Part shown: positions 1 through 64,000 of the stretch, in pieces
How the letters are laid out: each line of letters opens with the position of its first letter
Position numbering within the stretch: the stretch's first letter is position 1
NCBI GenBank assembly: GCA_020718645.1
Contig: DYRQ01000002.1
Location: forward strand, 4,781 to 68,780
DNA: 64,000 nucleotides
DNA from: Verrucomicrobium spinosum
GTDB lineage: Bacteria > Verrucomicrobiota > Verrucomicrobiia > JADLBR01 > JAIBCM01
Direction of reading: 5' to 3'
Position numbers and translations under genes: made by a program
The notes under the pieces: model-generated
Databases searched by the model: none
What the model saw: only the letters and a program-made list of their open reading frames with translations
What the model was told of the DNA's origin: nothing

Positions 1-256
1 TCCGTCTCGGACATTCCTTCGGTATTCAGGTAGCGTGGGCGAGCCTGCGGCTGCGGGGCTGGGGGTTCCATTTGGATCATTTCCAAGACAGGTGGCGGTC
101 CCTGAGGGGGCACCACAGTGGGTGGCGGAGTGAGCAAAGGAATCCACCCGCTCGCAGCAACGAGCAGCACCGCCGCGTGGGCTAGCAGCGAGAGCAACGC
201 GGGGAAACCGTATCTTTGTTTTTTGCGGGCAGTGCTCAACTTACCGATCCTAGTCA
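1..256 (-). CDS. Partial CDS running off the window start. Membrane-anchored, proline-rich (TonB-like) N-terminus.
   Basis: The reverse-strand ATG at 254-256 opens MTRIGKLSTARKKQRYGFPALLSLLAHAAVLLVAASGWIPLL (a TM helix), followed by the Pro-rich stretch PPPTVVPPQGPPPV...PPAPQPQARP. It is absent from the ORF track because it has no in-window stop. Confidence 0.35.
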
Positions 257-679
257 TCTCTCACGCAAAGAGCAATCCCCGAGAGAGAGCGTTCTTGCTG
301 GTTGAGTCATCATTTTCCGCGAACTCCAAAACGACAGAATTACAATGGTTAGGGACACAATAGAGACGGCAACAAGGATTCAGAACATGGGTGGCACTTT
401 TCAAATGGCAGAGACCATCTGAGAGAAGCTGGTAACGCTATGGAAGGCAACACGAAGGTATGATGGACGAGAATATACAATTGGAGGTGAAGCAACGGGG
501 CGCTTCCGTCAAAGTCAAGGCGCAGTGGGGGGCATTCTTTACACCATATACCAGAATAAAAATCTCAGTTTACATATCAACATATCCAGATATGTTTATG
601 TGTTGTTGACTTGACCTTGGGATCGCGTTGTGGGATGAGGCGGTTTCTCGGTCGGTCACGAGTTGGAGTATAGAAAAAT

Positions 680-3600
680 ATGAGCACACAAAAACGGCCA
701 GATACAACGGCGGAATTGACTGGGTTATTATCAGAAAAAGTTCTGATGATTGACGGTGCCATGGGCACCATGGTGCAACGCCACAAGCTGGAAGAATCCG
801 ACTTTCGCGGCGCTCGTTTTGCCGCGCATAGCCACGATCTCAAGGGGAACAACGACCTGCTCTGCCTCACCCGCCCTGATGTGATCTGCGGTATCCACAA
901 GCTCTATCTCGAGGCTGGCTCCGACATCATCGAGACGAATACTTTTAACAGCAACAGCCTTTCCCAAGAGGATTATGGCCTATCGCATATTGTTCCAGAG
1001 TTGAACCGGGCCGCTGCTGCGGTGGCTCGGCAAGCTGCTGACGAGGTCATGGCCGCGCAACCTGGGCGCCGCGCTTTTGTTGCCGGGGCCATCGGGCCTC
1101 TCGGTAAAACGCTTTCTATTTCTCGGGATGTCAACAACCCAGGGGCGCGTGATGTAACTTTTCAACAGGTCGTCGCGGCCTATTTCGAGCAGATCGAAAA
1201 TTTGGTGGAGGGTGGTGCGGACATTCTTTTGGTCGAAACCATCTTCGATACGCTGAACGCCAAAGCTGCGCTGTTCGCTATTTCAGAATATTTTGATAAG
1301 ACTGGCTACCGCCTGCCTGTGATGGTCTCAGGCACTCTCACCGATCTTTCGGGGCGCACGCTCACCGGGCAAACTGCCGAGGCTTTTCTCACTTCGGTGT
1401 CGCACTTTCCACTTTTGAGTATCGGCTTTAATTGCGCCTTGGGACCAAAAGAGATGCGCTCCTACATCGAGGAACTCGCGCAGAAATCCCCGTTCTTTGT
1501 GAGCTGCTACCCCAATGCGGGTTTGCCTGATCCACTTTCTCCAACGGGCTTTCCTGAGACGCCCGAGACCCTCGCTCCACAGGTGCGCGAATGGGCTGAA
1601 AACGGCTGGGTCAATGTCCTTGGCGGGTGCTGCGGCACGACGCCGGATCACATCCGCGCCATCGCCGAGTCGGTGCGCGGTATCACGCCGCGTCGCAGAC
1701 CTCATCTCACGCCCACGCTCCGCCTCAGCGGGTTGGAGCCTTTTGTGGCCAGACCCGAGATCACATTCATCAATGTCGGCGAGCGCACGAATATCACCGG
1801 TTCGCCCAAATTCGCCAAACTCATCAAAGAGGATAAATACGATGAGGCTCTGGCCGTCGCGAAACAGCAAGTCGAGGCCGGGGCTCAGATCATAGACATC
1901 AACATGGACGAGGGCATGGTGGATGGAGTTGCCGCGATGACTCGCTTCCTCAACCTGATCGCCAGCGAACCCGACATTTGTCGTGTGCCTGTGATGATAG
2001 ATTCATCTAAATGGCCGGTGATTGAAGCGGGCTTGCGCTGCGTGCAGGGCAAGTGCGTGGTCAACTCGATCTCCCTGAAAGAGGGGGAAGATAATTTCCG
2101 CCACCAGGCGAGGCTCATCCGCCGCTATGGCGCTGCGGCGGTTGTCATGGCGTTCGACGAAAAAGGCCAAGCCGATTCACTCGCCCGCAGGATTGAAATC
2201 TGTCGCCGTGCTTACGACATCCTCGTGAAAGAGGTGGGTTTCCCCGCTGAAGATATTATTTTCGACCCCAATGTGCTGACGGTGGGCACGGGCATCGAAG
2301 AGCATGCCAACTACGCCGTGGACTTCATCGAGTCGGTGCGTTGGATCAAACAGAACCTCCCACACGCACGCGTGAGCGGCGGCATCAGCAATATCTCTTT
2401 CTCGTTCCGTGGCAATAATCCAGTGCGCGAGGCCATGCACTCGGCTTTCCTCTACCACGCCATCCGCGCTGGGCTCGATATGGGCATTGTCAATGCCGGC
2501 ATGCTCGCTGTCTATGAGGATATACCGGCGGAGTTACTCGAGTTGGTTGAGGAGGTATTACTCAACCGGCGCCCCGATGCGACCGAGAGACTGGTCGCGT
2601 ATGCCGACAAAATCAAAAGCGATACGACCGTTCAAGGTCAGGGCGCTGTCCAGGCGACTGCGGCGTGGCGCGAGGCCGCCGTCGAGGAGCGGCTCAAACA
2701 CGCTCTCGTCAAGGGGCAGACCGATTTTATTGACGCGGACACCGAAGAGGCACGCCTCAAACTGGGTCGTCCTTTGGCCGTGATTGAAGGCCCCCTCATG
2801 GATGGCATGAAAGAGGTCGGCGAGCTATTCGGCGCGGGCAAGATGTTTCTGCCGCAGGTGGTCAAAAGCGCGCGGGTGATGAAACGCGCCGTCGCATGGC
2901 TGACGCCCTACATGGAGGCTGAAAAAGCCGGTAACCCCGACGCCAAAGCGCGCCCAAAAATCCTGCTCGCTACAGTGAAGGGCGATGTCCATGACATAGG
3001 CAAAAATATAGTGGGTGTAGTGCTTGCTTGTAACGACTACGAGGTCGTGGACATCGGCGTCATGACGCCCTGTGAGAAAATTCTCGAGGCCGCCCGCCAG
3101 CACCAAGCCGACATCATCGGTCTCTCGGGCCTGATTACTCCCTCGCTCGATGAGATGATCCATGTGTCCAAGGAAATGGAGCGCGGCGGTTTCACCCAGC
3201 CCTTGCTGGTGGGCGGTGCGACTACGAGCAAAGCGCACACAGCTTGGAAAATCTCGCCCCATTACTCGGGCGGAGTCATCCATGTCCTCGATGCCTCCCG
3301 CGTGGTGAATGTCGCCTCCTCGCTTCTGCATCCCGACCAGTCGGTCACCTACAAGGAGTCGTTGCGCACGGAATACAATCAACTCCGCGAAGAGCTGGAG
3401 TCCCGCAGTTCTGCTCCATCGCTGCTGCCCCTCGAGAAGGCGAGAGCCAATGCCTACCGTGCGGATTGGTCCACCTGCGAAATAGCTGTCCCCGAGTGGA
3501 CAGGGCTCAAATCGTTCGACGCATTTCCGCTGGCGGAACTGGTGGGCTACATAGATTGGTCGCCCTTTTTCCATGCGTGGGAACTGCGCGGGCGTTACCC

Positions 3601-4396
3601 GAACATCCTCGAAGATCCTCTCTGCGGACAGCAGGCCCAAGAGCTTTTTGCTGATGCAAAGGAAATGCTCGACGAGATAGTTCGGGAAAACCTTTTTACG
3701 GCGCGGGCGAGCGTGGGATTCTTCTGCGCTAACTCGGTCGGCGATGATATAGAACTCTACGCCGATGCCTCGCTCGGGCAGGTCGTCTCCACGATACACA
3801 CACTGCGTCAGCAGGCGTCTCGCACCGATGGCCAACCCAACTACGCCCTCGCTGATTTCGTCGCTCCGAAAACGAGCGGGCGCACCGACTACCTAGGCGC
3901 TTTTGCCGTCACCACCGGCCACGGTGTGAGCGAACTGGCCGCCCGCTACGAGGCGGAACACGACGATTACCGTGCTTTGTTGGCCAAGGCATTGGCAGAT
4001 CGTTTGGCCGAAGCTTTTGCCGAATGCCTGCACAAACGCGTGCGCGAGGCCTGGGGCTACGGCAGGAGCGAAGCACTCTCGGCAGAGGATCTGATCCGCG
4101 AACGCTATCGTGGCATCCGCCCCGCTCCCGGCTATCCCGCCTGCCCCGACCATACTGAGAAACGCGAACTTTTCCGCCTCCTCGAGGCTGGAGCTCGCGC
4201 TGGCATGGAGCTGACTGAAAATTGTGCCATGACCCCAGCCAGCTCCGTGAGCGGCTTCTATTTTTCTCATCCATCCAGCCGCTATTTTGCTGTGGGAAAA
4301 ATCGGGCAGGATCAAATAGAGGATTATGCCCAGCGCAAGGGAGAATCAGTCAAGGAAATGGAACGGTGGCTCTCCCCGTGGCTCGCCTACCGCTGA
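680..4396 (+). CDS. metH: Cobalamin-dependent methionine synthase
   Basis: A 1238-aa ORF. It contains the Hcy-binding, pterin-binding (DINMDEG), B12-binding ([10 protein letters not shown]) and AdoMet activation domains in the canonical order. Confidence 0.95.
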
Positions 4397-4425
4397 AATG
4401 AGAGGCAGATCGGGGTCGCCGAAAG

Positions 4426-5475
4426 CTACTGAGCCAATTGCAGACACAGGATGGCTGCCAGTGAACTGATGCTGATGAACAGCCAGAGCCAGAGCCCAGT
4501 AGCCACGGTCTTCCACCCGACTTGTTTTACAGCGTGCAGAGACACGCTCGAGCCGACGAGCAAGAGCACAACCACCATGCCGCGTCTGGCGCATTCTGTG
4601 AGAATGGGTGATACCGCAGACAGCGAGGGAAAACAGCTTCGCACTAGGGAAGCGCCGAGGAACAGCGCGATGAACCAAGGCACTTGGGGAGCAGGAGCGG
4701 CACTGGGGGAGGCCGTGGGAGAGCAGAGGGAATGCTCTCGTGTTTTTTGCAAATAGGCGAAGGACAGGCTCACAGGCACAATCCAGAGAGTCCTCGAGAG
4801 TTTCACCGCAGTGGCAGTATCGAGCGCGTCTTTTCCAAAACTCAGACTAGCCCCGACCACAGAGGATATATCGTGAATGGCTATGCCCGACCACAGGCCA
4901 AACTGGGCTTGGCTCAAATCGAGGGCGTGACCAATCGCAGGGAAAATAAACAGCGCAGCGGCATTGAGAAGAAATATGGTGGCGAGTGAAACGGCCACCT
5001 CTGCCTCGCTCGCCAGAATCACTGCGCTCACTGCCGCAATAGCTGACCCGCCACAGACTGCGGTTCCAGAAGCGATCAGCACACTGGTTTTCCATCCCAG
5101 TTTCATTTTGTCGCCGAGCCATAGACCCAATACGACCGTCATGCCGATCGTGGCCGCAGCAAAGAGAAACCCATCCCAACCCAACCTCAACACCGTTGGG
5201 AGATCCATGCCAAATCCCAACCCGATAACGCAGGCTTGCAACAGCCATTGGCCGAGAGGATAGCGGGAGTGGCCAGGAGGGCGGCCAACCGCGAGCCGCA
5301 ACAGGACTCCTCCCAGCAACGCAACAGGTGGAGAGGCGACATACAGCAAGACGGCACCTGTGATCAGCCAGATAGCAGCCGCACGGATTCCGCGGAAACG
5401 GGCGGCGTGTATCAAACTACTTTCACTGACTGGAGGAGCTGTTGGCAACGGGGTCATCTCCCGGGACACTGCCAC
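4426..5475 (-). CDS. YeiH / putative sulfate exporter (PSE, UPF0324) family membrane protein
   Basis: 349 aa, polytopic. It has a GTAVCGGSAIAA motif typical of YeiH. A divergently transcribed LysR regulator follows the classic yeiE/yeiH arrangement. Confidence 0.6.
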   Translation of the reverse strand: MAVSREMTPLPTAPPVSESSLIHAARFRGIRAAAIWLITGAVLLYVASPPVALLGGVLLRLAVGRPPGHSRYPLGQWLLQACVIGLGFGMDLPTVLRLGWDGFLFAAATIGMTVVLGLWLGDKMKLGWKTSVLIASGTAVCGGSAIAAVSAVILASEAEVAVSLATIFLLNAAALFIFPAIGHALDLSQAQFGLWSGIAIHDISSVVGASLSFGKDALDTATAVKLSRTLWIVPVSLSFAYLQKTREHSLCSPTASPSAAPAPQVPWFIALFLGASLVRSCFPSLSAVSPILTECARRGMVVVLLLVGSSVSLHAVKQVGWKTVATGLWLWLFISISSLAAILCLQLAQ

Positions 5476-5505
5476 AAAATAATATATAGAACAAAGACAT
5501 TGTTA

Positions 5506-5532
5506 TTATAACAAGAATAACTAAAAGTTATA
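5506..5532. promoter_or_regulatory. Candidate LTTR operator, an inverted repeat TTATAAC...GTTATA, in the AT-rich divergent promoter between the YeiH-like gene and lysR
   Basis: The imperfect dyad TATAAC (5507-5512) / GTTATA (5527-5532) sits in a 59-nt AT-rich intergenic region. It resembles the T-N11-A LysR box architecture. Confidence 0.25.
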
Positions 5533-5534
5533 CC

Positions 5535-6446
5535 ATGAACCGCAACCATCTCGCCCTCTTCCACGCTGTAGCGCAAGCGGGAAGCATCACTCATGGAGCC
5601 ACCGAGGCTGGAGTCAGCCAGCCAGCGGTATCCAAGCAGATTTCCGAGTTGGAAGAGGCGCTCGGCGTGCAACTCCTCGAGCGGTTGCCGCGCGGATGCC
5701 GGCTGACGGAGGCGGGACGGATTCTGTCTGGTTTCGCCAGTCGCTGGTGTTTGATCGAGAAGGAGGCGGACCGCGCCATGGAGGATTACCGTGGGCTGAA
5801 GCGGGGACGGCTGGCTATCGGGGCAAGCATGACCGTCGGCGCCTATCTCTTGCCTTGGGCCCTGGGAGAGTTCCATGCACAGACTCCAGAAATCGAGATT
5901 CAAATCGAGATAGCCAACACGCAGCGCATCCGGGAATACTTGCTGGATGGGTCAGTCGAGATTGGTTTGACCGAGGGACCCATCGAGGATGATGAACTCG
6001 AATCCAAGGTGTTTTTTCACGATGAACTGGTGGCAATAGCCCCGGCTGGCCACGCGCTTCTTAAAAAGAAAAAAATCGCTGCGAGCGATCTCTGCCGCGA
6101 GCCGTTTATAGCACGCGAGGAAGGCTCTGGCACTCGCGCTGTCGTCGAGAGGGCTCTACGGCGCAGAGGCTTGAAAATTGAGCCGCTGCTATCCTTGTCT
6201 AGCCCAGAGGCCATCAAGAATATGGTCGTGGCAGGACTGGGGATTGCCGTGGTCTCCCGGCTCATTATCCAGCAGGAATTACGAACAGGGCTGCTAGAGA
6301 TTATCCCGGTCAAAGACATGGTGATCCGGCGCCCGCTCTATTGGCAGCGCGTCCGACACCGGGGAGAAAGCCCTGCTACAGCACGCTTTTTGAAGCAGTG
6401 GTTTCGCCATGCCAAAGCACTGGAAGCCGCGACCAGCGGGGGTTGA
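5535..6446 (+). CDS. LysR-family transcriptional regulator
   Basis: The N-terminal HTH (LALFHAVAQAGSITHGATEAGVSQPAVSKQISELEE) and a C-terminal substrate-binding domain are present. The gene is divergent from the YeiH-like transporter. Confidence 0.85.
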   Translation: MNRNHLALFHAVAQAGSITHGATEAGVSQPAVSKQISELEEALGVQLLERLPRGCRLTEAGRILSGFASRWCLIEKEADRAMEDYRGLKRGRLAIGASMTVGAYLLPWALGEFHAQTPEIEIQIEIANTQRIREYLLDGSVEIGLTEGPIEDDELESKVFFHDELVAIAPAGHALLKKKKIAASDLCREPFIAREEGSGTRAVVERALRRRGLKIEPLLSLSSPEAIKNMVVAGLGIAVVSRLIIQQELRTGLLEIIPVKDMVIRRPLYWQRVRHRGESPATARFLKQWFRHAKALEAATSGG

Positions 6447-6479
6447 TCGTCTCTCGGGTCGGGGAAGGTGTCGCCGCAA

Positions 6480-7277
6480 TCAGGAGTGTTTTTCGCACCC
6501 GTCGTTGTGGTGATGCTCTTCCTCATCGTGAGAGTGGTCATGGTGTCCCGTGCATCCGCTGGCACCTGGTTCAGCTTTGGTGAGTGAGCCCGCTTTCCAT
6601 TCTTGTATCCAATTCTCCCAAGAGCCTAGGTGGTCGGCGGGAATGAGGTAGGCCTGGATTCCAGCGCGAGTCAACAGGGCGAGAGCCCGTTCGCCTAAAC
6701 CACCCGCCAGCACGATGTTGACCTCTTGGCGGGCCAGCCACGCAGGGTAGGCGCCTGGCTTGTGCTCGGGCGCGGAATGTAAGTCGTGCGAGAGCACTTG
6801 TCCCGTGCAAGACTCCACCTCGATCAAGTAGAAATGGCTGGCGCCACCGAAATGTGAACAGAAGTCGTCAGATCCCCAAGGGAGAGCGATGCGAACGGAC
6901 TGAGTCTTCTGGAGTGAGACAGAACCCAAAAGATCGCAGGCAGTAGCCACGGACTGTTCGCAAGGAACTTTGAGCTCTTTTTTTAAGATAGCACAGTGAG
7001 TTGCACCTACCTGCTCGGCAAAACGGCGTTCCAAATCTTCCCGTTGGTCTGGGGCTAGGGTGATAGCCGCGTGCAGGGCGCCGCAGCGACCATCAGGCGC
7101 TCTTCCGCTGCCGAAAGGGCGGAACGATTCGATAGGCTCTTCGGCATTCCCCTTGTGCTCTTGCCAAGCATGGAGAACGGATTGCGCACAGTTGAGCCGC
7201 TCGGGGAGTTGGCGGAATACTGATAAAGCAGTCTTTTTCATGGTTGTGGGCATATGCTCATAACTGCGTGGCGTCAA
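6480..7277 (-). CDS. Fusion protein. N-terminal C_GCAxxG_C_C-like redox domain, C-terminal NifX/NifB-type (dinitrogenase FeMo-cofactor, MTH1175-like) domain, and a His-rich C-terminal tail.
   Basis: The N-terminus (LNCAQSVLHAW...GRCGALHAAITLA) fits the C_GCAxxG_C_C family. The region SHFGGASHFYLIEVE...IVLAGGLGERALALLTRAGIQAY fits the Nitro_FeMo-Co fold. The tail GHHDHSHDEEEHHHNDGCEKHS looks metal-binding. Alternative starts are possible at 7253 or 7241. Confidence 0.6.
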   Translation of the reverse strand: MTPRSYEHMPTTMKKTALSVFRQLPERLNCAQSVLHAWQEHKGNAEEPIESFRPFGSGRAPDGRCGALHAAITLAPDQREDLERRFAEQVGATHCAILKKELKVPCEQSVATACDLLGSVSLQKTQSVRIALPWGSDDFCSHFGGASHFYLIEVESCTGQVLSHDLHSAPEHKPGAYPAWLARQEVNIVLAGGLGERALALLTRAGIQAYLIPADHLGSWENWIQEWKAGSLTKAEPGASGCTGHHDHSHDEEEHHHNDGCEKHS

Positions 7278-7322
7278 TTTTTTTTCTTTGCCCAGTCTCG
7301 TCCCCGCCTCTACGCACTAGCT

Positions 7323-7652
7323 ATGGCCAGACCACCTTGCCCACGCCGAATCAAAGGCGAGGCCCCTATAGCCTGTTTCAAACCAGTAGGAGTTCCTCTG
7401 GGCGACTTGCAGGAAATTACCCTGACTGCCGACGAATGGGAGGCGCTGAGATTGGCGGATTGCGCCGGTTGTTACCATGCGGAGGCCGCCGCGTGTATGG
7501 GGGTCTCCAGGCAAACTTTCGACCGCATTTTGCGGCGCGCCCGCGGACAGGTCGCCTGTGCTTTGGTGCACGGCCACGCTTTGCGAATCGAACGAGCGGC
7601 GGATCGCATTTCGAATTGTTCTCCCGGTGGCAGAGCCAAGCGAAATTGCTGA
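7323..7652 (+). CDS. DUF134 / UPF0251 family predicted DNA-binding protein
   Basis: The sequence MARPPCPRRIKGEAPIACFKPVGVPLGDLQEITLTADEWEALRLADCAGCYHAEAAACMGVSRQTFDRILRRARGQVACALVHGHALRIE closely matches the DUF134 consensus (PRxxKxRR..., FKP.G.PL, sigma-70 region 4-like HTH). It is divergent from the NifX-like gene with only a 45-nt spacer. Confidence 0.8.
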   Translation: MARPPCPRRIKGEAPIACFKPVGVPLGDLQEITLTADEWEALRLADCAGCYHAEAAACMGVSRQTFDRILRRARGQVACALVHGHALRIERAADRISNCSPGGRAKRNC

Positions 7653-7705
7653 GTGACTCTCTTGGGAGCGACTGGGTTCAAAGACGGCGACGGCTCCAGT
7701 TTTTG

Positions 7706-8911
7706 CTAGACCGCCGTCGCTGTGTGATCCTCGAACTGCTGGCGGATCGCGAGAAATTCATCTAGGTGCTGGAGGAAGATGTCCACGATTTTCGGCTCGA
7801 AATGCGTGCCTCGTCCCTCGGTGATAATCTCCACACAGCGCTCGTGTGAAAAGGGCTCTTTGTAAGGGCGCTTCGTGCTGAGTGCATCGTAAACATCGGC
7901 CAACGCCACGATACGGCAGGACTCGGGGATGTGCTCTCCAGCGATCCGGTTCGGATAGCCTGTGCCATCCCATTTCTCGTGGTGGCCGAGCGCGACTTCG
8001 CAGCTCAGGGCAATGACAGGATCATCGTTGCCGCCCAAAATTCCAGCGCCAATGATGCAATGTTTTTCCATCGCTGCGCGTTCCATGAAATCAAGTTTAC
8101 CAGGCTTGTTGAGGATGGCATCAGGCACACCAACTTTACCGACATCGTGCATGGCCGAGGCGATGCGTAGGAGATCGGTGTTGTCCTCGTCCCAGCCGCA
8201 GCCACGGGCTAAAAGCTCGGAGTAAAGGCTGACGCGGGTGATGTGGTTAGCGGTTTCTTTGTCGCGCCACTCCGCAGCAATACCAAGGCGGCGGAGCGTG
8301 TCCAAATGCGCGGCGCGGAGGCTCGCGGTGAGGCGGGCATTCTCGATGGCCACCGCGGCTTGGCTGGCGACAGCGCGGGCGATTTCTATGTCCTCGGAAA
8401 AGAAGGGAGTCGGCGACTCCCCGCCGCCGGCATTGATGAGCTGGAGCACACCGACCACGCTGCCCGAGAGATTTTTCATCGGGATCGCCAGCATAGAAAC
8501 CGTGGTGTAATCGTTCTCTAAATCAAAGCGGTTATTGTGGGTGAACGGCGAACCGGCAGGGAGGGAACGCACATCGTCGAGCACGATAGTTTCCCCCCTG
8601 ACCGCGCAGGCGCCAGCGACTGATTCCGTGGTGATCTGGACCGTGAAACTGGTGAAAAGCCCTTTGGCTTTTTCGCCTCCGAGTCGTTGCTCCAAGCTCA
8701 GACAACGGGCCGCCGAGGATTCGAGGTGCCCGGGACGGGTCAGGAAAAGCGTGCCTGCATCAGCGCGGGTGACCCTCAGGAGGGCGTTGAGGATTTTCCC
8801 CATCAGCTTGTCGAGATCCTGCTCTGCCGAGAGGTGGAGGCAGATTTCCATCAAGCTTTGCAGCGGGAAACGGGGCTGGTCAGGCTGTGGTGTTGCTGGG
8901 GTTGTTGTCAT
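7706..8911 (-). CDS. GAF-domain HD-GYP phosphodiesterase (c-di-GMP)
   Basis: An N-terminal GAF domain is followed by a C-terminal HD-GYP domain, with the motifs HDVGKVGVPDAILNKPGKL and HHEKWDGTGYP. Confidence 0.85.
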   Translation of the reverse strand: MTTTPATPQPDQPRFPLQSLMEICLHLSAEQDLDKLMGKILNALLRVTRADAGTLFLTRPGHLESSAARCLSLEQRLGGEKAKGLFTSFTVQITTESVAGACAVRGETIVLDDVRSLPAGSPFTHNNRFDLENDYTTVSMLAIPMKNLSGSVVGVLQLINAGGGESPTPFFSEDIEIARAVASQAAVAIENARLTASLRAAHLDTLRRLGIAAEWRDKETANHITRVSLYSELLARGCGWDEDNTDLLRIASAMHDVGKVGVPDAILNKPGKLDFMERAAMEKHCIIGAGILGGNDDPVIALSCEVALGHHEKWDGTGYPNRIAGEHIPESCRIVALADVYDALSTKRPYKEPFSHERCVEIITEGRGTHFEPKIVDIFLQHLDEFLAIRQQFEDHTATAV

Positions 8912-8935
8912 AAGGGTGGTTCTTCGTGAGGGCGG

Positions 8936-10615
8936 TCAGTGTTCTAGTAGTGGTTGTATATCAGTGGCTCGGAGGATGCCCGAGCCGAGGAGCACGGCGC
9001 AGCGTTGGATGGCGTTGCGCAGTTCGCGGACATTGCCGGGCCAAGGGTGTGACTGGAGCAAGCGCAGGGCGGGCTCATCGAAATCCATAGCCCCAAGACC
9101 GTTTTCCATGCAGAAGGCTTCGAGGAAATGTCTGGCCAACGAGGGGATGTCCTCCGCGTGTTCTCTCAGGGGTGGTATATCTAGGGTCAGGACATTCAGG
9201 CGGTGAAAGAGATCTTCGCGGAAAACTTTTTCACGGATCATCTGTTTGAGATCGCGGTGAGTAGCAGCGATGACGCGGACATCCACCCGCTCCGCACCCG
9301 AGCCGCCGAGGGGTTCGATCTCGCGGTTTTCCAGCACGCGCAACAGTTTGGGTTGCACCTGCACGGGCAGTTCACCGATTTCGTCGAGGAAGATGGTGCC
9401 CCCATCGGCTTGGGCAAACTTGCCGCGCCGCGATTCCTTGGCATCGGTGAAGGCACCTTTTTTGTGGCCGAAAAGTTCGCTCTCGATGAGGGAGTCGGGA
9501 ATGGCGCCGCAGTTGACACGCACAAAAGGTTTACTCGCCCGCGCACTGGCCGCATGCAGGCAGTGGGCCACGACCTCTTTCCCGCTGCCAGTCTCGCCGC
9601 GCACGAGCACGGTGACATTGGAGGCAGCCGCTTTGGCGACGAGCTGGCGGAGGCGTTCCATCGCGGGGCTTCCACCGAGTAACATGGGGAGAGTCCCGGC
9701 GCGAGCTTGCAAGGCGCGGTTCTGTTCGCGCAACACGGCATGGTCGTGGGCGCGGTTGCTGCCTTTGGCCCAAAGCTGGGCGATGGCCTGGAGCAGCACG
9801 CGGTCTTCGCGGCAGAAATCCGACCACTCCGCAGGGCGGATGATGACCACAAACGGCGGTGGCTCTTGGGCACTGGTGCCAGTTTTCACAGGAGCAGCGA
9901 GGTAGTTGAAACGCCCGACTTTTTGTTGGTGTCGGGCTATCTCGGCACCGGGCACGATAGCGGCTTCCTGCAAGGATTGAAACCGGGTCGCGAGGAAGTC
10001 AGCCAGTTTGACCGTGGGCTGATTGGGCTCGGCAGAGGAGCGGCAGAGGAGGCGGAGGTCCGGCGAATAAAGTTGAGCTTCGGCGGCACCGTAAGTCTCG
10101 CGCAACAGATCGGCCATGCGCTGGGCCAGCACCGTATCGTCGTCGCATTCAGCCAGCCAATAAGCGGCATGATACATCGCCGAGAGGTGGCGTTCCTCCC
10201 GCTGCTCAGGCAACCGGATCCCACCCCGCACCGTCTGTTCGAAATCCACCGGATTTGCGGCGGGATCGGGCAGTGTTGAGGGCTGTTTTGGAACAGGTAT
10301 TCCCGCACCGCAGACGAGCACGAAAACAAAGATACCCACCTCGACCTCATCCCCCTCGTGCAGGGTGGCGTGATGCCGTGGCACGCCGTTGACTTTAATT
10401 CCATTGCGGCTGTTGACATCGCAGACGGTGACCGTGTTGCCGGCGCACTGGACGCGGGCGTGGGTGCGAGAGACGGAAGCGTCGGGCAGGGTGATGTGGC
10501 AGGAGTCGTCACGCCCGATCATGGTGTCCCCCTCGGATATTGGAATCAGGGAACCTCTCTGGCCGTTTTTTACAAAGGCCAAGCTCCAATGTTTCGGTGT
10601 GGCGCGGGGGGGCAT
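8936..10615 (-). CDS. Sigma-54-dependent activator (AAA+). It has an N-terminal FHA domain and a GAF-like middle domain, and apparently no C-terminal HTH.
   Basis: The FHA domain is IGRDDSCHITLPDASVSRTHARV...NSRNGIKVNG. The sigma54 AAA+ domain shows GETGSGKE and an ESELFGHKKGAFTDA-type GAFTGA motif. The ORF stops about 22 aa after the AAA domain ends (NVRELRNAIQRCAVLLGSGILRATDIQPLLEH*). Confidence 0.85.
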   Translation of the reverse strand: MPPRATPKHWSLAFVKNGQRGSLIPISEGDTMIGRDDSCHITLPDASVSRTHARVQCAGNTVTVCDVNSRNGIKVNGVPRHHATLHEGDEVEVGIFVFVLVCGAGIPVPKQPSTLPDPAANPVDFEQTVRGGIRLPEQREERHLSAMYHAAYWLAECDDDTVLAQRMADLLRETYGAAEAQLYSPDLRLLCRSSAEPNQPTVKLADFLATRFQSLQEAAIVPGAEIARHQQKVGRFNYLAAPVKTGTSAQEPPPFVVIIRPAEWSDFCREDRVLLQAIAQLWAKGSNRAHDHAVLREQNRALQARAGTLPMLLGGSPAMERLRQLVAKAAASNVTVLVRGETGSGKEVVAHCLHAASARASKPFVRVNCGAIPDSLIESELFGHKKGAFTDAKESRRGKFAQADGGTIFLDEIGELPVQVQPKLLRVLENREIEPLGGSGAERVDVRVIAATHRDLKQMIREKVFREDLFHRLNVLTLDIPPLREHAEDIPSLARHFLEAFCMENGLGAMDFDEPALRLLQSHPWPGNVRELRNAIQRCAVLLGSGILRATDIQPLLEH

Positions 10616-10620
10616 CGGCG

Positions 10621-11400
10621 TTATTTTTCCCGAGGGTAGAGGATTTTATTCGCCGGAACACCACATTTCTGCGCGGACTCTAGCGGGGAGTCCGTGATGA
10701 CAGAACCGACCTTGTTCCACGCGCAGAGGTGGTGGGCGGTTGTGGTCCCGATTTTTGTGGCATCGATCAGGAAGATAGATTCCTCGGCGCGGGACATAAC
10801 AGCGCGTTGAAAGGAGACCACCTCGGGGCGAGTGTTCCACAATCCCTTGCGGGTTGCTCCCTCAGCACTGAGAAAAGCACGGGTAAATGACCAGAGTTTG
10901 GCAGCGCGGCAGGCGCTCTCACCCAAGAGGAGAGACTGGGAGGGGAGGAGTTCCCCACCGATCAAGCAGATGCGGATACCGTCCAGCCCCGAGAGAGTTT
11001 CAGCCACTGGCAGATTATTGGTCACGACGGTGAGCGATTGGAAAAGGGAATCGCGCACGGCTTCGGCCAAGGCATGGACGGTGGTGCCGCTGTCGAAGTA
11101 GCAGATGGAGCCATCGGGCACGAGTGCGAGAGAGGTGCGGGCGATCTCACGCTTGGCCGCCGCCGCGTGGCGGAGGCGTTCGCGAAAAGGAGGGAAGCGA
11201 GAGTCGTAATCGGTGAGAGCACCGCCGAAAGTGCGTCGAATGTGGCGGTGTTTCTCGAGGTGGGCGAGGTCGCGGCGGGCAGTTGCTTCCGAAACTCCGA
11301 GCCTGCGGCAGATGTCACGGACAGGCAGGTAACGGTGGCTCGAGAGCAAGGCAGAGAGCTTGGCGCGCCGTTCCTCCACGAGATGGAGAGGAGTTTTCAT
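10621..11400 (-). CDS. DeoR/GlpR-family transcriptional regulator
   Basis: From the internal ATG the protein begins MKTPLHLVEERRAKLSALLSSHRYLPVRDICRRLGVSEATARRDLAHLE (a DeoR HTH), followed by a sugar-phosphate-binding C-terminal domain. The 80-codon upstream extension in the ORF track was rejected. Confidence 0.8.
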   Translation of the reverse strand: MKTPLHLVEERRAKLSALLSSHRYLPVRDICRRLGVSEATARRDLAHLEKHRHIRRTFGGALTDYDSRFPPFRERLRHAAAAKREIARTSLALVPDGSICYFDSGTTVHALAEAVRDSLFQSLTVVTNNLPVAETLSGLDGIRICLIGGELLPSQSLLLGESACRAAKLWSFTRAFLSAEGATRKGLWNTRPEVVSFQRAVMSRAEESIFLIDATKIGTTTAHHLCAWNKVGSVITDSPLESAQKCGVPANKILYPREK

Positions 11401-11416
11401 TGCGCCACGAAGTGTA

Positions 11417-11956
11417 TCACTCGCTGAGTTTGATGGCACCCTTGGGCAGTGCGGGTGGGTGGGTCGGAGGTATGGGCAAGGGGTTGAGGTGGATATCGGG
11501 ATCTTGGTCGGTGCCGCCTTCGTTTTTCGTTGCACCAAGCAGGGAGTTGAGAGTGTAAGCCGACGGTTTACCGAATGCGGCGGTATCGGAGAGTGGGCGT
11601 TTGAAGCTGATGATCGGGCGGTCTTGGGTCTCCTCATCCAGAATGACGGCGATCGTGGTCTGCTCGTTCGTGATGCGGTGGGTGCAGACCGTAGAGCGTT
11701 CGATGAGGCCGGCTTCCAAAAATTCCTTCAGCGTAGAGAGATTGGCAGGGCCGTAGGAGTTGCCATCCTTCATGAGCGCCATCCAGTGCATCTCTAGCGC
11801 GGGGACCTCGTAGGCTTTGCGCCAGTGGACTCCGTCGTCGCTGAGCTGGTCGAATGGGTTGATCTGTGCGGCTCGCGACCACTGCACGATTTCCTCGAAA
11901 GAACGGTTTTCGTAGAGTTCGCCGCCTTCAGTTTTTTTCAATGTCCACAGGCTCAT
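11417..11956 (-). CDS. Hypothetical protein with tandem GYF-like (DUF4339-type) domains
   Basis: Two segments of about 45 aa show the W...G..GP...L..L...G.I...T.V pattern (HWMALMKDGNSYGPANLSTLKEFLEAGLIERSTV). Confidence 0.4.
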   Translation of the reverse strand: MSLWTLKKTEGGELYENRSFEEIVQWSRAAQINPFDQLSDDGVHWRKAYEVPALEMHWMALMKDGNSYGPANLSTLKEFLEAGLIERSTVCTHRITNEQTTIAVILDEETQDRPIISFKRPLSDTAAFGKPSAYTLNSLLGATKNEGGTDQDPDIHLNPLPIPPTHPPALPKGAIKLSE

Positions 11957-11961
11957 AAGAA

Positions 11962-12579
11962 TTATTTTTTCGGGATGAACAGTTTTTGGCCGACTTTTAG
12001 TTTGCCGTCGGCGGGTAGCTTATTGGATTTGATGATATCTTCGACAGTTACTTTGATGCCTTGGTCACGAAATGCCTTGGCGATCGCGCTCAGGGTTTGA
12101 CCGCTCTCGACCACATGCTCAAAGCCTTTTTCTTGGGCGGGCTTGGCGGCGGGCTTGGCTTCGGATTTTCCTGTGGGCTTGGCTTCGGATTTCTTTTCTG
12201 GAGAGCTTTCTGTTTTCGGTTTGGCGGCAGGTGCGGGAGTCTCTTTTTTAGCAGGGGCTTTGGGCTTGGTGGATTCTTCGACGACTTTGCTGACCTCGTC
12301 TATGATGGCATCACGATCTTTGGCCCTAGCCTGTTGCAGTTCATCGAGGGCTTTGCGGAGCGCTTCGTTTTCCGCCTGGGCAGCAGTGAGGTCTTTGCGG
12401 AGTGCCACGACATCGGTCTGAAGTTTTTCCACAGTGGGCAGGAGCACTTCCATCTGGTCAGCAGCTCGCAGGACTTTTTCTTTGGCGATACGCTCGTCTT
12501 CTCTCTCGGCAGGAGAGAGCGCCAGCGCGCCCATCGGCGCGAGTAGTGCTGTGGCAAGAACGGCTACCCTGAATTTCAT
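11962..12579 (-). CDS. Secreted coiled-coil protein with C-terminal LysM domain
   Basis: It has a signal peptide (MKFRVAVLATALLAPMGALA), an Ala/Lys/Glu-rich coiled coil, a PAKK low-complexity linker and a LysM domain (HVVESGQTLSAIAKAF...LKVGQKLFIP). Confidence 0.7.
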   Translation of the reverse strand: MKFRVAVLATALLAPMGALALSPAEREDERIAKEKVLRAADQMEVLLPTVEKLQTDVVALRKDLTAAQAENEALRKALDELQQARAKDRDAIIDEVSKVVEESTKPKAPAKKETPAPAAKPKTESSPEKKSEAKPTGKSEAKPAAKPAQEKGFEHVVESGQTLSAIAKAFRDQGIKVTVEDIIKSNKLPADGKLKVGQKLFIPKK

Positions 12580-12591
12580 CGTGCTCGCACT

Positions 12592-14856
12592 CTAGGGCAA
12601 GGACTCTCCGCGGGCAAGTTTTTCAAACTCGACTTCGGATAAAACTTGGACGCTGAGCTGGAGGGCTTTGTCGAGCTTGGAGCCAGCTTCTTCTCCCGCT
12701 AACAGGAAGGTGGTTTTTGCGCTCACCGAAGACGCCGTGCGTCCGCCGAGTTGCCGGATTCGCTCTTCAAAAACTCCCCTCGGTTGGCTCAGAGTGCCAG
12801 TGATGACAAAGGATTGCCCATCGAACGGCCTACCCCCACCCTGCCGAGCAGGAGCCATTTCCGAGCACGGGTTGATGCCGAGCACTCGGAGTTTCTCGAG
12901 CAGATTTTTTCCGCGGTCGGATGCGAAAAACGAGAGGATGGCACCTGCTGTGACCGGCCCGATGGCAGTCACAAATTTCCTGACCCTGCCACCGAGCGTG
13001 ACCTCGCGCTCTTCGGCAAGCCCTGCCTGCACGAGATGATCTCCGCAGTCGGCGACTTGCGCGGCAGCTCGCTCAAAGAGAGCCCGGTTGGCGGACGCTT
13101 CTTCTGGTGGGAGCTTTTTGTTGGCGTGCGTGTTGGGGTTCTTTTTTTCTGCGGTAGCAAAGGCTTCGTTCAGCGCGACGATGTCTTGCAAGAGTGGCGA
13201 GTTAGCCACCTCGTCCATGGTGCCATGGCACGCGGCCAGATCGCGGGCGGTGGTTTCGCCGAGTTCCGGTATGGCCAGTGCCGTGAGCCAACGGGAGAGC
13301 GGCGCCGTGCGCGAGCGCTCGAGGGCGTCGAGGACTTTGGATGCGTTTTTTGCGCCGAAAACTCTCGGTTCATCCGGCGTGCCGAGGTTAAGCGAAGCGA
13401 GTTGTTCGAGCTGGAGGGAGAACAGATCGAGGGGTTCGCGGACGAGACCCGACTCCACCAAACTGTCAGCGACTACCCCGCCCAAGCTGGAAATGTCGAG
13501 AGCGGCTCTGCGAGCGAAGTGCTCCAATCGGCGCATACTCTGAGCGGGGCAATGTAGATTGATGCAGCGCCAAACGACAAATTCGGGATCTTTTTCCACG
13601 GTGCCACCGCAGACGGGGCAGCATCCACCGATGTGTTCGAGCAGGTCGAATGGGCGGGTGTCAGACGGTCGTTTTTCGTGGACCACCGAGACCACGGCGG
13701 GGATCACGGATCCGGCTTTTTCGATGATGACCGTATCGCCGATGCGGACATCTTTGCGGCGTATGTCATCCTCGTTATGCAAGGTGGCGCGAGCGATGAC
13801 TGAGCCTGCTAGGGGGACTGGCTCCAGTTCAGCCACGGGAGTCAGCACGCCGGTGCGCCCTACTTGGACTGTGATAGCTTTGAGCACGGTCTCCACTTGG
13901 GGCACCCAGTCGGCTGGTTTGAAGGCGATGGCGTAGCCGGGAGTTTTCAGGGTGGAAGGCAGGCGCTCCCACTGGTCGAGGCGATCCACTTTGACCACGA
14001 GGCCATCCGTCTCGTAAGGCAACGAGGCTTTGGAGTTTTTGAACTCTGCTGCAAAAGAAAGAATCTCCTCGACAGAAGCGCAGCGGCGGCGTGTCCCGAC
14101 TACGGGAAGCCCGAGTTGGGCGAGTTGTTCGACAGCCTCCCAATGGGTCGTGGGAGCGATGCCGTCGCACTCGCCGAGAGCGTAGAAAATAACGCGGAGC
14201 GGACGCTGGACCACAGCGGAGGGGTCGAGGAGTTTCAGCGAACCAGCCGTGCCATTGCGGGCGTTTAAAAAAGGTTTCTCGCCCGCCTCTTCCAGCCTGC
14301 GATTAAATGCCTCGAAATCGGTGTTGTGCATGAGCACTTCCCCCCGGGCCTCGAGCACGGCGGGAGGTATCGTAGTCAGCAGCGAGTGGGGCAGAGAGCG
14401 GATGGTTTTTGCATTCGCCGTGATGTCATCCCCCTCGGTGCCGTCGCCTCGGGTGGCGGCCAGAACTAGCTGCCCATCCTCGTAGCGCACAGAGATCGAG
14501 ACACCGTCGAGTTTTGGTTCTACGACATAGCTGACTTTTTCGCCTCCGAGCCGTTTGCGCACGCGGGCATCGAACAGCCGGAGCTTTTCGGCATCCTCGG
14601 CTTTTTCCAGCGAGAGCATGGGCAGCGCGTGGCGGATGCGGCGAAAGCCTTGGAGCGGTTTGGAGCCGACGCGTTGCGTCGGAGAGGTGGAGCCTTTGAA
14701 CTCCGGATGATCCGTCTCTAGTCGGAGCAGTTCATCGTAGAGGCGGTCGAATTCTTTGTCGGAAATTTCCGGCGTGCCGCCGTCGTAGTAGAGGCGGTTG
14801 TGGCGCTCGATCTCGGCGCACAGCCATGCGTGCCGTTCGGCGTCGGTGGCGTTCAT
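12592..14856 (-). CDS. ligA: NAD-dependent DNA ligase
   Basis: 754 aa. It has the KLDG adenylation motif, OB-fold, a Zn finger (CPVCGG), HhH and a C-terminal BRCT domain. Confidence 0.95.
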   Translation of the reverse strand: MNATDAERHAWLCAEIERHNRLYYDGGTPEISDKEFDRLYDELLRLETDHPEFKGSTSPTQRVGSKPLQGFRRIRHALPMLSLEKAEDAEKLRLFDARVRKRLGGEKVSYVVEPKLDGVSISVRYEDGQLVLAATRGDGTEGDDITANAKTIRSLPHSLLTTIPPAVLEARGEVLMHNTDFEAFNRRLEEAGEKPFLNARNGTAGSLKLLDPSAVVQRPLRVIFYALGECDGIAPTTHWEAVEQLAQLGLPVVGTRRRCASVEEILSFAAEFKNSKASLPYETDGLVVKVDRLDQWERLPSTLKTPGYAIAFKPADWVPQVETVLKAITVQVGRTGVLTPVAELEPVPLAGSVIARATLHNEDDIRRKDVRIGDTVIIEKAGSVIPAVVSVVHEKRPSDTRPFDLLEHIGGCCPVCGGTVEKDPEFVVWRCINLHCPAQSMRRLEHFARRAALDISSLGGVVADSLVESGLVREPLDLFSLQLEQLASLNLGTPDEPRVFGAKNASKVLDALERSRTAPLSRWLTALAIPELGETTARDLAACHGTMDEVANSPLLQDIVALNEAFATAEKKNPNTHANKKLPPEEASANRALFERAAAQVADCGDHLVQAGLAEEREVTLGGRVRKFVTAIGPVTAGAILSFFASDRGKNLLEKLRVLGINPCSEMAPARQGGGRPFDGQSFVITGTLSQPRGVFEERIRQLGGRTASSVSAKTTFLLAGEEAGSKLDKALQLSVQVLSEVEFEKLARGESLP

Positions 14857-15581
14857 GCGAGCTTGAGAAATTTTTTGACCCGCTCGAAATCTTCTGGCGT
14901 ATCCACGCCGATGGAGTCGTGGGTCGTCTCGCGCACGAGGATGCGCACGCCGTTTTCCAACGCGCGGAGTTGTTCCAATTTTTCCGCCTGTTCCAAAGGC
15001 GAGACGGGCAAATGGACGAGTTGCTGCAACACGACGGGGTAGTAGGCGTAGAGGCCGAGATGTTTGAAGTAGCGGACACCTTTGATTTTATCGCGGTTGA
15101 ACGGGATAGCGGCGCGGGAGAAATAGAGGGCCTCCCCGCCTTTGCGCATCACGACTTTGACCACATCCGAAGCATGCGGGTCGAGCGAGTTATCGAGAGG
15201 GACGCAGAGGGTGCCCATGCCGAATTCGGGTCTGCTCTGCAAGACGCGCACGAGGTCGTCTATGTTGCCTGGGTGCATGAGCGGTTCATCACCTTGGATG
15301 TTGACCACCAGATTGCAGGGGCACGAGGCAGCAACTTGCGCGGCGCGGTCGGTGCCGCTCGGGTGGGAGGACTTGGTCATCATGGCCTCACCACCGAATT
15401 TTTTCACTGCTTCCAAGATGCGTTTGTCATCGGTGGCGACGACGACGCGGTCGAGCGATCGCGCTTGTCGGGCGCGTTCCCAGACCCACTGGATGAGCGG
15501 TTTGCCGCCGAGGTTGGCGAGGGGTTTGCCGGGAAAACGGGTGGAATCGTAGCGGGCAGGGATGACGCCGAGAACACTCAT
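14853..15581 (-). CDS. kdsB: 3-deoxy-manno-octulosonate cytidylyltransferase (CMP-Kdo synthetase)
   Basis: The N-terminus IPARYDSTRFPGKPLANLGGKPLIQWVWERA and the overall length are typical of KdsB. Confidence 0.9.
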   Translation of the reverse strand: MSVLGVIPARYDSTRFPGKPLANLGGKPLIQWVWERARQARSLDRVVVATDDKRILEAVKKFGGEAMMTKSSHPSGTDRAAQVAASCPCNLVVNIQGDEPLMHPGNIDDLVRVLQSRPEFGMGTLCVPLDNSLDPHASDVVKVVMRKGGEALYFSRAAIPFNRDKIKGVRYFKHLGLYAYYPVVLQQLVHLPVSPLEQAEKLEQLRALENGVRILVRETTHDSIGVDTPEDFERVKKFLKLA

Positions 15582-16162
15582 GGTTGGGAGAGGATGTAGT
15601 CCGCAGCTTCCTTCAGAGTAGAGGCGGCGAAGTCGGGTGGAGTTTCAGTTTTTGGAAAAATATCGCGGTGCAACCAGAGAGAGCAGCAGCCAGCGCGCTT
15701 GCCGCAGAGGACATCGCATTCCTTGTCGCCGACCATGAAACTGCGCGAGAGATCCACGCCGTATTTATCGCGTATCTGGAGGAGGAGCCCTATCTCGGGC
15801 TTGCGCGTGGTGGAGGGTTGCTCGGGGGCGTCCGGGGAGTAGCAGATTTCAGCCAAGGGCACGGGGAAAAGTTGGCGGGCCATCTCGAGCATCACCGCAT
15901 CCACTTCTTCGCGGGTGGCGAGACCCCGTCCGATAGCGCTCTGGTTGGAGACGATGAAGAGGAGAAAACCGGCGGCGTCGAGCCGTGCCAGTTGTTCTTT
16001 GGCCTCGGGAAAAAGGACGACTTGGGACGCGTCGTTCAGGTAGGGGACATTGACCATCACCGTGTCATCGCGGTCGAGGAAGACTGCTCTCTTGAGATTA
16101 CTCACGGTCAAGAGCCTCCTTGAGTTCTGCGCGGGAGACCGTGGCTGTGCCGATCTTGGCAA
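15578..16162 (-). CDS. gmhB: D-glycero-D-manno-heptose 1,7-bisphosphate phosphatase (HAD-IIIA)
   Basis: It carries the motifs AVFLDRDDTV and FIVSNQSAIGRG. The annotated start overlaps the kinase gene by 65 nt, so the true start may be a downstream TTG or GTG. Confidence 0.8.
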   Translation of the reverse strand: MPRSAQPRSPAQNSRRLLTVSNLKRAVFLDRDDTVMVNVPYLNDASQVVLFPEAKEQLARLDAAGFLLFIVSNQSAIGRGLATREEVDAVMLEMARQLFPVPLAEICYSPDAPEQPSTTRKPEIGLLLQIRDKYGVDLSRSFMVGDKECDVLCGKRAGCCSLWLHRDIFPKTETPPDFAASTLKEAADYILSQP

Positions 16163-17150
16163 CCACTACCCCAGCCGCGTGGTTGGCAATTTCTACAGCG
16201 GAAACCGGGTCTGCCCCGGCGGCGATAGCCAAGGTGTAGGCTGCGATGGTGGTGTCGCCAGCACCCGAGACATCGAACACCTCTATGGCCTTGGTCGGAC
16301 TATGGTAGGCGGGATGATCTCTGCGGAAGAGTTGCATGCCTTGGGCACCGAGAGTGATGAGCAGCATCTGGGCACCCCATTTGTCCAACAGGATGGAACC
16401 GACCTTGTCCATCGCCTCGGGTTCGTCCGAGAGTGCGAGACCCGCAGAAGCAAAAGCCTCCGAGCGGTTAGGCTTGGCTGTATGCGTGCCCGTCCAGAGG
16501 AGGGGGTTGTTCGGGTTGGGATCCACAGTCCAGAATTTTCCGGCACGCTCACACGCAGAACGGACGGCATCCACGACTGGTTGGTTGACCATACCTTTGC
16601 CGTAATCCTCGACGATCACAGCCTCCGCCCAATCTACGGCACCCGGTAAGGATTGGGAAAAAGCAGCGAAATCCTCGGGGCTCAACTTCGCGCGTTTCTC
16701 GCGATCCACCCGGACGATTTGGTGGGGTCTTTCCACGACTTTTGGGCCGGAGCCCATGCCGGCAAATTCCTGTCCCACATGCGCGGGCAGATCGCTGGCG
16801 ATGATGCGTGTCTTGACGATGGTAGGCACGGAGGAGGAGTGCAAGACAAGCGAGGTATCCACGCCGCCACAGTTGAGAAGGCCAAGGAGTTTTGGCGCCT
16901 GTTCGTCGCGGCCAACGCGACCGATGACACGGACATCAGCATCGAGTGCGCGCAAGTTGCGGGCAACATTGGCTGCACCACCCGCGAAGCGTTCTTCGTT
17001 ATGAACATCCACCACGGGCACGGGAGCCTCGGGGGAAATGCGGGTGACTTTGCCCCACACAAATTCATCGAGCATAATGTCGCCGATGACGAGCAGGCGT
17101 TTGCCCACGAATTTTTCCAAGTAAACCTCAGCCTCTTTTGCAAAACTCAC
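16098..17150 (-). CDS. hldA: D-beta-D-heptose 7-phosphate kinase (RfaE domain I / HldA-type PfkB kinase); the adenylyltransferase domain is not fused
   Basis: The motif LLVIGDIMLDEFVWGKVTRISPEAPVPVV identifies the family. The start is assigned to GTG 17150, which has a GGAGGA Shine-Dalgarno 6 nt upstream. The 101-codon upstream ATG extension was rejected. Confidence 0.75.
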   Translation of the reverse strand: MSFAKEAEVYLEKFVGKRLLVIGDIMLDEFVWGKVTRISPEAPVPVVDVHNEERFAGGAANVARNLRALDADVRVIGRVGRDEQAPKLLGLLNCGGVDTSLVLHSSSVPTIVKTRIIASDLPAHVGQEFAGMGSGPKVVERPHQIVRVDREKRAKLSPEDFAAFSQSLPGAVDWAEAVIVEDYGKGMVNQPVVDAVRSACERAGKFWTVDPNPNNPLLWTGTHTAKPNRSEAFASAGLALSDEPEAMDKVGSILLDKWGAQMLLITLGAQGMQLFRRDHPAYHSPTKAIEVFDVSGAGDTTIAAYTLAIAAGADPVSAVEIANHAAGVVVAKIGTATVSRAELKEALDRE

Positions 17151-17525
17151 TCTATGATCCTCCGCGTGTCTCCGTAGTTTTTGCGGAGAACACTTCTGCT
17201 GGCAGTGATGCCGTTTTTCGGGCTTTTCATCAATCCAAATTATGCGATGGGAAAATGGGGGTTGAGGAAGGGATGGAGATCTCCAGTGAGGCTCAGTCAG
17301 GACATTGGTAACACTTTTAAAGGGCGAAGCCATCTGAGAAAGGTGGTGGATGCCCCGGACGCAGTGAGCCAGATGCGCGGAAGGTGGTTTTACGCTGGAG
17401 CCGATGGCGTGCCGAGAGAGATACCGACAGGAGAGGCAACTCTCTAAGTCCAAGCGCAGACAGAAAATACCAGCGCAATATACTTTGATAAATGAACAAC
17501 TAGCGTTATTATTTTCTTTTCTTGG

Positions 17526-18722
17526 ATGATCTTGTCAATGTTGGTGGGCATCCAAAGTGGAGGTAGCTGTAAAATGAACTGGTTGTTGAAACGCTGGAAA
17601 TGGGTGCTCGGAGTGTGTGTCTTGGCTGGGGTGCTCGTGCGGGGTGTCTTGAATGCTTTTCCTGTGGTTGTTCATGAAGTGCAGCGCTCGTTCATGATCG
17701 CAGAGGTGACTGGCACCGGCACTCTGGATGCCCGAATAAAAACCACCATCAGCCCCAAGTTACAAGAAGTGCTGGCCGAGGTGTTCGTAGATGTGGGTGA
17801 CCAAGTCAAACAAGGGCAGAACCTCGCTAGGCTCGATGACAGGGAACTTACCCGTCAAGTTGAGGTGTCGGAAGCTATACTAGCTGCTGCGCGGGCTACC
17901 GAGGAGCGCGTGCGCGTAGATGAGGCTCGAGCTGCTGCGGTGGAGACCCAGGCACGCAGCGAACATAAGCGTGCCACGGACTTGCACAACGCCCGGGTCT
18001 CTTCCCAGTCCGAACTGGATAAAGCCATCGAACAGCTACAGGTGGCAGAGTCGGACTTGGCACGCTCGAGGGCTGCCACGCTGGAGGCACAGCGACATGT
18101 GAGCACGGCAGAAAAAAATCTCGCCTACCAGCGCGAACGACTTGGATTCACCTGGATTACGAGCCCTTACGATGGGGTGATTACGCGGCGGGATCACGAT
18201 CCGGGCGGAGTGGTGGTGCCCGGAACTTCCCTCCTGCACCTTGTCTCTACAAGCGAGATGTGGGTCTCGGCGTGGGTGGACGAAACCGCCTCAGCGGCCT
18301 TGGCAGTAGGACAGAAGGCGAGGGTAGTATTTCGCTCGGATTCAGATCAGGTTTACCCGGGCACCGTGGCTAGGATCGGGAGGGAAACCGACCGTGAAAC
18401 CCGCGAGTTTGCCACGGATATACTCGTAGAAAAATTGCCGCCGAATTGGATGGTCGGCCAGCGCGCCGACGCCATTATTGAAACGGGTCGGGTAGAGGAT
18501 GCACTGGTGATACCCCTCAAATTCCTAGCGTGGCGTGGCGGAAAAGCAGGCGTTTTTGCGATGGCATCCGGCAAGGCACAATGGCGCGAGGTGCAAGTCG
18601 GTCTGCAGGGTGTCAACCAGGTGGAAATCCGTGCCGGCGTAAAAGCCGGGGAGCGCGTGGTGGCACCAGCCCAACCTTCCCTGAAGCAGCTCCAGAACGG
18701 ACAGAGAATACGGGTGCGATGA
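17526..18722 (+). CDS. HlyD-family membrane fusion protein (efflux periplasmic adaptor)
   Basis: It has an N-terminal TM segment, a coiled-coil hairpin and a beta-barrel domain. It is the first gene of the adaptor-permease-ATPase operon. The start could be the ATG at 17574 (MNWLLKRWKW). Confidence 0.8.
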   Translation: MILSMLVGIQSGGSCKMNWLLKRWKWVLGVCVLAGVLVRGVLNAFPVVVHEVQRSFMIAEVTGTGTLDARIKTTISPKLQEVLAEVFVDVGDQVKQGQNLARLDDRELTRQVEVSEAILAAARATEERVRVDEARAAAVETQARSEHKRATDLHNARVSSQSELDKAIEQLQVAESDLARSRAATLEAQRHVSTAEKNLAYQRERLGFTWITSPYDGVITRRDHDPGGVVVPGTSLLHLVSTSEMWVSAWVDETASAALAVGQKARVVFRSDSDQVYPGTVARIGRETDRETREFATDILVEKLPPNWMVGQRADAIIETGRVEDALVIPLKFLAWRGGKAGVFAMASGKAQWREVQVGLQGVNQVEIRAGVKAGERVVAPAQPSLKQLQNGQRIRVR

Positions 18723-19930
18723 ATCTGGCTCTCAAAGATATCCGCTACAACCTCGGGCGTTTTGTGCTGACGGCTGTTGGGATTGGGCTCCTGCTCATGG
18801 TGGTTATGGGCATGGGTGGCATTTACCGGGGTTTGCTGAGGGAAGCCACGCTGCTTGTGGAAAGTATCGGTGCAGACTTGTGGATCGTGCAGGGTGGAAG
18901 CCGGGGGCCGTTTGCAGAAATTTCCCGCATACCGTCTAGCGTCGAAGACCGGGTGCGGACGGTTCCGGGACTCACCGGAGTGCGGCGGTTTCTCTCGCAC
19001 ACTATCCAGCGAGAGCACGGGGGAAGGCAGTTGCGGATGGTCGTGCAGGGGCTTTCTTGGCCCGAGGATCGCGGTCAATGGATACCTCTGGTAGCAGGGA
19101 GACCCTTGAGCCAAGCGCATTACGAAATCGTGGTAGATCGCTCACTGGGCTTGGAGTTAGGGGCACGGGTGAGATTGGGCAAAGATGACTACCGCGTGGT
19201 GGGAATTACTTCTGGCATGGTGGGCACGGGTGGGGATGGGATTGCATTTTTTACGGTGGGCGATGCTCAGGCCATCCAGTTCGATGTGCCTGCCGAAGCG
19301 ACGAGGATCGAACGCCTATTGCGCCGAGGGAGGGTCGAGGAACACGAACTGGGTAGGCTCACCCCACGCTTGCTCGATCGGGCGGTTGGAGAGGCAGCCG
19401 GCATCCCGGCACTGGCGCCACCTCCCGTGAGTGCCGTGATCGCGAGCGTGGCACCGGGCGCTGACCCAGCACAAGTCGCCGCCGAGATAGCCCGCTGGCC
19501 AGATGTGACGGTTTACACGCGGGAACAGCAGATTGAGTTGCTGGTGTCAGGCATGGTGGACAAAGCCAAGCGGCAACTCGGCTTGTTCCGAGTGGTCCTA
19601 GTCATCATATCGACAATTATTATGGCGCTGATTATTTACACGCTGACTTTAGACAAGATACATGACATAGCGATGCTCAAGCTGATGGGTGCCAAAAACG
19701 GGGCCATTATCGGCTTGATTCTCCAGCAATCCCTCTTGATCGGTGGTATCGGATACCTCTTGGCTTGGTGGTTAGGCAACTACGCCTTTCCGAGATTTCC
19801 TAGGCTGGTGGTGATCGAACCCGGTGACATGCTCGTGCTGGCAGGGGTGGTCGTCCTCAATTCTGTTTTGGCAAGTTTACTCGGCATAACCAAAGCCATG
19901 AGCGTGGAACCCAGCAAAGTGCTCTCATGA
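18719..19930 (+). CDS. ABC transporter permease, FtsX/MacB-like
   Basis: MNLALKDIRYNLGRFVLTAVGIGLLLMVV is followed by a large periplasmic loop and a C-terminal FtsX 3-TM bundle. The start ATG overlaps the upstream stop (ATGA). Confidence 0.8.
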   Translation: MNLALKDIRYNLGRFVLTAVGIGLLLMVVMGMGGIYRGLLREATLLVESIGADLWIVQGGSRGPFAEISRIPSSVEDRVRTVPGLTGVRRFLSHTIQREHGGRQLRMVVQGLSWPEDRGQWIPLVAGRPLSQAHYEIVVDRSLGLELGARVRLGKDDYRVVGITSGMVGTGGDGIAFFTVGDAQAIQFDVPAEATRIERLLRRGRVEEHELGRLTPRLLDRAVGEAAGIPALAPPPVSAVIASVAPGADPAQVAAEIARWPDVTVYTREQQIELLVSGMVDKAKRQLGLFRVVLVIISTIIMALIIYTLTLDKIHDIAMLKLMGAKNGAIIGLILQQSLLIGGIGYLLAWWLGNYAFPRFPRLVVIEPGDMLVLAGVVVLNSVLASLLGITKAMSVEPSKVLS

Positions 19931-20658
19931 AAAACCCAGCGGACACACTGGCTGTGGAAGCGCTCTCGCTCACCAAGATTTACGGGTCGGGCAACACCGA
20001 AGTTGTCGGCATGAAAGAGGTCTCTTTGAGTTTGGGCAAAGGCGAAATCGTCGCGTTACTCGGCCCCAGTGGCTCCGGAAAATCCACCTTCCTCACCGCG
20101 CTCGGTCTCATCAATCCGCCCACTTCCGGACAAATACGCCTCGGGGGTCAGACGGTCATGGACGGCCCCAAGGAACTGGTGGATGTGCGTGCCTATCGCC
20201 GTCAGCATCTCGGTTTCGTTTTTCAAAAAGCCAACCTGATCCCATTTTTGAATGCATGGGAAAATGTAGCGGTGGCGATGGAGCTGAACGGGGTGCCCTC
20301 ATCTCTAGCCAAAGAGCGTGCTATGGAGTTGCTCGAATATCTGGGGGTGTCGGATCGTGCCGCGAACCACCCGAACGAACTTTCTGGCGGACAACAGCAG
20401 AGAGTCGCAGTCGCACGGGCTTTAGCCAACCGCCCCAGCTTGATTTTAGCCGATGAACCGACAGCCGCCCTCGATAGCTACCGGGGAAGACAAGTCATGG
20501 AACTATTCCAGAAAGTCGCCCGCGAACAAGGAGCCGCAGTGGTGGTGGTAACCCACGATCACCGATCACTCGATGTGTTTGACAAAACTTATGAGATGGA
20601 AGACGGAAAACTTTCCGAGGGAATAATCGGATCCCATCACACATCTTCGCCGAGGTAG
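19927..20658 (+). CDS. ABC transporter ATP-binding protein (MacB/LolD-like)
   Basis: The Walker A (GPSGSGKST), LSGGQQQRVAVARAL signature and Walker B motifs are present. It overlaps the permease gene by 4 nt. Confidence 0.9.
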   Translation: MKNPADTLAVEALSLTKIYGSGNTEVVGMKEVSLSLGKGEIVALLGPSGSGKSTFLTALGLINPPTSGQIRLGGQTVMDGPKELVDVRAYRRQHLGFVFQKANLIPFLNAWENVAVAMELNGVPSSLAKERAMELLEYLGVSDRAANHPNELSGGQQQRVAVARALANRPSLILADEPTAALDSYRGRQVMELFQKVAREQGAAVVVVTHDHRSLDVFDKTYEMEDGKLSEGIIGSHHTSSPR

Positions 20659-21350
20659 GCGCGGCGGACCTCATCGCTGGCGAGCAGTTTTTCGCCCGAG
20701 TCTTCGAGGACAATTTTGCCCGTGACGAGCACGAAGCCCCGGTGCGCAATCTGCAGTGCCTGATGCGCGTTTTGTTCGACCAACAGGATCGAAGTGCCGG
20801 AACGGTTGATTTCTTGGATGATGGCAAAAAGTTTTTCCACCACGATCGGGGCGAGACCCAAGGAGGGTTCGTCCAGCATGAGTAATTCAGGTTCACCCAT
20901 GAGGGCGCGACCCATGGCGAGCATCTGTTGTTCGCCTCCGCTCAAGGTGCCGCCGAGCTGGGTGCGGCGTTCCGCCAAGCGCGGGAAGTAGGAGAAAATG
21001 CGGTCGAGTTTGGAGGCGTTGCGGGAATCGGGGAGTTGGTAGGCGCCAATGATGAGGTTTTCCATCACGGTCAGGCGCGGAAAAATGCGGCGGCCTTCTG
21101 GCGAGAGGCAGATGCCTCGTTTGACCATCTGGTCTGGGGCAGCGTGGGGGAGAGCTTCCCCTTTCCAAGAGATCGTGCCACCACGGCGGGGCACCACGCC
21201 TGCGATGGTCAGGAGGGTCGTTGTTTTTCCAGCGCCGTTGGCACCGAGCAGGGCGACGATCTGGCCGGAGGCGACGGAGAGGGAGATGCCTTTGAGCACA
21301 TCTCCGGCATGGTATCCGGCGCGGATCTGGTCGAGCTGCAGCAGGTTCAT
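20637..21350 (-). CDS. LivF-like branched-chain amino acid ABC transporter ATP-binding protein (orphan)
   Basis: The motifs GANGAGKTT, SGGEQQMLAMGRALM, LDEPSLGLAPI and VEQNAHQAL identify the LivF/UrtE subfamily. No permease or binding-protein partner is present in the window. Confidence 0.8.
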   Translation of the reverse strand: MNLLQLDQIRAGYHAGDVLKGISLSVASGQIVALLGANGAGKTTTLLTIAGVVPRRGGTISWKGEALPHAAPDQMVKRGICLSPEGRRIFPRLTVMENLIIGAYQLPDSRNASKLDRIFSYFPRLAERRTQLGGTLSGGEQQMLAMGRALMGEPELLMLDEPSLGLAPIVVEKLFAIIQEINRSGTSILLVEQNAHQALQIAHRGFVLVTGKIVLEDSGEKLLASDEVRRAYLGEDV

Positions 21351-21360
21351 CGGCGGGATG

Positions 21361-22113
21361 TTACTCTTCGGACTCGTCAGATTCCGAGTCAATTTTTTCA
21401 GCGGAATCATCACTGTCGGCAGCATCGCGTTTTTGGCATCCGGCGACGACGAGGGTGATCTCGCCTTTCCAGTTTTTAGAGGCGAGCGAGGCGGCGAGGT
21501 CAGCGGCGGTGCCGCGGTTGAACTCCTCGAATTTTTTCGTCAATTCCCGTGCGACGCACACGGGGCGGTCGGGTAGCTGTCTCGCCAATTCCGCGAGGGT
21601 TTTTCCGATGCGGTAGGGAGACTCAAAAAAGACCGTAGTGGCTCGGCGGTGGACGAGGGCTTGGACCACTTTGGCGCGCTGGCCGGATTTGACGGGCAGG
21701 AACCCTTCAAAGAGAAAAGGGCACATGGGCAGACCGCTGGCGGCGAGAGCGCTGAGGACAGCCGAAGGACCAGGAATGACCTCGACCGTGACACCGGCGG
21801 CCACGCAAGCGGCGATCAAGCGTTCGCCTGGATCCGAGACGCCTGGGAATCCTGCGTCCGAGACGAGGGCGATGGTGGTGCCGCCCTGGAGTTGGCCGAT
21901 GAATTCGGCAGTGCGTTTGGCCTCGTTGAACTGGTGGTAGCTGATCAGGGGTTTGCGGATTTCGTAATGGCTGAGGAGGACGGAGGTGTGGCGCGTGTCC
22001 TCGGCAGCGATGCAGTCAGCTTCTTTGAGGGTGCGGAGAGCTCGCAGGGTGATGTCCTCGAGGTTGCCGATGGGAGTGGCTACCACGAAGAGTTTGCCGC
22101 CAGGAGAGTGCAT
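21361..22113 (-). CDS. rsmI: 16S rRNA (cytidine1402-2'-O)-methyltransferase
   Basis: The tetrapyrrole-methylase fold is indicated by LFVVATPIGNLEDITLRALRTLKEADCIAAEDTRH. There is an acidic C-terminal tail. Confidence 0.9.
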   Translation of the reverse strand: MHSPGGKLFVVATPIGNLEDITLRALRTLKEADCIAAEDTRHTSVLLSHYEIRKPLISYHQFNEAKRTAEFIGQLQGGTTIALVSDAGFPGVSDPGERLIAACVAAGVTVEVIPGPSAVLSALAASGLPMCPFLFEGFLPVKSGQRAKVVQALVHRRATTVFFESPYRIGKTLAELARQLPDRPVCVARELTKKFEEFNRGTAADLAASLASKNWKGEITLVVAGCQKRDAADSDDSAEKIDSESDESEE

Positions 22114-22122
22114 GGCGAGCGG

Positions 22123-23265
22123 CTACAGGGGGCTGACGGGTTTGAGTGATTTGAGGATGTGGCGGGTGATGCGTCGGGAGGCGCCGGGCTCGCCCAGATC
22201 TTCGACGACCTTGCGGAGCATCTTCTGTTGGGCTTTGCGTTTGGACTCGCTGGCGAGCAGCTCGATCGCAGCACGGGCTATGTGGTTAGGGCGGGCTTTG
22301 GACTGGATGAGTTCGGGCACCACACCTTCGTTGAGCAGGAGATTCACGATGGAAAGGAAGGGGATTTTGACCAGCATTTTGGCGAAGAGGTAAGTGAGCC
22401 AATTGACCTTGTAAAAGACCACCATGGGCGTGTTGGCTACGGCGCACTCGAGGGTGGCTGTGCCAGAGGAGACGAGGGCCAAATGGCAGCGAGAGATGTG
22501 AGTGGCTGTGTAGCTGGAGAGCACTTGGATATCGAGCGCGTAGCCGATTTGCTGCTCGATCATTTTGGCCTCCACCTCGGCGACTTCGGGCGTGGGGGCG
22601 ATGCAGTAAAACGAAAAGTTGCCCTGCACGGAAGTCATGATCATGGCCGCTTCCAGCAGCAGAGGCAGATGGGTTTCCACCTCTTTTGGGCGGCTGCCCG
22701 GGAGGAGAGCGATGCGGATTTTATCCTCGGGGGTGGCGTTGTTTTCCGGCAGGAAAAGGCGGTCTAGAATGGGGTGGCCGAGCCAGTGGGTTTTCAGGTT
22801 AGGCGATTTCTCGCGGAACCAATCGGGTTCGAACGGAAAGATGCAAAACAGGGCATCCACATTTTTCTCGAGGATAGAAGCGCGCTCAGGTTTCCAAGCC
22901 CAGACTTGGGGGCTGACATAGTAGAAAATTTTGCAGGAGGGGAGAAGCTCTCGGACTTTTTTCAGAAAGCGGAGATTGAATCCTGGGTAGTCTATGAGAA
23001 CGATGGCATCCGGCAGTATCGCTTGGCATTCCGCGAGTAGGCGGTGAAAATAGGAGCGAAGGCGCGGGTAGTGTTTAATGACCTCAATGAGGCCGACTAC
23101 CCCGTGTTTGGCCAAGTCAATAGACTGTCTTTGGCCAGCCGCTAACATCCGCTCTCCGCCAGCGCCGAAGCATTCTGTAGAGGGATCCTCAATGCGCAGT
23201 GCTGCTATCAGGTCGGCACCGATAAGGTCGCCGCTGGTCTCGCCCGCGATGAGAAAAACTTTCAT
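22123..23265 (-). CDS. lpxB: Lipid-A-disaccharide synthase
   Basis: The sequence begins MKVFLIAGETSGDLIGADLIAALR and has the GT19 family length and motifs. Confidence 0.9.
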   Translation of the reverse strand: MKVFLIAGETSGDLIGADLIAALRIEDPSTECFGAGGERMLAAGQRQSIDLAKHGVVGLIEVIKHYPRLRSYFHRLLAECQAILPDAIVLIDYPGFNLRFLKKVRELLPSCKIFYYVSPQVWAWKPERASILEKNVDALFCIFPFEPDWFREKSPNLKTHWLGHPILDRLFLPENNATPEDKIRIALLPGSRPKEVETHLPLLLEAAMIMTSVQGNFSFYCIAPTPEVAEVEAKMIEQQIGYALDIQVLSSYTATHISRCHLALVSSGTATLECAVANTPMVVFYKVNWLTYLFAKMLVKIPFLSIVNLLLNEGVVPELIQSKARPNHIARAAIELLASESKRKAQQKMLRKVVEDLGEPGASRRITRHILKSLKPVSPL

Positions 23266-23280
23266 GAGGTGGTGTCCAGA

Positions 23281-24210
23281 CTAGCGGGCGGGGTTGTTTT
23301 TCCAAATCAATTCGGTGATCTGCACAGCTATATCCAAGGCATGGGCACCGTGGGCTCCAGAGACCACAGGCTGACTCTTGGCTAGGGCGCATTCGGTGAA
23401 GGATTTGAGTTCCATCTTCAGCGGCTCCTGTTTTTCAACAGGGACTTTTTCTCGGGTGATCTGGAGCCCGACCTTGCGGTAGATTTCGCCCTCCTGTTTC
23501 TGATAGTCGAGGGAGAGGTAAGTATCCTCTTGGAAAACCCGGATTTTACGCATTTTCTCAGGGCTGATGCGGCTGGTGGTGATGTTGGCCACGCACCCGT
23601 TTTCGAAGCGGATACGAGCGTTGGCGATATCCTCGCCTTTGCTGAGCACGGCCACGCCCACGGCGTCTATGTTCTGGATGGGGGAGTGGACGAGGTGCAA
23701 GATAATCTCGAGGTCGTGGATCATGAGATCCAGCACGACGCCGACATCGGTGCTGCGACCAGGGTAGGGGGAGAGCCGGTGAGCCTCGATGAATTTTGGG
23801 GCGGTGAGCTGGGTCTCCAGAATTTTCAACACAGGGTTGAATCGTTCGATGTGGCCGACTTGGAGGACGGCGTTTTTCTCGGCGGCCAGATGCACGAGTT
23901 TCTTCGCGTCTTCCGGGTTCTCGGTGATCGGTTTTTCAATCAGCAGATGTTTGCTTGCCTCGAGAAAGGGGCGAGCCACCTCGTAGTGGTAAGTGGTGGG
24001 AGTAGCGATGGTCGCGGCATCCACGAGATCCATGAGTTCCGTCACGCTGGCGCAGGCGCGAATGCCGTATTGCTGGGCTGTGCGCTGGCGCACATTGGCA
24101 TCCGTGTCGTAGATACCGACAAACTCGACATTCTCGAGCAACGAATAAATCCTCGCGTGTTCGCGCCCTATGTGCCCGACGCCTACAACTCCAACTTTTA
24201 ATTTTTGCAT
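23281..24210 (-). CDS. Gfo/Idh/MocA-family NAD-dependent oxidoreductase (possible GnnA-like UDP-GlcNAc 3-dehydrogenase)
   Basis: A Rossmann N-terminus (KVGVVGVGHIGREHARIY) and an EKP motif are present. The position between lpxB and lpxI supports the GnnA idea, which is inference only. Confidence 0.8.
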   Translation of the reverse strand: MQKLKVGVVGVGHIGREHARIYSLLENVEFVGIYDTDANVRQRTAQQYGIRACASVTELMDLVDAATIATPTTYHYEVARPFLEASKHLLIEKPITENPEDAKKLVHLAAEKNAVLQVGHIERFNPVLKILETQLTAPKFIEAHRLSPYPGRSTDVGVVLDLMIHDLEIILHLVHSPIQNIDAVGVAVLSKGEDIANARIRFENGCVANITTSRISPEKMRKIRVFQEDTYLSLDYQKQEGEIYRKVGLQITREKVPVEKQEPLKMELKSFTECALAKSQPVVSGAHGAHALDIAVQITELIWKNNPAR

Positions 24211-24211
24211 A

Positions 24212-25033
24212 TCAATCCTCTGGTGCGGTCAGGCAAGTGATGCCCTGCGAAAAAGCTATCCAGCTTAGTTTATCTCTCTCTAAAAGCAAGGTTTTTCTCG
24301 CTTCAACTGCTACGGTGGTGATGCCGCACTCGGCGGCAGTCGTGAGTGTTCCCGGCCCGATGACAGGCACATCGAAGCGCATATCTTGGTTGGGTTTGGA
24401 GACTTTGACTGCAACGGCGTCCTTGGCGAGGGAGCCCCCGCGGCGCAGGGCATCGTTGGTGCCTTCAAAGGCTTCTACTGCCAAGACCGTGCCGTTTTTG
24501 ACCACGACAATCTGGCCTATATCGAGTGCGCTGACAGCCTTGGCTATCTCGAAGCCGTAGCGGACATCGTCCATAGTTCTGCGGGAGGGTTTTGGTCCCG
24601 CGACCCAGCCGGGTTGAGCTAGGCGGTCTTCCATGTAAGTCGTGGCAGGCAGCACCTTGACACCGGCTTTGCCAAGCTCATCGGCAATGGCAGAAAATAT
24701 GGATTCTGCATTGCGTTTGCGGAGCTTGGCCAGCAAGAGCAGGGCTTTGATGTCTGGTTTGAGATCAAAAAGGTTGGAGGGTCGGATCTGGCCAGCCATG
24801 ACGGCTGTCCGTGCGCCGGATCCAGAGAGAAAGCGGGTCATGCGTCCGAGTTGTCCCACGCGCATCCAGTCGCATTTCCATGCGCGGGAGGCAAGAGCTG
24901 GGTCTGTCTCCCCCTCGAAGGCAGCCATGACCACTCGGGCGCCTTGAGCTAGGGCGCACTCCATCCATTCGGCAGGATAAACGCCGCGGCCTGCAATCAG
25001 GCCGATGGGGGAGGAGGCGTCTGCTGAGTTCAT
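24212..25033 (-). CDS. lpxI: UDP-2,3-diacylglucosamine hydrolase, LpxI type (DUF1009)
   Basis: The sequence contains GLIAGRGVYP, LDIGQIVVVKNGTVLAVEAFEGTNDALRRGG and DVPVIGPGT, which resemble Caulobacter LpxI. The gene is adjacent to lpxB. Confidence 0.8.
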   Translation of the reverse strand: MNSADASSPIGLIAGRGVYPAEWMECALAQGARVVMAAFEGETDPALASRAWKCDWMRVGQLGRMTRFLSGSGARTAVMAGQIRPSNLFDLKPDIKALLLLAKLRKRNAESIFSAIADELGKAGVKVLPATTYMEDRLAQPGWVAGPKPSRRTMDDVRYGFEIAKAVSALDIGQIVVVKNGTVLAVEAFEGTNDALRRGGSLAKDAVAVKVSKPNQDMRFDVPVIGPGTLTTAAECGITTVAVEARKTLLLERDKLSWIAFSQGITCLTAPED

Positions 25034-25056
25034 GCCGTTGGAGTTGGGGTCTGGCG

Positions 25057-26067
25057 TCAGTCTTGGAACAGGTGCGGGGCTATGTAGTAGGGTCTGCCGG
25101 GTTTGATGGCGCCGAGAATCTCTGGCACGATTTCAAGAGTCAAAGTGCGGTGACGGCTTTCCATGCTGAGGAGTTGGAAAATGTTGAAAAAGCTGAAGGG
25201 GATAGTGTAGCGGATGACTCTCGCCTCTTTCACCCCCGCCAGTTTTTTGGCCTCGGCAACGGCGTCTTCGAAGTATCCGAGCTTATCCACCAACCCGGCT
25301 GCCAGCGCGTTTTTACCGCTGATCGGACGGCCATCGGCCACCCCCGATTTGAGTTCGTCAATGTTGAGCTGCCGCTCGATGGCGACTATGCCAACAAACT
25401 TTTCGTAGGTCTCCATGATCATGTCTTGGACATATTTTTTTTCCTCTTCAGTCGGTGCCCGGTCACCCGAGAGGATGTCTTTGAATTTACCAGATTTGAA
25501 AGTGTGGAAGCGGACACCGATTTTACCCGAGAGCCCTTCATAGTCCATGCTCTGCATGATGACGCCAATACTGCCGGTAAGGGTGAGTTCGTTCGCCACT
25601 ATTTTCGAGGCACCCATAGCTGCGTAGTAACCGCCGGAGGCTGCGACGGACATCATGTGAACCACGACAGGTTTTTGATAATCGTCGCGGGTTTTCTTGA
25701 TTTCGTGGTAGAGCACATCGCTGGCGTTGACCTCGCCTCCGGGTGAATCAATGTTGAGGATAATGGCTTTGACATCCTCATCTTCGCGGGCTCGTTCGAG
25801 TTGCTCGATGACGGTGTCCACCATGGACTCTGCCGCATAGCTTTCAATAGCGTAGCTGATGACACCGACGAGATCTATGACAGCGATTTTGTCGTGGGAT
25901 TCGCCATCAATCATGGTCTCTTCCCCGAGCATCGTCGCCTTGGGCTTATCGGTGGGGGTTTTCCATTGGAGACTCAGATAGAAGACGATGTTGACGATGA
26001 GGCTGACCAGCAGAAAGAGGACCAGCAGGATTGAAAGGCATCCTGACTGTGTTTGAGATCGGTTCAT
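25057..26067 (-). CDS. sppA: Signal peptide peptidase SppA (S49, 36K type)
   Basis: An N-terminal TM segment is followed by the S49 core SVAASGGYYAAMGASKIVANELTLTGSIGV. Confidence 0.85.
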   Translation of the reverse strand: MNRSQTQSGCLSILLVLFLLVSLIVNIVFYLSLQWKTPTDKPKATMLGEETMIDGESHDKIAVIDLVGVISYAIESYAAESMVDTVIEQLERAREDEDVKAIILNIDSPGGEVNASDVLYHEIKKTRDDYQKPVVVHMMSVAASGGYYAAMGASKIVANELTLTGSIGVIMQSMDYEGLSGKIGVRFHTFKSGKFKDILSGDRAPTEEEKKYVQDMIMETYEKFVGIVAIERQLNIDELKSGVADGRPISGKNALAAGLVDKLGYFEDAVAEAKKLAGVKEARVIRYTIPFSFFNIFQLLSMESRHRTLTLEIVPEILGAIKPGRPYYIAPHLFQD

Positions 26068-26180
26068 AGATTGCTTAACCTTGCCGCCTACAGCGCCGCC
26101 CGCAAGTGGAAAAGCTGTTTCCTAGGAACTCTACTCCTATCGTTCAAGCAGGATGATACCGGGAACAGAAATGTGTGCAA

Positions 26181-26200
26181 AACCCAGATTAACCCAGATT
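26181..26200. repeat. Perfect tandem duplication of the 10-mer AACCCAGATT
   Basis: Directly seen: aacccagatt aacccagatt at 26181-26200, in the intergenic region ahead of the AT-rich island gene. Confidence 0.9.
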
Positions 26201-26265
26201 TTGCAATAGCAAGCGATAGGTGCAGATGCGAGGCGTAAGCTCGCCTGTGCTTGTGGGTGATGCTG

Positions 26266-26281
26266 TTGTAATGTATTACAA
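26266..26281. promoter_or_regulatory. Perfect palindrome TTGTAAT-GT-ATTACAA (candidate operator) about 115 nt upstream of the island ORF
   Basis: The 7-bp arms are exact reverse complements with a 2-nt spacer. A small hairpin AGGCG-TAAGCT-CGCCT lies just upstream (26231-26246). Confidence 0.3.
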
Positions 26282-26395
26282 AACACTAGAAGCATGGTAG
26301 CTGACTAGTCTCCCAGCCCAACTGAAGTAACAAAATAGTGTCACTTCTAGCACCTCTTGATTGGCTGTGTATTTTCTGATCTAAATATGCAATAA

Positions 26396-28630
26396 ATGAA
26401 ACATCTCCAGAAAATCGTAGCGATTATTTCTGTGGTTGTGTTTCAAATCATGGATTCTACAGTGCTGGCAATGGATGTAGATGTAGATGGCATGAGCGAA
26501 GTTTGGCAGAGACTACATACCATTGCTTCGGGCGATCAAAGCTCAGATCTCGACGGGGATGGTCAGACTAACGGAATAGAGGCTGCTGCCGGCACAAACC
26601 CAAGAAACCCGAACGATGTCTTCCGTGTGGAAAGTTTGGATTTTGCAGAGGACTTGTCGGAGGTTACCCTCGTATGGAGAAGTTTTCCGGCTCTCTTTTA
26701 CTCCGTCCAAATGTCTGAAAACCTTCAGGATTGGTCTTTGGTAGGGAGTGTTCTCGGACATTCTGGAGCCAGTCAAACTAGCTTCTCTCTGACTTTGTCG
26801 TCACCGTCTTTACCCAAAGCATTTTTTCGTGTTCTGGCAGATGCAAACTCTAGCCCTGATACGGACGGAGACGGGCTTCAAGATTGGGAAGAGCATCTTC
26901 TACAAACGAGCATCTACATCACAGACACAGACGGCGATGGAATACCTGATGGCGCAGAATTTTCCTATGGACTCAATCCCCTATTAGCAGAGGACGCAGC
27001 GCTGGATGCGGATAGCGACGGACAGTCGAACGGACAAGAATACCAGAACGGAACCAACCCTCAATCCTCCTTGTCCAAAATGCCATCTCCTGCAGTGCGA
27101 TATGCCGTGATAGATTGCGGAGAGGGAGTGGCCATTGATCTCAACGATTCTGGACATGTGTTAGTGTGGAGTGGCTCACCGCGTCAATACCTCTTTGCAG
27201 AGGGAGATCGGGTTGGGTTGAGTAACGAATATCCCGCCTGTGTAGGAAACGATGGCACCGTGGCTGGCCCTAGTCAATTCGACGGCAACGGAGGGGGCAG
27301 AAAAGGTTTTCTGGAAAATTCTGGTTCTTCATTTTACGGTTTCTACAATGATTGGATAAAAGATGAACCTGGTCCGTGTTGGATCAATGACATCAGTTCG
27401 CTAGGCATACAAGTGGGCTCAATAATGGATGATGGTTCGCACCCTTATCCCTGTTATTACTTGCAAGGCGGGCAGGCCATATTGCTCAATACACCTACAG
27501 TGCAAAGCGGGAATCAGTCTTTCAGAGGGGGAGGCTATGCTTCCGCCATACACGAGGGCGGCCCGAATGGGCAGATTGTGGTGGGCATGCTGTTTGATTT
27601 TAGTATAGGAGACTTCGTGCCTGCAATGTGGTTGAATGGGAGTTACACGCTGATGCAAAATAGTTATGAGTCAGCGTATTTATCTGGAGTCAATATGTTC
27701 AAACAAGCAGTGGGTAGCGGAGGGTCACAGGCACTGCTCTGGGACAACGGACAAAAGCCCCTAGGGCATGGCAAAGCATGGGGAATCAATAGTCGTCAAA
27801 AGGATGGGCAATCCCGTCCGTTAATAGTAGGGGGAGATGGTGGCCATCATGAAAAAGATGGTCTTGGCAGCGATGACAAGGGGGTGTTCTGGGAGCAGCC
27901 GGTTCTCGAAGATGGCTCGCTGGATAGTCACTTTGAAGCGTATTATTTCGACGATGTCATAGTGGATAAAAGAACTTGGAATATCAACACGGCTGTAGCC
28001 GTCAACGAAGCATGCCAAGTTGCAGCCTCTGCCACAAACTTACAAACTGGTAAAACACATGCCGTCCTCCTCCTGCCGATCGAGGTAACAGACTTCAAGG
28101 CCGAGGATTATGGGACGGGAATTGAAACATCAGGGGTCTATCGCAAGGTTAACCTACAACCCGGAGATGTAGTTGTTTGGGGGAGATCGCTCGTTTCGGC
28201 AATCGTTAAAGTTCCCAATGGTTTTTCGAATACAATCATAGAACCTAGAATTGTCCAAGATGTTACACCGAATAGAACGCGCAATTTCACAACTCCTACT
28301 TCCCAAGGCCATACTAAAGAAATCATGCAATACCAAAACCAAAAGGTTTTGGATAATGTGCTTGATGAAAGTTGGGTAGAGCTGATTACAATTAGGCGAC
28401 TAGCACAGGATGTATTAATCGAGTCAAGGGATCAGCCTGAGCAGGGTGGAGGACCAGAGCACAGTGGAATAATTATAGCTGATAAGTTTGACGCTTATCT
28501 CCAATGCAATGTTTTTGGTCAAGGGTGGAGCACCTATGGAAAAGTTGAGTGGAGATTTAACGCTAATCTAAGCCGAAGCGGAAGCTCTTGGACTGGCAGT
28601 GCTGCGATTCGGGTGGAAGCGGGCGTTTAA
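26396..28630 (+). CDS. Large secreted protein with thrombospondin-type-3-like Ca-binding repeats (AT-rich island gene)
   Basis: It has a signal peptide (MKHLQKIVAIISVVVFQIMDSTVLA). Repeated D-x-D-x-D-G motifs are present (DLDGDGQTNG, DTDGDGLQDWEE, DTDGDGIPDGAE, DADSDGQSNGQEYQNGTNP). A long Gly/Trp/Asn-rich C-terminal region has no recognisable family. GC content is clearly lower than in the flanks. Confidence 0.6.
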   Translation: MKHLQKIVAIISVVVFQIMDSTVLAMDVDVDGMSEVWQRLHTIASGDQSSDLDGDGQTNGIEAAAGTNPRNPNDVFRVESLDFAEDLSEVTLVWRSFPALFYSVQMSENLQDWSLVGSVLGHSGASQTSFSLTLSSPSLPKAFFRVLADANSSPDTDGDGLQDWEEHLLQTSIYITDTDGDGIPDGAEFSYGLNPLLAEDAALDADSDGQSNGQEYQNGTNPQSSLSKMPSPAVRYAVIDCGEGVAIDLNDSGHVLVWSGSPRQYLFAEGDRVGLSNEYPACVGNDGTVAGPSQFDGNGGGRKGFLENSGSSFYGFYNDWIKDEPGPCWINDISSLGIQVGSIMDDGSHPYPCYYLQGGQAILLNTPTVQSGNQSFRGGGYASAIHEGGPNGQIVVGMLFDFSIGDFVPAMWLNGSYTLMQNSYESAYLSGVNMFKQAVGSGGSQALLWDNGQKPLGHGKAWGINSRQKDGQSRPLIVGGDGGHHEKDGLGSDDKGVFWEQPVLEDGSLDSHFEAYYFDDVIVDKRTWNINTAVAVNEACQVAASATNLQTGKTHAVLLLPIEVTDFKAEDYGTGIETSGVYRKVNLQPGDVVVWGRSLVSAIVKVPNGFSNTIIEPRIVQDVTPNRTRNFTTPTSQGHTKEIMQYQNQKVLDNVLDESWVELITIRRLAQDVLIESRDQPEQGGGPEHSGIIIADKFDAYLQCNVFGQGWSTYGKVEWRFNANLSRSGSSWTGSAAIRVEAGV

Positions 28631-28685
28631 CCGCTGAGGAGCCAGTGATGCAGCCAAACATTCATCCCGTTCAGTTTGTCCCTCA

Positions 28686-29381
28686 ATGAAATCGCGGCAT
28701 ATAATATTTGTCCTATTCATTGCGACGCTCATGCAGAGAAGCATGGCCGCCCAAAATGCTAGTGACATTGGTTTCAATATGAAACCAACCCCGTTTGATG
28801 CCTATGCGGCGGCAACCCAAGATACTTTACCTCGGTTGGAGCCATATTTTCGTGCCTATAAAGAAGCTGAAAAACAGGGCGACAAAGTTCAGAAGGAAGC
28901 CATGCTTCACCAGATCGTTCTTCGCAATACGCTAGAAAACTGGAGATGGCAATTTTACCAATACGGTATACAGAACGAACAGAAACTTTCTGATCGCGAG
29001 CGGGCGGTATGGAAAATGATCAACACGATGTTTGCAGGACGGACTGCACCTCCGAACCCTGAAAACATGCTCCGAATTCCTCCCGAACAAATACGAGAAT
29101 CTATAATTCGAGAAAAAGAAGAGTTCAATAAGACGTTGACGGCTTTTGATAGCGGTAATTTCGGGAACAAGCCACTGCCTACGACTATAACACCGACCGC
29201 AGGTGTGCAAACAACACCCGCTCCATCAGTGGCGACGCCGGTTCAACAGGCCCAAACGGCCATGTCGCCAACGGTGGCGCAAACCCAATCCACGCTGGGC
29301 TTCCCCTTCGTGCCGGTGACAATACTCGCAGCGGTGATCGTGGGAATCGTCCTTTACCTCCTTCGCCGTAAATCGAAGTGA
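28686..29381 (+). CDS. Hypothetical secreted protein with C-terminal TM anchor and basic tail (island gene)
   Basis: It has a signal peptide (MKSRHIIFVLFIATLMQRSMA) and a Thr/Pro/Gln-rich linker. The C-terminus is GFPFVPVTILAAVIVGIVLYLLRRKSK, a hydrophobic helix plus RRK reminiscent of a sorting-signal architecture, but it lacks a PEP motif. Confidence 0.5.
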   Translation: MKSRHIIFVLFIATLMQRSMAAQNASDIGFNMKPTPFDAYAAATQDTLPRLEPYFRAYKEAEKQGDKVQKEAMLHQIVLRNTLENWRWQFYQYGIQNEQKLSDRERAVWKMINTMFAGRTAPPNPENMLRIPPEQIRESIIREKEEFNKTLTAFDSGNFGNKPLPTTITPTAGVQTTPAPSVATPVQQAQTAMSPTVAQTQSTLGFPFVPVTILAAVIVGIVLYLLRRKSK

Positions 29382-29524
29382 AATTTGCAAGCAACGCTGG
29401 TGCGTTTGCCGCGCATAGCGACGAACGCCAGCCCTTGGTCAACCGCCGATGAACCGCTCCAAGGAGGAAGTAGGCGAAGCCTGTTTCAACCACCCCCGAC
29501 GCAGAGTCCGGTATAATCAGGGTC

Positions 29525-30829
29525 TTACTCGCCGTAAAAACCAGCGAGATCCCAGACTTTGCGTCCAGATACAAAAGTGGCCACGGCACGCCCGCGCAGG
29601 GTCTGCCCGTGGAATGGGGTGTTGCGACTCTTACTAGCAGATTGATGTTTGTCCACCGTCCAAGGTGTCTCGGTATCCAAGACAGTGATGTCTGCCTCAG
29701 CGCCTTCGGCCAAAGTGCCTTTGGGGATTTGCAGGAGTTTGGCGGGGTTCATCGTGAGCGCCCGCACGATGTCCATGAGCGGGATGCCATGGCGGTGGTG
29801 GAGATGCTCGAGGAAAAGACCCGCCTCTGTTTCAAGGCCGAGTATGCCGAAGGGTGCTTCCTGGAACTCTACTTCTTTTTCAAAATCGCAGTGCGGCGCG
29901 TGGTCGCTGGCTAATATGTCAATCACCCCTTCACGAAAAGCCTCCACGAGTGCATCGGCATCTGCCTGGGTGCGCAGGGGCGGGTTCATCTTGAAATTCG
30001 TGTCATAACCCTCGAGGCCGGCATCGGTGAGAGCAATGTGGTGGGGGCAGATTTCGCCGCTGATCGGGACGCCGCGGCTGCGGGCTTCGCGGAGGATGCG
30101 GGCACCTCCAGCAGTGGTGACATGCTGGCAGTGGACACGGTGGCGAGTGAGGTCGGCCAGCATGGCGTTGCGTGAGATCATGATTTCCTCAGCGATGGCT
30201 GGCCAGCCATGCAGACCGAGGACGGTGCTCCAGTAGCCTTCATTCATCACGCCATCGGCGGTGAGCGATTCGTCTTGGCAATGGTCGAGGATGGGCAATC
30301 CGACCATGTGGGCATGTTCGAAAGCGCGGCGCATGAGTTCGGCGCTCTGGATGCAACGACCATCGTCACTGAGCGCCACGACACCCGCTTTTTTCAGCGA
30401 GGCAAACGGGGCGAGAACTTCACCTTTTTGACCTTGGGAAAGGCAACCGCAGACCAAGACATGAACGCAGGCTTTTTCTTGGGCCCGCTGCCGGATCCAT
30501 GCCACGGTGCTGGCTGAGTCGGTGACTGGGATGGTGTTGGGCATCGCCAAGATCGTAGTGAAACCGCCAGCGGCGGCAGCGCGGGAGCCAGTTTCTATCG
30601 TTTCCTTGTCCGGGCGCCCAGGTTCGCGCAGGTGGACATGGAGATCAATCAGGCCAGGGCAGACAACCAGACCCGTGGCATCAAACTCCTCCACACCCGA
30701 AAGCCCGCGCAGGGCATTGGGGGAGACGAGGACGCCATCGAGGGCTGCGATGTCGCGGAGGGTATCGGTGCCGGAGGCCGGGTCGAGAACGCGGCCGTTT
30801 TTGATGAGAAGTGGGTGGCTCATGGTCAA
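29525..30829 (-). CDS. pyrC: Dihydroorotase
   Basis: The sequence contains LIKNGRVLDP...GLIDLHVHLREPG, the metal-binding signature of the amidohydrolase family. It lies in a pyrR-pyrB-pyrC operon. Confidence 0.9.
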   Translation of the reverse strand: MTMSHPLLIKNGRVLDPASGTDTLRDIAALDGVLVSPNALRGLSGVEEFDATGLVVCPGLIDLHVHLREPGRPDKETIETGSRAAAAGGFTTILAMPNTIPVTDSASTVAWIRQRAQEKACVHVLVCGCLSQGQKGEVLAPFASLKKAGVVALSDDGRCIQSAELMRRAFEHAHMVGLPILDHCQDESLTADGVMNEGYWSTVLGLHGWPAIAEEIMISRNAMLADLTRHRVHCQHVTTAGGARILREARSRGVPISGEICPHHIALTDAGLEGYDTNFKMNPPLRTQADADALVEAFREGVIDILASDHAPHCDFEKEVEFQEAPFGILGLETEAGLFLEHLHHRHGIPLMDIVRALTMNPAKLLQIPKGTLAEGAEADITVLDTETPWTVDKHQSASKSRNTPFHGQTLRGRAVATFVSGRKVWDLAGFYGE

Positions 30830-31761
30830 TGTTCCAGAGGGGCTTGCCCACCGTTGAGGAGGTAGAGGACGGCCATGCGCACGGCTAGTCCGTTGGTGAC
30901 TTGTTCGAGGATCACCGAGTTGCGCCCGTCGGCCAACTCACTGGCGAGTTCGACCCCGCGGTTGATGGGGCCAGGGTGCATGATGAGTGCATCGGGTTTG
31001 CAGAGGCGGAATCGTTCCGAGGTCAGTCCAAACAGGGCGACAAACTCGCCTATGCTCGGGAAATAAACGGCGCGTTGGCGCTCGTGTTGGATGCGCAGCA
31101 GATAGACCACATCCGCCTTGGGCAACTCCGCCTCGAAATCGTGGCTGATCTCCACGCCCAACTCGCGGAAGGTGTCGGGAAGAAGCGTGGCAGGCCCGCA
31201 GAGCACCACCGTGGCACCTAGTTTGGTCAAGGCATGAATGTTCGATCGGGCGACGCGGCTAAAGAGGATGTCCCCTGAAATCAAGACGCGCAGCTCCGCG
31301 ATGCGACCGCGGTTTTGCAGGATGGTGAAAGTGTCCAGCAGCGCTTGGGTGGGGTGTTCGTGGGCGCCATCTCCTGCGTTGATGACATGGGCTGAGAGGC
31401 GTTCGGCGATGAACTGCGCAGCACCGGCGGCGGCATGGCGGAGGATGATGAACTCGGCATTGAGCGCCTCCAAGTTGCGCACGGTGTCTATGAGAGTTTC
31501 CCCCTTGCGGAAGCTGCTCGAGCTAGCCTCGAAGTCCACCACATCGGCGCTGAGACGCTTGGCAGCCAAGTCGAATGAGATGCGTGTGCGGGTGCTCGGC
31601 TCGGCGAAAAGGTTTACAACAGTTTTACCACGCAGGGCGGGGACTTTTTTAATTTCGCGGGCGATGACATCGCGGAAGGTGCGCGCAGCGGCATGCACCT
31701 CGCCGATTTCCTCGACGCTGAGCGAACGGATATCCAGTAAGTCTTTTTTCTTCCAGCTCAT
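30826..31761 (-). CDS. pyrB: Aspartate carbamoyltransferase catalytic subunit
   Basis: The STRTR motif and the HPxQ-type carbamoyl-phosphate and aspartate binding regions are present. It overlaps pyrC by 4 nt. Confidence 0.95.
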   Translation of the reverse strand: MSWKKKDLLDIRSLSVEEIGEVHAAARTFRDVIAREIKKVPALRGKTVVNLFAEPSTRTRISFDLAAKRLSADVVDFEASSSSFRKGETLIDTVRNLEALNAEFIILRHAAAGAAQFIAERLSAHVINAGDGAHEHPTQALLDTFTILQNRGRIAELRVLISGDILFSRVARSNIHALTKLGATVVLCGPATLLPDTFRELGVEISHDFEAELPKADVVYLLRIQHERQRAVYFPSIGEFVALFGLTSERFRLCKPDALIMHPGPINRGVELASELADGRNSVILEQVTNGLAVRMAVLYLLNGGQAPLEH

Positions 31762-32267
31762 GGGGTGGTGGGGTTCGGGTAGGTGACTACAGCAACAAAG
31801 TCGTCGCGGACTCGGACTTTTTGGTGAAATTCAGTGGTGATATATTTGCCGACGAAATCTGGGGCAATCGGCAGTTCGCGGTGGCCGCGATCCACGAGAA
31901 CGGCAAGGCGTATGGCAGCGGCTCTGCCATAATCTTTGAGCGCGTCGCAAGCGGCTACGACAGTGCGGCCTGAGAAAAGGACGCTGTCGGCGAGGATCAC
32001 GAGGCGTCCATTGATGTCGGTGGGAAGCACGGTGGGCTCGGGGTAAGGGAGTCGTTGGCCGAGGTCATCGCGGTAGAAACTGACATCAATGGACCCAAAA
32101 GCGATGGTGCGTCCCGAGAGGGAAGAGAGTTCGGCTGCGAGAGCTCGGGCGATAGGGACACCGCCTTTTTGGATGCCGAGCAAAACAGCATGGGGATAAT
32201 TAGGTTCCTTGCGGGCAATATCACTGGCCATACGAACGATGGACTCACGGATTTCAGTTTGATCCAT
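31758..32267 (-). CDS. pyrR: Bifunctional pyr operon regulator / uracil phosphoribosyltransferase
   Basis: From ATG 32267 the protein starts MDQTEIRESIVRMASDIARKE and contains the PRPP-binding loop VLLGIQKGGVPIA...VDDVLFSGRT. The 23-codon upstream extension was rejected. Confidence 0.9.
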   Translation of the reverse strand: MDQTEIRESIVRMASDIARKEPNYPHAVLLGIQKGGVPIARALAAELSSLSGRTIAFGSIDVSFYRDDLGQRLPYPEPTVLPTDINGRLVILADSVLFSGRTVVAACDALKDYGRAAAIRLAVLVDRGHRELPIAPDFVGKYITTEFHQKVRVRDDFVAVVTYPNPTTP

Positions 32268-32368
32268 GACTTTGGTGATGGATTCCCCACGGGAAGCGCC
32301 ACCGGATGTTTGGTGGGGTGGTTGGGAAGGGGTCACGGCGTAGTTCAGAGAGAAGGGACGAAGAGAGT

Positions 32369-32593
32369 TTACGCGGCGTTTTTATTATGGTGGGTAGGAG
32401 CTTCCTTGTGGACACGCTCTTGCCTCCAGCGTGCCCTGTGCTGAAAAGTCCAGTCGAGCAGGGCTTTTTCAAAACCGACATCATGGCCGATTTTTTCGCT
32501 TTCGAGCCACTTATGCTTCAAGATTTCTTCACGCTCGGCGAGGAACTCTTGATAGAGCACCGACTTCTTCAGAAGATCGTCAATATCGCTCAT
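32369..32593 (-). CDS. Small conserved hypothetical protein (74 aa)
   Basis: MSDIDDLLKKSVLYQEFLAEREEILKHKWLESEKIGHDVGFEKALLDWTFQHRARWRQE. The KWLESEK.G.D.GFE.AL.DW motif recurs in small proteins of many bacteria, but the family name is not recalled. Confidence 0.4.
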   Translation of the reverse strand: MSDIDDLLKKSVLYQEFLAEREEILKHKWLESEKIGHDVGFEKALLDWTFQHRARWRQERVHKEAPTHHNKNAA

Positions 32594-32734
32594 AGTTTCG
32601 AATGTTTTCCCTAGGGACAATGCCGTGCCACCAACAAGAGTCAAGGGTTAAGGGGTGGGTGTTTACACCCTTTAATTCCCAAGCTCTTTTGACTCATGTA
32701 AGATAACTGATTTTTGTGGTGTTGCAAAATAAAG

Positions 32735-33793
32735 TTATTCTTTTGCCGGCTCGGGGTGGGCTAGTTTAGCCCCGATTTTTTCCATGACTTGCCCGTAGAT
32801 TTTCTCAAGGAGATCTGGGCGTCTTTTGAGTTCTTCGCGTGCGGCTTCCCGGCCTTGGGCGAGCTGTTCTCCACCGTAGGAGAGCCAGGCACCGCGTTTC
32901 TCGATGATGCCGCGATCAATGGCCATATCAATCACCGATCCCTCACGGGAGATGCCTTCGTTGTAGAGGATGTCGAACTCGCACTCGGTGAACGGGGGAG
33001 CGACCTTGTTCTTGACCACTTTGATCTTGGTGCGGTTACCGACGACGGTGCCGTCGGCAGATTTGATTTGGCCGATGCGCCGGACATCCACGCGCACGGA
33101 GGAGTAGAATTTGAGAGCCTTGCCGCCAGTGGTGGTCTCGGGGCTGCCGAACATGACGCCGATTTTGTCGCGGATCTGATTGGTGAAAATACAGATGGTT
33201 TTAGCTCTGGAGATGACGGCGGTCAGCTTGCGCATGGCTTGGCTCATGAGTCGGGCTTGGGCTCCGACTGTGGCATCGCCCATCTGCCCTTCCAGTTCGG
33301 ATTTCGGGGTCAGAGCCGCCACGGAGTCCACTACGATCACATCAATGGCGTTGGACTTGAGGAGGGTCTCGGCGATAGTGAGCGCTTCTTCACCGGAATC
33401 AGGTTGAGAGATGAGAAGTTCTTCCACTTTCACGCCTAGCTTTCTCGCGTAGGCGGTATCGAGGGCATGCTCGGCATCAATGAATGCGGCAACTCCGCCG
33501 CGTTTCTGGGCTTCGGCGATGATAGTGAGTGTGAGGGTGGTTTTGCCCGAAGATTCCGGGCCGAAGACCTCCACGACACGCCCGCGAGGGAATCCGCCAA
33601 CGCCCAAGGCATGATCAATGGAGATGCAGCCTGTGGGGATGACCTCGACCCGCATCCTCGCCTCGGAATCCCCGAGGGTCATGATGGCGCCTTCGCCAAA
33701 CTGTTTGGCGATAGCTTGCAGTGCTAAGTCGAGGTTCTTGTCGCGAACTCCCTGCTTGGTGTCGGACGCTTTTTCAGATTTTTCTTTGGCCAT
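32735..33793 (-). CDS. recA: Recombinase A
   Basis: The sequence contains [16 protein letters not shown] and the Walker A motif GPESSGKTT, with full-length conservation. Confidence 0.97.
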
Positions 33794-33883
33794 AATCTTT
33801 CTTTGGTTGATGTCTCCAACTGTGTTGCAGAATAGAAGTGGAATCCTAGTGGTAACCGCTGTGAGCGCTATTCATTTTTTCGC

Positions 33884-34306
33884 CTATTTTTGGGTGGGGG
33901 CTTGTCCAGGAAACGGGGTAACTGCGCGACAGACCAGAGCCGCTTGCGCCGCGGCGTAGTGTTCGGTATGCGACAGGCTGACCAGTGCTCCGTCGGCACC
34001 TTTGGTGAGGGCGAACTCGAGCGCTTTCGGGCTCAGGATGGCGTAGGGCTCGCCGCTTTCTTTGCGCCCGACCTCGAGGTCGAGCCAGCCCACTTCTTTG
34101 CCGATGCCGGTGCCAAAGCATTTCGAGAGAGCCTCCTTGGCAGCGAAGCGGGCAGCCAGATGTGGCTCAGGCCGTTTCATCGCCAGACAATAGGCGAGTT
34201 CTGCCTCAGTAAAAATGCGTTTTAAAAACCGGTCGCCGAATCGCTCGGAAGCGTCCTTGATGCGGGTGACTTCGACAATGTCGAGGCCGATAGCCACCAA
34301 AGTCAC
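33884..34306 (-). CDS. acpS: Holo-[acyl-carrier-protein] synthase
   Basis: It begins GLDIVEVTRIKDASERFGDRFLKRIFTEAELAYC and is 140 aa. Confidence 0.9.
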   Translation of the reverse strand: MTLVAIGLDIVEVTRIKDASERFGDRFLKRIFTEAELAYCLAMKRPEPHLAARFAAKEALSKCFGTGIGKEVGWLDLEVGRKESGEPYAILSPKALEFALTKGADGALVSLSHTEHYAAAQAALVCRAVTPFPGQAPTQK

Positions 34307-35046
34307 GGGTGGTATCCCTCCAACAGATCCAGCATGTCGGAGACAGCTTTATGGGCGCCCATAAAAATGGCGCGGCTTATGATCGAGTGGCCAATGTTCA
34401 GCTCGTGCAGGTGGGGCACGGTGTAGAGGTAGCGGATGTTGTCGTAGTTGATGCCATGCCCGGCGTTGACTTTGAGCCCGAGGGAATGAGCCAGCGAGGC
34501 TCCTGTCTCGAGGCGGTGGAGTTCCCGCTTGAGGGTTGAAGCCCCTTTGGCATTGGCGAAAGCACCAGTATGCAATTCGACAAAGCGAGCACCGCATTCG
34601 GCAGCCGCGCAGATCTGCTCGGGGTCGGGTGCGATAAAGAGGCTGACCAGAGTCTTGGCCGACTGGAGAGCCAGCACTGTCTTCTTCACGCGGTTGTAGG
34701 CGCCGCAGACATCGAGGCCGCCTTCGGTAGTGACCTCTTCACGGCGCTCGGGCACGAGGCAGGCGTGGGCGGGTTTCAGCTTGAGGGCATAGGCCAGCAT
34801 GGCAGGGGTGACAGCCATCTCGAGGTTGAGCGGAGCTTTGAGTTTGCGCAGTGCAACGATGTCATGGGGTTGCATGTGCCTACAGTCCTCGCGCAGGTGT
34901 GCCGTGATGCCATGGGCTCCGGCCTTGATCGCCTGGCGCGCGAATTCGAGCGGGGAAGGTTCGGGGTGAGCACCGTGAGAGGTGTCGCGGTATCGGGCTT
35001 GTCGCAGCGTGGCGACATGGTCCACATTGACTCCGAGTTTCAGCAT
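34303..35046 (-). CDS. pdxJ: Pyridoxine 5'-phosphate synthase
   Basis: The sequence LGVNVDHVATLRQAR...GAHGITAHLREDRRH identifies the family. It overlaps acpS by 4 nt. Confidence 0.95.
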   Translation of the reverse strand: MLKLGVNVDHVATLRQARYRDTSHGAHPEPSPLEFARQAIKAGAHGITAHLREDCRHMQPHDIVALRKLKAPLNLEMAVTPAMLAYALKLKPAHACLVPERREEVTTEGGLDVCGAYNRVKKTVLALQSAKTLVSLFIAPDPEQICAAAECGARFVELHTGAFANAKGASTLKRELHRLETGASLAHSLGLKVNAGHGINYDNIRYLYTVPHLHELNIGHSIISRAIFMGAHKAVSDMLDLLEGYHP

Positions 35047-35684
35047 AATTTTTTCCTTTTATTCCCAGTGTTTCCGCGGCGGGTGTCAGAGGTCTTCAGC
35101 TTTTTATTCTGCGAATTCGTGGTGGAAGATTCTAGAGTAGGCACCCCATCATCACCGGGGTGCAGGGCGAAAATATCGCGGTATTGACGAAAGTGCCCAT
35201 CGTAATCGAGACCGTAACCGACCACGAATTCTTTGCCGATGTCGAATCCGATCCAGTGGGCTTTCACCTGCACTTGACGGCGAATTTTCTTGCGCAGCAG
35301 CACGCAAATTTTGACCTGTTTGGCGCCGCGTTTCAGCAGTTCGTTTTTGACGGCGTGCAAGGTGAGACCACTGTCGAGAACATCGTCCACCACGAGGACG
35401 CGTTTACCCTCGAAAGTGCCGTGGCAGGAGGAGACCCCTTGCACAGTGCCCGAAGTGGTGGTGGCCGTTCCGTGGTAGCTGGTAACGCGCCAGCACTCGA
35501 AAGGAGGTTGAGTCTTCATGGCTTGGAGCAGGTCGGCCATGAAAAAGAGAGATCCATTCATCAGGCCCACCACGGCGAACGAGTCGTCGCCACTATACTC
35601 CGCATCAATCTCATGAGCCAAATCGCGGATGCGAGCTTGGATAGCGGCACTAGGTATGAGCGGGGTCTGGCGATATTTCTGCAT
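35040..35684 (-). CDS. hpt: Hypoxanthine phosphoribosyltransferase with a roughly 40-aa basic C-terminal extension
   Basis: The HPRT core is conserved (VVGLMNGSLFFMADLL, the PRPP loop VLVVDDVLDSGLTL, GYGLDYDGHFRQYRDIFAL). It is followed by HPGDDGVPTLESSTTNSQNKKLKTSDTRRGNTGNKRKKLC. Confidence 0.9.
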   Translation of the reverse strand: MQKYRQTPLIPSAAIQARIRDLAHEIDAEYSGDDSFAVVGLMNGSLFFMADLLQAMKTQPPFECWRVTSYHGTATTTSGTVQGVSSCHGTFEGKRVLVVDDVLDSGLTLHAVKNELLKRGAKQVKICVLLRKKIRRQVQVKAHWIGFDIGKEFVVGYGLDYDGHFRQYRDIFALHPGDDGVPTLESSTTNSQNKKLKTSDTRRGNTGNKRKKLC

Positions 35685-35685
35685 A

Positions 35686-36315
35686 TCAGCTTTTGCCTGT
35701 CTTGGTGGCTTTGGTCAGTTCCTTGCTGATTTTCTTGGCGAGGTCGCTGTCGCGATTGATGGCTAAGCCCAGCTCCCATGCTTCCTTCGCGCGTTCCCGC
35801 TCTTTTTCCTGTTTGAAGCTCATGCCAGCAAAGTAGCAGATAGCTTGGCGGGTCTGCTCGTCGAAGATTTCGGACACCTTCGGGTCGGCGAGCTGGCCGA
35901 TCAGTATCATGAAATCGGCACGGGCTTCATCGCGGCGGCGGACGAAGGTGGGTAGCATGTAATTATTCACTGCACGAACGAAACGCACGGCGGGATCCCC
36001 GCCAGATTTTTCCACAGCGGCATCCATCATGAGCACGCCTTCTTTCAGGTAGCGCAATTTGGAGGGGCCAGGGAAGGCTTTGCCACTTTTGATCGTCAGC
36101 AAGCTGCCGAGATACACCTCGTAGATGGGTTGGTCGGGATGAGCTGCTATTTTCGCACGGATCAGCTCCTCGGTTTTCTCCACCTCTTCTTTGGTGCCGT
36201 CAATGCTAGTGTCGTGGGCTTGCCGCACAGCAGCCACTTCGGGATCGGCAAATATATCGGCGTGGAGATGCTGCACCCAGAGGAGGGTCAGCGTGGCAAT
36301 GATGGCTGTTTTCAT
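35686..36315 (-). CDS. Hypothetical secreted protein co-transcribed with the iron ABC importer
   Basis: It has a signal peptide (MKTAIIATLTLLWVQHLHA). Its start overlaps the permease stop by 4 nt. No recognisable domain was found. The 157-codon upstream extension in the ORF track was rejected. Confidence 0.5.
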   Translation of the reverse strand: MKTAIIATLTLLWVQHLHADIFADPEVAAVRQAHDTSIDGTKEEVEKTEELIRAKIAAHPDQPIYEVYLGSLLTIKSGKAFPGPSKLRYLKEGVLMMDAAVEKSGGDPAVRFVRAVNNYMLPTFVRRRDEARADFMILIGQLADPKVSEIFDEQTRQAICYFAGMSFKQEKERERAKEAWELGLAINRDSDLAKKISKELTKATKTGKS

Positions 36316-38042
36316 GCTTTGAAGAGTTGGCCCATCTTCTGGCCTAACAACTTCGAAGCAAGAAAAAGTGACGCTGCCAAGAAAATCATTGCGAGGACAC
36401 CCAAAGCACAAGCGATGGACGGAGCCGTGGGAGTAATGCGCCCCATGAGCATGTAGATCGCTTTGGTGAGCGGGAAGAAGCGCCACTCCTGGGCGAGAAT
36501 CATGCCGTTGCTGACATCGAGCATGGCGAAGGAAAAAGTCATGATCGTGCCCGCGATCAGATTGGCACTGATGAGGGGGAGCGTGATTTTGAGGATCGTC
36601 TGGAGCGGCGTCGCGCCCATGTTGGCAGAAGCTTCTTCCAGAGAGACGGAGGTCTGTTGCAAGCCTGCATAGGCTGCCCGCACGATGTAAGGCAGGCGGT
36701 GCATCGCGTAAGCGATGACCAAAATCAGAGCGGGGTTGTTGCGCGGATCGAAGACAGAAACCCAGAGGCTGTTGAGCGACTTCCATGCAGGAGCATCCGG
36801 GAAGGGAGAGTGGCTAAAGGCGACATAGTAGGCGAAGGCCATGACGAGACCCGGCAATGCCAATGGCAGCATAGCCAAGACATCGAGCATTTTTTTTCCG
36901 GCAAAATTTTCGCGGGCCAACATGTAGGCCACCGCAATGCCCAGCACGAGGTCGAGGCTAGCAGAGAGCGCGGCGTATTGGAGAGAGTTCTGCATGCTGA
37001 CCACGGTCAGCGGCAGCGAGAAGACTTCCGAAAAAGAGCTGTTCGTCCACTCGGAAGGCATCACGGTCATGAACCACTTCGCCGAGAACGCTTGGATGAT
37101 CACGCCAAAGTGAGGCAGCACTGAGGCGCACAGCAGCAGAGCCACGGCACCCGAAGCAAGCCATCCTGAGAGCGGGGAGAGCGTGGAGATATCTTGGTGC
37201 GAGGCGCTGCGAGCGAGCATGGCGTAGTTGCCTTCGCCCAGTCTTTTGCCGATAAGGAACAGGGCAGATACCACAAAAAGAGTCACCACCACCAAGGCGT
37301 AACCAGCCGGATTATCCGCTTGGGTGACCAAGTTGAAAATCTGGGTGGGCACTGTGGTCATGTAGTCGAACATGAGAGGCACGCCGAGGTCGGTGAAAGC
37401 GGAGACAAATACGATCGAACCACCTGCGAAGATACCGGGCATGGACAGGGGAACGGTGACGGTGCGAAAGATGCGCCAACCGTCGGCGCCCAAGTTGCGG
37501 GCCGCATCTCGGAGGCTGGGATCCACATTGGCCAGAGCCGCCTGCACGCTCAGGAACATGATGGGATAGAGATGCAAAACCTCCAAGATGATGACTCCTA
37601 CAAAGCCACCTTGACCGAACCAATCCGGCGGGTTTTGCAAGTCCACCAAGCCAAGACTGGAGAGAAGGAGGTTGAGGCTACCAAAACGGGCGAGCACTTG
37701 CTTCAAGCCGATCGCTCCGACGAACGGGGGCAGGATCAGGGGCATCAGCAGCAAGGTGCTGTAGAGTGTTTTTCCTGGGAAATTGCATCGCAGGAAGAGG
37801 TAGGCCATGGGCAAGGTAAGCAGCAGGCAGACAGCCGTGCTCCAGCAGGCGATCAGGAAGCTGTTGGCGAAGCAGTCGCGGTAGAAGGGGTTTTCAAAAA
37901 TCAGACGAAAATATTGGAGGGAAAAATGGCTCGAACCATCGGGTGACTCGACGAAGAACGCGCCCCCCAGCACGCTCGTCAGTGGGTAAATCAAAAAAAG
38001 ACCGAAGAAGAGAAAAACGATGGGAAGGAAGATTTTTTTCAT
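36312..38042 (-). CDS. Fe(III)/thiamine-type ABC transporter permease (two fused permease domains, FbpB-like)
   Basis: 576 aa with 12 predicted TM helices and two EAA-like permease motifs. Confidence 0.85.
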   Translation of the reverse strand: MKKIFLPIVFLFFGLFLIYPLTSVLGGAFFVESPDGSSHFSLQYFRLIFENPFYRDCFANSFLIACWSTAVCLLLTLPMAYLFLRCNFPGKTLYSTLLLMPLILPPFVGAIGLKQVLARFGSLNLLLSSLGLVDLQNPPDWFGQGGFVGVIILEVLHLYPIMFLSVQAALANVDPSLRDAARNLGADGWRIFRTVTVPLSMPGIFAGGSIVFVSAFTDLGVPLMFDYMTTVPTQIFNLVTQADNPAGYALVVVTLFVVSALFLIGKRLGEGNYAMLARSASHQDISTLSPLSGWLASGAVALLLCASVLPHFGVIIQAFSAKWFMTVMPSEWTNSSFSEVFSLPLTVVSMQNSLQYAALSASLDLVLGIAVAYMLARENFAGKKMLDVLAMLPLALPGLVMAFAYYVAFSHSPFPDAPAWKSLNSLWVSVFDPRNNPALILVIAYAMHRLPYIVRAAYAGLQQTSVSLEEASANMGATPLQTILKITLPLISANLIAGTIMTFSFAMLDVSNGMILAQEWRFFPLTKAIYMLMGRITPTAPSIACALGVLAMIFLAASLFLASKLLGQKMGQLFKA

Positions 38043-38051
38043 GATCCCACC

Positions 38052-39032
38052 TCACGCATCAAAGTGGCGCACGCGCTCAGCGTCCACACCGAACTTCACA
38101 GTATCGCCCTCGGAGAAATGTCCTGCGGCCCATGCCTTGACCTCCTGTCCCTGCTCGGTGGTGAGCACCATCTGGTTTTTCGCGCCGAGATAGGTGCAGA
38201 GTGTGACCTTGGCCGAAAGACCTGCTCCGGTGGTGGAGACCAACACATTTTCCGGTCGGAACCCCACGATTTTCTTGCTAGCCTGCAAGAGTTGACCCAG
38301 CGCGGAGTCAGCGGGGTAGAGGTTCATTTCACCGATGAAATTGGCGACGAAAGAATTGGCGGGTTGATCGTAGATTTCCTGTGGCGAACCGACTTGCTGG
38401 ATGACCCCAGCATTCATCACCCCGATGCGGCTGGCCAGCGAGAGCGCCTCCTCTTGGTCGTGGGTGACATAGAGACTGCTGACGCGGGTTTTGCGGTGGA
38501 GCCGCTGGATCTCATCGCGCATCTCGATGCGCAGCTTGGCATCCAGATTGCAAAGCGGCTCGTCGAACAGGAGGAGGTCGGGATTCACGACCACGGCGCG
38601 GGCCAGCGCCACGCGCTGTTGCTGACCGCCGGAGAGTTGGGAGGGTTTGCGAGTGGCCAAGTGGGTCATCTTCACCAGATCCATCGCCTCGTTCACGCGG
38701 CGGGTCAACTCGGGCTCGGGCACCTTGCGCACGCGGAGGCCGTAGGCGATGTTTTCAAACACGGTCATGTGGGGCCACACGGCGTAGTTTTGGAAAACCA
38801 AAGCGGTGTTGCGTTCGTGAGGGGGAACGCCGATCATGCGGCGCTCGCCGAAACGAATGTCCCCCTCCTCGGGGTCGTAGAACCCGGCCAGCATACGCAG
38901 GATGGTGGTCTTGCCGCAGCCTGAGGGGCCGAGCAGGAAAAACATTTCGCCAGAGCGGATGTGCAGGTTGGCGCTGTTGACGATAGTGGTCTTGTCGAAG
39001 CGCTTGACGACTTTATCCAAAATAATGTCCAT
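38052..39032 (-). CDS. ABC transporter ATP-binding protein (FbpC/PotA-like) with C-terminal TOBE-like domain
   Basis: The Walker A (GPSGCGKTT), LSGGQQQRVALARA signature and Walker B motifs are present. Confidence 0.9.
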   Translation of the reverse strand: MDIILDKVVKRFDKTTIVNSANLHIRSGEMFFLLGPSGCGKTTILRMLAGFYDPEEGDIRFGERRMIGVPPHERNTALVFQNYAVWPHMTVFENIAYGLRVRKVPEPELTRRVNEAMDLVKMTHLATRKPSQLSGGQQQRVALARAVVVNPDLLLFDEPLCNLDAKLRIEMRDEIQRLHRKTRVSSLYVTHDQEEALSLASRIGVMNAGVIQQVGSPQEIYDQPANSFVANFIGEMNLYPADSALGQLLQASKKIVGFRPENVLVSTTGAGLSAKVTLCTYLGAKNQMVLTTEQGQEVKAWAAGHFSEGDTVKFGVDAERVRHFDA

Positions 39033-39038
39033 AAAATC

Positions 39039-40406
39039 TTACCTCGTTGTGTGCTGGTGCGCTGCTGCCTGCGCGGTGATTTTTTTGTAGCGTGCCACGG
39101 CGTTGGCCATCCACGCATTCGCAGTGCGTCCGGCCCGCAGGCGATCTTTGCGCCAGTAGGCGGCACACTCGAGCGCCTCTGGCTCGGTGATCACCGGGCG
39201 GGTCAACTCGGCCAAAAGCGCCGTCCGCTCTGCCTCTGGGGCGCGGTTGGCAGCCAGCCAGGCCGTGCGTAGGTGATGGTGGACATCCACGATCGTCTGG
39301 CCCATGAGATCGTTGACCACGCTCCACCGTTTTGAGCCCAGCGCGTTATCGTAGTGGAAGCCTTGTTTGGCCGTAAAAGGGTTCAGGGGCACGAGGAGGT
39401 CGCCCATCTCGCTGCTGTAAAGAGACGGGATCACTCCCATGCGAGAGATGCCGTATTTCTTCGGTCCACCAGCAGAACCCACAGGGCGCATCCAGAGTTT
39501 TTGGCCGTCCTCGGACATGACGAAATCCATGAACCGCTGAGCGGTTTCGAGATTGGGTGCGCCTTTGAGGATAGCGATGCCGTCAGGGTTGATGACCGAC
39601 ACGCCTTCGGGGATGAAGAACCGGACATTTTCTTTGCCGAGATACCCTTGTTGCGTGAGACCGTTCAGATCCAGTGCCACGGCGTAGGCGGCATCCCCGC
39701 AGCTCACCTCTTTGGTGGGGGCAGAGCTGGATTGCAAGAACGAGCGCACATTGCCACTGCTGGCATAAATGACCTGCCAACCTTTCTCCCAACCGTAGGC
39801 TTGCAGGATGATCTCGTAGATCATGTGAACGCTGCCGCTTTTGCGGGGGTCGCTGCTGCTGACCCAGTTGCAGAGGCGCGGGTTGCCGAGATCTTCCCAT
39901 GTGGCTACATCGGGCAGGGAGAGAGTTTTCTTCACCCTCGTATTTTCCAAGATTCCAAAAGAAGAGAGAGCCGCACCGTAGAACGCATGATCTTTGTCGG
40001 ACAGTTCGATGCCGAAGACTGTGGCGGGCACTTGGGCTGCAATCGCAGCAGGGAGGGGGTAGGGGAGCAGTTGTCCTTTGCGTTTCTGGTTTTCAAACGG
40101 GTCCATGCCGCCACCAAAAAAAATGTCTATTCCCACGGTAGCGGGATTGGCTTTGAAACCGGCATCGAGAGCCTTTTCGATTTGTGAGGTGCCACCGAGA
40201 TCGCGCCAGCGCACGCGGACATCGGCCCCGTATTTCGCTTGGTGATAAGCGCGGAACGATTCCTCAAACTCCCACTGGATGCCTTCCCAGTGCGGGGAGA
40301 CGATCACCAATTCGTTGTCTGCGCGTAACTGTGCTGTGACAAAGCAGAAGGTGGAGAGGAGAAGGAGAAAAACCCATCCTGATTGGCGGAGAGATGCCAT
40401 TGCCAT
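39039..40406 (-). CDS. ABC transporter substrate-binding protein (family 1, Fe3+-type)
   Basis: It has a signal peptide (MAMASLRQSGWVFLLLLSTFCFVTA) and is the first gene of the binding protein-ATPase-permease operon. Confidence 0.8.
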   Translation of the reverse strand: MAMASLRQSGWVFLLLLSTFCFVTAQLRADNELVIVSPHWEGIQWEFEESFRAYHQAKYGADVRVRWRDLGGTSQIEKALDAGFKANPATVGIDIFFGGGMDPFENQKRKGQLLPYPLPAAIAAQVPATVFGIELSDKDHAFYGAALSSFGILENTRVKKTLSLPDVATWEDLGNPRLCNWVSSSDPRKSGSVHMIYEIILQAYGWEKGWQVIYASSGNVRSFLQSSSAPTKEVSCGDAAYAVALDLNGLTQQGYLGKENVRFFIPEGVSVINPDGIAILKGAPNLETAQRFMDFVMSEDGQKLWMRPVGSAGGPKKYGISRMGVIPSLYSSEMGDLLVPLNPFTAKQGFHYDNALGSKRWSVVNDLMGQTIVDVHHHLRTAWLAANRAPEAERTALLAELTRPVITEPEALECAAYWRKDRLRAGRTANAWMANAVARYKKITAQAAAHQHTTR

Positions 40407-40536
40407 TGTTGCTAGCCTTCGAGGCGGCAGTTGTAAAAACAATTATTATGACAAGTTGTTGACGGTGGTGATGTGGCCTTGGCATGCAAATAACCAGCAT
40501 CGGTCTTGCCACTTGTGAGCGGGTCTGGCAGAGCCA

Positions 40537-41892
40537 GTGGCGATGAATGCCAAGCAACCTCCAACACAGAATACAGGCAGTGATTCAGACCGTGATAGGA
40601 TCGGCGGCAAGATACTCATCGGTTTTGGCATTGGGGTTGTGGCGGGATGTCTTGTTTTGGGTTTGGGCCAACTCTGGCCAGAGGTGCTCACTCTCAGTCG
40701 CCGCTTGAGCCTGGATTGGCTGGATCCATTTTCGCAGATTTTTTTACGCCTGCTTTTTATGGTGGTAGTTCCGCTGGTGTTTTGTTCATTGGCACACGGC
40801 ATCGTGCAGCTCGGCGACTCCAGCAAACTCGGGCCATTGGCTGGGAAGACCGGATTTCTCTTTTTGGTGAACATGGGTGTCGGGGTGTTCTTGGCACTGG
40901 TGGCCATGGGATGGTTGCGGCCCGGGGATTCTTTGTCTCACGCAACTCGTGAGATGCTGATGTCGCAGCTCACCGTGAAAAACAGCGTGATTGCCGAGGC
41001 TAAGATGGCGGGCGATGTGTTTTCGCCTGTTGCGTTGGTGCGCATGTTTTTTCCTCCAAACCTTCTGCGGGCAGTAACGGAATTTGAGGTCATGCCACTG
41101 ATTGTATTTTCCGTGTTAGTGGGTGTCGCTGGCATGCGTCTGCCAGAGCATTCCAGGTCGCGGCTGGTGCGGGGGTTGGAGCTGGGCACCGAGGTCATGA
41201 CAGGAATTGTCGGCTTCGCGATGCGCTTGGCACCCTATGCCATTCCAGCTATGATTTTTTCTCTGATTGTTAAAATCGGTTTTGACATTCTGGCCGCACT
41301 GGCATTTTTTGCGGCGCTTGTTCTGGGGGTCATTGCCCTGCATTTATTTGGCACTATGAGTCTGCTCCTGAAGCTGTTTACTCGACGAAATCCGCTGACA
41401 TTTTTTAGAAGTATCCGACAAGTTTTGATGACGGCATTTGGGACCAGTTCCAGCAACGCCACCCTGCCAGCGTCGCTGGAAGTGGCTCGCGAGAAACTCG
41501 GGATTAAGCCGAGCACGGCAGAATTTGTGCTGCCCTTGGGAGCAATCATGAACATGAGTGGCACAGCGCTCTATGAGGGGAGCGTGGTTCTTTTCATTGC
41601 CCAAGTGTATGGCGTGCAGTTGGGGTTAGCCGAGCAGATCCAGTTACTCACGCTCGCAGTATTGAGCGCGATTGCTGTGGCTGGGATACCGGGAGGTTCG
41701 CTGCCGATGATAGCCGGATTATTACTTACCTTCGGGATACCGCCCGAGGGGTTGGCTATTATTTTTGGGGTAGATCGCCTGCTTGATATGGCTCGAACGA
41801 CATGCAATGTCGGCTGCGATTTAGTGGTGGCCAGCATCGTGGATGAGTGGGGGCACAGGCCGCATGACGGTTCGTGTCAGCCATCTACTTAA
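40537..41892 (+). CDS. Dicarboxylate/amino acid:cation symporter (DAACS / GltP family)
   Basis: It carries the conserved GTSSSNATLP and GAIMNMSGTALYEG motifs. Confidence 0.85.
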   Translation: MAMNAKQPPTQNTGSDSDRDRIGGKILIGFGIGVVAGCLVLGLGQLWPEVLTLSRRLSLDWLDPFSQIFLRLLFMVVVPLVFCSLAHGIVQLGDSSKLGPLAGKTGFLFLVNMGVGVFLALVAMGWLRPGDSLSHATREMLMSQLTVKNSVIAEAKMAGDVFSPVALVRMFFPPNLLRAVTEFEVMPLIVFSVLVGVAGMRLPEHSRSRLVRGLELGTEVMTGIVGFAMRLAPYAIPAMIFSLIVKIGFDILAALAFFAALVLGVIALHLFGTMSLLLKLFTRRNPLTFFRSIRQVLMTAFGTSSSNATLPASLEVAREKLGIKPSTAEFVLPLGAIMNMSGTALYEGSVVLFIAQVYGVQLGLAEQIQLLTLAVLSAIAVAGIPGGSLPMIAGLLLTFGIPPEGLAIIFGVDRLLDMARTTCNVGCDLVVASIVDEWGHRPHDGSCQPST

Positions 41893-41950
41893 ATGCGTGA
41901 AGGTTTTCGCGTTGCAGAGCTGCCGGTTTCTGTTTAAGAGTCGGCACGGA

Positions 41951-42832
41951 ATGGACCTTAAAAAATATCTGACCCTCCGCTTGTCCCAAGTGGACAAAGC
42001 TCTGAACACTCTTTTGCCACCTAAAAAAACCGCGCCTGCTACCATGCATGATGCGATGCGTTACAGCATTTTTGCCGGTGGAAAACGCCTGAGGCCGATC
42101 CTGTGCCTCGCCTCGGCGGAATCTTGTGGTGGAACACCTGAAGCAGCTTTGCCCTTGGCCTGCGCTGTGGAGTGTATTCATACCTACTCGCTGATCCACG
42201 ACGACTTGCCGTGCATGGATGACGATGATTTGCGGCGCGGTCGCCCCACCTCGCATAAAGTCTATGGCGAAGGAGTTGCCGTGCTCGCAGGTGATGCTTT
42301 GTTGACGATCGCTTTCGAGATGGTGGCCAAGGCCAAACCCAGCAAACGCCATCCTGTGTCGGCAATGGTCGCGGAATTGGCCGAGGCGGCTGGAAGCCGT
42401 CAACTCATTGCCGGGCAGGTGATGGATATTGAGAACGAGGGTAAAAAATTTACCCCGGCCAAGTTGCAGTCCATTCACGAACGCAAGACGGGCGCCCTCA
42501 TAGCTGCGTCTCTGCGTCTCGGCGCTATGTCGGCCAACGCCACGCCGAAGCAACTCCAGAGCGTAACGGATTTCGGTTACGCACTCGGTTTGGCTTTCCA
42601 GATCGTGGACGACATTTTGGATATCACGCAGACGAGCGAGCAACTCGGTAAAAGCGCCGGCAAAGATGTCAAAGCTGGGAAAGCTACTTACCCTGCCTTG
42701 ATGGGATTGCCCGGCGCACAGAAAGCCGCGGCTCTGTGGACAAAAAAAGCGCATGACTCGCTCAAGCCTTTTGGATCCAAAGCCGACAGGTTGCATGAGT
42801 TGGCTGCGATGATGCTCGAGAGAAAAAGTTGA
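41951..42832 (+). CDS. ispA: Polyprenyl diphosphate synthase (farnesyl/geranylgeranyl diphosphate synthase)
   Basis: The FARM motif LIHDDLPCMDDDDLRRGRP and the second DDxxD-like motif FQIVDDILD are present. The start is at the internal ATG (MDLKKY). Confidence 0.85.
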   Translation: MDLKKYLTLRLSQVDKALNTLLPPKKTAPATMHDAMRYSIFAGGKRLRPILCLASAESCGGTPEAALPLACAVECIHTYSLIHDDLPCMDDDDLRRGRPTSHKVYGEGVAVLAGDALLTIAFEMVAKAKPSKRHPVSAMVAELAEAAGSRQLIAGQVMDIENEGKKFTPAKLQSIHERKTGALIAASLRLGAMSANATPKQLQSVTDFGYALGLAFQIVDDILDITQTSEQLGKSAGKDVKAGKATYPALMGLPGAQKAAALWTKKAHDSLKPFGSKADRLHELAAMMLERKS

Positions 42833-43455
42833 GTTCGCTCGATTTTTTTTCAGCTCTCACCTCCCTGCCCGGCTTGTTGCATGCCCATACCACGCGGCTG
42901 GTGACGCCGTCCGCGGTGCGTCATGCGGATCATCCTGATCAACTTGGACTATTTCCCGGTGTCCCTGTGGCGTGGAAAACTTGCACTCAGGTGCACGGTG
43001 CAGAGGTCGCAGTCGTTGGCGCGGATTCCCCAGCCGTCACTGCGGAGGTGGATGCCCTGTGCACAGACGAGCCAGGCGTAGCGCTAGGTATTTCAGTCGC
43101 GGATTGCTGCGCAGTTTACATTGCAGATCCAGTTCGCCGCGTGATCGGGTTGGCTCATTCCGGACGCAAAGGTTCGGAACAAAATATTGCGGGGCAGGTG
43201 ATTTCGTTGATGGTCAATCGGTGGGGGAGCAGGCCGTGCGATCTGGTGGTGCAACTGGGGCCGTGCATTCGCCCCCCGCATTACGAGGTAGATTTTGCTA
43301 CCATGATCCGAGAGCAGGTTGCCTGTGCAGGTGTTGTGCACCTTCACGACTGTGGAATATGCACCGCGTCAGATTTGTCCCGTTACTACTCCTACCGTGC
43401 CGAGAAAGGCCAGACAGGGCGGATGATGGCAGCGCTGTGTCTGCACAGCGACTGA
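42829..43455 (+). CDS. pgeF: Peptidoglycan editing factor / purine nucleoside phosphorylase YfiH family (DUF152)
   Basis: The sequence contains GISVADCCAVYIADP...HSGRKG, a C-terminal CTASD region and a YYSYR motif. Confidence 0.85.
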   Translation: MSSLDFFSALTSLPGLLHAHTTRLVTPSAVRHADHPDQLGLFPGVPVAWKTCTQVHGAEVAVVGADSPAVTAEVDALCTDEPGVALGISVADCCAVYIADPVRRVIGLAHSGRKGSEQNIAGQVISLMVNRWGSRPCDLVVQLGPCIRPPHYEVDFATMIREQVACAGVVHLHDCGICTASDLSRYYSYRAEKGQTGRMMAALCLHSD

Positions 43456-43494
43456 GGGGAAGCCTCGTTATAGTGGGCAGAAAGCGGGCAGGTA

Positions 43495-46050
43495 TCAGAG
43501 CACGAAGTTGACCAACTTGTCCGGCACTGCGATCACTTTTCTGGGCGATTTGCCACCCATCTGAGCAACAACTTCAGGACAGGCCAAGGCAAGTTTTTCG
43601 AGTGTGGCTGCATCGGAGCCAGTGGGAACCACGAGGCGGTGCCGGATTTTTCCGTTGAATTGCACCACGATTTCCACGCTTTCTTCTACGAGATATTTGG
43701 GGTCGTGGATAGGCCACGGCACCCAAGCCAAGCTCTGGTCATGTCCGAGGAGGCGCCAGAGTTCTTCTGCTAAATGTGGAGCCAAGGGAGAGAGCAATAT
43801 CACGAAGATCTCAGCGAGGCAGACGGGCAGGGGTTCTCCTGCAGCAACGAGTTTGTTCATCTCGTTGACCCAGACCATGAGCGCGGCGATGGCCGTGTTG
43901 GCGCGCAGGTTTTCGAGGTCGTCAGTGACTTTGGCAATGGCCTGGTGCGTGATCCGCAGAGCGGCCTCGGAAGGCTCACATTTTTTCACATGCGCGTCGA
44001 GCGCATAGCCACCTTCGGCATCTTCGGCAACGAAGAGGCGCCAGGCGCGGGCGAGGAATTTGTGAACGCCGTGGATGCCTTGCATGGACCAAGGCTTGGT
44101 CTGCTCCAGCGGGCCCATGAACATCTCGTAGCAGCGCAGACTGTCAGCACCGTATTCTGCCACGACATCGTCGGGGTTGACGACATTGCCGCGGCTCTTG
44201 GACATTTTTTGTCCGTCCTCGCCAAGGATGAGCCCTTGGTTCACAAGACGCTTGAAAGGTTCGGCGGTGGAGACGAGTCCGAGATCGAAGAGGACTTTGT
44301 GCCAGAATCGGGCGTAAAGCAGGTGCAATACGGCGTGTTCCGTGCCGCCGACATAGAGGTCCACGCCTGTGGTGCCCATCCAGTATTTTTCTTTGGCGCT
44401 ATCGCAAAAAGAAAGCGTGTTGGTGGGGTCTATGTATCGGAGGTAATACCAGCAAGAACCCGCCCATTGCGGCATGGTGTTGGTTTCGCGGGACGATCCA
44501 TCGGGCATCTGGAGCCACTCTGGGGCGCGGGCCAAGGGAGGATCGCCAGTCGGAGTGGGCTTGAAGTCATCTAGGTCAGGAGGGAGAACGGGCAGGGCAT
44601 CCTCAGGCAATGCCGAGTGTTTTCCATCTTTCCAGACAATGGGGAAGGGTTCACCCCAGAAGCGTTGGCGGCTGAAGAGCCAGTCGCGGAGTTTGTAGTT
44701 GACCGTGCTGGCACCGAGGCCTTGTTCCTGAAGCCACGCGGAAATTTTCTTTTTGGCTTCAGTTGTGGTGAGGCCAGAGAGGAAACCGGAATTGACCGAA
44801 ATGCCATCACCGGTGAAGCCGATGCTCTTGTCCTCGCCTTCGGGGCTTTGGACAACGATGCGGACAGGTAGAGAAAATTTCTGGGCGAACTCCAAATCGC
44901 GGCTGTCGTGGGCTGGGACAGCCATGATGGCTCCCGTGCCGTAGCTGGCTAAGACATAGTCGGCGACCCAGACGGGGATTTTCTCACCGTTCACAGGGTT
45001 GATAGCGAAGGCGCCAGTGAAGACGCCAGTTTTGTCTTTGGCTAAATCGGTGCGCTCCAGATCGCTCTTGGCAGCAGCCTGCTTTTGATAGGAGGCGACA
45101 GCGTCCGCTTGGTCGGGGCGGGTGATCGTTGGGATGAGTTTATGCTCGGGTGAGAGCACGAGGTAAGTCGCACCGAACAGGGTGTCAGGGCGAGTGGTAT
45201 AGACTTCAATCACTTCACCAGATTCCATCTGGAAACGGACACGGGCACCCTCGCTGCGACCAATCCAATTGCGCTGCATTTCCTTCAGGGAATCGGTCCA
45301 ATCCAGTGTATCAAGATCATCTAAGAGGCGCTGCGCGTAGGAAGTGATTCTGAGCATCCACTGGCGCATCGGTTTGCGGACGACCGGGAAACCGCCGACT
45401 TCGCTCTTGCCATCAATGACCTCTTCATTGGCGAGCACTGTGCCCAGTTCTGGGCACCAGTTCACAGGAGCTTCAGAGACGAAGGCGAGGCGTTTGGAGT
45501 CTTGGTAATCTCGTTGTGCAGCCGCGTCTAATCCCTGCGGAATGGGGAGGGTTGCGATGGGTTCGGCTTGGTTCGTGTCCGGGTTAAACCAGCTGTTGTA
45601 GAGGCGCAGGAAAATCCATTGAGTCCAGCGGAAGTAATCGGGTGCGGTGGTATTGACCTCGCGATCCCAGTCGTAGCTGAAGCCGAGGGACTGAATCTGG
45701 CGACGGAAGTTGGAGATATTGGCCTCGGTGGTGATACGAGGGTGCTGTCCTGTTTTGATCGCGTATTGTTCCGCAGGCAGACCGAAGGCATCCCAGCCCA
45801 TGGGGTGGAGGACATTGAAGCCCCGCATACGCTGGAAACGGCAGAGGATATCCGTGGCCGTGTAGCCCTCGGGATGTCCGACATGCAGACCAGCGCCGGA
45901 GGGGTAGGGGAACATGTCGAGGATGTAGAGCTTAGGTTTTTCTGAACCGGGCTCGCCGGGGTCGGCGGCGCGGAAGGTGCGATGCTGCAGCCAATGCTGC
46001 TGCCATTTGGGTTCGATCTGATCGAAAGGATAAGCTCTGCGGGTTTCCAT
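43495..46050 (-). CDS. leuS: Leucine--tRNA ligase
   Basis: The HIGH motif (HVGHPEGY) and KMSKS motif (KMSKSRGN) are present and the protein is 851 aa. The start is at METRR (17-codon extension rejected). Confidence 0.95.
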
Positions 46051-46146
46051 AGTCGTAAAGTGGGTGACAATGTGCAGGGCGACAAAAAAATGCAACCGCA
46101 CACTCTCGCATCCGCGCGAGGCACTCTTTGCTGGTTGAGAAAAGGG

Positions 46147-47163
46147 CTAGTGGATTTTTGCAGCCACGATGTGACCGGAGCCCGAACTGGCGATCAGGAT
46201 GCCTGGAGCGATCCAAGTCAAGGCAGAGACAGGGCCCTCGACGGCACCGTCTGCCAAGACCTGATCATGTTTCTCGGGCTGCCACACGGCAAGTCCTCCG
46301 GCACGGTCTCCTGTGGCGAGGAAAGGGGATTTTGGCTCAAACAGCACCTGCTCGACTAACTCTTCGTGCCACTCGAGCATGGCGGGTCGTGTGCCTTCTG
46401 GTCCTGCTCCGGAGCAATCCCATACTACGGGAGTCGTTCCGCCGTTCGTGGCGAGCCAGCGTCCGGTGTGGTCCCAACTGACCGAAGTGACCTTGGCCTC
46501 GTAGCCGCTCATGCGAAGAGGATCAGTGGGTTTTTTCGTGTTGCAGATATGGATGCATTTATCATGGTGCCCGCAGGCGATCCACGGGGATGCTGAGCTA
46601 ACCGACATACAGGCCATGGGGTTCTTAAACTCAAAATGGCGCACCAAGCTGCCCGTGCAGGCCTTCCAGAGAAGCACCCCTTCGTAACCGCCCGTATAAA
46701 ATTCTTGGCCCCCATCTTTCCATTCCAGAGACAGAACATGGCAGGGTCGCTCGGCGAGGACTCTGGCGCATTTTCCATCGGTGTCGTAAAGAGAGATTTT
46801 CTTGCCTGAGGCTAGCGCCAGCAAAGAGTCATCGGGTTGCGAGGATGGAGCCCAAGCCAAGTGATCAGTCCAGCCAGGCATTTCGCGTTCGAGAAGGCAC
46901 GCGCCGGTCGCTGGGTTCCAAAATTTTAAGGTTTTATCTTGTCCGCCAGTGGCGAGGACACTCCCATCAGCTCGCCAGGACGCGCTCGTAGTGCCCAAAC
47001 CGTGGCAGGGCAACTCATGTAACACGCGGCCGGTGTCAGAGCAGAGGATGGAGTTGGAGCCATCCACCGTGACAATGGCGAGGTGTGTCCCGGTGGGGGA
47101 TGGGACGATGCGGGACACGGGCGCATCGAGGCGCAGTTGCCAGAGTTCTTTCCAAGCTGCCAT
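46147..47163 (-). CDS. WD40-repeat protein
   Basis: Multiple WD repeats (GQDKTLKFWN, etc.) in 338 aa. Confidence 0.7.
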   Translation of the reverse strand: MAAWKELWQLRLDAPVSRIVPSPTGTHLAIVTVDGSNSILCSDTGRVLHELPCHGLGTTSASWRADGSVLATGGQDKTLKFWNPATGACLLEREMPGWTDHLAWAPSSQPDDSLLALASGKKISLYDTDGKCARVLAERPCHVLSLEWKDGGQEFYTGGYEGVLLWKACTGSLVRHFEFKNPMACMSVSSASPWIACGHHDKCIHICNTKKPTDPLRMSGYEAKVTSVSWDHTGRWLATNGGTTPVVWDCSGAGPEGTRPAMLEWHEELVEQVLFEPKSPFLATGDRAGGLAVWQPEKHDQVLADGAVEGPVSALTWIAPGILIASSGSGHIVAAKIH

Positions 47164-47175
47164 AATTGATTCGGG

Positions 47176-48291
47176 TTACTCCATCGCCTGTTTCATGTGT
47201 TCCGAGCGGAGGCGCAAAGTGCGGGCGTGGCGCAAGCGCAATCTTTCGTCGGTCAAGACGGACACGATGACCTCAGCAGCAGCCATGACCAACCCGAGCA
47301 CGGGCACGGCCAAGAACATGCCAGTCGGGCCGCCGACTTGGCCGCCGAGAAATATCAGCAACACGGTAGGCAGGGGATGGATGTCCATGGATTTGCCGAG
47401 TGTGTGCGGGATGATGAGAAAGTCGTCGAGCACGCGTATGGTAACAAAAAGCCCAATCACAAAATAGGGTGCGAGAGGCGAGGCCGGCAAATCGGTGGCT
47501 GCTACGAGCACAATGAGCAGGCAGCCAGCCACTGAACCGACATAGGGCACCCAGGCAATCACGGTGGCGGCCAAGGCCAGCAAGTAGGGGTTGGGCAGCC
47601 CGATGAAAACCAGACCTGTGCCCAAGATGGCTGCCACGGCCAGAGTCCACCAGAGCATTCCTTGGAAATATTGTTTGATCTGATGATCCATGCGATAGAG
47701 CAGCCAGAGTGTCTTTTCGAAATAGGCATTGGGCACAATGCGCATGAGATTTTTCTTAAAAATACCGCCGTCTCGCAGCATGAAAAATGCGATGAATGGA
47801 ACGATGAGCATGGAGGGTATAGCCCCTGCGGCTTCCAGCAAAAACGCGGGCAGATATTTCTTGGAAAAATTCGCATGAAAATCGGAGGTGATCTGGTGCC
47901 AGCGCAGTTGCAGCTCCGCCTCGCGCGCCCACTGAAATTTATTTTCGAGAGAGCCCACCGCTAGGCTGACCATGTGCATGCCGCCGCCGATGTAGCGGTT
48001 CAACTCCGCTTGCCATCCGTGCATGCGGCTGCTGACGACCGGCGCCAAGATCGGCATCAGCAACAGCAGGATCAGTGAGATGGCACCGAGCGTGATGCCG
48101 ATAGCTTGGCCGTGGGTGAAACTGCGGCTGCGGATGAGATCCACCAGAGGGTCGAGCAGGTAATAGAGCAACATCGCCAGAATCAAAGGCACCGCCAGCC
48201 ACATGATGTGCGAGGCCAGCCAGAGGAGCAGGACCGCTGTGCAGATGATGCAGAGCCAGACGAGCGGATTGTCGAGCGGTTCGCTTTTCAT
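47176..48291 (-). CDS. AI-2E family transporter (PerM/UPF0118)
   Basis: 8 TM helices with the characteristic architecture. The start is at MKSEPLDNPLVWL. Confidence 0.75.
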   Translation of the reverse strand: MKSEPLDNPLVWLCIICTAVLLLWLASHIMWLAVPLILAMLLYYLLDPLVDLIRSRSFTHGQAIGITLGAISLILLLLMPILAPVVSSRMHGWQAELNRYIGGGMHMVSLAVGSLENKFQWAREAELQLRWHQITSDFHANFSKKYLPAFLLEAAGAIPSMLIVPFIAFFMLRDGGIFKKNLMRIVPNAYFEKTLWLLYRMDHQIKQYFQGMLWWTLAVAAILGTGLVFIGLPNPYLLALAATVIAWVPYVGSVAGCLLIVLVAATDLPASPLAPYFVIGLFVTIRVLDDFLIIPHTLGKSMDIHPLPTVLLIFLGGQVGGPTGMFLAVPVLGLVMAAAEVIVSVLTDERLRLRHARTLRLRSEHMKQAME

Positions 48292-48295
48292 GCCG

Positions 48296-48781
48296 TCAGG
48301 AAGCAGGGTGATGGTGCGAGTGGTCCGCCGTGGTTTCGCGCAGGCGCTGCGCCAAGTGCCTCGCCAGTTCATAGCAGACTTTGGCGGCTATGGATCGGTT
48401 GGTCTGGATGATCTGCAAAAATTCTGGACGGAAAAAACCGATGAGTTCTGTGGGCTCAGTGGCTCGCGCCTGTGCGGACCGAGGGGTGCCTTCCAAGAGA
48501 GCCACTTCTCCGAAAAACATGCCTGAGCCAAACTTCGCCAACTCCTTGCGTTTATTGAGCAAGCCACCCGTGGAGATGCTGACACTCCCTTGGATGACCA
48601 CATAGAGGCCAAGGCCTTCCTCTCCTTGGTCGAAAATGATTTCGTCCTTATCATAGAATCGTTCGTGCATGAGCCCCTCGAGCGTGGCGATTTCTTTGCT
48701 CGTGAGCTGGGAGAACAGGGGAATAGTCTTCAAGATGCCCACGCGCGGGCTGTCGTTTTTTTTGTCGAAGATCATGGGCAC
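48296..48781 (-). CDS. Stand-alone cyclic nucleotide-binding domain protein
   Basis: A cNMP-binding fold (FGEVALLEGTPRSAQARA) with no effector or HTH domain. It ends in a His-rich tail, DHSHHHPAS. Confidence 0.8.
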   Translation of the reverse strand: MPMIFDKKNDSPRVGILKTIPLFSQLTSKEIATLEGLMHERFYDKDEIIFDQGEEGLGLYVVIQGSVSISTGGLLNKRKELAKFGSGMFFGEVALLEGTPRSAQARATEPTELIGFFRPEFLQIIQTNRSIAAKVCYELARHLAQRLRETTADHSHHHPAS

Positions 48782-48817
48782 CGCCTATAGTCGGCGCACC
48801 AGCTTTGACCAGCAAAA

Positions 48818-49774
48818 TCAGGAGGCATCTTCATCGGCATTCTCTCCAGAGAAGAGCTGACCTTCTCCCGTCACTTGTGCCCAAGTGCGAAAGTGGGTCT
48901 TGGTGACAGAGGCCAAGGTGTCTCTCCCGTGTTTCTCCAGAATCTCTTTAGCCGCCTGTTTCACCTGTGCTGAAGCGCCGTGGGGAACGCGGCAGCCGAG
49001 CTTTTTGGCCAAGCCAGCCATGGCCTCGTTGAAAGCGTGGCGGGCCACGATCGAGGCGGCGGCTACGACCGGGTCACTCTCCGCTTTGTGGCGTTGGGTA
49101 AGGTCGAGTGGGGCTTGAAAGCCGCGCAGATATTTTTTTACCGTCCAATCGGTCTTGGCAAATTTATCGGTCATGACCTTCGGACAGCCCGTGGCTTCTA
49201 CTAGGTTTTGGATGACTCGGGCATGACACCAGCCGAGCACCTCGTTGACGCTCCCCATCTTTTTCTGGAGTTCATTGTATTTCGGATTGTTCATCTGGAT
49301 CAGCTCGACGCGGACGCCCCTCGTCTCGCGGATCAGCTCGGCTAACTCGGCCATTTTTTTGGCTGAGGTAACAGTCTTGCTGTCTTTGACCCCCGAGCGC
49401 ATCCACTCCTCGATGGCCTCGGATGGCGCGTAAACTCCGGCGGTGACCAAAGGACCAAAAAAATCACCCTTGCCACTTTCATCCACGCCGATATGCGCGG
49501 CGAACAACTCGGGTTTGAGCACTTTTTCATAGCCCAACGAGGCTTCTTGCAAAATTTCTGGTTCAAGCACGAACTCGATAAACTCTCGGGAGTCCTTGCC
49601 TTGGAGCGTGCATTTTCCTGACTGGTAGGCGGTGATTTGCAGCTTGTTTTTCGAGGCGCCGAAGTGTGCGTAAGGCACTTCGCGGAAGGTGTAGCCTTTG
49701 GCTTGCAACACTTGTTTTAGGGATTGGATTTGCGCCTCGGTGAGGCTGTAGGTAAACGAGCTGGGTTCTGCCAT
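48818..49774 (-). CDS. rnhC: Ribonuclease HIII
   Basis: An N-terminal TBP-like domain of about 85 aa is followed by an RNase H type-2 domain with GVDESGKGDFFGPL. The start is at MAEPSSF. Confidence 0.85.
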   Translation of the reverse strand: MAEPSSFTYSLTEAQIQSLKQVLQAKGYTFREVPYAHFGASKNKLQITAYQSGKCTLQGKDSREFIEFVLEPEILQEASLGYEKVLKPELFAAHIGVDESGKGDFFGPLVTAGVYAPSEAIEEWMRSGVKDSKTVTSAKKMAELAELIRETRGVRVELIQMNNPKYNELQKKMGSVNEVLGWCHARVIQNLVEATGCPKVMTDKFAKTDWTVKKYLRGFQAPLDLTQRHKAESDPVVAAASIVARHAFNEAMAGLAKKLGCRVPHGASAQVKQAAKEILEKHGRDTLASVTKTHFRTWAQVTGEGQLFSGENADEDAS

Positions 49775-49829
49775 GGCTACGATTGATAACAGCAAACGAA
49801 AAAAAACCAAGCGCCTCCAGCCAGCAGGC

Positions 49830-50792
49830 ATGAGGAGGGTCTTGGTAGGCTGGTTCGCGCAGGCGGCGCGAGACTTGCCATGGCGCAAGCAGCGCACCCC
49901 TTACACGGTGGTTGTTTCCGAGTTCATGCTCCAGCAGACTCAGGTGTCACAAGTGATAGAGTATTTTAACCGATGGATGCGTCTTTTCCCCTCGTGGCGT
50001 GAGCTGGCGCGGGCCGAGGATGCCGTAGTGCGGAAGGCGTGGGAAGGGCTGGGTTATTACAGCCGCGCGACCCGTCTGCGGGATGTAGCCCGGAGTGTGA
50101 TGGATAACCATTGTGGCGAGCTGCCGAGAGATATTGATGTTTTGAAAAAACTGCCAGGCTTTGGCGACTACACGCTCGGTGCTGTGGCGAGCATGGCCTT
50201 CGGGTTTCCTCTTGCGGCAGTGGACGGCAATGTAGCCAGAGTCTTGTCGCGGGTGGCGGGAGAACCCGACGGGTGGCGTGATCCATCGCAGCGCAAGTCT
50301 TGGCGGGAGTTGGCTGAGAAGTTGCTCGACCGGAGAGAGCCGGGGCTTTTCAACGAAGCCTTGATCGAGCTGGGGGCTACAGTCTGCACTCCCTCGTCTC
50401 CTCGGTGTGCCGAGTGCCCGTGGCAGCAGTGGTGTCCTACGGCTGGCATGATGCTGGAGAATCGGGTCGCTCAGAGTCCGAAAGCTTCCAAGAAAATCGA
50501 GCTTTCCCAGAGGGTGGCGTGGGTAGTTTATCGGGGCAAACTTGCCTTGAAGGAATCGGCTGGCCCGTGGTGGAAAGGGCTTTGGGTTTTGCCGCCTGTG
50601 GAACAGGGAACGGGTGCAGTTCTAGCCTCCAGTGCTTTCACGGTGACTCGCCACAAGGTCCATCTTCAAGTTCTCCAGGGCACACGGTCTGAGGTGCAAG
50701 GATGCGTGTGGCATTCTCTCGACCAGCTCGAGGCCCTGGCTATGCCCGCCCCGCATCGCAAGGTGGTGAACCATCTGATCGGTCTGGACTAG
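49830..50792 (+). CDS. mutY: A/G-specific adenine DNA glycosylase
   Basis: The HhH-GPD domain, the 4Fe-4S loop CTPSSPRCAECPWQQWC and a C-terminal NUDIX-like domain are present. An alternative upstream ATG at 49775 overlaps the rnhC start. Confidence 0.85.
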   Translation: MRRVLVGWFAQAARDLPWRKQRTPYTVVVSEFMLQQTQVSQVIEYFNRWMRLFPSWRELARAEDAVVRKAWEGLGYYSRATRLRDVARSVMDNHCGELPRDIDVLKKLPGFGDYTLGAVASMAFGFPLAAVDGNVARVLSRVAGEPDGWRDPSQRKSWRELAEKLLDRREPGLFNEALIELGATVCTPSSPRCAECPWQQWCPTAGMMLENRVAQSPKASKKIELSQRVAWVVYRGKLALKESAGPWWKGLWVLPPVEQGTGAVLASSAFTVTRHKVHLQVLQGTRSEVQGCVWHSLDQLEALAMPAPHRKVVNHLIGLD

Positions 50793-50905
50793 ATAGAGCG
50801 AGTTTGCCCACCACCAGCTTGCACTCCTCACTCACATTTACTGCGGAGTTGCGGGCTTCGGAGTTGACACCGAGGCAGTGAGGTTGTAGCCACCTCCTAC
50901 AGGCT

Positions 50906-51670
50906 ATGCACCACGAAACCATCGAGCCAGGCCAAGTGATTTTCATGGAAGGTCAATCTGGCCGTTCCGCCTACCGCGTGCTCAGCGGTAAAATTCAAAT
51001 TTACACCACCCGCGACAGCAAGCGCGTGGTCTTGGCCGAGATTGATCCCGGCGACATTTTTGGAGAGATGGCTATTTTGCAAGACAGACCGCGCTCGGCG
51101 AGTGCTGTGGCGTTGGAGCGCTCTGAGGTCGAGGTGCTTTCAGATTATGATTTCAACGAAATGATCATCTCCCAGCCCGCGCGGCTGCTGCCTTACTTGG
51201 CCACATTTTTCGAGCGGCTCCGGCATGCCAATGATCTGCTGAAACGCCACGGGATTTCAACAGGAACGGTGCTCGATATGCCAGATCCAGGACGGGTTCC
51301 CACAGTGAAGGTTTTTGTCGAAAGCGGCATACCGGGACTTCCCCTCGAGCCAGCGGTGCAGGTGCCGAAATTTCCTTTCCGCATCGGCCGTGCTTTGGAG
51401 TCTGGAGAAAGTGCCACGCTCTTTCCGAATGACCTGGTGGTTCACGATCAGCCTCCTTACAAAGCCTCCCGCAGCCAGTGTTCCCTCAACCGCCTCGGGC
51501 CACAAATCAGCGTGCGCGACCGTGGTAGCGAGCGGGGCACGATAGTGAATGGCGAATTGATCGGGGACAAAGCTCCCAGTGAAACTTCCAAACCCCTGGT
51601 CATGGGGCGCAACGAAATCCGGCTCGGCGGTATTGATAGCCCCCATCTGCTGGTGGTCGTTCTGAGTTAA
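50906..51670 (+). CDS. Cyclic nucleotide-binding domain / FHA domain fusion protein
   Basis: The N-terminal cNMP-binding domain has GDIFGEMAILQDRPRSASAVA. The C-terminal FHA domain has FRIGRALESGESATL...DRGSERGTIVNGELI. Confidence 0.75.
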   Translation: MHHETIEPGQVIFMEGQSGRSAYRVLSGKIQIYTTRDSKRVVLAEIDPGDIFGEMAILQDRPRSASAVALERSEVEVLSDYDFNEMIISQPARLLPYLATFFERLRHANDLLKRHGISTGTVLDMPDPGRVPTVKVFVESGIPGLPLEPAVQVPKFPFRIGRALESGESATLFPNDLVVHDQPPYKASRSQCSLNRLGPQISVRDRGSERGTIVNGELIGDKAPSETSKPLVMGRNEIRLGGIDSPHLLVVVLS

Positions 51671-51710
51671 TACCCAGAGCGGCGACTGTTGTTTCCCTGC
51701 TCATTATTTT

Positions 51711-52916
51711 GTGAAACACCTCCACCTCGATCCATTTTCAGGCATCAGCGGAGATATGTTCGCCGGAGCGCTCGCCGCACTCGGTGCGTATGAGGACGGC
51801 GTAGTGTTTCGCCAGATGCGCAGCCTCTCCTGTTCGGGTGAGTTTTCTCTGGAAGTTCAGCCTGTGCTGAAAAGAGGGATTGCTGCCACGAGTTTTCGGG
51901 TGAATGTGCTGGTGCCTCCCCGGTTGCCAGCCGGTGAACCCACGCGAGGTATTACAGAAATAGGGCGCATGATCGAGGCGGCCCAATGGCCGGAGCCTGT
52001 CACACGACGAGTCATGGCCGTGTTTCGTCGCCTCGCGGTGGCCGAGGCAAAAATCCACGGTGTCGCCGAGGAGGAAGTGCATTTTCACGAGGTGGGTGCT
52101 GTAGATGCCATTGCGGATATTAGCGCTGTCTGCTTGGGCCTAGCACATTTGGAGTGCGTGTCTGTGACCTCGTCGGTTCCTGTGGATGGTAGTGGGACAG
52201 TCTCATGCAGTCACGGTGTTCTGCCCATCCCAGTCCCCGCGACGCTCGAACTTTTGCGAGGCATCCCTGTGCAGGCGTGTGCCGTGCCGTTTGAGATGAT
52301 TACACCCACAGGCGCAGCACTGCTGGCTGAGTTTGCTTCATCCTACGGTTCTGCGCCAGCCCTGAGCCTTGAGAAAATTGGCTATGGGGCAGGGAGCCGA
52401 GAGCTTCCGGATCGAGCCAATGTCTTGCGCGCCTACCTAGGACATACCTTGTCCGAGACTCGAGAGGAGAGCGTCTTCTGCTTGGAAGCCAACCTTGATG
52501 ACGCGCAGCCACAGCTTTTAGCAGATGCACTGGAGCAACTCATGAAAGCGGGTGCCTTAGATGTCACCATTGCCCCGGTGCTCATGAAAAAAGGGCGTCC
52601 GGCCCATGTGCTATCCGTGCTGTGCCGCCCAGAGGATCGCGAGAGATTGGCCGATGAGATCCTGCTCAGCACCCCATCGTTTGGTGTTAGATTTTACGAA
52701 TGTCAGAGACGGGTGCTGGAACGGGACATGGTCGAGGTTCCAACCTGTTTTGGTCTGATTGCCATCAAGCTCGGACGGTTGCGTGGCGAACTCCTCCAAG
52801 CCTCTCCCGAATACGAGTCCGTGCGACTAGCCGCAGAACGGACAGGCAAACCTTGGCGTGTCGTATGGGCTGAAGCCTTCTCCTCGGCGCAAGGATTCTT
52901 ACGCAGCCAGAGATGA
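51711..52916 (+). CDS. larC: LarC family nickel-pincer cofactor insertase (DUF111)
   Basis: The N-terminus MKHLHLDPFSGISGDMFAGALAALG is the hallmark of the family, and the protein is 401 aa. Confidence 0.85.
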   Translation: MKHLHLDPFSGISGDMFAGALAALGAYEDGVVFRQMRSLSCSGEFSLEVQPVLKRGIAATSFRVNVLVPPRLPAGEPTRGITEIGRMIEAAQWPEPVTRRVMAVFRRLAVAEAKIHGVAEEEVHFHEVGAVDAIADISAVCLGLAHLECVSVTSSVPVDGSGTVSCSHGVLPIPVPATLELLRGIPVQACAVPFEMITPTGAALLAEFASSYGSAPALSLEKIGYGAGSRELPDRANVLRAYLGHTLSETREESVFCLEANLDDAQPQLLADALEQLMKAGALDVTIAPVLMKKGRPAHVLSVLCRPEDRERLADEILLSTPSFGVRFYECQRRVLERDMVEVPTCFGLIAIKLGRLRGELLQASPEYESVRLAAERTGKPWRVVWAEAFSSAQGFLRSQR

Positions 52917-52952
52917 ATAAGGCATCAGGTCAGCAGTAGAGGCTCGCAGGTG

Positions 52953-53603
52953 TTAGGGCACCTGAGGCATGATAGCGCTCACGCGAATAACTCCACGAAA
53001 TTCACCTTCCCGGAAACCTTTGGCTTGGTCGTCGGGATACAGTTCGCGAATCTTGGCTGAAATCCCCGAGGGAATCTGAGTTTCTGGGCCATGGCAGATG
53101 AGGCACGCAGCCCCTGTGAGCACGGGTTTGTAATAACGAACTTCCACGCGTCCGCCGTTCTCGATGGCTTGGACATAATCTTTCGGTGGCGAGGGTGCCA
53201 AGAATATCTTGAGAGCTTCAGATTCAGCCGCGTCGGGATTGTTGAATGGGTTTCGGATTTTGTGCGAAGTGCGTTTGATGGTGATGACGCTGTTCGCGCC
53301 GTGTTTTGCTGCGATTGCGTGAGTGAGGCTGATGGCGTTATTTTTACAGACTTCAATTCCAGCTTCGGGGCCGAGTGCGGCTATTTCAGCCGTCATTCGT
53401 GCAAGCAAAGAGGCGGCTAGCTCTCCGGCAATGGGTTCACAAAGCCGTCTGATCCAAGTTGCTTCTTCGGGGGATGCCGCTCGAAATTGAGTTTTGGGTG
53501 GTTGCGGCGAGCAGGCGCTCAGTAAGGAAATAACCAGTAGGCCGCTGATCTGGAGGCACAGGCGAATCCAGAGCCGACCAGAGTGATCAGGGTTGTTTTT
53601 CAT
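52953..53603 (-). CDS. DUF3365 / Tll0287-like c-type heme-binding lipoprotein
   Basis: It has a signal peptide with a lipobox (LLSAC) and a single CxxCH motif (CLICHG) near the C-terminus. Confidence 0.65.
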   Translation of the reverse strand: MKNNPDHSGRLWIRLCLQISGLLVISLLSACSPQPPKTQFRAASPEEATWIRRLCEPIAGELAASLLARMTAEIAALGPEAGIEVCKNNAISLTHAIAAKHGANSVITIKRTSHKIRNPFNNPDAAESEALKIFLAPSPPKDYVQAIENGGRVEVRYYKPVLTGAACLICHGPETQIPSGISAKIRELYPDDQAKGFREGEFRGVIRVSAIMPQVP

Positions 53604-53739
53604 CGGATGGCGGTAGGGGTTTGTTTTTCACGAAGCATCTGCCGAGCACGCACAGAGGGCAATCTTTGAAAACTACGCCAACGACAATCCATCCCACAAC
53701 AAATGCCAAGGCCAAATAAGGGAGCAATGATTTCATCAT
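53587..53739 (-). CDS. Small membrane ORF (50 aa) with a Cys cluster. It falls below the ORF-track size cutoff.
   Basis: The manual reverse-strand translation from ATGATG at 53739 gives MMKSLLPYLALAFVVGWIVVGVVFKDCPLCVLGRCFVKNKPLPPSDEKQP*. It has one TM helix and a CPLC...C cluster, and overlaps the DUF3365 start by 17 nt. Confidence 0.25.
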   Translation of the reverse strand: MMKSLLPYLALAFVVGWIVVGVVFKDCPLCVLGRCFVKNKPLPPSDEKQP

Positions 53740-53797
53740 AATTAGTTATTCTTCGCGTTGTTGATTCTGGAGCGATCGCTGACGCAAGGCAAGGGGT

Positions 53798-54400
53798 TTA
53801 GTGGTCGCCCTCTTTCTGGCAGCAAGTGCCACAGGGTTCGTGTTCCGTAGTGCGCGGGCCTTTGGTTTCGATCAGCCAATAGACCACTCCAGCTACTACT
53901 GCCAAGAGGAGAACCCAAGCAGGGGCGGGGACTCCAGAGATTTCAGGCAGAGAGATTTTGCCGAGCTTGCCCCAAGTGAACAGTTTCTCCGTAATCCAAG
54001 GATAAGAGAGTGCGTAGGCGATGCCGCCAGCTATCATACCTAGGAATCCAAAGGCCGCATGTAAACTGCCCGAGGCCGTCGCCGCCACGGCTGTGCCTGG
54101 GCAATAGCCGTAGAGCACCATGCCGACACCGAAGATCAAAGCCCCGTAGATGACACCCGGCATGAGAGCTGGTTTCACATGCAGGTTCACTAAGCCCATG
54201 GGCTGGAGGATGGCGATAGCTGCCCCACCGACCACGATGGCGGTGAACATGATTTTCAGCACGGTGAAGTCTTGGAACAAGAACTGTCGCACGATGGTGT
54301 TGTAGCGGGTCACGCCTCCGAAATGGAGCAGTGCACCGAAGATGGATCCAAAAATGACGGCCATCAAGAGGGCGTCGTTGCCAGAGATAAATGCGATCAT
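53798..54400 (-). CDS. YeeE/YedE family sulfur-transport protein (half-size, DUF395)
   Basis: Its TM helices carry the conserved LYGYCPGTAV motif. Confidence 0.8.
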   Translation of the reverse strand: MIAFISGNDALLMAVIFGSIFGALLHFGGVTRYNTIVRQFLFQDFTVLKIMFTAIVVGGAAIAILQPMGLVNLHVKPALMPGVIYGALIFGVGMVLYGYCPGTAVAATASGSLHAAFGFLGMIAGGIAYALSYPWITEKLFTWGKLGKISLPEISGVPAPAWVLLLAVVAGVVYWLIETKGPRTTEHEPCGTCCQKEGDH

Positions 54401-54429
54401 AGATTTTTTCCTAGTATTTTCCTAATAGA

Positions 54430-54960
54430 TTATTTTTTGGTTTTGAACATCAGCATGGCCGTGGCCACACCGGAGACAAACATGACGAGAAAGAAAGTCC
54501 AACTGCTCACTGCGAGTTGCATTGTTCCAGCGATGCCGTGACCGCTGGTGCAACCGTCGGCCATGCGGGCTCCAAAGAGGATCAGGAACCCACCAGCAAA
54601 AGCAGCCGCCATGCGGAGGGGCACCGAAGAACCGAAGCGCTCACGCCAGACGCTCGGAACAGTCTCCCAATGGAAAGAGCGGCTGAGGAGCGCGGCAGCC
54701 AAGGCACCCAAGCCCGAGCCCAGCAGGAAGAGCGTGCTGTAGTCCCAGCGAGGAACCGCTTTTTTCGACCAGTAAGCGTTAGCGGCCACCGTCTCTTGAC
54801 CCAAGATGGGCATGGCACAGGCACCCGAGGTTTGGGCGATGGCGGTGGACATGCCGAGAGGTTTGTCAGCCACCAAGAGAGTGACGACACCGAGCAAGCC
54901 AATGGCAGCACCGATCAAGTAGGGCTGAGCCCGCTTCAGACAAGAACAGTTTATATTCAT
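54430..54960 (-). CDS. YeeE/YedE family sulfur-transport protein (second half-size paralogue)
   Basis: The conserved MADGCTSGHG motif is present. The start is at the internal ATG (MNINCSC). Confidence 0.75.
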   Translation of the reverse strand: MNINCSCLKRAQPYLIGAAIGLLGVVTLLVADKPLGMSTAIAQTSGACAMPILGQETVAANAYWSKKAVPRWDYSTLFLLGSGLGALAAALLSRSFHWETVPSVWRERFGSSVPLRMAAAFAGGFLILFGARMADGCTSGHGIAGTMQLAVSSWTFFLVMFVSGVATAMLMFKTKK

Positions 54961-55024
54961 AGTATGAACATATAGCAATAAAATGAAAACGCAAGGGTTC
55001 TTGTGAATTATTTTGATAGGCTTC

Positions 55025-55618
55025 TCAGGCTTTGCGAAATAGTTGCCGCAGCACGAGTTTGTTCTCGGCAAAAAACTGCGACTGAAATTCCGATAGTGGA
55101 TAGCCGGGCTCTGGACGCCAGTATTCCATCTGGAACTCAGGGTGCTGGAGGAACAATTCCATGATCCAGCAGAAATAGCCTGGGTGATCCATCGTGACTC
55201 GTAATTCTCCCCCCGGTTTCAGGGCTGTGCAACAGTCTCGGATGAATCCATGTTGGAAGAGGCGGTGTTTGAAATGTTTTTTCTTCGGCCACGGGTCAGG
55301 GTGCATGACATGGATTACATCCACTGACTGCGCCGGGATCAAATAGCGCACGGTATAGGCTGATTCGAGGCGCAACACCCGCAGGTTGGACAGGGAACCG
55401 CGCAGGGCTTTGCGAGCGATTTTTCTGGCTCTGCCCAACAATCTTTCCAAGGCGAGGAAGTGGGTATCCGGGTTGCTCTGTGCCATGGCGGCGACGAAAC
55501 CGCCATCGCCTGCGCCCAGTTCCACCTCAACGCGAGATGAAGGCGCACCGAAGATCCCGTCCCAGTCTAGCCGCTGGCAGAGGTCGGTGACCGGTAGAAA
55601 ATAGTCGTGCTCAGTCAT
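55025..55618 (-). CDS. trmB: tRNA (guanine46-N7)-methyltransferase
   Basis: The SAM-binding motif VEVELGAGDGGFVAAMA is present. Confidence 0.9.
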   Translation of the reverse strand: MTEHDYFLPVTDLCQRLDWDGIFGAPSSRVEVELGAGDGGFVAAMAQSNPDTHFLALERLLGRARKIARKALRGSLSNLRVLRLESAYTVRYLIPAQSVDVIHVMHPDPWPKKKHFKHRLFQHGFIRDCCTALKPGGELRVTMDHPGYFCWIMELFLQHPEFQMEYWRPEPGYPLSEFQSQFFAENKLVLRQLFRKA

Positions 55619-56553
55619 TCCGTGCTCAGGACACGCGCCACATAGGCATCGGGGTCAAAGGGGGAAAATTGATCCGCCTGCTCGCCAGCACCGACCCATT
55701 TGGGATAGAGGCCACATTCTTTAGCAATGCCCGCGAGTGAGCCGCCAGCACCGGCACCATCCCATTTGGTAGCGACGACACCGTTGATGGGCACCACTGT
55801 GGAAAACTCCTTAGCCTGGTGCAACGCGTTGCCGCCCGTGTGCATGTCCACTACGAGCAAAGTTTCATGCGGCGCTTTCGGATCGAGTTTGGCGAGTGCT
55901 CGCGAAGTTTTGCCCAGCTCTTGCATCAAGTTGTGTTTGTTGTGTTGGCGTCCGGCGGTGTCAATGATGACCAAATCCGCGCCCTCTTGTCGTGCAGCAT
56001 CGCAGGCGCTGTAGGCGACAGCAGCAGGGTCGGAACCGTAGCTGGCAGAGGTCACAGGGATGCCCAATCTTTCGCCCCAAGTGTGGAGTTGTTCGATGGC
56101 AGCCGCTCGGAAAGTATCGGCTGCTGCCAGACGCACACGCTTGCCTTGGCGCTGGTGCCAGTGAGCCAGTTTAGCCGCGCTGGTGGTTTTACCGACGCCG
56201 TTGACGCCGACCATCAACACCACATGCGGCGGGCCTTGCAGAGTGGTGGCTGGCAGGGGAGGAAAAAGAGCTTTCAACTCGCGCGCGGCAAAGTCTGGGA
56301 TGGAGCCGGCGGCAAAATCCTGTTTCTTCTCGCGGAACATCTGACCGAGTTTGAAAATGTCGGTGTTGGCCAAGTCCACGGCGACTTTGAGCAAGTCGCG
56401 GCGAGAGCGCAGTGTTTCCACAAACTCCATCGCAAAGCGAGGTCCAAAGTCACCTTGGATCAGCATAGCTTCCAGCTCTTCCCAATCCATTTCGCTGGGA
56501 GGGGCTTGAGTGTCGGCAGTTTTCGACACGAGTTTTTTGAAAAAGCCGAGCAT
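55615..56553 (-). CDS. ftsY: Signal recognition particle receptor
   Basis: An SRP54-type NG domain with GVNGVGKTTSAAKLA and DTAGR motifs. Confidence 0.9.
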   Translation of the reverse strand: MLGFFKKLVSKTADTQAPPSEMDWEELEAMLIQGDFGPRFAMEFVETLRSRRDLLKVAVDLANTDIFKLGQMFREKKQDFAAGSIPDFAARELKALFPPLPATTLQGPPHVVLMVGVNGVGKTTSAAKLAHWHQRQGKRVRLAAADTFRAAAIEQLHTWGERLGIPVTSASYGSDPAAVAYSACDAARQEGADLVIIDTAGRQHNKHNLMQELGKTSRALAKLDPKAPHETLLVVDMHTGGNALHQAKEFSTVVPINGVVATKWDGAGAGGSLAGIAKECGLYPKWVGAGEQADQFSPFDPDAYVARVLSTE

Positions 56554-56555
56554 AG

Positions 56556-57023
56556 TCAGTTGGCTTTCTTGTCGGAGCGCGAGGTCATGGCCAGCTTGGT
56601 GTCAGCGGGTGTTTCGGGGGCAGGGATGACCGTGAGCGTGATCTCGCACAGCCCGCTTTTTTCAAACCCCAACTCTCGTGCGGCAGCCAGCGAAAGGTCG
56701 AGGATACGATTCTTGCGAAATGGCCCGCGGTTATTGATCCGCACCTGCACGCTTTGTCCTGTGGCGACATTGGTGACTTGCACCCAAGTATTGAAAGGAA
56801 GTTTTTTATGAGCAGCGGTCATAGACCATTTGTTGTAGCGCTCGCCGTTGGCCGTCTTGCGCCCGTGCCACTTGCCTCCATACCATGAGGCTATGCCTTT
56901 TTCCGAGTAGGTTGGCGCAGCGGCGGCGGGTGGGGCGGATGTCCCTGATACGGGCTTGGAGCACGCGCAGCCAGCCAGTGCCACAAGAGCAACCAACAGT
57001 GTGATCAGATTCAGAGGTTTCAT
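56556..57023 (-). CDS. rlpA: RlpA-like septal ring lytic transglycosylase (DPBB domain) lipoprotein
   Basis: It has a lipoprotein signal (LVALAGCA) and a double-psi beta-barrel (VQVTNVATGQSVQVRINNRGPF). Confidence 0.8.
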   Translation of the reverse strand: MKPLNLITLLVALVALAGCACSKPVSGTSAPPAAAAPTYSEKGIASWYGGKWHGRKTANGERYNKWSMTAAHKKLPFNTWVQVTNVATGQSVQVRINNRGPFRKNRILDLSLAAARELGFEKSGLCEITLTVIPAPETPADTKLAMTSRSDKKAN

Positions 57024-57087
57024 TATTTCTATGTGCAGCGTCTAGCGCAGAGATGGGGTGCGACCAAAGACTTTTTTCAGACTGCGT

Positions 57088-57711
57088 TCACACAGCCTGT
57101 TTTGCGGCTAGGATATAGTCGCGCAGTTTGGCGTGATCTTTTTTGCCAGGAGAAAGCTCCAGACCGCTGCTGGCATCCACGGCGAAAGGTTTTACAGCGG
57201 CGATGGCCTGGGCAACATTATCTGGACCCAAGCCACCAGCCAAGATGATCGGGCGCGGGGAATCGGCGCGGATGGCCGCGGCTACCTGCCAATCACAGGT
57301 GCGGCCTGTGCCACCGTAATTCGTGCCAGGCGTGTCCAACAAATAGGCGTCGCATCCCCACTTAGCCAAATCAGCTCCTGCGATGAAAGAGGAGGGACGC
57401 AGTGCCTTGATGATACGAGACGGAGCCAGTGCCGCGACATGGGCTTGTGGCTCGTCCCCGTGGAGTTGGTAGGCATCGGCCAAGCCGAGCGCACGCCAGC
57501 GGCGAATGTCATCGAGAGGGGCGTTGACCGAGACGGCCACCCGTGTCACCAGCGGTGGCAGGGCTCGGATCCATGCGCTATTTTTTTCGAGATCAATGAA
57601 CCGTGGGCTTTTGGCGTGTGTGATAAAGCCGAGAGCGTCTGCACCCGCGGCGATCGCTGCTAGGGCGTCGGCTTCGTTGGTGATACCACAGACTTTGATT
57701 CGCACACTCAC
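57088..57711 (-). CDS. trpF: Phosphoribosylanthranilate isomerase
   Basis: It begins MSVRIKVCGITNEADALAAIAAGADALGFI. Confidence 0.9.
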   Translation of the reverse strand: MSVRIKVCGITNEADALAAIAAGADALGFITHAKSPRFIDLEKNSAWIRALPPLVTRVAVSVNAPLDDIRRWRALGLADAYQLHGDEPQAHVAALAPSRIIKALRPSSFIAGADLAKWGCDAYLLDTPGTNYGGTGRTCDWQVAAAIRADSPRPIILAGGLGPDNVAQAIAAVKPFAVDASSGLELSPGKKDHAKLRDYILAAKQAV

Positions 57712-58493
57712 GACTCGTCCCCTCCGCCGATGAGTTCGCGAATGCTGGTTCGCACCGAGCCGCTGCGCATGAGTGTCTCACCGACTAAAATGGCATCAGC
57801 TCCCGCGGCGGCCACGGCCTCGACATCAGCACGGGTTTTAATACCGCTCTCGGAGACAAGCAGGACATCGGGAGGGGCCTCCTCGGCTAGGGAAATGGTA
57901 GTCTCCAAGTTGACTTCGAATGATTGCAGATTGCGATTGTTGATCCCGATCAGGTCAGCTCCGAGATCAAGCGCAGCATCCATCTCGCGCAAGTTGTGGG
58001 TCTCGACCAGCACATCGAGCTGGAAATCTTTGGCCTCGTTGTAGAGGTCACGCAGGAGGTCGGCGTCAAGCCCGGCTACGATGAGGAGGAGACAGTCGGC
58101 ACCCGAGAGTATCGTCTCGTAGATTTGGTTGCGGTGGACAATAAAATCTTTGCGGAGCACAGGCAGTTTGATCTGTTCCCGCCCTTGCTTGAGATCCATG
58201 AGATGGCCTTGGAAATATTTTTCATCGGTCAGGATCGAGAGGCAGTGCGCACCGCCGAACTCGTATTCCCTCGACTGTTGCACCGGGTTAAAGTCGGGGC
58301 AGATCACCCCGGCAGAAGGCGAGGCTTTTTTTACCTCCGCGATGAGGGAGACGCCTTCGCCTGTGAGAGCCTGGCGGAAGCCGCGATAATCATCGCGCCT
58401 GAGTGCTGCTTTGCGCATTTCGGTAGCATGGGGTTCGAGGCGGGCTATTTCCTCGCGTTTCCATGCCATGATCTCATCCAGCTTGTTGCTCAT
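57708..58493 (-). CDS. trpC: Indole-3-glycerol phosphate synthase
   Basis: From ATG 58493 the protein starts MSNKLDEIMAWKREEIA and continues LIAEVKKASPSAG...LRKDFIV...IGINNRNL. It overlaps trpF by 4 nt. Confidence 0.9.
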   Translation of the reverse strand: MSNKLDEIMAWKREEIARLEPHATEMRKAALRRDDYRGFRQALTGEGVSLIAEVKKASPSAGVICPDFNPVQQSREYEFGGAHCLSILTDEKYFQGHLMDLKQGREQIKLPVLRKDFIVHRNQIYETILSGADCLLLIVAGLDADLLRDLYNEAKDFQLDVLVETHNLREMDAALDLGADLIGINNRNLQSFEVNLETTISLAEEAPPDVLLVSESGIKTRADVEAVAAAGADAILVGETLMRSGSVRTSIRELIGGGDES

Positions 58494-58592
58494 AGGCGCA
58501 CGATGGGCGTTGATCCGATTTTTTTCAAGGTTCCAAAGCACGGGATGCTGTTTTGGTTTGCGGCAGAGAGGTTGGGAGGGCAAGATGGGAGT

Positions 58593-59123
58593 ATGTCTTG
58601 GAGAATGGAACCTGCTGCGACTGGAGTGTTGGTGGTGGATGTGCAAGAGCGCTTGCTGCCCGCTATTTTCAAATCCTCCTTCGTAGCTCGGCAATGTGCA
58701 AGGTTGGTGGAGGCCGCCCGTTTTTTCGCCATGCCGCTCTGGGTTACCGAGCAATTGCCCGAAAAACTCGGACACACGGTTACTGTGGTTGCAGAGGCGG
58801 TCGGCGATGTCGTCCCGCTTACAAAAAGTTCTTTTTCCTCCTCGCCCGTGTTGTGCGATCCGCTGCCTGAGACTATGATACTCTGTGGCATTGAGACTCA
58901 TGTCTGCGTGCGGCAGACAGCTCGTGACCTGCTCCAGCGCGGGGTCAGACCTGTGCTGGCTGCCGATGCTTGTGGCTCGCGCCGCCCGGAGGACAAGAGT
59001 GTTGCGCTGGATGAGTTCCGACAACTCGGCTTCCGTGTGGGCACGGTGGAGTCTCTGGTATTTGAGATGCTCGGCGATGCGGATCATCCCCGATTCCGCG
59101 AATTTCTAAAAATTGTGAAATGA
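58593..59123 (+). CDS. Isochorismatase-family cysteine hydrolase
   Basis: From ATG 58593 the protein starts MSWRMEPAATGVLVVDVQERL and contains ...CGIETHVCVRQTARDLL. There is a GGGAGGG Shine-Dalgarno-like sequence upstream. Confidence 0.8.
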   Translation: MSWRMEPAATGVLVVDVQERLLPAIFKSSFVARQCARLVEAARFFAMPLWVTEQLPEKLGHTVTVVAEAVGDVVPLTKSSFSSSPVLCDPLPETMILCGIETHVCVRQTARDLLQRGVRPVLAADACGSRRPEDKSVALDEFRQLGFRVGTVESLVFEMLGDADHPRFREFLKIVK

Positions 59124-59887
59124 AAGCCAGCACCGCCACTCTCGATAAACTGGTTACCTGGTGTGATAACACCCTGCGCATCGCCGAAATCACCGATTTC
59201 CCTGGTGCAAAAAACGGGTTGCAAGTGCAGAACTCTGGCAAGGTGACCCGCATCGCCGCAGCCGTGGATGCCAACTGGCCCGTGCTCCGCGCCGCTGCTG
59301 AACTCGGGGCTGATTTGCTCGTCGTGCATCATGGGTTGTTCTGGTCGGACTTCACCCCAATCACCGGTTCGAACTACGAAAAAATGCGGCTTTGTCTCGA
59401 CGCAGATATGGCTGTTTACAGCTCCCACCTCCCCCTGGATGTGCATCCTGTTTATGGTAATAACGCGCTGTTGTGCCGCGCGCTGAGACTGGGACGCACC
59501 GCTCCTTTTTTTTATGAAAAAGGCGAGGCGATAGGGCGCCGGGCTTCGGTGGAAATCTCTCTCGAAGAACTAGCTCATCGCGTCGAATTAGCGGTGGGTG
59601 GGTCGGTGCATACCATCGCTGCTGGACCTGCTCGGGTAGGGCAGGTGGGCGTCGTGACGGGTGGGGCAGGGAATCAGATCGCCCGTGCTGCTGCGGAGGG
59701 CGTAGATACTTTTATCACCGGTGAAGCTAACCACTGGGTCTTCGGTGCGGCGCATGATCTCGGTGTGAACCTGATTCTTGCGGGGCATTATGCTACTGAG
59801 ACTTTTGGCGTGCGTGCCTTGGCCGCGCACTTGGCTAAGAAATACCGCGTGCCTTGGGATTTTGTAGATGTGCCTTCGGGCCTCTGA
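59120..59887 (+). CDS. Nif3-family dinuclear metal centre protein (YqfO/YbgI)
   Basis: The sequence contains LVVHHGLFW and C-terminal His/Glu ligands (GHYATE). Confidence 0.85.
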   Translation: MKASTATLDKLVTWCDNTLRIAEITDFPGAKNGLQVQNSGKVTRIAAAVDANWPVLRAAAELGADLLVVHHGLFWSDFTPITGSNYEKMRLCLDADMAVYSSHLPLDVHPVYGNNALLCRALRLGRTAPFFYEKGEAIGRRASVEISLEELAHRVELAVGGSVHTIAAGPARVGQVGVVTGGAGNQIARAAAEGVDTFITGEANHWVFGAAHDLGVNLILAGHYATETFGVRALAAHLAKKYRVPWDFVDVPSGL

Positions 59888-59893
59888 TACCCC

Positions 59894-60586
59894 ATGTCCC
59901 GCATACATGATATGGCCGAAGAAGACCGACCGCGCGAACGGTTGGCTCGGCATGGTGCATCGGCCATGTCCGAGGCGGAGCTTATCGCCATTCTCTTGCG
60001 CGTAGGAGTGCAGGGTTTATCTGCTGTGCAGGTGGGTCAGGGATTACTGGATAAATTCAGCGGCATCCAAGGTTTGGCGCAGGCCGGCGTGGATGAAATG
60101 GCGTTGGTGAAAGGTGTCGGGCCTGCCAAGGCGGTGCAACTCAAAGCAGCCTTTGAACTCGGTGTGCGCTTCGCACGGCAAGAGCGGCGCGTGCGCGTGA
60201 TTTCGACTCCTGAGCAAGTGGACAAATTGCTGGGCGACGAAATGCGGATGCTCACCGCCGAGAGCGTGAGAGCTATTTTGGTAGATACGCGCTTGCAGCT
60301 CAAAGGGGTGGAAGAAATCTCCAAGGGGCTGCTCAACGAAGCGCTGGTGCGACCGCGCGAATTTTTTGCGGCCGCTATTGCCCGCAAAGCTTACGGCGCA
60401 TTTTTGGTGCACAACCACCCGAGCGGCGACCCCACGCCCAGCCAGGCGGACATCCGTCTGACCCGCGAGATTGCCGAGGCGGGTAAGCTGCTTCAGATTC
60501 CTCTCATTGACCATATCATCGTCGGGCACAAAAGCCCCGCATGCCCCGGCGGATGGTTCAGCTTCAAATCTGCGGGCTACCTGTAA
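59894..60586 (+). CDS. radC: RadC-family JAB/MPN domain protein
   Basis: An N-terminal HhH region is followed by a JAMM motif (HNHPSGDPTPSQAD). Confidence 0.85.
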   Translation: MSRIHDMAEEDRPRERLARHGASAMSEAELIAILLRVGVQGLSAVQVGQGLLDKFSGIQGLAQAGVDEMALVKGVGPAKAVQLKAAFELGVRFARQERRVRVISTPEQVDKLLGDEMRMLTAESVRAILVDTRLQLKGVEEISKGLLNEALVRPREFFAAAIARKAYGAFLVHNHPSGDPTPSQADIRLTREIAEAGKLLQIPLIDHIIVGHKSPACPGGWFSFKSAGYL

Positions 60587-60592
60587 TAACTT

Positions 60593-61402
60593 ATGATACA
60601 TCCCACTGCCGTTATCCACCCCAACGCAAAAATCGGAAAGGGCACCACAGTCGGACCCGCCGCCATCGTGGAGGAGCATGTCGAGATAGGTGATAACTGC
60701 GAGATCCAAGCGCATGCCGTGATTACCGGGCACACTCGCTTGGGTTCGAATAACCGAGTGGGTTATGGGGCCATTATTGGCGGTGAGCCGCAGGATTTGT
60801 CCTTCGACCGCAGCACGGTTTCTTTCGTGGAAATCGGAGACGGCAATGTGTTCCGCGAATATGTGACGGTGCATCGGGGCACCAAACCCGATTCGAAGAC
60901 AGTCGTGGGAAACAACTGTTTCCTGATGGCTGGAGCGCATCTGGCTCATAATGTGCAAGTGGACGACGGGGCTATCTTGGCCAACAATGTGCTCTGCGCA
61001 GGCTATGCGCAAATCGGGGCTCGCTGCTTTATTGGTGGCGGGGCAGTGATCCACCAATTTACACGGATCGGGCGTCTGTCGCTCATGCAGGGACTGGCAG
61101 GCATCAGCAAAGATCTGCCGCCGTTCATGGTGGCTGCAGGGGTCAATACGCTAGCGGGTTTGAATACGGTAGGGCTTCGTAGGGCGGGACTGGATCCAGC
61201 CGCGCGGAAGGCCGTGCGCAAGCTGTATCACGATCTTTTTCTCTCGGAAAATAATCTGAGTCAGGCTCTGGCCTCGCTGGATCGCAGCGCACTGACAACT
61301 GAACAGGCGGAGGTGATCGCCTTTATCGAACAGTGTCGCAAAGGGGTGTTGATGCCAGGGCGACTTGCCTCGCGCCATGGCGGGGATGCAGAGGGTGAGT
61401 AA
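60593..61402 (+). CDS. lpxA: Acyl-ACP--UDP-GlcNAc O-acyltransferase
   Basis: It begins MIHPTAVIHPNAKIGKGTTVGPAAIVEEHVEIGDNCEI, with left-handed beta-helix hexapeptide repeats and a C-terminal helical domain. Confidence 0.9.
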   Translation: MIHPTAVIHPNAKIGKGTTVGPAAIVEEHVEIGDNCEIQAHAVITGHTRLGSNNRVGYGAIIGGEPQDLSFDRSTVSFVEIGDGNVFREYVTVHRGTKPDSKTVVGNNCFLMAGAHLAHNVQVDDGAILANNVLCAGYAQIGARCFIGGGAVIHQFTRIGRLSLMQGLAGISKDLPPFMVAAGVNTLAGLNTVGLRRAGLDPAARKAVRKLYHDLFLSENNLSQALASLDRSALTTEQAEVIAFIEQCRKGVLMPGRLASRHGGDAEGE

Positions 61403-61557
61403 TGCTCGGCTGCAGAGTTCTTCCATGCAGATGGCACCGGTGTCTGTCGCTCGGATTTCGCCTGCACGGTGTCTGGCGGCGACGACCCATTCCCTACCAA
61501 AATGCTACGGCTTGACGCCGGGGCTGGAACCATCTTTTCTTTCTCACTGGGAATCCC

Positions 61558-63084
61558 ATGGTTTCAAAAATCACTAGCGCAACCACTAGCGGGGTAGATG
61601 CCTTGCCGGTGGAAGTCGAAGTCCACACAGGCAGGGGCAACTTCGTCGTCGTCGTGGTCGGTCTCCCGGATGCTGCTGTCAAGGAATCGCGCGACCGTGT
61701 GAAGACTGCGATGGAAAACTCCGGTTTCCGCCACCCGCAAGGGCGCACCACCATTAACCTCGCTCCTGCTGATTTGAAAAAAGAGGGTCCCGCCTTCGAC
61801 CTGCCCATTGCCCTCGGTATCCTCGCCTCCGACGATCAGATCACAGGTTCCCGGTTGTCGGGTTATCTCTGCACCGGCGAACTAGCTCTCGGCGGCGAAG
61901 TCCGTTGCGTGCGCGGGGTATTGTCCATGGCGCTGGAGGCTAAAAAAATGGGGCTGGGCATTATCGTGCCCCGTGACAACGCCCGCGAAGCTGCTGCCGT
62001 CGAGGGTCTCGAAGTGATTCCAGTCGGCTCCTTGCGCGAATGTGTGGAGTGGCTGGAAGCTCGCCGTGAGATTGCACCCTATCATCTCGACACCACTTCT
62101 CTCTTCAATCAAGCCACCACCGATGACAGCGACTTCGCCGAAGTGCGCGGGCAGGAGAGCGTCAAAAAAGCTTTCGAAATCGCGGCTGCCGGTGGCCACA
62201 ATCTCCTGCTAGTCGGCCCTCCCGGCTCGGGCAAATCCATGCTCAGCAAAAGACTCCCTGGCATCCTCCCGGCTCTCGCACTGGACGAGGCTTTGGAGAC
62301 GACGAAAATTCACAGCGTGGCGGGGCTGCTGACCCCGGGACAATCCTTGGTCACACGCCGCCCGTTCCGCAGTGTTCATCACACGGTCTCGGATGTGGGA
62401 TTAGCCGGTGGCGGCAGCAACCCTTCCCCCGGAGAAATCAGCCTCGCCCACAACGGCGTTCTTTTTCTCGACGAGCTACCTGAGTTCAAGCGTTCGGCTC
62501 TCGAGGTCATGCGACAGCCCTTGGAGGACGGTCATGTCACCATCTCCCGTGCCTCGGGCACGATGCGTTACCCCGCCCGGTTCATGTTGGTTGCCGCCAT
62601 GAATCCCACGCCCGACGGTAAGTCCATCCGCGAATCAAAATCCACGCCGAACGAAATCCGCCGCTACTTAGCCAAACTCTCCGCCCCTCTGCTCGACCGT
62701 ATTGATATCCATGTCTCTGTCGAGGCCGTGAAAGTCCACGAATTGACTGGCGCCGAAACCGGCGAAAGCTCCGCCACGGTGCGGGCCAGAGTCGAAGCTG
62801 CCCGCGCCCTGCAAACAGCCCGCTTCCGAGCAGCCAAGAAAAAAACCTCCTGCAACGCGCACATGAGCGGACGGGAAATCCGCCAGTTTTGCGCCTTGGA
62901 TGAAGCAGGGACCTCCATTTTCAAACATGCCCTCCACGACACGGGTATCTCCGCCCGCGCCCATGACAAAATCCTGAAAGTCGCTCGCACGATAGCCGAC
63001 CTCGACGGCGCTCCTACCATCAGCGAAAACCATCTTCTCTTGGCCATCAGCTTCCGCGAACTAGACCGTCAGCTCTGGGGCTGA
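61558..63084 (+). CDS. comM: YifB/ComM family Mg-chelatase-like AAA+ ATPase
   Basis: An N-terminal Lon-like domain is followed by an AAA+ core (GPPGSGKSM) and a C-terminal ChlI domain. Confidence 0.9.
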   Translation: MVSKITSATTSGVDALPVEVEVHTGRGNFVVVVVGLPDAAVKESRDRVKTAMENSGFRHPQGRTTINLAPADLKKEGPAFDLPIALGILASDDQITGSRLSGYLCTGELALGGEVRCVRGVLSMALEAKKMGLGIIVPRDNAREAAAVEGLEVIPVGSLRECVEWLEARREIAPYHLDTTSLFNQATTDDSDFAEVRGQESVKKAFEIAAAGGHNLLLVGPPGSGKSMLSKRLPGILPALALDEALETTKIHSVAGLLTPGQSLVTRRPFRSVHHTVSDVGLAGGGSNPSPGEISLAHNGVLFLDELPEFKRSALEVMRQPLEDGHVTISRASGTMRYPARFMLVAAMNPTPDGKSIRESKSTPNEIRRYLAKLSAPLLDRIDIHVSVEAVKVHELTGAETGESSATVRARVEAARALQTARFRAAKKKTSCNAHMSGREIRQFCALDEAGTSIFKHALHDTGISARAHDKILKVARTIADLDGAPTISENHLLLAISFRELDRQLWG

Positions 63085-63123
63085 ATTAACCACTTGACAT
63101 CTACTGAAACCAAAACACACACA

Positions 63124-64000
63124 TTATTGTATTATGCATATTATACGAAAATTTTTTGCCCTACATTTTTTTACCATTATGGTGGCTCAGTTCTCTCATG
63201 AATTAGCAAGAGCAGAAAACAATTCGTCTCATATTGAAACTAATGCACAAGCATCCTCAAATATCACAGCTACAGAATATACAACTTCCAAATCTACATT
63301 AAAACCATCTCTTTTTGTGGACAGCGAAATTAGTTTGGTAACTATAACAGGAAAGTCGTATGACAAAGCTGTAATTAAGGAAATTGGAATAGATTATATA
63401 AAACTTATGCACTCTTCAGGTATTGCGAAAATACCCAAAAGAGACATACCTGATGACATTATAAATATGTTAGGTCCATGCACAACAAAGGCTGTTGTGC
63501 AAAATACTCAAACTATCGCAGTTAGCGCGGATCAAAGTGAACTTATCAAACAACAGGCGACTAACTTAAATATAACTCAACCTACACAACAACAGGAGCA
63601 AGTTTTAATAACTTCAAGTGGTTATAAATTCTTTTTAAATGATTTAATCAGTAGAAGTGGACAGATGACATCACATGCTAATGCAGCAAAAGGATACATG
63701 TATGCTACAGGTCCTTTAAAGGGAAAGACACAAGGAGAAGGGGAGGTGTATGCAAGGGGGTTGTGGGATAAAATGAACTACAATGAACAACTAGAGTGGC
63801 AAACCAAGGCTAACTTTTACAGCAAGGGCAGAAGTCAAAAAGTAAGCGCAGAAATTACTGCTCCTACTGCGGCTGGTTTTAACTTTTATTATAAAGACTT
63901 AGTTGATCGAAGTGGCCAGATGGCAGGGCATGAAGGAAATGCCAAAGGTGCAGTATATTCTACCGGCCCTTTGAAAGGAAAGACTCGCGGAGGAGCTCAG
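63124..64000 (+). CDS. Partial CDS running off the window end. AT-rich gene for a secreted protein with tandem repeat modules of about 75 aa, unknown family.
   Basis: It is not in the ORF track because it has no in-window stop. The manual translation is MHIIRKFFALHFFTIMVAQFSHELARA... and it contains two near-identical modules: FLNDLISRSGQMTSHANAAKGYMYATGPLKGKTQGEG and YKDLVDRSGQMAGHEGNAKGAVYSTGPLKGKTRGGAQ. Local GC content is far below the window average. Confidence 0.5.

Follow-up and report, generated by a model that had tools for sequence, protein, structure and literature searches.

A predicted FHA-GAF-AAA+ sigma-54 activator that ends at the AAA+ lid, from a family that appears to be conserved across the Verrucomicrobiota

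The window, by which we mean the whole stretch of 64,000 nucleotides that was analyzed, contains an open reading frame at positions 8936-10615 on the minus strand, which the gene call confirmed and which encodes a protein of 559 amino acids that ends at a TGA stop codon (8936-8938). The domains are arranged in the order FHA, disordered linker, divergent GAF-fold domain and complete sigma-54 AAA+ module. The start of the 559-residue protein is backed by the alignment of homologs and agrees with a second gene call (P0121); the NCBI record holds a call of 528 residues from M32, by which the FHA strands beta1 and beta2 are cut away. The gene is flanked by two co-directional genes, of which the upstream gene for a DeoR-family regulator has its stop codon 5 nt ahead of the start of the activator gene, which makes co-transcription likely. 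The downstream gene codes for a GAF-HD-GYP protein (Pfam HD_5, E 4e-26, with the motifs HDVGK, residue 255, and HHEKWDGTGYP, residue 310), a probable c-di-GMP phosphodiesterase, and all three genes are probably co-transcribed. The features are as follows, all on the minus strand.

7706-8911, minus strand: downstream, co-directional gene for a GAF and HD-GYP protein (Pfam GAF and HD_5; ATG start)
8912-8935, minus strand: spacer of 24 nt from the activator stop codon to the HD-GYP start
8936-10615, minus strand: complete open reading frame of the FHA-GAF-AAA+ sigma-54 activator (559 aa; stop codon included)
8939-9166, minus strand: AAA+ lid subdomain, residues 484-559 (Pfam AAA_lid_14 at 484-557, E 4e-20)
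9182-9679, minus strand: sigma-54 interaction AAA+ core, residues 313-478 (Pfam Sigma54_activat, E 1e-70)
9380-9394, minus strand: Walker B motif IFLDE of the AAA+ core
9440-9457, minus strand: L1 sigma-54 contact loop GAFTDA, residues 387-392 (from the sequence)
9575-9598, minus strand: Walker A motif GETGSGKE of the AAA+ core
9701-10201, minus strand: divergent GAF-fold domain (residues 139-268) and long linker helix (residues 269-305) (model and Foldseek)
10202-10306, minus strand: disordered FHA-GAF linker, residues 104-138 (low pLDDT; contains T128)
10307-10591, minus strand: FHA domain, residues 9-103 (Pfam core 32-94; Pfam and AF2 beta-sandwich)
10621-11400, minus strand: upstream, co-directional gene for a DeoR-family regulator (Pfam HTH_DeoR and DeoRC)

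The N-terminal domain had been annotated initially as an FHA domain for phosphothreonine recognition, and this assignment was borne out by a Pfam match to residues 32-94 (E 8e-17) and by an AF2 model in which a beta-sandwich was predicted at a pLDDT of about 90 or more. The Gly-Arg, Ser-x-x-His and Asn-Gly hallmarks of FHA domains are present on this sandwich. Among the phosphothreonine-binding residues, all 39 sequences compared have G34, R35, S49 and H52, N71 is kept in 37 of the 39 and the N71/G72 pair is nearly invariant. The linker that follows, in which residues 116-129 were modeled by AF2 with a pLDDT below 50, contains a threonine, T128 (codon 10232-10234, minus strand), that is found in all 33 aligned family members amid variable neighboring positions, but not in the HTH-bearing outgroup. 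This residue is a candidate phospho-acceptor. Position pT+3 relative to T128 varies and departs from the usual preference of FHA domains, and an interaction between T128 and the FHA domain is therefore speculative.

The middle region had been described as GAF-like, which holds for the fold but not for the sequence profile, as none of the Pfam models GAF, GAF_2 and GAF_3 matched this region at E <= 0.01. The model of the domain (pLDDT 90, pTM 0.85) had the GAF domain of A. aeolicus Nlh1 (4g3k, E 2e-7) as its best Foldseek match and also matched the GAF domains of the sigma-54 activators NifA (8jrc), Nlh2 (4g3v) and 3k2n, and GAF domains dominated the matches, with TM scores of 0.6-0.7. The Pfam GAF domains of the outgroup align onto residues 158-287 of the window protein, and the middle region shares 14-20% identity with the GAF domains that Pfam does recognize in relatives. 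A GAF fold with a long helix just upstream of the AAA+ core is also found in NifA, NorR and Nlh1/Nlh2, which differ from the window protein in that they bind enhancers via an HTH domain and lack an FHA domain. Repression by the GAF domain of NorR works through masking of the GAFTGA loop, and the G266D variant escapes from this repression (PMC2941729). The GAF domain of the window protein probably operates without a masking mode of the NorR type.

The AAA+ module had been called complete, and the Pfam match (E 1e-70) and the intact catalytic residues agree with this. The AAA+ core is 45-49% identical to those of FleQ, FlrC, NtrC1, ZraR and NifA, with Foldseek target TM scores of about 0.9, and core and lid together superimposed on FleQ, FlrC, NtrC1 and ZraR with an rmsd of 1.5-2.0 A in Foldseek; the best sequence match of the AAA+ domain was NifA (phmmer E 2.5e-76). 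The residues K346, D411, E412, R466, R472 and R530 are invariant across the family, as are the Walker A and Walker B motifs, the arginine fingers, sensor II and ESELFGH. The L1 contact loop, which was initially taken to be of the GAFTGA type, is present and preceded by ESELFGH, but it reads GAFTDA, with F389 and T390 kept and the second glycine of GAFTGA replaced by aspartate. In the family, the loop is GAFTDA in 26 of 33 members, GAFSGA in four and GAFTGA in one.

The substitution in the loop bears on whether the protein is an activator at all. Sigma-54 activation may have been lost and the AAA+ module repurposed, either into an anti-activator, through poisoning of other rings or titration of sigma-54, or into a remodeler of some other phospho-protein. 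Reviews state that most GAFTGA mutants are inactive, no interaction of Dickeya VfmH, a natural GAFTDA protein, with sigma-54 was detected in a pull-down, and the window lacks a convincing sigma-54 promoter. Against this stands NorR G266D, which has the very loop GAFTDA and is competent for sigma-54 contact and open complex formation in vitro and in vivo, with a lowered ATPase activity (PMC2941729). The GAFSGA and GAFTGA loops of five members occur in the same architecture, ESELFGH, the arginine fingers and sensor II are invariant, and the surroundings of the orthologs show an enrichment of about 30-fold in perfect sigma-54 promoters. We consider a repurposed AAA+ protein to be quite improbable, and the GAFTDA loop to be compatible, by analogy with NorR, with sigma-54 activation.

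The protein had been described as ending about 22 residues beyond the AAA+ domain. These residues are instead the final helix of the lid, since the Pfam lid match extends to residue 557 and AF2 placed lid helices at 529-543 and 550-558, so that the protein stops exactly where the AAA+ module stops. The claimed absence of a Fis-type HTH was confirmed by alignment with relatives. No Pfam match to HTH_8 was found in the 559-residue protein, and the segment after the motif RELRN comprises 25 residues in the window protein and 23-37 residues, with no HTH, in 33 of 33 aligned family members, as compared to 90-99 residues where relatives bear an HTH. Relatives of the FHA-GAF-AAA+ type that do have an HTH are about 65 residues longer than the HTH-less family. 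About 90 clusters of homologs (41-53% identity, 540-590 aa) share the same end point, and the complete full-profile matches among the 50% representatives were all 541-587 aa long; these lengths are the usable result of the exhaustive profile search, the ranking of which was swamped by multi-FHA proteins.

The proteins P0095-P0101 have the architecture FHA-GAF-AAA+-HTH_8, with the GAF domain at the same position, and are 32-37% identical to the window protein over about 95% of its length. At their C-terminus is a Fis-type HTH_8, and in most of them the loop is a canonical GAFTGA, whereas the window protein has neither. As judged from this comparison, the HTH has been lost from the window family, its GAF domain is too divergent for Pfam and it has gained T128 in the linker. 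FHA-domain enhancer-binding proteins are reportedly also present in Myxococcus xanthus. These carry an HTH, and like P0095-P0101 and the window protein they have the FHA domain at the N-terminus of a sigma-54 activator.

The existence of relatives that share the N-terminal architecture but bear an HTH (P0095-P0101, P0119) would fit a pseudogene of an FHA-GAF-AAA+-HTH activator, from which the HTH is missing through a frameshift, an assembly error or truncation in the recent past. A frameshift-hidden HTH was looked for near the stop codon. The DNA downstream of the activator stop is wholly taken up by the HD-GYP open reading frame, both alternative frames 3' of the stop are crowded with stop codons and have no coding potential for an HTH, and the HTH tails of relatives, used as a profile against all six frames of the 64-kb window, gave no match. 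Three weak tblastn matches at 8614-8697 were rejected as a hidden HTH since their frame is closed by stop codons. The roughly 90 homolog clusters are independent, come from many assemblies and stop at the same position, a protein identical to the window protein has been recovered from other sources, and every catalytic residue is intact. The comparative data thus already refute an artefact or a pseudogene, to which we give next to no credence, and the sequences indicate that the lack of a DNA-binding domain is genuine. The statement that such activators are rare was fair, as activators without a signal domain, a DNA-binding domain or both made up about 4% in a census from 2011 (PMC3162934).

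From the labels of the homologs, the previously undescribed family of FHA-GAF-AAA+ proteins without a DNA-binding domain appears to be conserved across the Verrucomicrobiota. The labels of three homologous MAGs (Bacteroidetes, Bifidobacterium and Methylomirabilota) look like binning or labeling errors.

We compared the gene neighborhoods of orthologs that are 44-53% identical to the window protein in 18 genome loci and 3 further loci, 21 in total. Genes for Hanks Ser/Thr kinases adjoin the ortholog in 12 of the 18 and 2 of the 3 loci (14 of 21), and genes for PP2C phosphatases, FHA-caspase and FHA-trypsin proteins and further FHA proteins are also located nearby. This gene context supports the initial proposal that the FHA domain implies control by Ser/Thr kinases, although the window itself is without a kinase gene. 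A search with PADLOC for a known anti-phage defense system returned matches merely to generic AAA+, kinase and caspase proteins.

Perfect sigma-54 promoter sites (TGGCAC-N5-TTGC) were found 20 times in the 258 kb of orthologous loci, as compared to 0.63 +/- 0.83 in shuffled sequences that preserved the mononucleotide content only. The sites are located 10-110 nt upstream of genes for kinases, FHA-proteases, DZR-SPFH proteins and small secreted proteins, and in one locus (L011) a perfect site is located upstream of the activator gene itself. In 13 of the 18 loci, a site with at least 9 of 10 positions is directed away from the activator gene at a distance of 46-221 bp from its start. The three loci that were outside the discovery of this pattern contain 5 perfect sites, as compared to 0.11 expected from shuffles of the same mononucleotide kind, and all 5 are intergenic. 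This co-localization suggests a link between the promoters and the activator. Other activators in the genomes of the orthologs could serve the same -24/-12 promoters.

The copy in the window is an exception, as it lies outside such a kinase and promoter island in a cluster of the DeoR, activator and HD-GYP genes. Searches for a kinase or PP2C gene in the window by tblastn were negative, and Pfam and gene-call surveys of positions 1-53 kb of the window recovered no kinase, PP2C or rpoN gene. Three scans found no perfect -24/-12 sites in the 64 kb, where counts were at or below chance, and the only well-placed promoter candidate (40511-40496, minus strand; 8 of 11 positions) is weak. Both the input and the output of the window protein are consequently extrapolated from orthologs with 44-53% identity. 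The window gene is intact, but its position outside an island says nothing of its local role, which makes the window itself of lesser value.

The distance of 24 nt to the HD-GYP gene (8912-8935) was as initially described, but the adjacency is kept in none of the 21 other loci. A tblastn search with 11 neighbors from the window found none of them adjacent to the ortholog at the 18 loci, and the three further loci agree, which rejects a conserved partnership with the HD-GYP or DeoR genes. In this genome, the activator might still be tied to c-di-GMP through the GAF-HD-GYP protein, either by sensing the nucleotide directly, as FleQ does, or by driving expression of the phosphodiesterase. The HD-GYP gene begins closely behind the activator gene on the same strand, and FleQ is among the nearest solved AAA+ domains. 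However, the HD-GYP gene is not preceded by a -24/-12 element, the residues KEVVARN after Walker A in FleQ, which we take to be its c-di-GMP contacts, correspond to KEVVAHC here and vary in the family, and the adjacency is peculiar to the window. A c-di-GMP site of the FleQ type is not conserved in the window protein, and a tie to c-di-GMP seems very unlikely.

Among the closest known systems are the group 5 enhancer-binding proteins H. pylori FlgR and Chlamydia CtcC, of which the latter comes from the same PVC superphylum as the window protein. In both, as in the window protein, the complete sigma-54 AAA+ module stops at the lid and is followed by no HTH, and both presumably work on the holoenzyme from solution. 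Their input is a receiver domain that is phosphorylated on aspartate by a histidine kinase, whereas the window protein has an FHA domain and a GAF fold, and no Pfam match to Response_reg. The window family further differs from FlgR and CtcC in the implied upstream Hanks kinases and PP2C phosphatases and in the GAFTDA loop.

On balance, we think it reasonably probable that the protein is a functional activator of sigma-54 RNA polymerase that is independent of enhancers and under phosphothreonine control; activation from solution is inferred because there is no DNA-binding domain. In such a mechanism, Hanks-type kinases and PP2C phosphatases would determine the threonine phosphorylation of a partner protein or that of the activator, with T128 as the candidate site. 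The FHA domain would read the phosphothreonine and would act with the GAF domain and long linker helix to govern the assembly or the activity of the AAA+ ring. The ring would contact closed complexes of the sigma-54 holoenzyme from solution through the L1 loop and open promoters by ATP hydrolysis, as in FlgR and CtcC, and the choice of targets would be set by the -24/-12 promoters of the genome rather than by enhancer sites.

Activators of sigma-54 are usually pictured as enhancer-bound and controlled by histidine kinases or small ligands, and a review from 2020 distinguishes five groups, none of which has an FHA input. The family would unite eukaryote-like Ser/Thr phospho-signaling and enhancer independence in a phylum in which the control of transcription has scarcely been studied. 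The predicted regulon is unusually clean, and since perfect promoters are located directly upstream of the neighboring genes for kinases, FHA-proteases and small secreted proteins, the circuit is directly testable. The family would also provide a natural test of how activators without a DNA-binding domain assemble and attain specificity, and of GAFTDA as a working L1 loop.

DNA targeting could alternatively be provided in trans, either in mixed rings with an HTH-bearing activator or by an FHA tether to a phosphorylated DNA-binding protein, in which case activation would still depend on enhancers. FHA domains are docking modules between proteins, and there is a precedent in Rhodobacter sphaeroides FleT, an activator that, like the window protein, has no DNA-binding domain. 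FleT works together with FleQ, with which it builds mixed rings, and it has no sensory domain, whereas the window protein has two N-terminal domains for sensing or docking. The DeoR regulator, encoded 5 nt upstream and packed tightly against the activator gene, is the candidate partner in the window. However, DeoR was not found in 17 of the 18 loci, with the sole match about 2 kb away in L008, no recurring HTH-bearing activator was identified in the 21 orthologous loci, and FlgR and CtcC function without such a partner. In L024, a conventional REC-AAA+-HTH activator is located near another FHA activator without a DNA-binding domain, which would suit mixed rings. Targeting in trans is, in our view, unlikely.

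A more elaborate form of the enhancer-independent mechanism, which we put forward tentatively and regard as rather doubtful, is that docking of phosphothreonine to the FHA domain replaces enhancer DNA as the scaffold of the ring. A neighboring Hanks kinase would phosphorylate T128, the FHA domain of the next protomer would bind it, and such head-to-tail contacts would build the hexamer in solution. The ring would then activate a sigma-54 regulon to which both the FHA-caspase and FHA-trypsin effectors and the kinase genes themselves belong, and the activation of the kinase genes would result in positive feedback. If so, the island would represent a kinase-triggered module for envelope stress or conflict that decides cell fate via sigma-54.

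The gene call placed the FHA-GAF-AAA+ sigma-54 activator (EBP) in the following ORF:

8936-10615, minus strand: EBP ORF, 559 aa

In line with the initial annotation, which had described an ORF with FHA and sigma-54 AAA+ domains here, Pfam matched FHA (residues 32-94), Sigma54_activat (313-478) and AAA_lid_14 (484-557) in the 559-aa protein, with no HTH_8 among the matches. The NCBIfam models NifA, NorR and NtrC matched the central AAA+ part only, all below the family cut-off. The public NCBI gene call has 528 aa and starts at M32 (cf. window positions 10520-10615, minus strand), which would cost the protein its first two FHA strands and leave a truncated FHA domain. Because homologue alignments begin at residue 3-10 and a second gene call of the same protein (P0121) has 559 aa, the start at 10615 is correct. 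After the TGA stop codon (8936-8938), at the 24 nt originally noted, comes the ATG of a GAF and HD_5 (HD-GYP) protein with the motifs HDVGK and HHEKWDGTGYP. The two ORFs share a reading frame, with TGA and eight codons (8911-8938, minus strand) between the last EBP codon and the HD-GYP ATG, and one stop-codon read-through would join them into a single protein. No such fusion was found among the homologues.

The C-terminus of EBP falls within its own AAA+ lid. A degenerate HTH in the final 22 residues was rejected, because the Pfam lid model extends to residue 557 and residues 529-543 and 550-558 are helical in a confident AlphaFold2 model (mean pLDDT 89). A frameshift hiding an HTH was likewise rejected: past the stop, translation in either other frame runs into numerous stop codons and translation in frame yields the HD-GYP protein, and a profile of the relatives' HTH tails gave no match in a six-frame translation of the whole window. 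About 90 homologue clusters (41-53% identity, roughly 550 aa) share FHA, AAA+ and lid without PF02954, and the tail after RELRN measures 23-37 residues in 33/33 aligned family members, as compared to 90-99 residues in six FHA-GAF-AAA+-HTH_8 relatives. In an exhaustive profile search, all complete proteins matching the whole FHA+GAF profile were 541-587 aa long. Since homologue clusters, tail lengths and full-profile match lengths agree, the absence of a DNA-binding domain, as first proposed, is settled as real on sequence grounds, and the explanation that the missing HTH is an assembly or truncation artefact, last in weight of four alternatives, is effectively excluded.

In the family alignment, the FHA phosphothreonine-binding residues G34, R35, S49 and H52 are invariant. 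The linker between FHA and GAF is predicted to be disordered at residues 104-138 (pLDDT below 50 at 116-129) and includes a threonine, T128, which is invariant in 33/33 family members, flanked by variable positions, and missing from the HTH-bearing outgroup. T128 is a candidate phosphothreonine site, and the protein carrying the phosphothreonine may be EBP itself or a partner. No Pfam match was obtained for the middle region of EBP; Pfam GAF domains of the outgroup proteins align to residues 158-287. Modelled separately as residues 132-308 (pLDDT 90, pTM 0.85), this region returned GAF domains in a fold search, with sigma-54 activator GAFs ranking first (leading matches: Nlh1 GAF, E 2e-7; NifA; Nlh2; 3k2n). 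Between the GAF-fold domain and the AAA+ core runs a connecting helix, about 37 residues long (269-305). The core superposes on FleQ, FlrC, NtrC1 and ZraR with a TM of about 0.9 (relative to target) at 45-49% identity, and the AAA+ catalytic residues are all conserved.

The L1 loop, the sigma-54 contact loop at residues 387-392, is present as annotated, but it reads GAFTDA and not GAFTGA. Among 33 family members, GAFTDA occurs in 26, GAFSGA in four, and GAYTDA, GAFTGA and KSYTGA in one each. When the same change is made in NorR (G266D), sigma-54 contact and open-complex formation persist, ATPase activity falls and the GAF domain no longer represses (PMC2941729). Dickeya VfmH is, like EBP, a natural GAFTDA protein; in a pull-down, no interaction of VfmH with sigma-54 was detected. 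Loss of sigma-54 function in EBP ranks second in weight among the four alternatives.

Scanning one genome per species for this family recovered EBP orthologues at 18 loci, labelled essentially all as Verrucomicrobiota (Opitutaceae/Lacunisphaera, Limisphaerales, Terrimicrobiaceae/Chthoniobacterales, Methylacidiphilales and Verrucomicrobiales). The window copy sits in a tight co-directional run (PfkB, GmhB, KdsB, LigA, LysM, a 179-aa protein, DeoR, EBP, HD-GYP; gaps of 5-24 nt from LigA onward). The window from 1 to 53 kb otherwise holds housekeeping and transport genes, with no kinase, PP2C or rpoN found there. The neighbours in the window are adjacent to an orthologue in 0/18 loci. Coupling of EBP to c-di-GMP is third in weight among the alternatives. 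The window copy is an intact yet displaced family member.

Membrane-anchored Hanks kinases, one to six, with Sel1, PEGA/PG-binding or FGE-sulfatase sensor domains, stand beside the orthologue in 12/18 loci, and the loci also hold PP2C, extra FHA proteins, FHA-trypsin, a DZR-SPFH protein and a small secreted protein. Three further relatives' loci, fetched separately, carry the same island plus FHA-caspase genes. A small protein family of 148-193 aa without a Pfam match is divergent from the EBP gene in 7-8 loci and has a perfect sigma-54 promoter; its N-terminus is signal-peptide-like in at least L002 (7880-8389), and no homologue was found in the window. Gene starts in the orthologous loci, all on the minus strand:

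L005 9872, minus strand: small divergent protein
L012 1793, minus strand: small divergent protein
L014 9751, minus strand: small divergent protein
L015 3995, minus strand: small divergent protein
L016 9752, minus strand: small divergent protein
L017 9752, minus strand: small divergent protein
L018 7372, minus strand: small divergent protein

Perfect TGGCAC-N5-TTGC sites numbered 20 in 258 kb of orthologous loci, as compared to 0.63 +/- 0.83 in shuffles preserving mononucleotide content, and sites matching at least 9/10 positions numbered 43 versus 13.3. The genes that follow these sites at a distance of 10-110 nt are those for the small secreted protein (7-8 loci), kinases (5 loci), a 280-aa family (3 loci), FHA-trypsin, DZR-SPFH and, in L011, EBP itself. 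A site matching at least 9/10 positions and pointing away from the EBP gene, within 46-221 bp of its start, occurs in 13/18 loci. Three loci not used in pattern discovery contained 5 perfect sites versus 0.11 expected, all five intergenic and just upstream of genes. Sigma-54 promoters have also been predicted in Opitutia (PMC12316311). The genes around the orthologues look like a putative sigma-54-driven kinase/FHA/protease island, whose promoters may depend on the EBP orthologue. The element TGGCACG-N4-TTTGCC is near-identical across L002-L023, immediately ahead of genes for Ser/Thr kinases, FHA-trypsin, the FHA-caspase operon, DZR-SPFH and small secreted proteins, for example:

L016 14942, minus strand: TGGCACG-N4-TTTGCC
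L017 16796, minus strand: TGGCACG-N4-TTTGCC
L012 1817, minus strand: TGGCACG-N4-TTTGCC
L021 7885, plus strand: TGGCACG-N4-TTTGCC
L023 1724, plus strand: TGGCACG-N4-TTTGCC

No perfect -24/-12 site was found in the window, where near-matches are no commoner than chance predicts. With 8/11 positions matched, the only well-placed -24/-12-like element, TGGCAAGACCGATGCT (40496-40511, minus strand), is not above chance; it stands 54 nt upstream of a solute-binding protein gene in an ABC transporter operon (39039-40442).

On the best-supported reading, EBP activates sigma-54 independently of enhancers and under the control of phosphothreonine signalling, and its FHA and GAF domains would gate the AAA+ ring. 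FlgR, CtcC and FleT are precedents for activators that, like EBP, have no DNA-binding domain. Heaviest of the four alternatives is that DNA targeting is supplied in trans. FHA-bearing sigma-54 activators and those without a DNA-binding domain are both already known. The combination of features in the EBP family was not found in the literature searched and does not appear in any of the five groups of a 2020 review. In the protein, this combination comprises FHA with a divergent GAF and no HTH, a conserved GAFTDA loop and an invariant linker threonine; in its setting, it comprises a phylum-wide distribution and an island made up of kinase genes and sigma-54 promoters. Interest centres on the family and its predicted regulon. 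A second architecture without an HTH, two FHA domains with AAA+ and lid, was identified (P0102; L024 6001-7659, plus strand), with a conventional REC-AAA+-HTH_8 activator about 3 kb away, and the theme is therefore broader than the EBP family.

Another FHA protein encoded in the window (50906-51670, plus strand) has a cyclic-nucleotide-binding domain followed by an FHA domain at the C-terminus (Pfam E 4e-23 and 6e-6). GC content is 0.49-0.51 at 26000-30000, as compared to about 0.57, and also drops at 62-64 kb. The former region encodes a 744-aa protein (26396-28630) with only a faint TSP3_bac match and a 212-aa protein without family, and may be acquired DNA because of its low GC and these proteins. 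A C_GCAxxG_C_C and Nitro_FeMo-Co fusion gene (6480-7277, minus strand) is convergent with the gene for a DUF134 HTH protein (7254-7652, plus strand), the ORF ends overlapping. A 338-aa WD40 beta-propeller protein (46147-47163, minus strand) adjoins an AI-2E family transporter.

Follow-up and report, generated by a model that had tools for sequence, protein, structure and literature searches.

A cyclic-nucleotide-binding/FHA fusion gene beside larC in a small lineage of Verrucomicrobia

Organisation of the locus

The window analysed here is a stretch of 64,000 nucleotides belonging to a 79-kb contig of a Verrucomicrobiota MAG. It contains a gene for a protein that joins a cyclic-nucleotide-binding (CNB) domain to an FHA domain, followed on the same strand by larC. 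Both open reading frames were located at the positions given for them in an earlier note on this DNA, and the 40-nt spacing reported there was confirmed by measurement. The features of the locus, together with three further signalling genes of the window, are as follows.

50793..50905, forward strand: intergenic region of 113 nt between the co-directional mutY and the fusion gene (sequence)
50906..51670, forward strand: coding sequence of the 254-aa cNMP-binding/FHA fusion protein, ATG start, TAA stop (ORF and Pfam)
50918..51166, forward strand: cyclic-nucleotide-binding beta-barrel, aa 5-87 (Pfam PF00027, E 4.4e-23)
51059-51103, forward strand: phosphate-binding cassette FGEMAILQDRPRSAS, aa 52-66 (family alignment)
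51176..51250, forward strand: long C-terminal helix of the CNB module, aa 91-115 (AF2 model helix H91-115)
51251..51304, forward strand: linker of variable length and low confidence, aa 116-133 (AF2 and alignment)
51305..51664, forward strand: FHA-type beta-sandwich, aa 134-253, with the Pfam core at aa 159-221, nt 51380-51568 (PF00498, AF2)
51671..51710, forward strand: spacer of 40 nt between the fusion gene and larC (sequence)
51711..52916, forward strand: coding sequence of LarC, 401 aa, GTG start (Pfam PF01969, NCBIfam LarC1/LarC2)
51711..52439, forward strand: LarC1 domain, aa 1-243 (residues mapped onto M. thermoacetica LarC)
52473..52826, forward strand: LarC2 (CTP-binding) domain, aa 255-372 (NF052512, 135 bits)
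48296-48781: stand-alone cNMP-binding protein (Pfam)
8936-10615: FHA + sigma54 AAA+ protein (Pfam)
7706-8911: GAF + HD-GYP-type HD_5 protein (Pfam)

The MAG's own annotation places the two starts 13 and 15 codons later, giving proteins of 241 aa (fusion) and 386 aa (LarC). The longer forms are favoured here. The ATG at 50906 is supported by an N-terminal MxHE that is conserved in the alignment among homologues of 253-256 aa, and the N-terminus of the longer LarC aligns from residue 1 of Moorella LarC.

Cyclic-nucleotide-binding half of the fusion protein

The AF2 model of the fusion protein has a two-domain architecture with a mean pLDDT of 79. Its N-terminal domain scores 81.5 bits against the Pfam cNMP_binding model (PF00027; cut-off 27.5), and the phosphate-binding cassette (FGEMAILQDRPRSAS) fits the Gly-Glu and Arg-Ser/Thr-Ala pattern, with G53, E54, R63, S64 and A65 invariant in 17 of 17 aligned family sequences. 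Foldseek matched this half to the cAMP-bound domains of Bd1971, T. thermophilus CAP and M. tuberculosis CRP (E ~1e-9), and cAMP or cGMP is the predicted ligand.

The beta-barrel and C-helix fold is common to the fusion protein, Bd1971 (6hq3, a Bdellovibrio EAL enzyme) and T. thermophilus CAP (4ev0), with Foldseek E-values of ~2e-9 and 31-35% identity to these two; the profile of the fusion family matched Bd1971 at E 3e-25. Unlike the CRP/PKA-type comparators, the fusion protein has no N-terminal helix ahead of beta-1, because it begins at the barrel, and its output domain is an FHA domain, whereas theirs is EAL or HTH. The helix at aa 91-115 carries a near-invariant P..L.PY...FFERLR..N motif in the family alignment and, by comparison with the C-helix of CRP and PKA, is likely to serve as a signal-relay or dimerisation helix. 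The linker behind it has a pLDDT below 50 at aa 115-129, corresponds to a gapped region of the alignment (columns 130-200), and is 60 aa longer in a 314-aa subfamily.

Homologues are named CRP/FNR transcription factors in some sources, a designation that was rejected here since no HTH match was found in the fusion protein. The CRP/FNR models of NCBIfam match the CNB part alone (aa ~5-109), with scores far under their cut-offs.

FHA half of the fusion protein

Pfam detects an FHA domain (PF00498) at aa 159-221 with an E-value of 6e-6 and a score of 27 bits (gathering cut-off 20.7), and the domain was detected in all 17 aligned family members (best E 6.5e-12). In the AF2 model the C-terminal domain is all-beta, with pLDDT mostly 76-92. 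Compared on its own with PDB sequences, this half gave a marginal match (E 0.18) to a GGDEF protein's FHA domain (6hc0), so that membership of the FHA family rests on Pfam and the family alignment; Foldseek matches of the whole model were dominated by the CNB domain and uninformative on the FHA half.

The fusion protein has in common with bacterial FHA proteins (PF00498, e.g. 6hc0) a beta-sandwich, here predicted, and the GR, SR and GS..GT.VNG motifs. GR161-162 and S188 are kept, R162 and S188 being invariant in the family alignment. The phosphate is bound mainly by the Arg of GR and the Ser of SRxx in characterised FHA domains (Rad53 FHA1). The protein differs from bacterial FHA proteins in having Gln (Q191) in place of the canonical His and Arg (R210) in place of the Asn, in the joining of its FHA domain to a CNB sensor, and in a gene neighbourhood without a kinase or phosphatase partner. 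The His of SRxH is present in most family members and is Gln in this sub-clade, and the Asn position of S-x-N-G varies across the whole fusion family.

These two substitutions run against the description of the protein in the earlier note as a phospho-threonine adaptor. A tentative alternative, which we consider possible rather than probable, is that the FHA-like domain does not read phospho-threonine and that the protein is a cNMP-gated phospho-independent interaction module, or a cNMP buffer, outside Ser/Thr kinase signalling. The Gln of this sub-clade, the family-wide variability of the Asn position and the weak match of the isolated half to FHA sequences in the PDB all point in that direction, as does the lack of a Ser/Thr kinase or PP2C among the scanned or annotated window genes and the conserved neighbour families checked. 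It is countered by the family-wide invariance of the GR Arg and the SRxx Ser, and by the SRxH His that most members have kept.

Other signalling genes in the window

The earlier note had placed the pair in an elaborate second-messenger and FHA network that also comprised an FHA-sigma54 activator, a second cNMP-binding protein and an HD-GYP protein. All three of these were indeed found in Pfam scans, but the wider network was not supported: the FHA-sigma54 and HD-GYP genes are ~40 kb distant from the fusion/larC locus, amid housekeeping genes, and the window genes that were scanned or annotated include no cyclase, Ser/Thr kinase or PP2C.

Identity and residue conservation of LarC

LarC was compared with the family models PF01969, TIGR00299 and NF052512. 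The Pfam Ni_insertion model (PF01969) aligns over profile positions 1-374 of 375 (E 3.7e-125, 418 bits), and over 51711-52916 the NCBIfam LarC1 model scores 192 bits (cut-off 90) and the LarC2 model (NF052512) 135 bits (cut-off 50). The protein aligns along residues 1-395 to M. thermoacetica LarC (LarC_Mt; PDB 12bi) with an E-value of 1.4e-80, and its LarC2 domain matches the crystal structure of LarC2 from L. plantarum (6bwo; E 4.4e-19), the MKKGRP motif being conserved.

Mapping onto LarC_Mt places the nickel-binding His cluster of the LarC1 domain at H116, H124, H126 and H168, with an acidic pocket of D15, R79, E112, E127, D132, D136 and E195. All 11 critical residues of LarC_Mt (D15, R71, E104, H108, H116, H118, E119, D124, D128, H160 and E187) are kept. 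In published mutagenesis of LarC_Mt, substitution of these 11 residues by Ala markedly reduced or nearly abolished activity, the effect at H116 being more moderate. The counterparts of Mt H53, H70, H72 and H226 in the window protein are R55, T78, G80 and D234, which are variable positions; in the Mt enzyme H72A was without effect, and H53A and H226A left ~60% of the activity.

The LarC1 + LarC2 organisation is shared with M. thermoacetica and L. plantarum, and is encoded in the window by one ORF, without the larC1/larC2 frameshift of L. plantarum. Unlike the LarCs of these two species, the window protein is without the variable loop rich in His that precedes the conserved Arg (aa 67-80). Also not shared with LarC_Mt are H53 and H226, which are of moderate importance, and Y180, N238 and Q241, which belong to a cleft that the LarC_Mt paper itself describes as poorly conserved. 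As judged from its sequence, the window LarC is a standard, intact CTP-dependent nickel insertase (cyclometallase).

Other lar genes

In contrast to the LarC systems of M. thermoacetica and L. plantarum, the window larC has no larA, larB or larE nearby, and the gene is not part of a clustered larA-larB-larC-larE operon. The search for these genes covered the long non-overlapping ORFs of the window by Pfam, with precomputed Pfam results used for 40.5-43.5 kb and 55-63 kb, as well as the contig beyond the window, to its right end on one side and over 4.7 kb on the left. No LarA (DUF2088), LarB (AIRC) or LarE-type gene was found among the genes scanned or annotated in these regions of the 79-kb contig, in agreement with the earlier statement that the window holds none of the three.

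The further step of calling this LarC an orphan was not upheld, since a single 79-kb MAG contig is insufficient for such a call, the LarC itself is of standard type, and lar genes are scattered in a related Verrucomicrobium. In that relative a LarB equivalog (301.7 bits) lies 3.4 kb upstream of larC and no larE was found within 8 kb of larC (16 kb examined), which indicates that lar genes are dispersed in the phylum. In surveyed genomes, larB, larC and larE occur without larA in ~15% of cases (PMC11796402), and among predictors of cofactor synthesis LarC is regarded as the best (PMC13524815). "Orphan" calls made from one window are unsafe.

It is very unlikely that this LarC is a true orphan, working without larB and larE in some other function such as a nickel-handling or CTP-hydrolysing role recruited into signalling. 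Such a role would be compatible with the failure to find larA, larB and larE on the 79-kb contig, with the absence of the His-rich loop that is present in other Verrucomicrobial LarCs, including that of the closest relative of this locus (L088), and with the lack of the Trm112p-GT2 partners of three other Verrucomicrobial larC loci, which have the order larC-Trm112p-GT2. Against it, 79 kb is a small part of a genome, LarB is present and the lar genes are dispersed in the related Verrucomicrobium, and both NCBIfam equivalog cut-offs are well exceeded. Conservation is complete at the nickel site and in the substrate pocket for the pyridinium intermediate, which argues for the canonical LarC substrate.

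Distribution of the fusion family and its neighbourhoods

The fusion protein is, on sequence grounds, a member of a large, uncharacterised and mostly Verrucomicrobial family of more than 800 database proteins. The family search returned 846 database matches at E <= 0.001, and all 120 of the matches listed, mostly from Verrucomicrobia, contained both PF00027 and PF00498. A full-text literature search, not aimed at the pairing, returned no description of a cNMP/FHA-LarC pair or of a bacterial cNMP+FHA protein family, consistent with the earlier remark that the arrangement is not a described one.

The one other occurrence of the pair is in the closest relative, L088, where the fusion protein is 69% identical, the gap is ~21 nt and larC likewise has a GTG start, and where the upstream gene is not mutY. 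A metagenome scan for close relatives of the fusion protein added none: it recovered the 58% relative, which was already known, and a single CNB protein that is unrelated, so the sub-clade stays at two members. Elsewhere, a tblastn search with LarC gave no match within up to 10 kb of 86 other loci, of which 24 are full-length family loci belonging to different GTDB species and six come from two closer relatives, and LarC was likewise absent at a further locus (L089, P0012). In total, LarC lies near none of 28 other distinct full-length fusion-family loci, and a cNMP/FHA gene lies beside larC in none of the three other Verrucomicrobial larC loci.

The neighbouring genes differ from relative to relative, being a TonB_C protein with a 4-nt overlap next to the 58% relative, a convergent gene next to the 51% relative and YkuD next to the 48% relative. 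Neighbour families are conserved within sub-clades only, and the downstream partner varies from clade to clade; the neighbours seen within sub-clades include DnaB, Maf, redoxin, a GlcD-like oxidase, glycerate kinase, a PQQ propeller and an enolase-superfamily protein. A conserved partner that would explain the fusion family was considered and rejected, since neighbours are shared within sub-clades only and are mostly housekeeping or metabolic.

Transcription signals and gene spacing

The 113-nt region 50793..50905 is presumed to hold the promoter or ribosome-binding site of the fusion gene, and a consensus scan found no sigma-70-like site in it. Consensus scanning of the locus for promoters and terminators found none in the 40-nt gap and no excess over shuffled sequences. 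No inverted repeats were found in the intergenic regions of the locus, and 51671..51710 contains neither a terminator-like hairpin nor an obvious Shine-Dalgarno sequence. An Rfam scan of 50000-54500 at E <= 1 returned zero matches.

The fusion gene and larC are probably co-transcribed, and the upstream mutY is possibly in the same transcript. Genes are tightly packed in this genome, and same-strand gaps of 40 nt are usual in it even where the neighbours are unrelated housekeeping genes: on this contig leuS and a WD40 gene are separated by 45 nt, a cNMP gene and rnhC by 42 nt, and NIF3 and RadC by 6 nt.

Interpretation of the gene pair

The adjacency of the two genes is real and lineage-specific, and the functional coupling proposed for them is unproven and weakly supported. 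The earlier note was therefore accurate on the architecture of the fusion protein, on the adjacency and on the missing nearby lar genes, and went too far on the orphan status, the coupling, the network and the phospho-threonine adaptor. Coupling is opposed by the absence of LarC from the other family loci and of cNMP/FHA genes from the other larC loci, and by the downstream partners that vary between clades. The reading that we consider probable is that two ordinary genes of known families have become neighbours in one small Verrucomicrobial lineage and do not form a conserved functional module.

Under this reading, the first gene would encode a soluble, one-component-like signalling protein with an N-terminal CNB domain and an intact phosphate-binding cassette, in which the conserved C-helix (FFERLRxxN) and a flexible linker lie between the CNB domain and a divergent FHA domain. 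Mechanistically, binding of cAMP or cGMP would most likely reposition the C-helix and so alter the binding partners of the FHA domain. As this domain lacks the canonical His and Asn, partner recognition may have weak or no dependence on phospho-threonine. LarC would CMP-ylate pyridinium-3,5-bisthiocarboxylate mononucleotide and insert nickel, yielding the nickel-pincer nucleotide cofactor, and would be expected to work with larB and larE, assumed to be present elsewhere in the genome. Co-transcription would then reflect compact gene packing and a lineage-specific rearrangement.

Two findings run counter to this reading: the pair and the GTG start are kept in L088 despite the different upstream gene, which is what a functional operon would look like, and scans detected neither a terminator nor a promoter between the genes. 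It is unlikely, though somewhat less so than an orphan LarC, that the two genes form a lineage-specific functional operon in which the cNMP/FHA protein regulates LarC post-translationally, for instance by docking of its FHA domain on the LarC hexamer upon cAMP or cGMP binding, or in which both are co-expressed for one pathway. Such an operon would fit the same-strand arrangement with gaps of 40 nt in the window and 21 nt in L088, the retention of the pair by both known members of the sub-clade, and the lack of a detected terminator or promoter signal between the genes in scans of the gap. A loose precedent for a CNB-fold regulator next to lar genes may be LarR, a Crp/FNR-type protein that reportedly controls the lar operon of L. 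plantarum and senses lactate enantiomers. LarR, which combines an HTH DNA-binding domain with a sensor domain of the CNB fold class, would resemble the fusion protein in being a CNB-fold sensor encoded beside lar genes; unlike LarR, the fusion protein has an FHA domain and a canonical cNMP cassette, and no HTH.

Several observations weigh against a functional operon. The two occurrences are just two observations of one shared ancestral rearrangement, neither gene has the other beside it in the 28 and three other loci, respectively, the fusion protein is without a DNA-binding domain, and equally short gaps separate unrelated genes here. The LarCs of the window and L088 are 50% identical and not clearly mutual closest relatives (365 vs 354 bits one way and 351 vs 370 bits the other). 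No distinctive insertion or Thr-rich motif suited to be an FHA target is common to them, and their loops at aa 67-80 are wholly different. That a co-transcribed cNMP-sensing FHA protein acts directly on LarC is more doubtful still; if it does, nickel-cofactor insertases would gain their first post-translational or second-messenger regulator.

The two genes regarded as ordinary neighbours leave on record a fusion family of more than 800 proteins with an intact cNMP cassette, a divergent FHA domain and no conserved genomic partner. If the operon were functional, nickel-pincer cofactor synthesis would be under second-messenger control in this clade, and the pairing would connect cyclic-nucleotide signalling with nickel-pincer cofactor biosynthesis for the first time, giving a handle on the role of a large, unstudied Verrucomicrobial cNMP+FHA family.

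Organisation of the locus

The fusion gene, which joins a cyclic-nucleotide-binding (cNMP-binding, CNB) domain to an FHA domain, is followed by larC, encoding the CTP-dependent nickel insertase of nickel-pincer nucleotide cofactor synthesis.

Coding sequences of the locus
50906-51670, + strand, fusion protein, 254 aa
51711-52916, + strand, LarC, GTG start, 401 aa

An ORF check found both frames where the earlier note had placed them, and reading of the sequence confirmed its 40-nt gap; on the + strand, mutY is separated by 113 nt from the fusion gene and the fusion gene by 40 nt from larC, after which comes a convergent gene. Similar same-strand gaps are usual on the contig, including those between unrelated neighbours (leuS/WD40, 45 nt; cNMP/rnhC, 42 nt; NIF3/RadC and RadC/lpxA, 6 nt each), so this spacing is uninformative on its own, or nearly so. 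In and around the gap, a consensus scan detected no promoter-like or terminator-like sites, an inverted-repeat search no hairpins, and an Rfam scan no families. Co-transcription of the two genes is likely. The convergent region (52953-55071, - strand) encodes first a Tll0287-like (PAS-like) protein and next a split pair of Sulf_transp membrane proteins of the YedE/YeeE type (200 and 213 aa), which weakly resemble the thiosulfate transporter TsuA.

In the deposited annotation (GCA_974337675.1, contig CDCNCU010000123.1, 78,985 bp) both starts are too late, by 13 codons for the fusion protein (241 instead of 254 aa; window 50906-50944) and by 15 codons for LarC (386 instead of 401 aa; 51711-51755), which removes the catalytic Asp15 region of the latter. 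The longer fusion protein is supported by an MxHE N-terminus conserved in the alignment of 253-256-aa homologues, and the longer LarC by the alignment of Moorella thermoacetica LarC (LarC_Mt) from residue 1, catalytic D15 included. Database matches to both proteins carry names such as Verrucomicrobiota and Verrucomicrobiae.

LarC and the distribution of lar genes

LarC spans the entire Pfam Ni_insertion model (E 3.7e-125) and passes the NCBIfam equivalogs LarC1 (192 bits, cut-off 90) and LarC2 (135 bits, cut-off 50). Residues 1-395 are collinear with full-length LarC_Mt (PDB 12bi, E 1.4e-80), and the crystal structure of Lactiplantibacillus plantarum LarC2 (6bwo) also aligned (E 4.4e-19). Residues were compared by a scripted map onto LarC_Mt, using a 2026 cryo-EM and mutagenesis study (PMC13510736). 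That study describes 11 important residues in a His cluster and acidic pocket (D15, R71, E104, H108, H116, H118, E119, D124, D128, H160, E187), where most Ala substitutions cut activity markedly or nearly to nil and H116A left about 60% (PMC13510736). All 11 are conserved in the window LarC, as D15, R79, E112, H116, H124, H126, E127, D132, D136, H168 and E195. The non-conserved positions are the peripheral histidines H53, H72 and H226, with mild or no phenotype in LarC_Mt, and residues of the interdomain cleft, described there as poorly conserved (PMC13510736). Judged by its residues, the window protein is a predicted canonical LarC. A His-rich loop is missing at aa 67-80 (51909-51950; LVPPRLPAGEPTRG), with the core His cluster intact; at this position the LarC of L088, the contig locus carrying the closest known fusion homologue, has HGHHVGHEHHHGR, and other Verrucomicrobial LarCs have 3-8 His.

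The earlier note had called this LarC an orphan. Its observation that larA, larB and larE are absent nearby holds, as Pfam found no LarA (DUF2088), LarB (AIRC) or LarE-type gene in the window, to the right end of the contig or in 4.7 kb to the left; orphan status itself cannot be established from 79 kb of a MAG, and related lineages have dispersed lar genes. At L091, a larC locus of a related Verrucomicrobium, LarB (301.7 bits on the NCBIfam equivalog, cut-off 175) is encoded 3.4 kb upstream of larC with toxin-antitoxin (TA) cassettes in between, and larE was not found within 8 kb of larC; at two other larC loci (L092, L093) neither larB nor larE was found within 8 kb. Together these loci indicate that lar genes are present yet dispersed in the phylum. 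About 15% of surveyed genomes have larB, larC and larE without larA (PMC11796402), 2,108 of 11,067 LarC homologues have larB and larE without a larA within 20 ORFs, and LarC is used as the strongest single indicator of cofactor synthesis (PMC13524815). A true orphan with a new role is very improbable, since the active site is intact.

The three loci share a gene triad missing from the window, with stops and starts overlapping or nearly so.

larC - Trm112p/YcaR-like gene (57 aa) - GT2 glycosyltransferase (Pfam/NCBIfam)
L091:8001-10098
L092:8001-10119
L093:1666-3817

The best NCBIfam similarity of the GT2 is to arsenosugar/mycofactocin-type glycosyltransferases. In L091 (7378-7954) and L093 (342-1619) a small-ORF/ParE-like TA cassette directly 5' of the intact larC is itself preceded by a 35-40-aa fragment of the LarC N-terminus (PF01969), an arrangement that looks like duplication of the larC 5' end by cassette insertion; the TA genes between larB and larC in L091 include PemK.

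The fusion protein and its family

Pfam assigns a cyclic-nucleotide-binding domain to aa 5-87 (E 4.4e-23) and an FHA domain to aa 159-221 (E 6e-6; 27 bits, gathering cut-off 20.7). PF00498 was matched in all 17 aligned relatives (best E 6.5e-12), and the predicted FHA assignment, marginal on the single window sequence, is solid family-wide. The AF2 model (mean pLDDT 79) has the following parts.

Parts of the fusion protein in the AF2 model
aa 1-79, CNB barrel
aa 80-115, helices
between the helices and the C-terminal domain, disordered linker
aa 134-253, all-beta C-terminal domain

The N-terminal half matches the cAMP-bound CNB domains of Bd1971, CAP, M. tuberculosis CRP and GlxR (Foldseek E ~1e-9). 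In the family alignment the phosphate-binding cassette is invariant (G53, E54 ... R63, S64, A65) and the helix following the barrel is highly conserved (P91, L94, P96, Y97, F101, F102, E103, R104, L105, R106, N109). The family FHA signature is FPFRIGR ... SRxH ... DRGSxxGTxVNG; its His is Gln in the window protein and its closest relative, and the canonical S-x-N-G Asn is conserved nowhere in the family, being Arg in the window protein. Although the phosphate-binding Arg and Ser are retained, this divergence makes the "phospho-Thr adaptor" of the earlier note a hypothesis only.

A database search gave 846 matches (E <= 0.001); among the matches listed, 120 of 120 contain PF00027 and PF00498, with lengths of 253-316 aa and for the most part from Verrucomicrobia. 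A scan of GTDB species genomes found 24 full-length members, chiefly in Verrucomicrobiota (Verrucomicrobiaceae, Akkermansia, Prosthecobacter, Opitutales, Methylacidiphilales, subdivision 6), with a few outliers in Rokubacteria, Desulfobacterota, an anammox planctomycete and Acidimicrobiia. A full-text literature search found no description of a bacterial cNMP+FHA family. By its domains, the window protein is a member of a large uncharacterised family.

Signalling genes in the window

Pfam was run on long non-overlapping ORFs, with precomputed Pfam of annotated genes for 40.5-43.5 and 55-63 kb; the rest of the contig rightward and 4.7 kb leftward were also covered. The surroundings are typical housekeeping genes (metH, ligA, lpxB/lpxI, recA, pyrB/pyrC, leuS, rnhC, mutY, trpC/trpF, ftsY, lpxA), and among the genes scanned or annotated there Pfam found neither a nucleotide cyclase nor a Ser/Thr kinase or PP2C phosphatase.

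Signalling genes identified by Pfam
7706-8911, - strand, GAF + HD-GYP-type (HD_5) protein, 40 kb from the fusion-larC locus
8936-10615, - strand, FHA-sigma54 activator (FHA + sigma54 AAA+), 40 kb from the fusion-larC locus
48296-48781, strand opposite to the fusion gene, stand-alone cNMP-binding protein

These genes, which the earlier note had joined into an elaborate second-messenger and FHA network, do exist, but as an unlinked list and not a cluster, two of them 40 kb away. The stand-alone cNMP gene precedes an AI-2E-family transporter gene and is separated from the fusion gene by rnhC and mutY. The GAF-HD-GYP and FHA-sigma54 genes (7706-10615) are co-directional and 24 nt apart. They form a more plausible signalling pair than any at the larC locus; the activator had no Pfam HTH match at E <= 1e-4.

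GC content, about 0.57 elsewhere in the window, dips to 0.49-0.51 at 26001-30000 and 62001-64000. A 744-aa bacterial TSP3-repeat protein (26396-28630) falls in the first dip together with an unannotated 231-aa ORF; beyond the window, close to the end of the contig, there is a DDE transposase.

Conservation of the gene pair

The closest known fusion homologue (P0002, 69% identity) is encoded on a 2,273-bp JGI contig (L088), where larC, with a GTG start, follows on the same strand after about 21 nt. The upstream neighbour there differs from mutY, so the pair has outlived at least one rearrangement. The two LarCs are only 50% identical and are no clear reciprocal best matches. In the next relatives the downstream neighbour is a TonB_C-domain protein with a 4-nt overlap (58% identity), a convergent gene (51%) or YkuD (48%). 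A tblastn search with the window LarC found LarC at none of 86 other loci, among them those of the 24 full-length GTDB members, which extended by up to 10 kb to either side; no cNMP/FHA gene occurs at the three other Verrucomicrobial larC loci, and a metagenome scan gave no additional close relatives of the fusion protein.

Neighbour clustering in the family is conserved within sub-clades only: Verrucomicrobiaceae have PQQ-propeller/3-keto-disaccharide hydrolase, fusion gene and a convergent enolase-superfamily gene, and another clade has DnaB, Maf, redoxin, fusion gene and GlcD-like oxidase or glycerate kinase. The downstream partner is likewise clade-dependent across family loci (L005-L007, L016, L022, L025-L027 and L089), being TonB_C (4-nt overlap), YkuD, GlcD-like FAD oxidase or glycerate kinase on the same strand, or the convergent enolase-superfamily gene of Verrucomicrobiaceae. 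Several of these partners are hydroxy-acid enzymes, and the nickel-pincer cofactor serves 2-hydroxyacid racemases, a curious correspondence that may be coincidence.

Given the differing neighbours in relatives, the lack of LarC at the other family loci and of cNMP/FHA genes at the other larC loci, the fusion-larC association represents a single event within one small lineage. A true functional operon, to which retention of the pair in both known sub-clade members lends some weight, is unlikely in view of the same distribution. Both genes are of known kinds and, as the earlier note had said of the pairing, their arrangement is not described in the literature searched. The locus is probably best read as a canonical LarC, which would act together with lar genes at other sites in the genome, next to a protein from a widespread family of cNMP-sensing FHA proteins, their adjacency and probable co-transcription reflecting what would be a gene order specific to the lineage, within a compact genome.

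Follow-up and report, generated by a model that had tools for sequence, protein, structure and literature searches.

A compositionally deviant tract of about 1.1 kb directly downstream of comM/yifB is a single-gene insert rather than the margin of an island, prophage or integrative element. Judging by sequence comparison, its host is a deep-branching freshwater Verrucomicrobiota genome, and its gene encodes a 316-aa protein (hereafter P0001) that is probably exported through Sec and that carries, according to our searches, a previously undescribed 70-aa domain from a sparse family. Profile and model comparisons place this domain closest in structure and sequence to HMG boxes, and we call it HMG-box-like, homology being not statistically established. 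The reading that we prefer, to which we give a probability of about 0.5, is that the tract is a foreign single-gene cassette encoding an exported, phage-linked envelope protein with a conflict function. The structure of the genome is ordinary at this place, with one apparently foreign gene between two core genes, and the interest lies in the protein. The window referred to below is the whole stretch of 64,000 nucleotides that was analysed; the coordinates of the features in it are collected in Table 1.

An AT-rich single-gene insert between comM and tkt

The gene at the left border of the tract encodes a YifB/ComM-family AAA ATPase (TIGR00368 at E 1.3e-179; Pfam ChlI, Mg_chelatase and Mg_chelatase_C), with GC 0.597 and GC3 0.674. 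At its stop codon GC drops from 0.59-0.62 to 0.35-0.41 directly after, and the tract inside the window lies at z = -6.3 relative to the other 900-bp windows of the stretch (mean GC 0.569 +/- 0.031 and minimum 0.452 over the remaining 63 kb), which bears out the sharp switch after comM noticed in the sequence-only reading; in our figures GC goes from about 0.59 to 0.37 there. The right end of the tract lies at position 11069 of a longer contig of the same locus (L001), equivalent to window position 64202, giving a total of approximately 1,118 bp. GC and GC3 of the gene within it are 0.386 and 0.293, respectively, against 0.557 for the GC of the rest of the contig and 0.67 (comM) and 0.70 (tkt) for the GC3 of the flanks. 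Elsewhere in the window, at 26.4-29.4 kb, genes for other exported proteins are also GC-poor (0.45-0.47).

The sequence-only reading had taken the deviant DNA to be recently acquired and to mark the edge of a genomic island, prophage or integrative element, and it had named a downstream return to host composition with core genes, together with conservation of the repeat protein at this locus across the lineage, as observations that would speak against this view. Extension beyond the window provides the former: the gene runs on for 84 nt past the window (stop codon at window-equivalent 64082-64084), and the transketolase gene tkt begins 106 nt after this stop codon (GC 0.576, GC3 0.699). Since a core gene of host GC follows at such a short distance, the deviant DNA is a single-gene insert, and the island-edge part of the claim has to be given up, whereas the foreign composition and the phage- and mobile element-linked homologues described below agree with its acquisition part. 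Past tkt we found a GDSL-type lipase gene (GC 0.44) and an IS-type DDE transposase gene (DDE_Tnp_1), located 2.4-4.9 kb downstream with the transposase 3.7 kb further on, and then the end of the contig; the other genes called around the locus belong to core metabolism. No integrase was present among the genes called up to 5 kb downstream, where the IS-type DDE transposase is the sole recombinase-like gene, and the 64-kb window contains no tRNA or tmRNA gene. The search for flanking att direct repeats gave only a 13-nt imperfect match (CATCTTCTCTTGG / CATTTTCTCTTGG, 12/13 identity), which we rejected as an att site because chance alone would give about one such match in 1.7 kb and because the repeat positions lie off the tract borders defined by the assembly graph.

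The open reading frame after comM is real and does run off the window as had been noted, but its start is not at 63124, as translation in that frame is full of stops; the first ATG is at 63134, after an in-frame TGA stop at 63095-63097. The P0001 frame stays open for 328 codons, for which the chance probability is 3.7e-11 at a random stop rate of 7.1% per codon, and the other five frames of the tract contain 19-33 stops. GC at codon positions 1, 2 and 3 (0.46, 0.40 and 0.29, respectively) shows the gradient that a coding region of AT-rich origin should have. At the stop codon there is an overlapping terminator-like hairpin, and a promoter scan upstream of the ORF detected no sigma-70-like site. 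Among 5.8 billion clustered proteins, the sole match was P0001 itself, a 316-aa sequence 100% identical to the fragment encoded in the window, and its gene was located on contigs of an NCBI metagenome-assembled genome (MAG) (GCA_974337675.1; the 79-kb contig L001), a JGI metagenome (3300000230; L002) and a Logan assembly (SRR1559353; L003), the protein sequence being identical across these contigs, which derive from several independent samples. Over 3,592 nt, L002 and L001 share 99.86% identity, and 6 of 10,100 positions differ between the window and L001; the NCBI MAG contig and the separate JGI contig each run across both junctions of the tract, and the window spans the comM junction. The agreement of these three sequences implies that the junctions are real and do not reflect a chimeric join.

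Table 1. Features of the insert and its left neighbour, in window coordinates
Feature	Residues of P0001	Position	Strand	Remarks
comM/yifB (Mg-chelatase-like AAA ATPase, 508 aa)		61558..63084	+	left border, host composition
AT-rich tract		63085..64000	.	GC 0.373; ~202 nt more past the window
ORF for 316-aa P0001		63134..64000	+	codons 1-289 inside the window
Probable Sec signal peptide	1-27	63134..63214	+	MHIIRK / FFALHFFTIMVAQF / SHELARA, then E
Ser/Thr/Asn-rich linker	28-67			
Beta-rich module (52 aa)	68-119	63335..63490	+	local HMM domain E 1e-20
Gln/Thr-rich linker	120-161			
HMG-box-like domain, copy 1	162-231	63617..63826	+	hmmsearch domain E 3e-29; alignments A1 and A6
Linker between 70-aa copies (15 aa)	232-246			
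HMG-box-like domain, copy 2	247-316	63872..64000	+	domain E 1e-31; aa 247-289 in the window

The borders of the tract also appear as breaks in the short-read assemblies. A Logan contig from SRR404114 (L172) terminates exactly at the comM stop codon, and L003 corresponds to positions 9922-11099 of L001, that is, to the AT-rich tract with exactly 30 nt of flank at either end; both sets of breaks coincide with the compositional borders at L001 positions 9952 and 11069. If a k=31 de Bruijn graph is assumed for the Logan assemblies, these breaks indicate branching of the graph at the two positions, which suggests that the site is polymorphic and that another haplotype exists here, either empty or with a different cassette. 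Relatives of the host locus are distant. The nearest other ComM among 5.8 billion proteins is 66% identical, and scans of genome and metagenome contigs with ComM yielded, among the matches listed, best identities of 62-66% and no shared synteny, with nothing in the metagenomes closer than the genome loci. In the best 80 genome loci ranked by ComM, neither tkt nor a gene of the P0001 family was found near comM. MAGs of Verrucomicrobiia and Limisphaerales encode the closest ComM proteins, and from this the deep-branching position of the host within Verrucomicrobiota was deduced.

Architecture of P0001 and the HMG-box-like domain

The probable signal peptide that the sequence-only reading had seen at the N-terminus fits what we observed by inspection and hydropathy: a charged n-region (MHIIRK), a hydrophobic core of 14 residues and small residues in ARA before E, the whole being the sole hydrophobic segment of the protein (Kyte-Doolittle 2.11, KD(12)). 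It is weaker than the signal peptides of most full-length homologues (2.1-3.2) and hinges on the choice of the first ATG. The beta-rich module has the consensus LxTxDGKxYxNAxxxxVEPDGIxIxHxxGxAKIxFxxLPxE (alignment A5); its strands are predicted at low confidence, and it has neither a PDB nor a Pfam match. The two 70-aa copies can be aligned locally over 69 aa with 51% identity (score 207 versus 27 +/- 5 for shuffled sequences). Tandem repeats had thus been recognised correctly, although not their size: where at least two modules of about 75 aa had been noted, the protein has two copies and no more, with a period of 85 aa made up of the 70-aa domain and a 15-aa linker. At the nucleotide level the copies share 57.5% identity and use the same codon in 16 of 35 conserved residues, implying that the duplication is old.

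An exhaustive phmmer search detected 18 remote homologues among 1.84 billion representatives (E 6e-9 to 5e-4). The C-terminal 70-aa domain occurs once in 12 of them and twice in P0001 only, and the beta module is present in 15 of the 19 proteins (P0001 and 14 homologues), with up to seven copies per protein according to the local HMM; the phmmer matches of P0008, P0012 and P0013 cover both modules in the same order as in P0001. A clear signal peptide is present at the start of nearly all full-length homologues, with a lipobox-like VAGC in P0010. The annotation of one homologue is that of a hypothetical protein from a Verrucomicrobiales MAG. The homologue genes have a GC content of 0.50-0.54, most of them 3-9 points under their flanks. 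The family, which the sequence-only reading did not recognise, remains without a usable match in Pfam, NCBIfam and PHROGs: in all 19 proteins neither module reached a Pfam gathering threshold, and no usable match was obtained from NCBIfam (searched with the window fragment only) or PHROGs (P0001 and a few neighbours). The single curated Pfam domain among the 19 proteins is a thioredoxin-like domain in P0014. Several sub-threshold matches were not accepted, namely DUF900 and CoV_S1_C in P0001, which we regard as noise, Chlamy_scaf in three beta-module members and several full-length homologues, and a weak WDGH match of one homologue. P0001 had no tblastn match in 50,697 GenBank phages, and IMG/VR, searched with alignment A4 of three homologues, yielded no relative.

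The consensus of the 70-aa domain is PTxxGFxxFxxELxxQSG(12-16)YxxGPLxGKTxGEAxxYAxxxWExMSxxxQMxYExKAxxYG. When a profile of alignment A1 was compared with all PDB sequences, HMG boxes made up 11 of the 12 best matches (including PMS1, HMGB1 and NHP6A; best E 0.014), and with alignment A6, in which three phage paralogues were added to A1, they made up 17 of the 19 best hmmsearch matches (best E 0.0075). AlphaFold2 modelled copy 2 from a 14-sequence alignment with a pLDDT of 90.4 and a pTM of 0.75, predicting helices at 2-16, 41-54 and 57-70, in agreement with the three-helix HMG-box fold of approximately 70-80 aa; the single-sequence model of the whole P0001 (pLDDT 46.6) was too poor for use. 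HMG boxes were also the best Foldseek matches of the copy-2 model, with TM-scores of 0.52-0.57 but E values of 2.2 or worse, and the top match in BFVD was an HMG-box protein of a giant virus. Using hhalign against seven HMG boxes, all confirmed by Pfam as HMG_box (E down to 3e-29), we obtained a probability of 79% and an E value of 1.5e-5 over 31 columns covering helices 2-3 only. The invariant Trp of the family is aligned there with the HMG-box Trp, and this residue and the YE.KA motif agree with the HMG-box core.

The family did not reach the curated thresholds of HMG_box (PF00505) and HMG_box_2 (PF09011), and no Pfam HMG_box match was seen for P0001 at E values up to 1 or for the 18 homologues at E values up to 0.1. 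The best-conserved motif, SG...Y..GP..G(K/M)T, sits in a long family-specific loop. The net charge of 14 exported-type domains ranges from -4 to +4, versus +3 to +9 for three true HMG boxes, which argues against a generic DNA-binding role of the exported copies. In phage paralogues that lack a signal peptide, on the other hand, the loops are very basic and Arg-rich (e.g., SGNRRSRGGSRRGGFRY), which is consistent with nucleic-acid binding. As all methods point the same way and none is decisive alone, we go no further than the label HMG-box-like.

Genomic contexts of the family, origin of the gene and its possible role

Of the six homologues that lie on long contigs, five have phage or mobile-element genes as neighbours, and the sixth lies next to an HTH_3 gene. 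Three of the contigs (L086, L090 and L175) share the same gene order, in which a terminase-like gene is followed by the exported family member, a paralogue lacking a signal peptide and the gene for a giant polyvalent protein. The terminase-like protein (596-600 aa) has a match to phrog_24361 (E 1e-8) and, in tblastn, to 268 phage records; terminase large subunit is the annotation in several of the best of these, and some bear other labels. The paralogue (313-426 aa) begins with the 70-aa domain (profile E 5e-14 to 1.5e-9). The giant proteins, which exceed 3,800-4,900 aa, contain MuF_C, ddrB-ParB and Zeta_toxin domains in L086, MuF_C and LPD domains in L090, and a faint Zeta_toxin match in L175. 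Packaging into the virion is assumed for MuF-type polyvalent proteins. Polyvalent proteins in general have been described as weapons delivered by phages, plasmids and conjugative elements (PMC5512222). In other contigs the family gene follows a resolvase gene (L173 and L176/L177) or is directly preceded by an HTH_3 gene in opposite orientation (L177 and L088). The family thus typically resides on prophages and resolvase-bearing elements, with at least one member in a Verrucomicrobiales MAG.

A foreign origin of the P0001 gene is likely, considering its GC3 of 0.29 beside flanks at 0.67-0.70, the rarity of homologues and the mobile-element neighbours of the latter. We infer that the gene came from a phage or mobile-element pool and now sits alone between comM and tkt, much like a stranded 'moron'. 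Its product would reside in the envelope, in the periplasm or at the surface, where the beta module may serve as an anchor or adaptor and the paired HMG-box-like domains could bind a polymer or a partner, such as incoming DNA or an ejected phage protein that shares the domain. The resulting role might be superinfection exclusion or another function in phage-host or phage-phage conflict. Such a role is favoured by the occurrence of the same domain in a signal-peptide-less phage neighbour beside a MuF-type polyvalent protein, while superinfection exclusion itself is a conjecture from gene context. We hold the identity and origin parts of this explanation to be fairly probable, whereas the specific function is doubtful. 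The comM-tkt copy is not accompanied by any mobile-element gene, and the GC of the homologue genes (0.50-0.54) is unlike the 0.39 of the P0001 gene; both observations count against this account.

Several other explanations have to be weighed against the foreign cassette. A native, lineage-specific and fast-evolving envelope gene, whose low GC arose through local mutation or selection, would be in line with the GC-poor genes for other exported proteins in the window (0.45-0.47), with the 3-9 GC points by which most homologue genes fall below their flanks and with modules shared by proteins of which at least one stems from a Verrucomicrobiales MAG, and there are no relatives near enough to reveal an absence of the gene. 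We nevertheless consider this origin improbable: a GC3 of 0.29 beside 0.67-0.70 goes far past those milder dips (z = -6.3), the borders are knife-sharp at the comM stop and just upstream of tkt, where the assembly graph also branches, and the family is otherwise tied to mobile elements. An island-edge reading, in which a large genomic island, prophage or integrative element begins beside comM with this tract as its left end, is very unlikely, given tkt at host GC 106 nt further on and the lack of tRNA genes, integrases and significant att-like repeats in the sequence covered, even though the GC switch is abrupt and exactly at the comM stop, and the low-GC GDSL lipase (0.44), the IS transposase and the contig end soon after make the neighbourhood somewhat mosaic. 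Hardly any credence can be given to an artefact, whether a chimeric join or a spurious ORF in AT-rich, non-coding DNA. Composition switches are places where MAG contigs may be chimeric, and the ORF was missing from the first ORF track, probably since it runs off the window, but both junctions recur in independent NCBI MAG and JGI contigs at 99.86% identity, and the open frame (P about 4e-11), the coding-type GC gradient and the significant remote homologues all mark a genuine gene.

The remaining alternatives concern what the 70-aa domain is. Its resemblance to HMG boxes may be convergent, and the domain would then be a generic three-helix module that binds protein or glycan and is unrelated to DNA, which would also make P0001 an ordinary adhesin-like or envelope structural protein. 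We regard this as possible but rather unlikely. All HMG-box statistics are sub-threshold, the domain is not basic, its location is probably extracytoplasmic, and its best-conserved motif lies in a family-specific loop; however, HMG boxes ranked first in the whole PDB by four independent methods, the Trp and the YE.KA motif correspond to core positions of HMG boxes, and paralogues with very basic loops exist. Convergence would bear on function only and is compatible with the foreign-origin account. At the other extreme, the 70-aa repeat could be a true prokaryotic or phage branch of the HMG-box superfamily, borne by phages and mobile elements of Verrucomicrobia-type hosts, with the exported form acting in a new type of periplasmic superinfection exclusion. 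Two forms would exist in that case, one lacking a signal peptide, perhaps virion-associated and encoded beside MuF-type polyvalent proteins, and one exported, whose duplicated version would bind incoming DNA or an ejected domain-sharing protein in the periplasm. We judge this bolder proposal unlikely.

Comparison with known systems

The adjacency of foreign DNA to comM recalls the islands that target this gene, such as the AbaR-type islands of Acinetobacter, which interrupt comM and carry transposition or integration functions along with many cargo genes. In the present case, unlike in those islands, comM is intact (508 aa, full-length TIGR00368), and the insert lies after its stop codon and consists of one gene with no recombinase.

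A parallel may also be drawn with exported phage proteins of the 'moron', superinfection-exclusion and lysogenic-conversion types, among which are Sp of T4, Llp of T5 and Bor of lambda. Like morons, the P0001 gene is small and self-contained, has a deviant composition, encodes a signal peptide and ends in a terminator-like hairpin at its stop, and the homologue genes are found between phage modules or adjacent to HTH_3 or resolvase genes. The P0001 copy differs from morons in being located outside a recognisable prophage, and no relationship in sequence or fold was found between P0001 and known exclusion proteins. The domain occurs both in exported proteins and in phage-packaging neighbours that lack a signal peptide, which points to phage-host or phage-phage conflict.

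As regards HMG-like domains of phages, our literature search yielded the N-terminal domain of T4 gp59 as the sole precedent found in the phage world, and it found no description of exported bacterial HMG-box-like proteins. The gp59 domain is a far weaker match to the 70-aa domain than eukaryotic HMG boxes are. Moreover, gp59, the helicase loader, works in replication in the cytoplasm and differs in its C-terminal domain, and no similarity to it was detected at the sequence level.

HMG boxes are regarded as a hallmark of eukaryotic chromatin, and Verrucomicrobiota is a phylum long discussed for its eukaryote-like traits. Compared with eukaryotic HMG boxes, including the tandem ones of HMGB1, TFAM/Abf2p and UBF, the family has an extra conserved loop of 24 residues between helices 1 and 2 and a P-T-x-x-G-F motif in place of the basic N-terminal PKRP strand, and the domains are not consistently basic; P0001 itself has a probable signal peptide, is probably extracytoplasmic and belongs to a bacterial or phage host. 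What is compared with these boxes appears to be a new domain family outside Pfam, NCBIfam and PHROGs, which in structure and profile comparisons nevertheless matches HMG boxes best. Should the homology be real, a prokaryotic branch would be added to the HMG-box superfamily, and if the reading as such a branch were true, it might represent a possible prokaryotic source of the HMG-box chromatin domain.

Borders of the insert in the comM-tkt interval

The AT-rich tract, a single-gene insert of about 1.1 kb between comM and the transketolase gene tkt, is bordered by the exact break points of Logan contigs from two runs, with 30-nt overlaps: one contig (L172, SRR404114) ends at window position 63084, and the other (L003, SRR1559353) covers window-equivalent positions 63055-64232. 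Such breaks are the signature of a branch in a k=31 graph, and their exact position at both borders suggests that the comM-tkt site also exists in another haplotype, although the alternative sequence behind them was not found. An imperfect 13-nt direct repeat (CATCTTCTCTTGG / CATTTTCTCTTGG) lies on either side of the insert (see table), for which about one comparable match is expected by chance in the 1.7 kb scanned, and its copies are off the graph-defined borders.

Features in the window, on the longer contig spanning the locus (L001, GCA_974337675.1) and on contigs carrying homologues
Feature	Sequence	Coordinates	Remark
Genes for 744-aa and 231-aa proteins	Window	26396-29381	Signal-peptide-like N-termini in both
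13-nt repeat, copy 1	L001	9898-9910	Window 63031-63043
13-nt repeat, copy 2	L001	11023-11035	Window-equivalent 64156-64168
GDSL-type lipase and IS-type DDE_Tnp_1 transposase genes	L001	13368-15802	Beyond window
313-426-aa protein gene	L086	7125-8258	Phage packaging module
313-426-aa protein gene	L090	6845-7786	Phage packaging module
313-426-aa protein gene	L175	7023-8303	Phage packaging module
Small HTH_3 (Cro/CI-like) gene	L088	5700-5909	
Small HTH_3 (Cro/CI-like) gene	L177	5699-5863	

Flanking genes and host lineage

Beyond the window, tkt as called from L001 position 11057 starts partly within the AT-rich tract. An in-frame ATG is present at 11114 (MNQPIETLAVNTIK...), from which the predicted N-terminus looks more typical of transketolase, so that the insert gene and tkt may be separated by about 160 nt instead of 106 nt. 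Core and accessory genes form a small mosaic in the region around tkt: a second low-GC gene, the lipase gene (GC 0.44, GC3 0.52), lies 3' of tkt and is followed by the transposase gene, which has host-like GC; from there about 3 kb remain to the end of the contig. Within the window, outside the AT-rich tract, the lowest GC (0.45-0.47) was found across the genes of a 744-aa protein with Asp-rich 'DxDGDG'-type motifs and a 231-aa protein with a C-terminal hydrophobic anchor.

ComM (window 61558-63084) shares no more than 66% identity with its closest match in a set of 5.8 billion proteins, and the gene order around it is common to none of the retrieved relatives. The source of the window is therefore a Verrucomicrobiota lineage that has been sampled very sparsely.

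Relatives of the insert-encoded protein

On two contigs that are unrelated to each other, the gene for a relative of the 316-aa insert-encoded protein is immediately preceded by a small HTH_3 gene on the opposite strand, a hint that regulator and cargo form a conserved pair. Three phage packaging modules have, directly upstream of a giant polyvalent protein gene, a gene for a 313-426-aa protein that lacks a signal peptide. Its N-terminal part is the 70-aa HMG-box-like domain of the insert-encoded protein (E 5e-14 to 1.5e-9), here with Arg-rich loops, the remainder being Ala/Pro/Thr-rich with recurring 'YAGP' motifs. Four remote homologues (P0003, P0007, P0012 and P0018) have repeated matches to Pfam Chlamy_scaf after the 52-aa beta module, all under the gathering score (best E 6.6e-5). 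These span an 'AKIPF..LP....FGYDP.KA..Y..eQ' stretch, where a coiled-coil-like segment may be producing mere noise; Chlamy_scaf itself is the scaffold protein of the Chlamydia phage Chp2.
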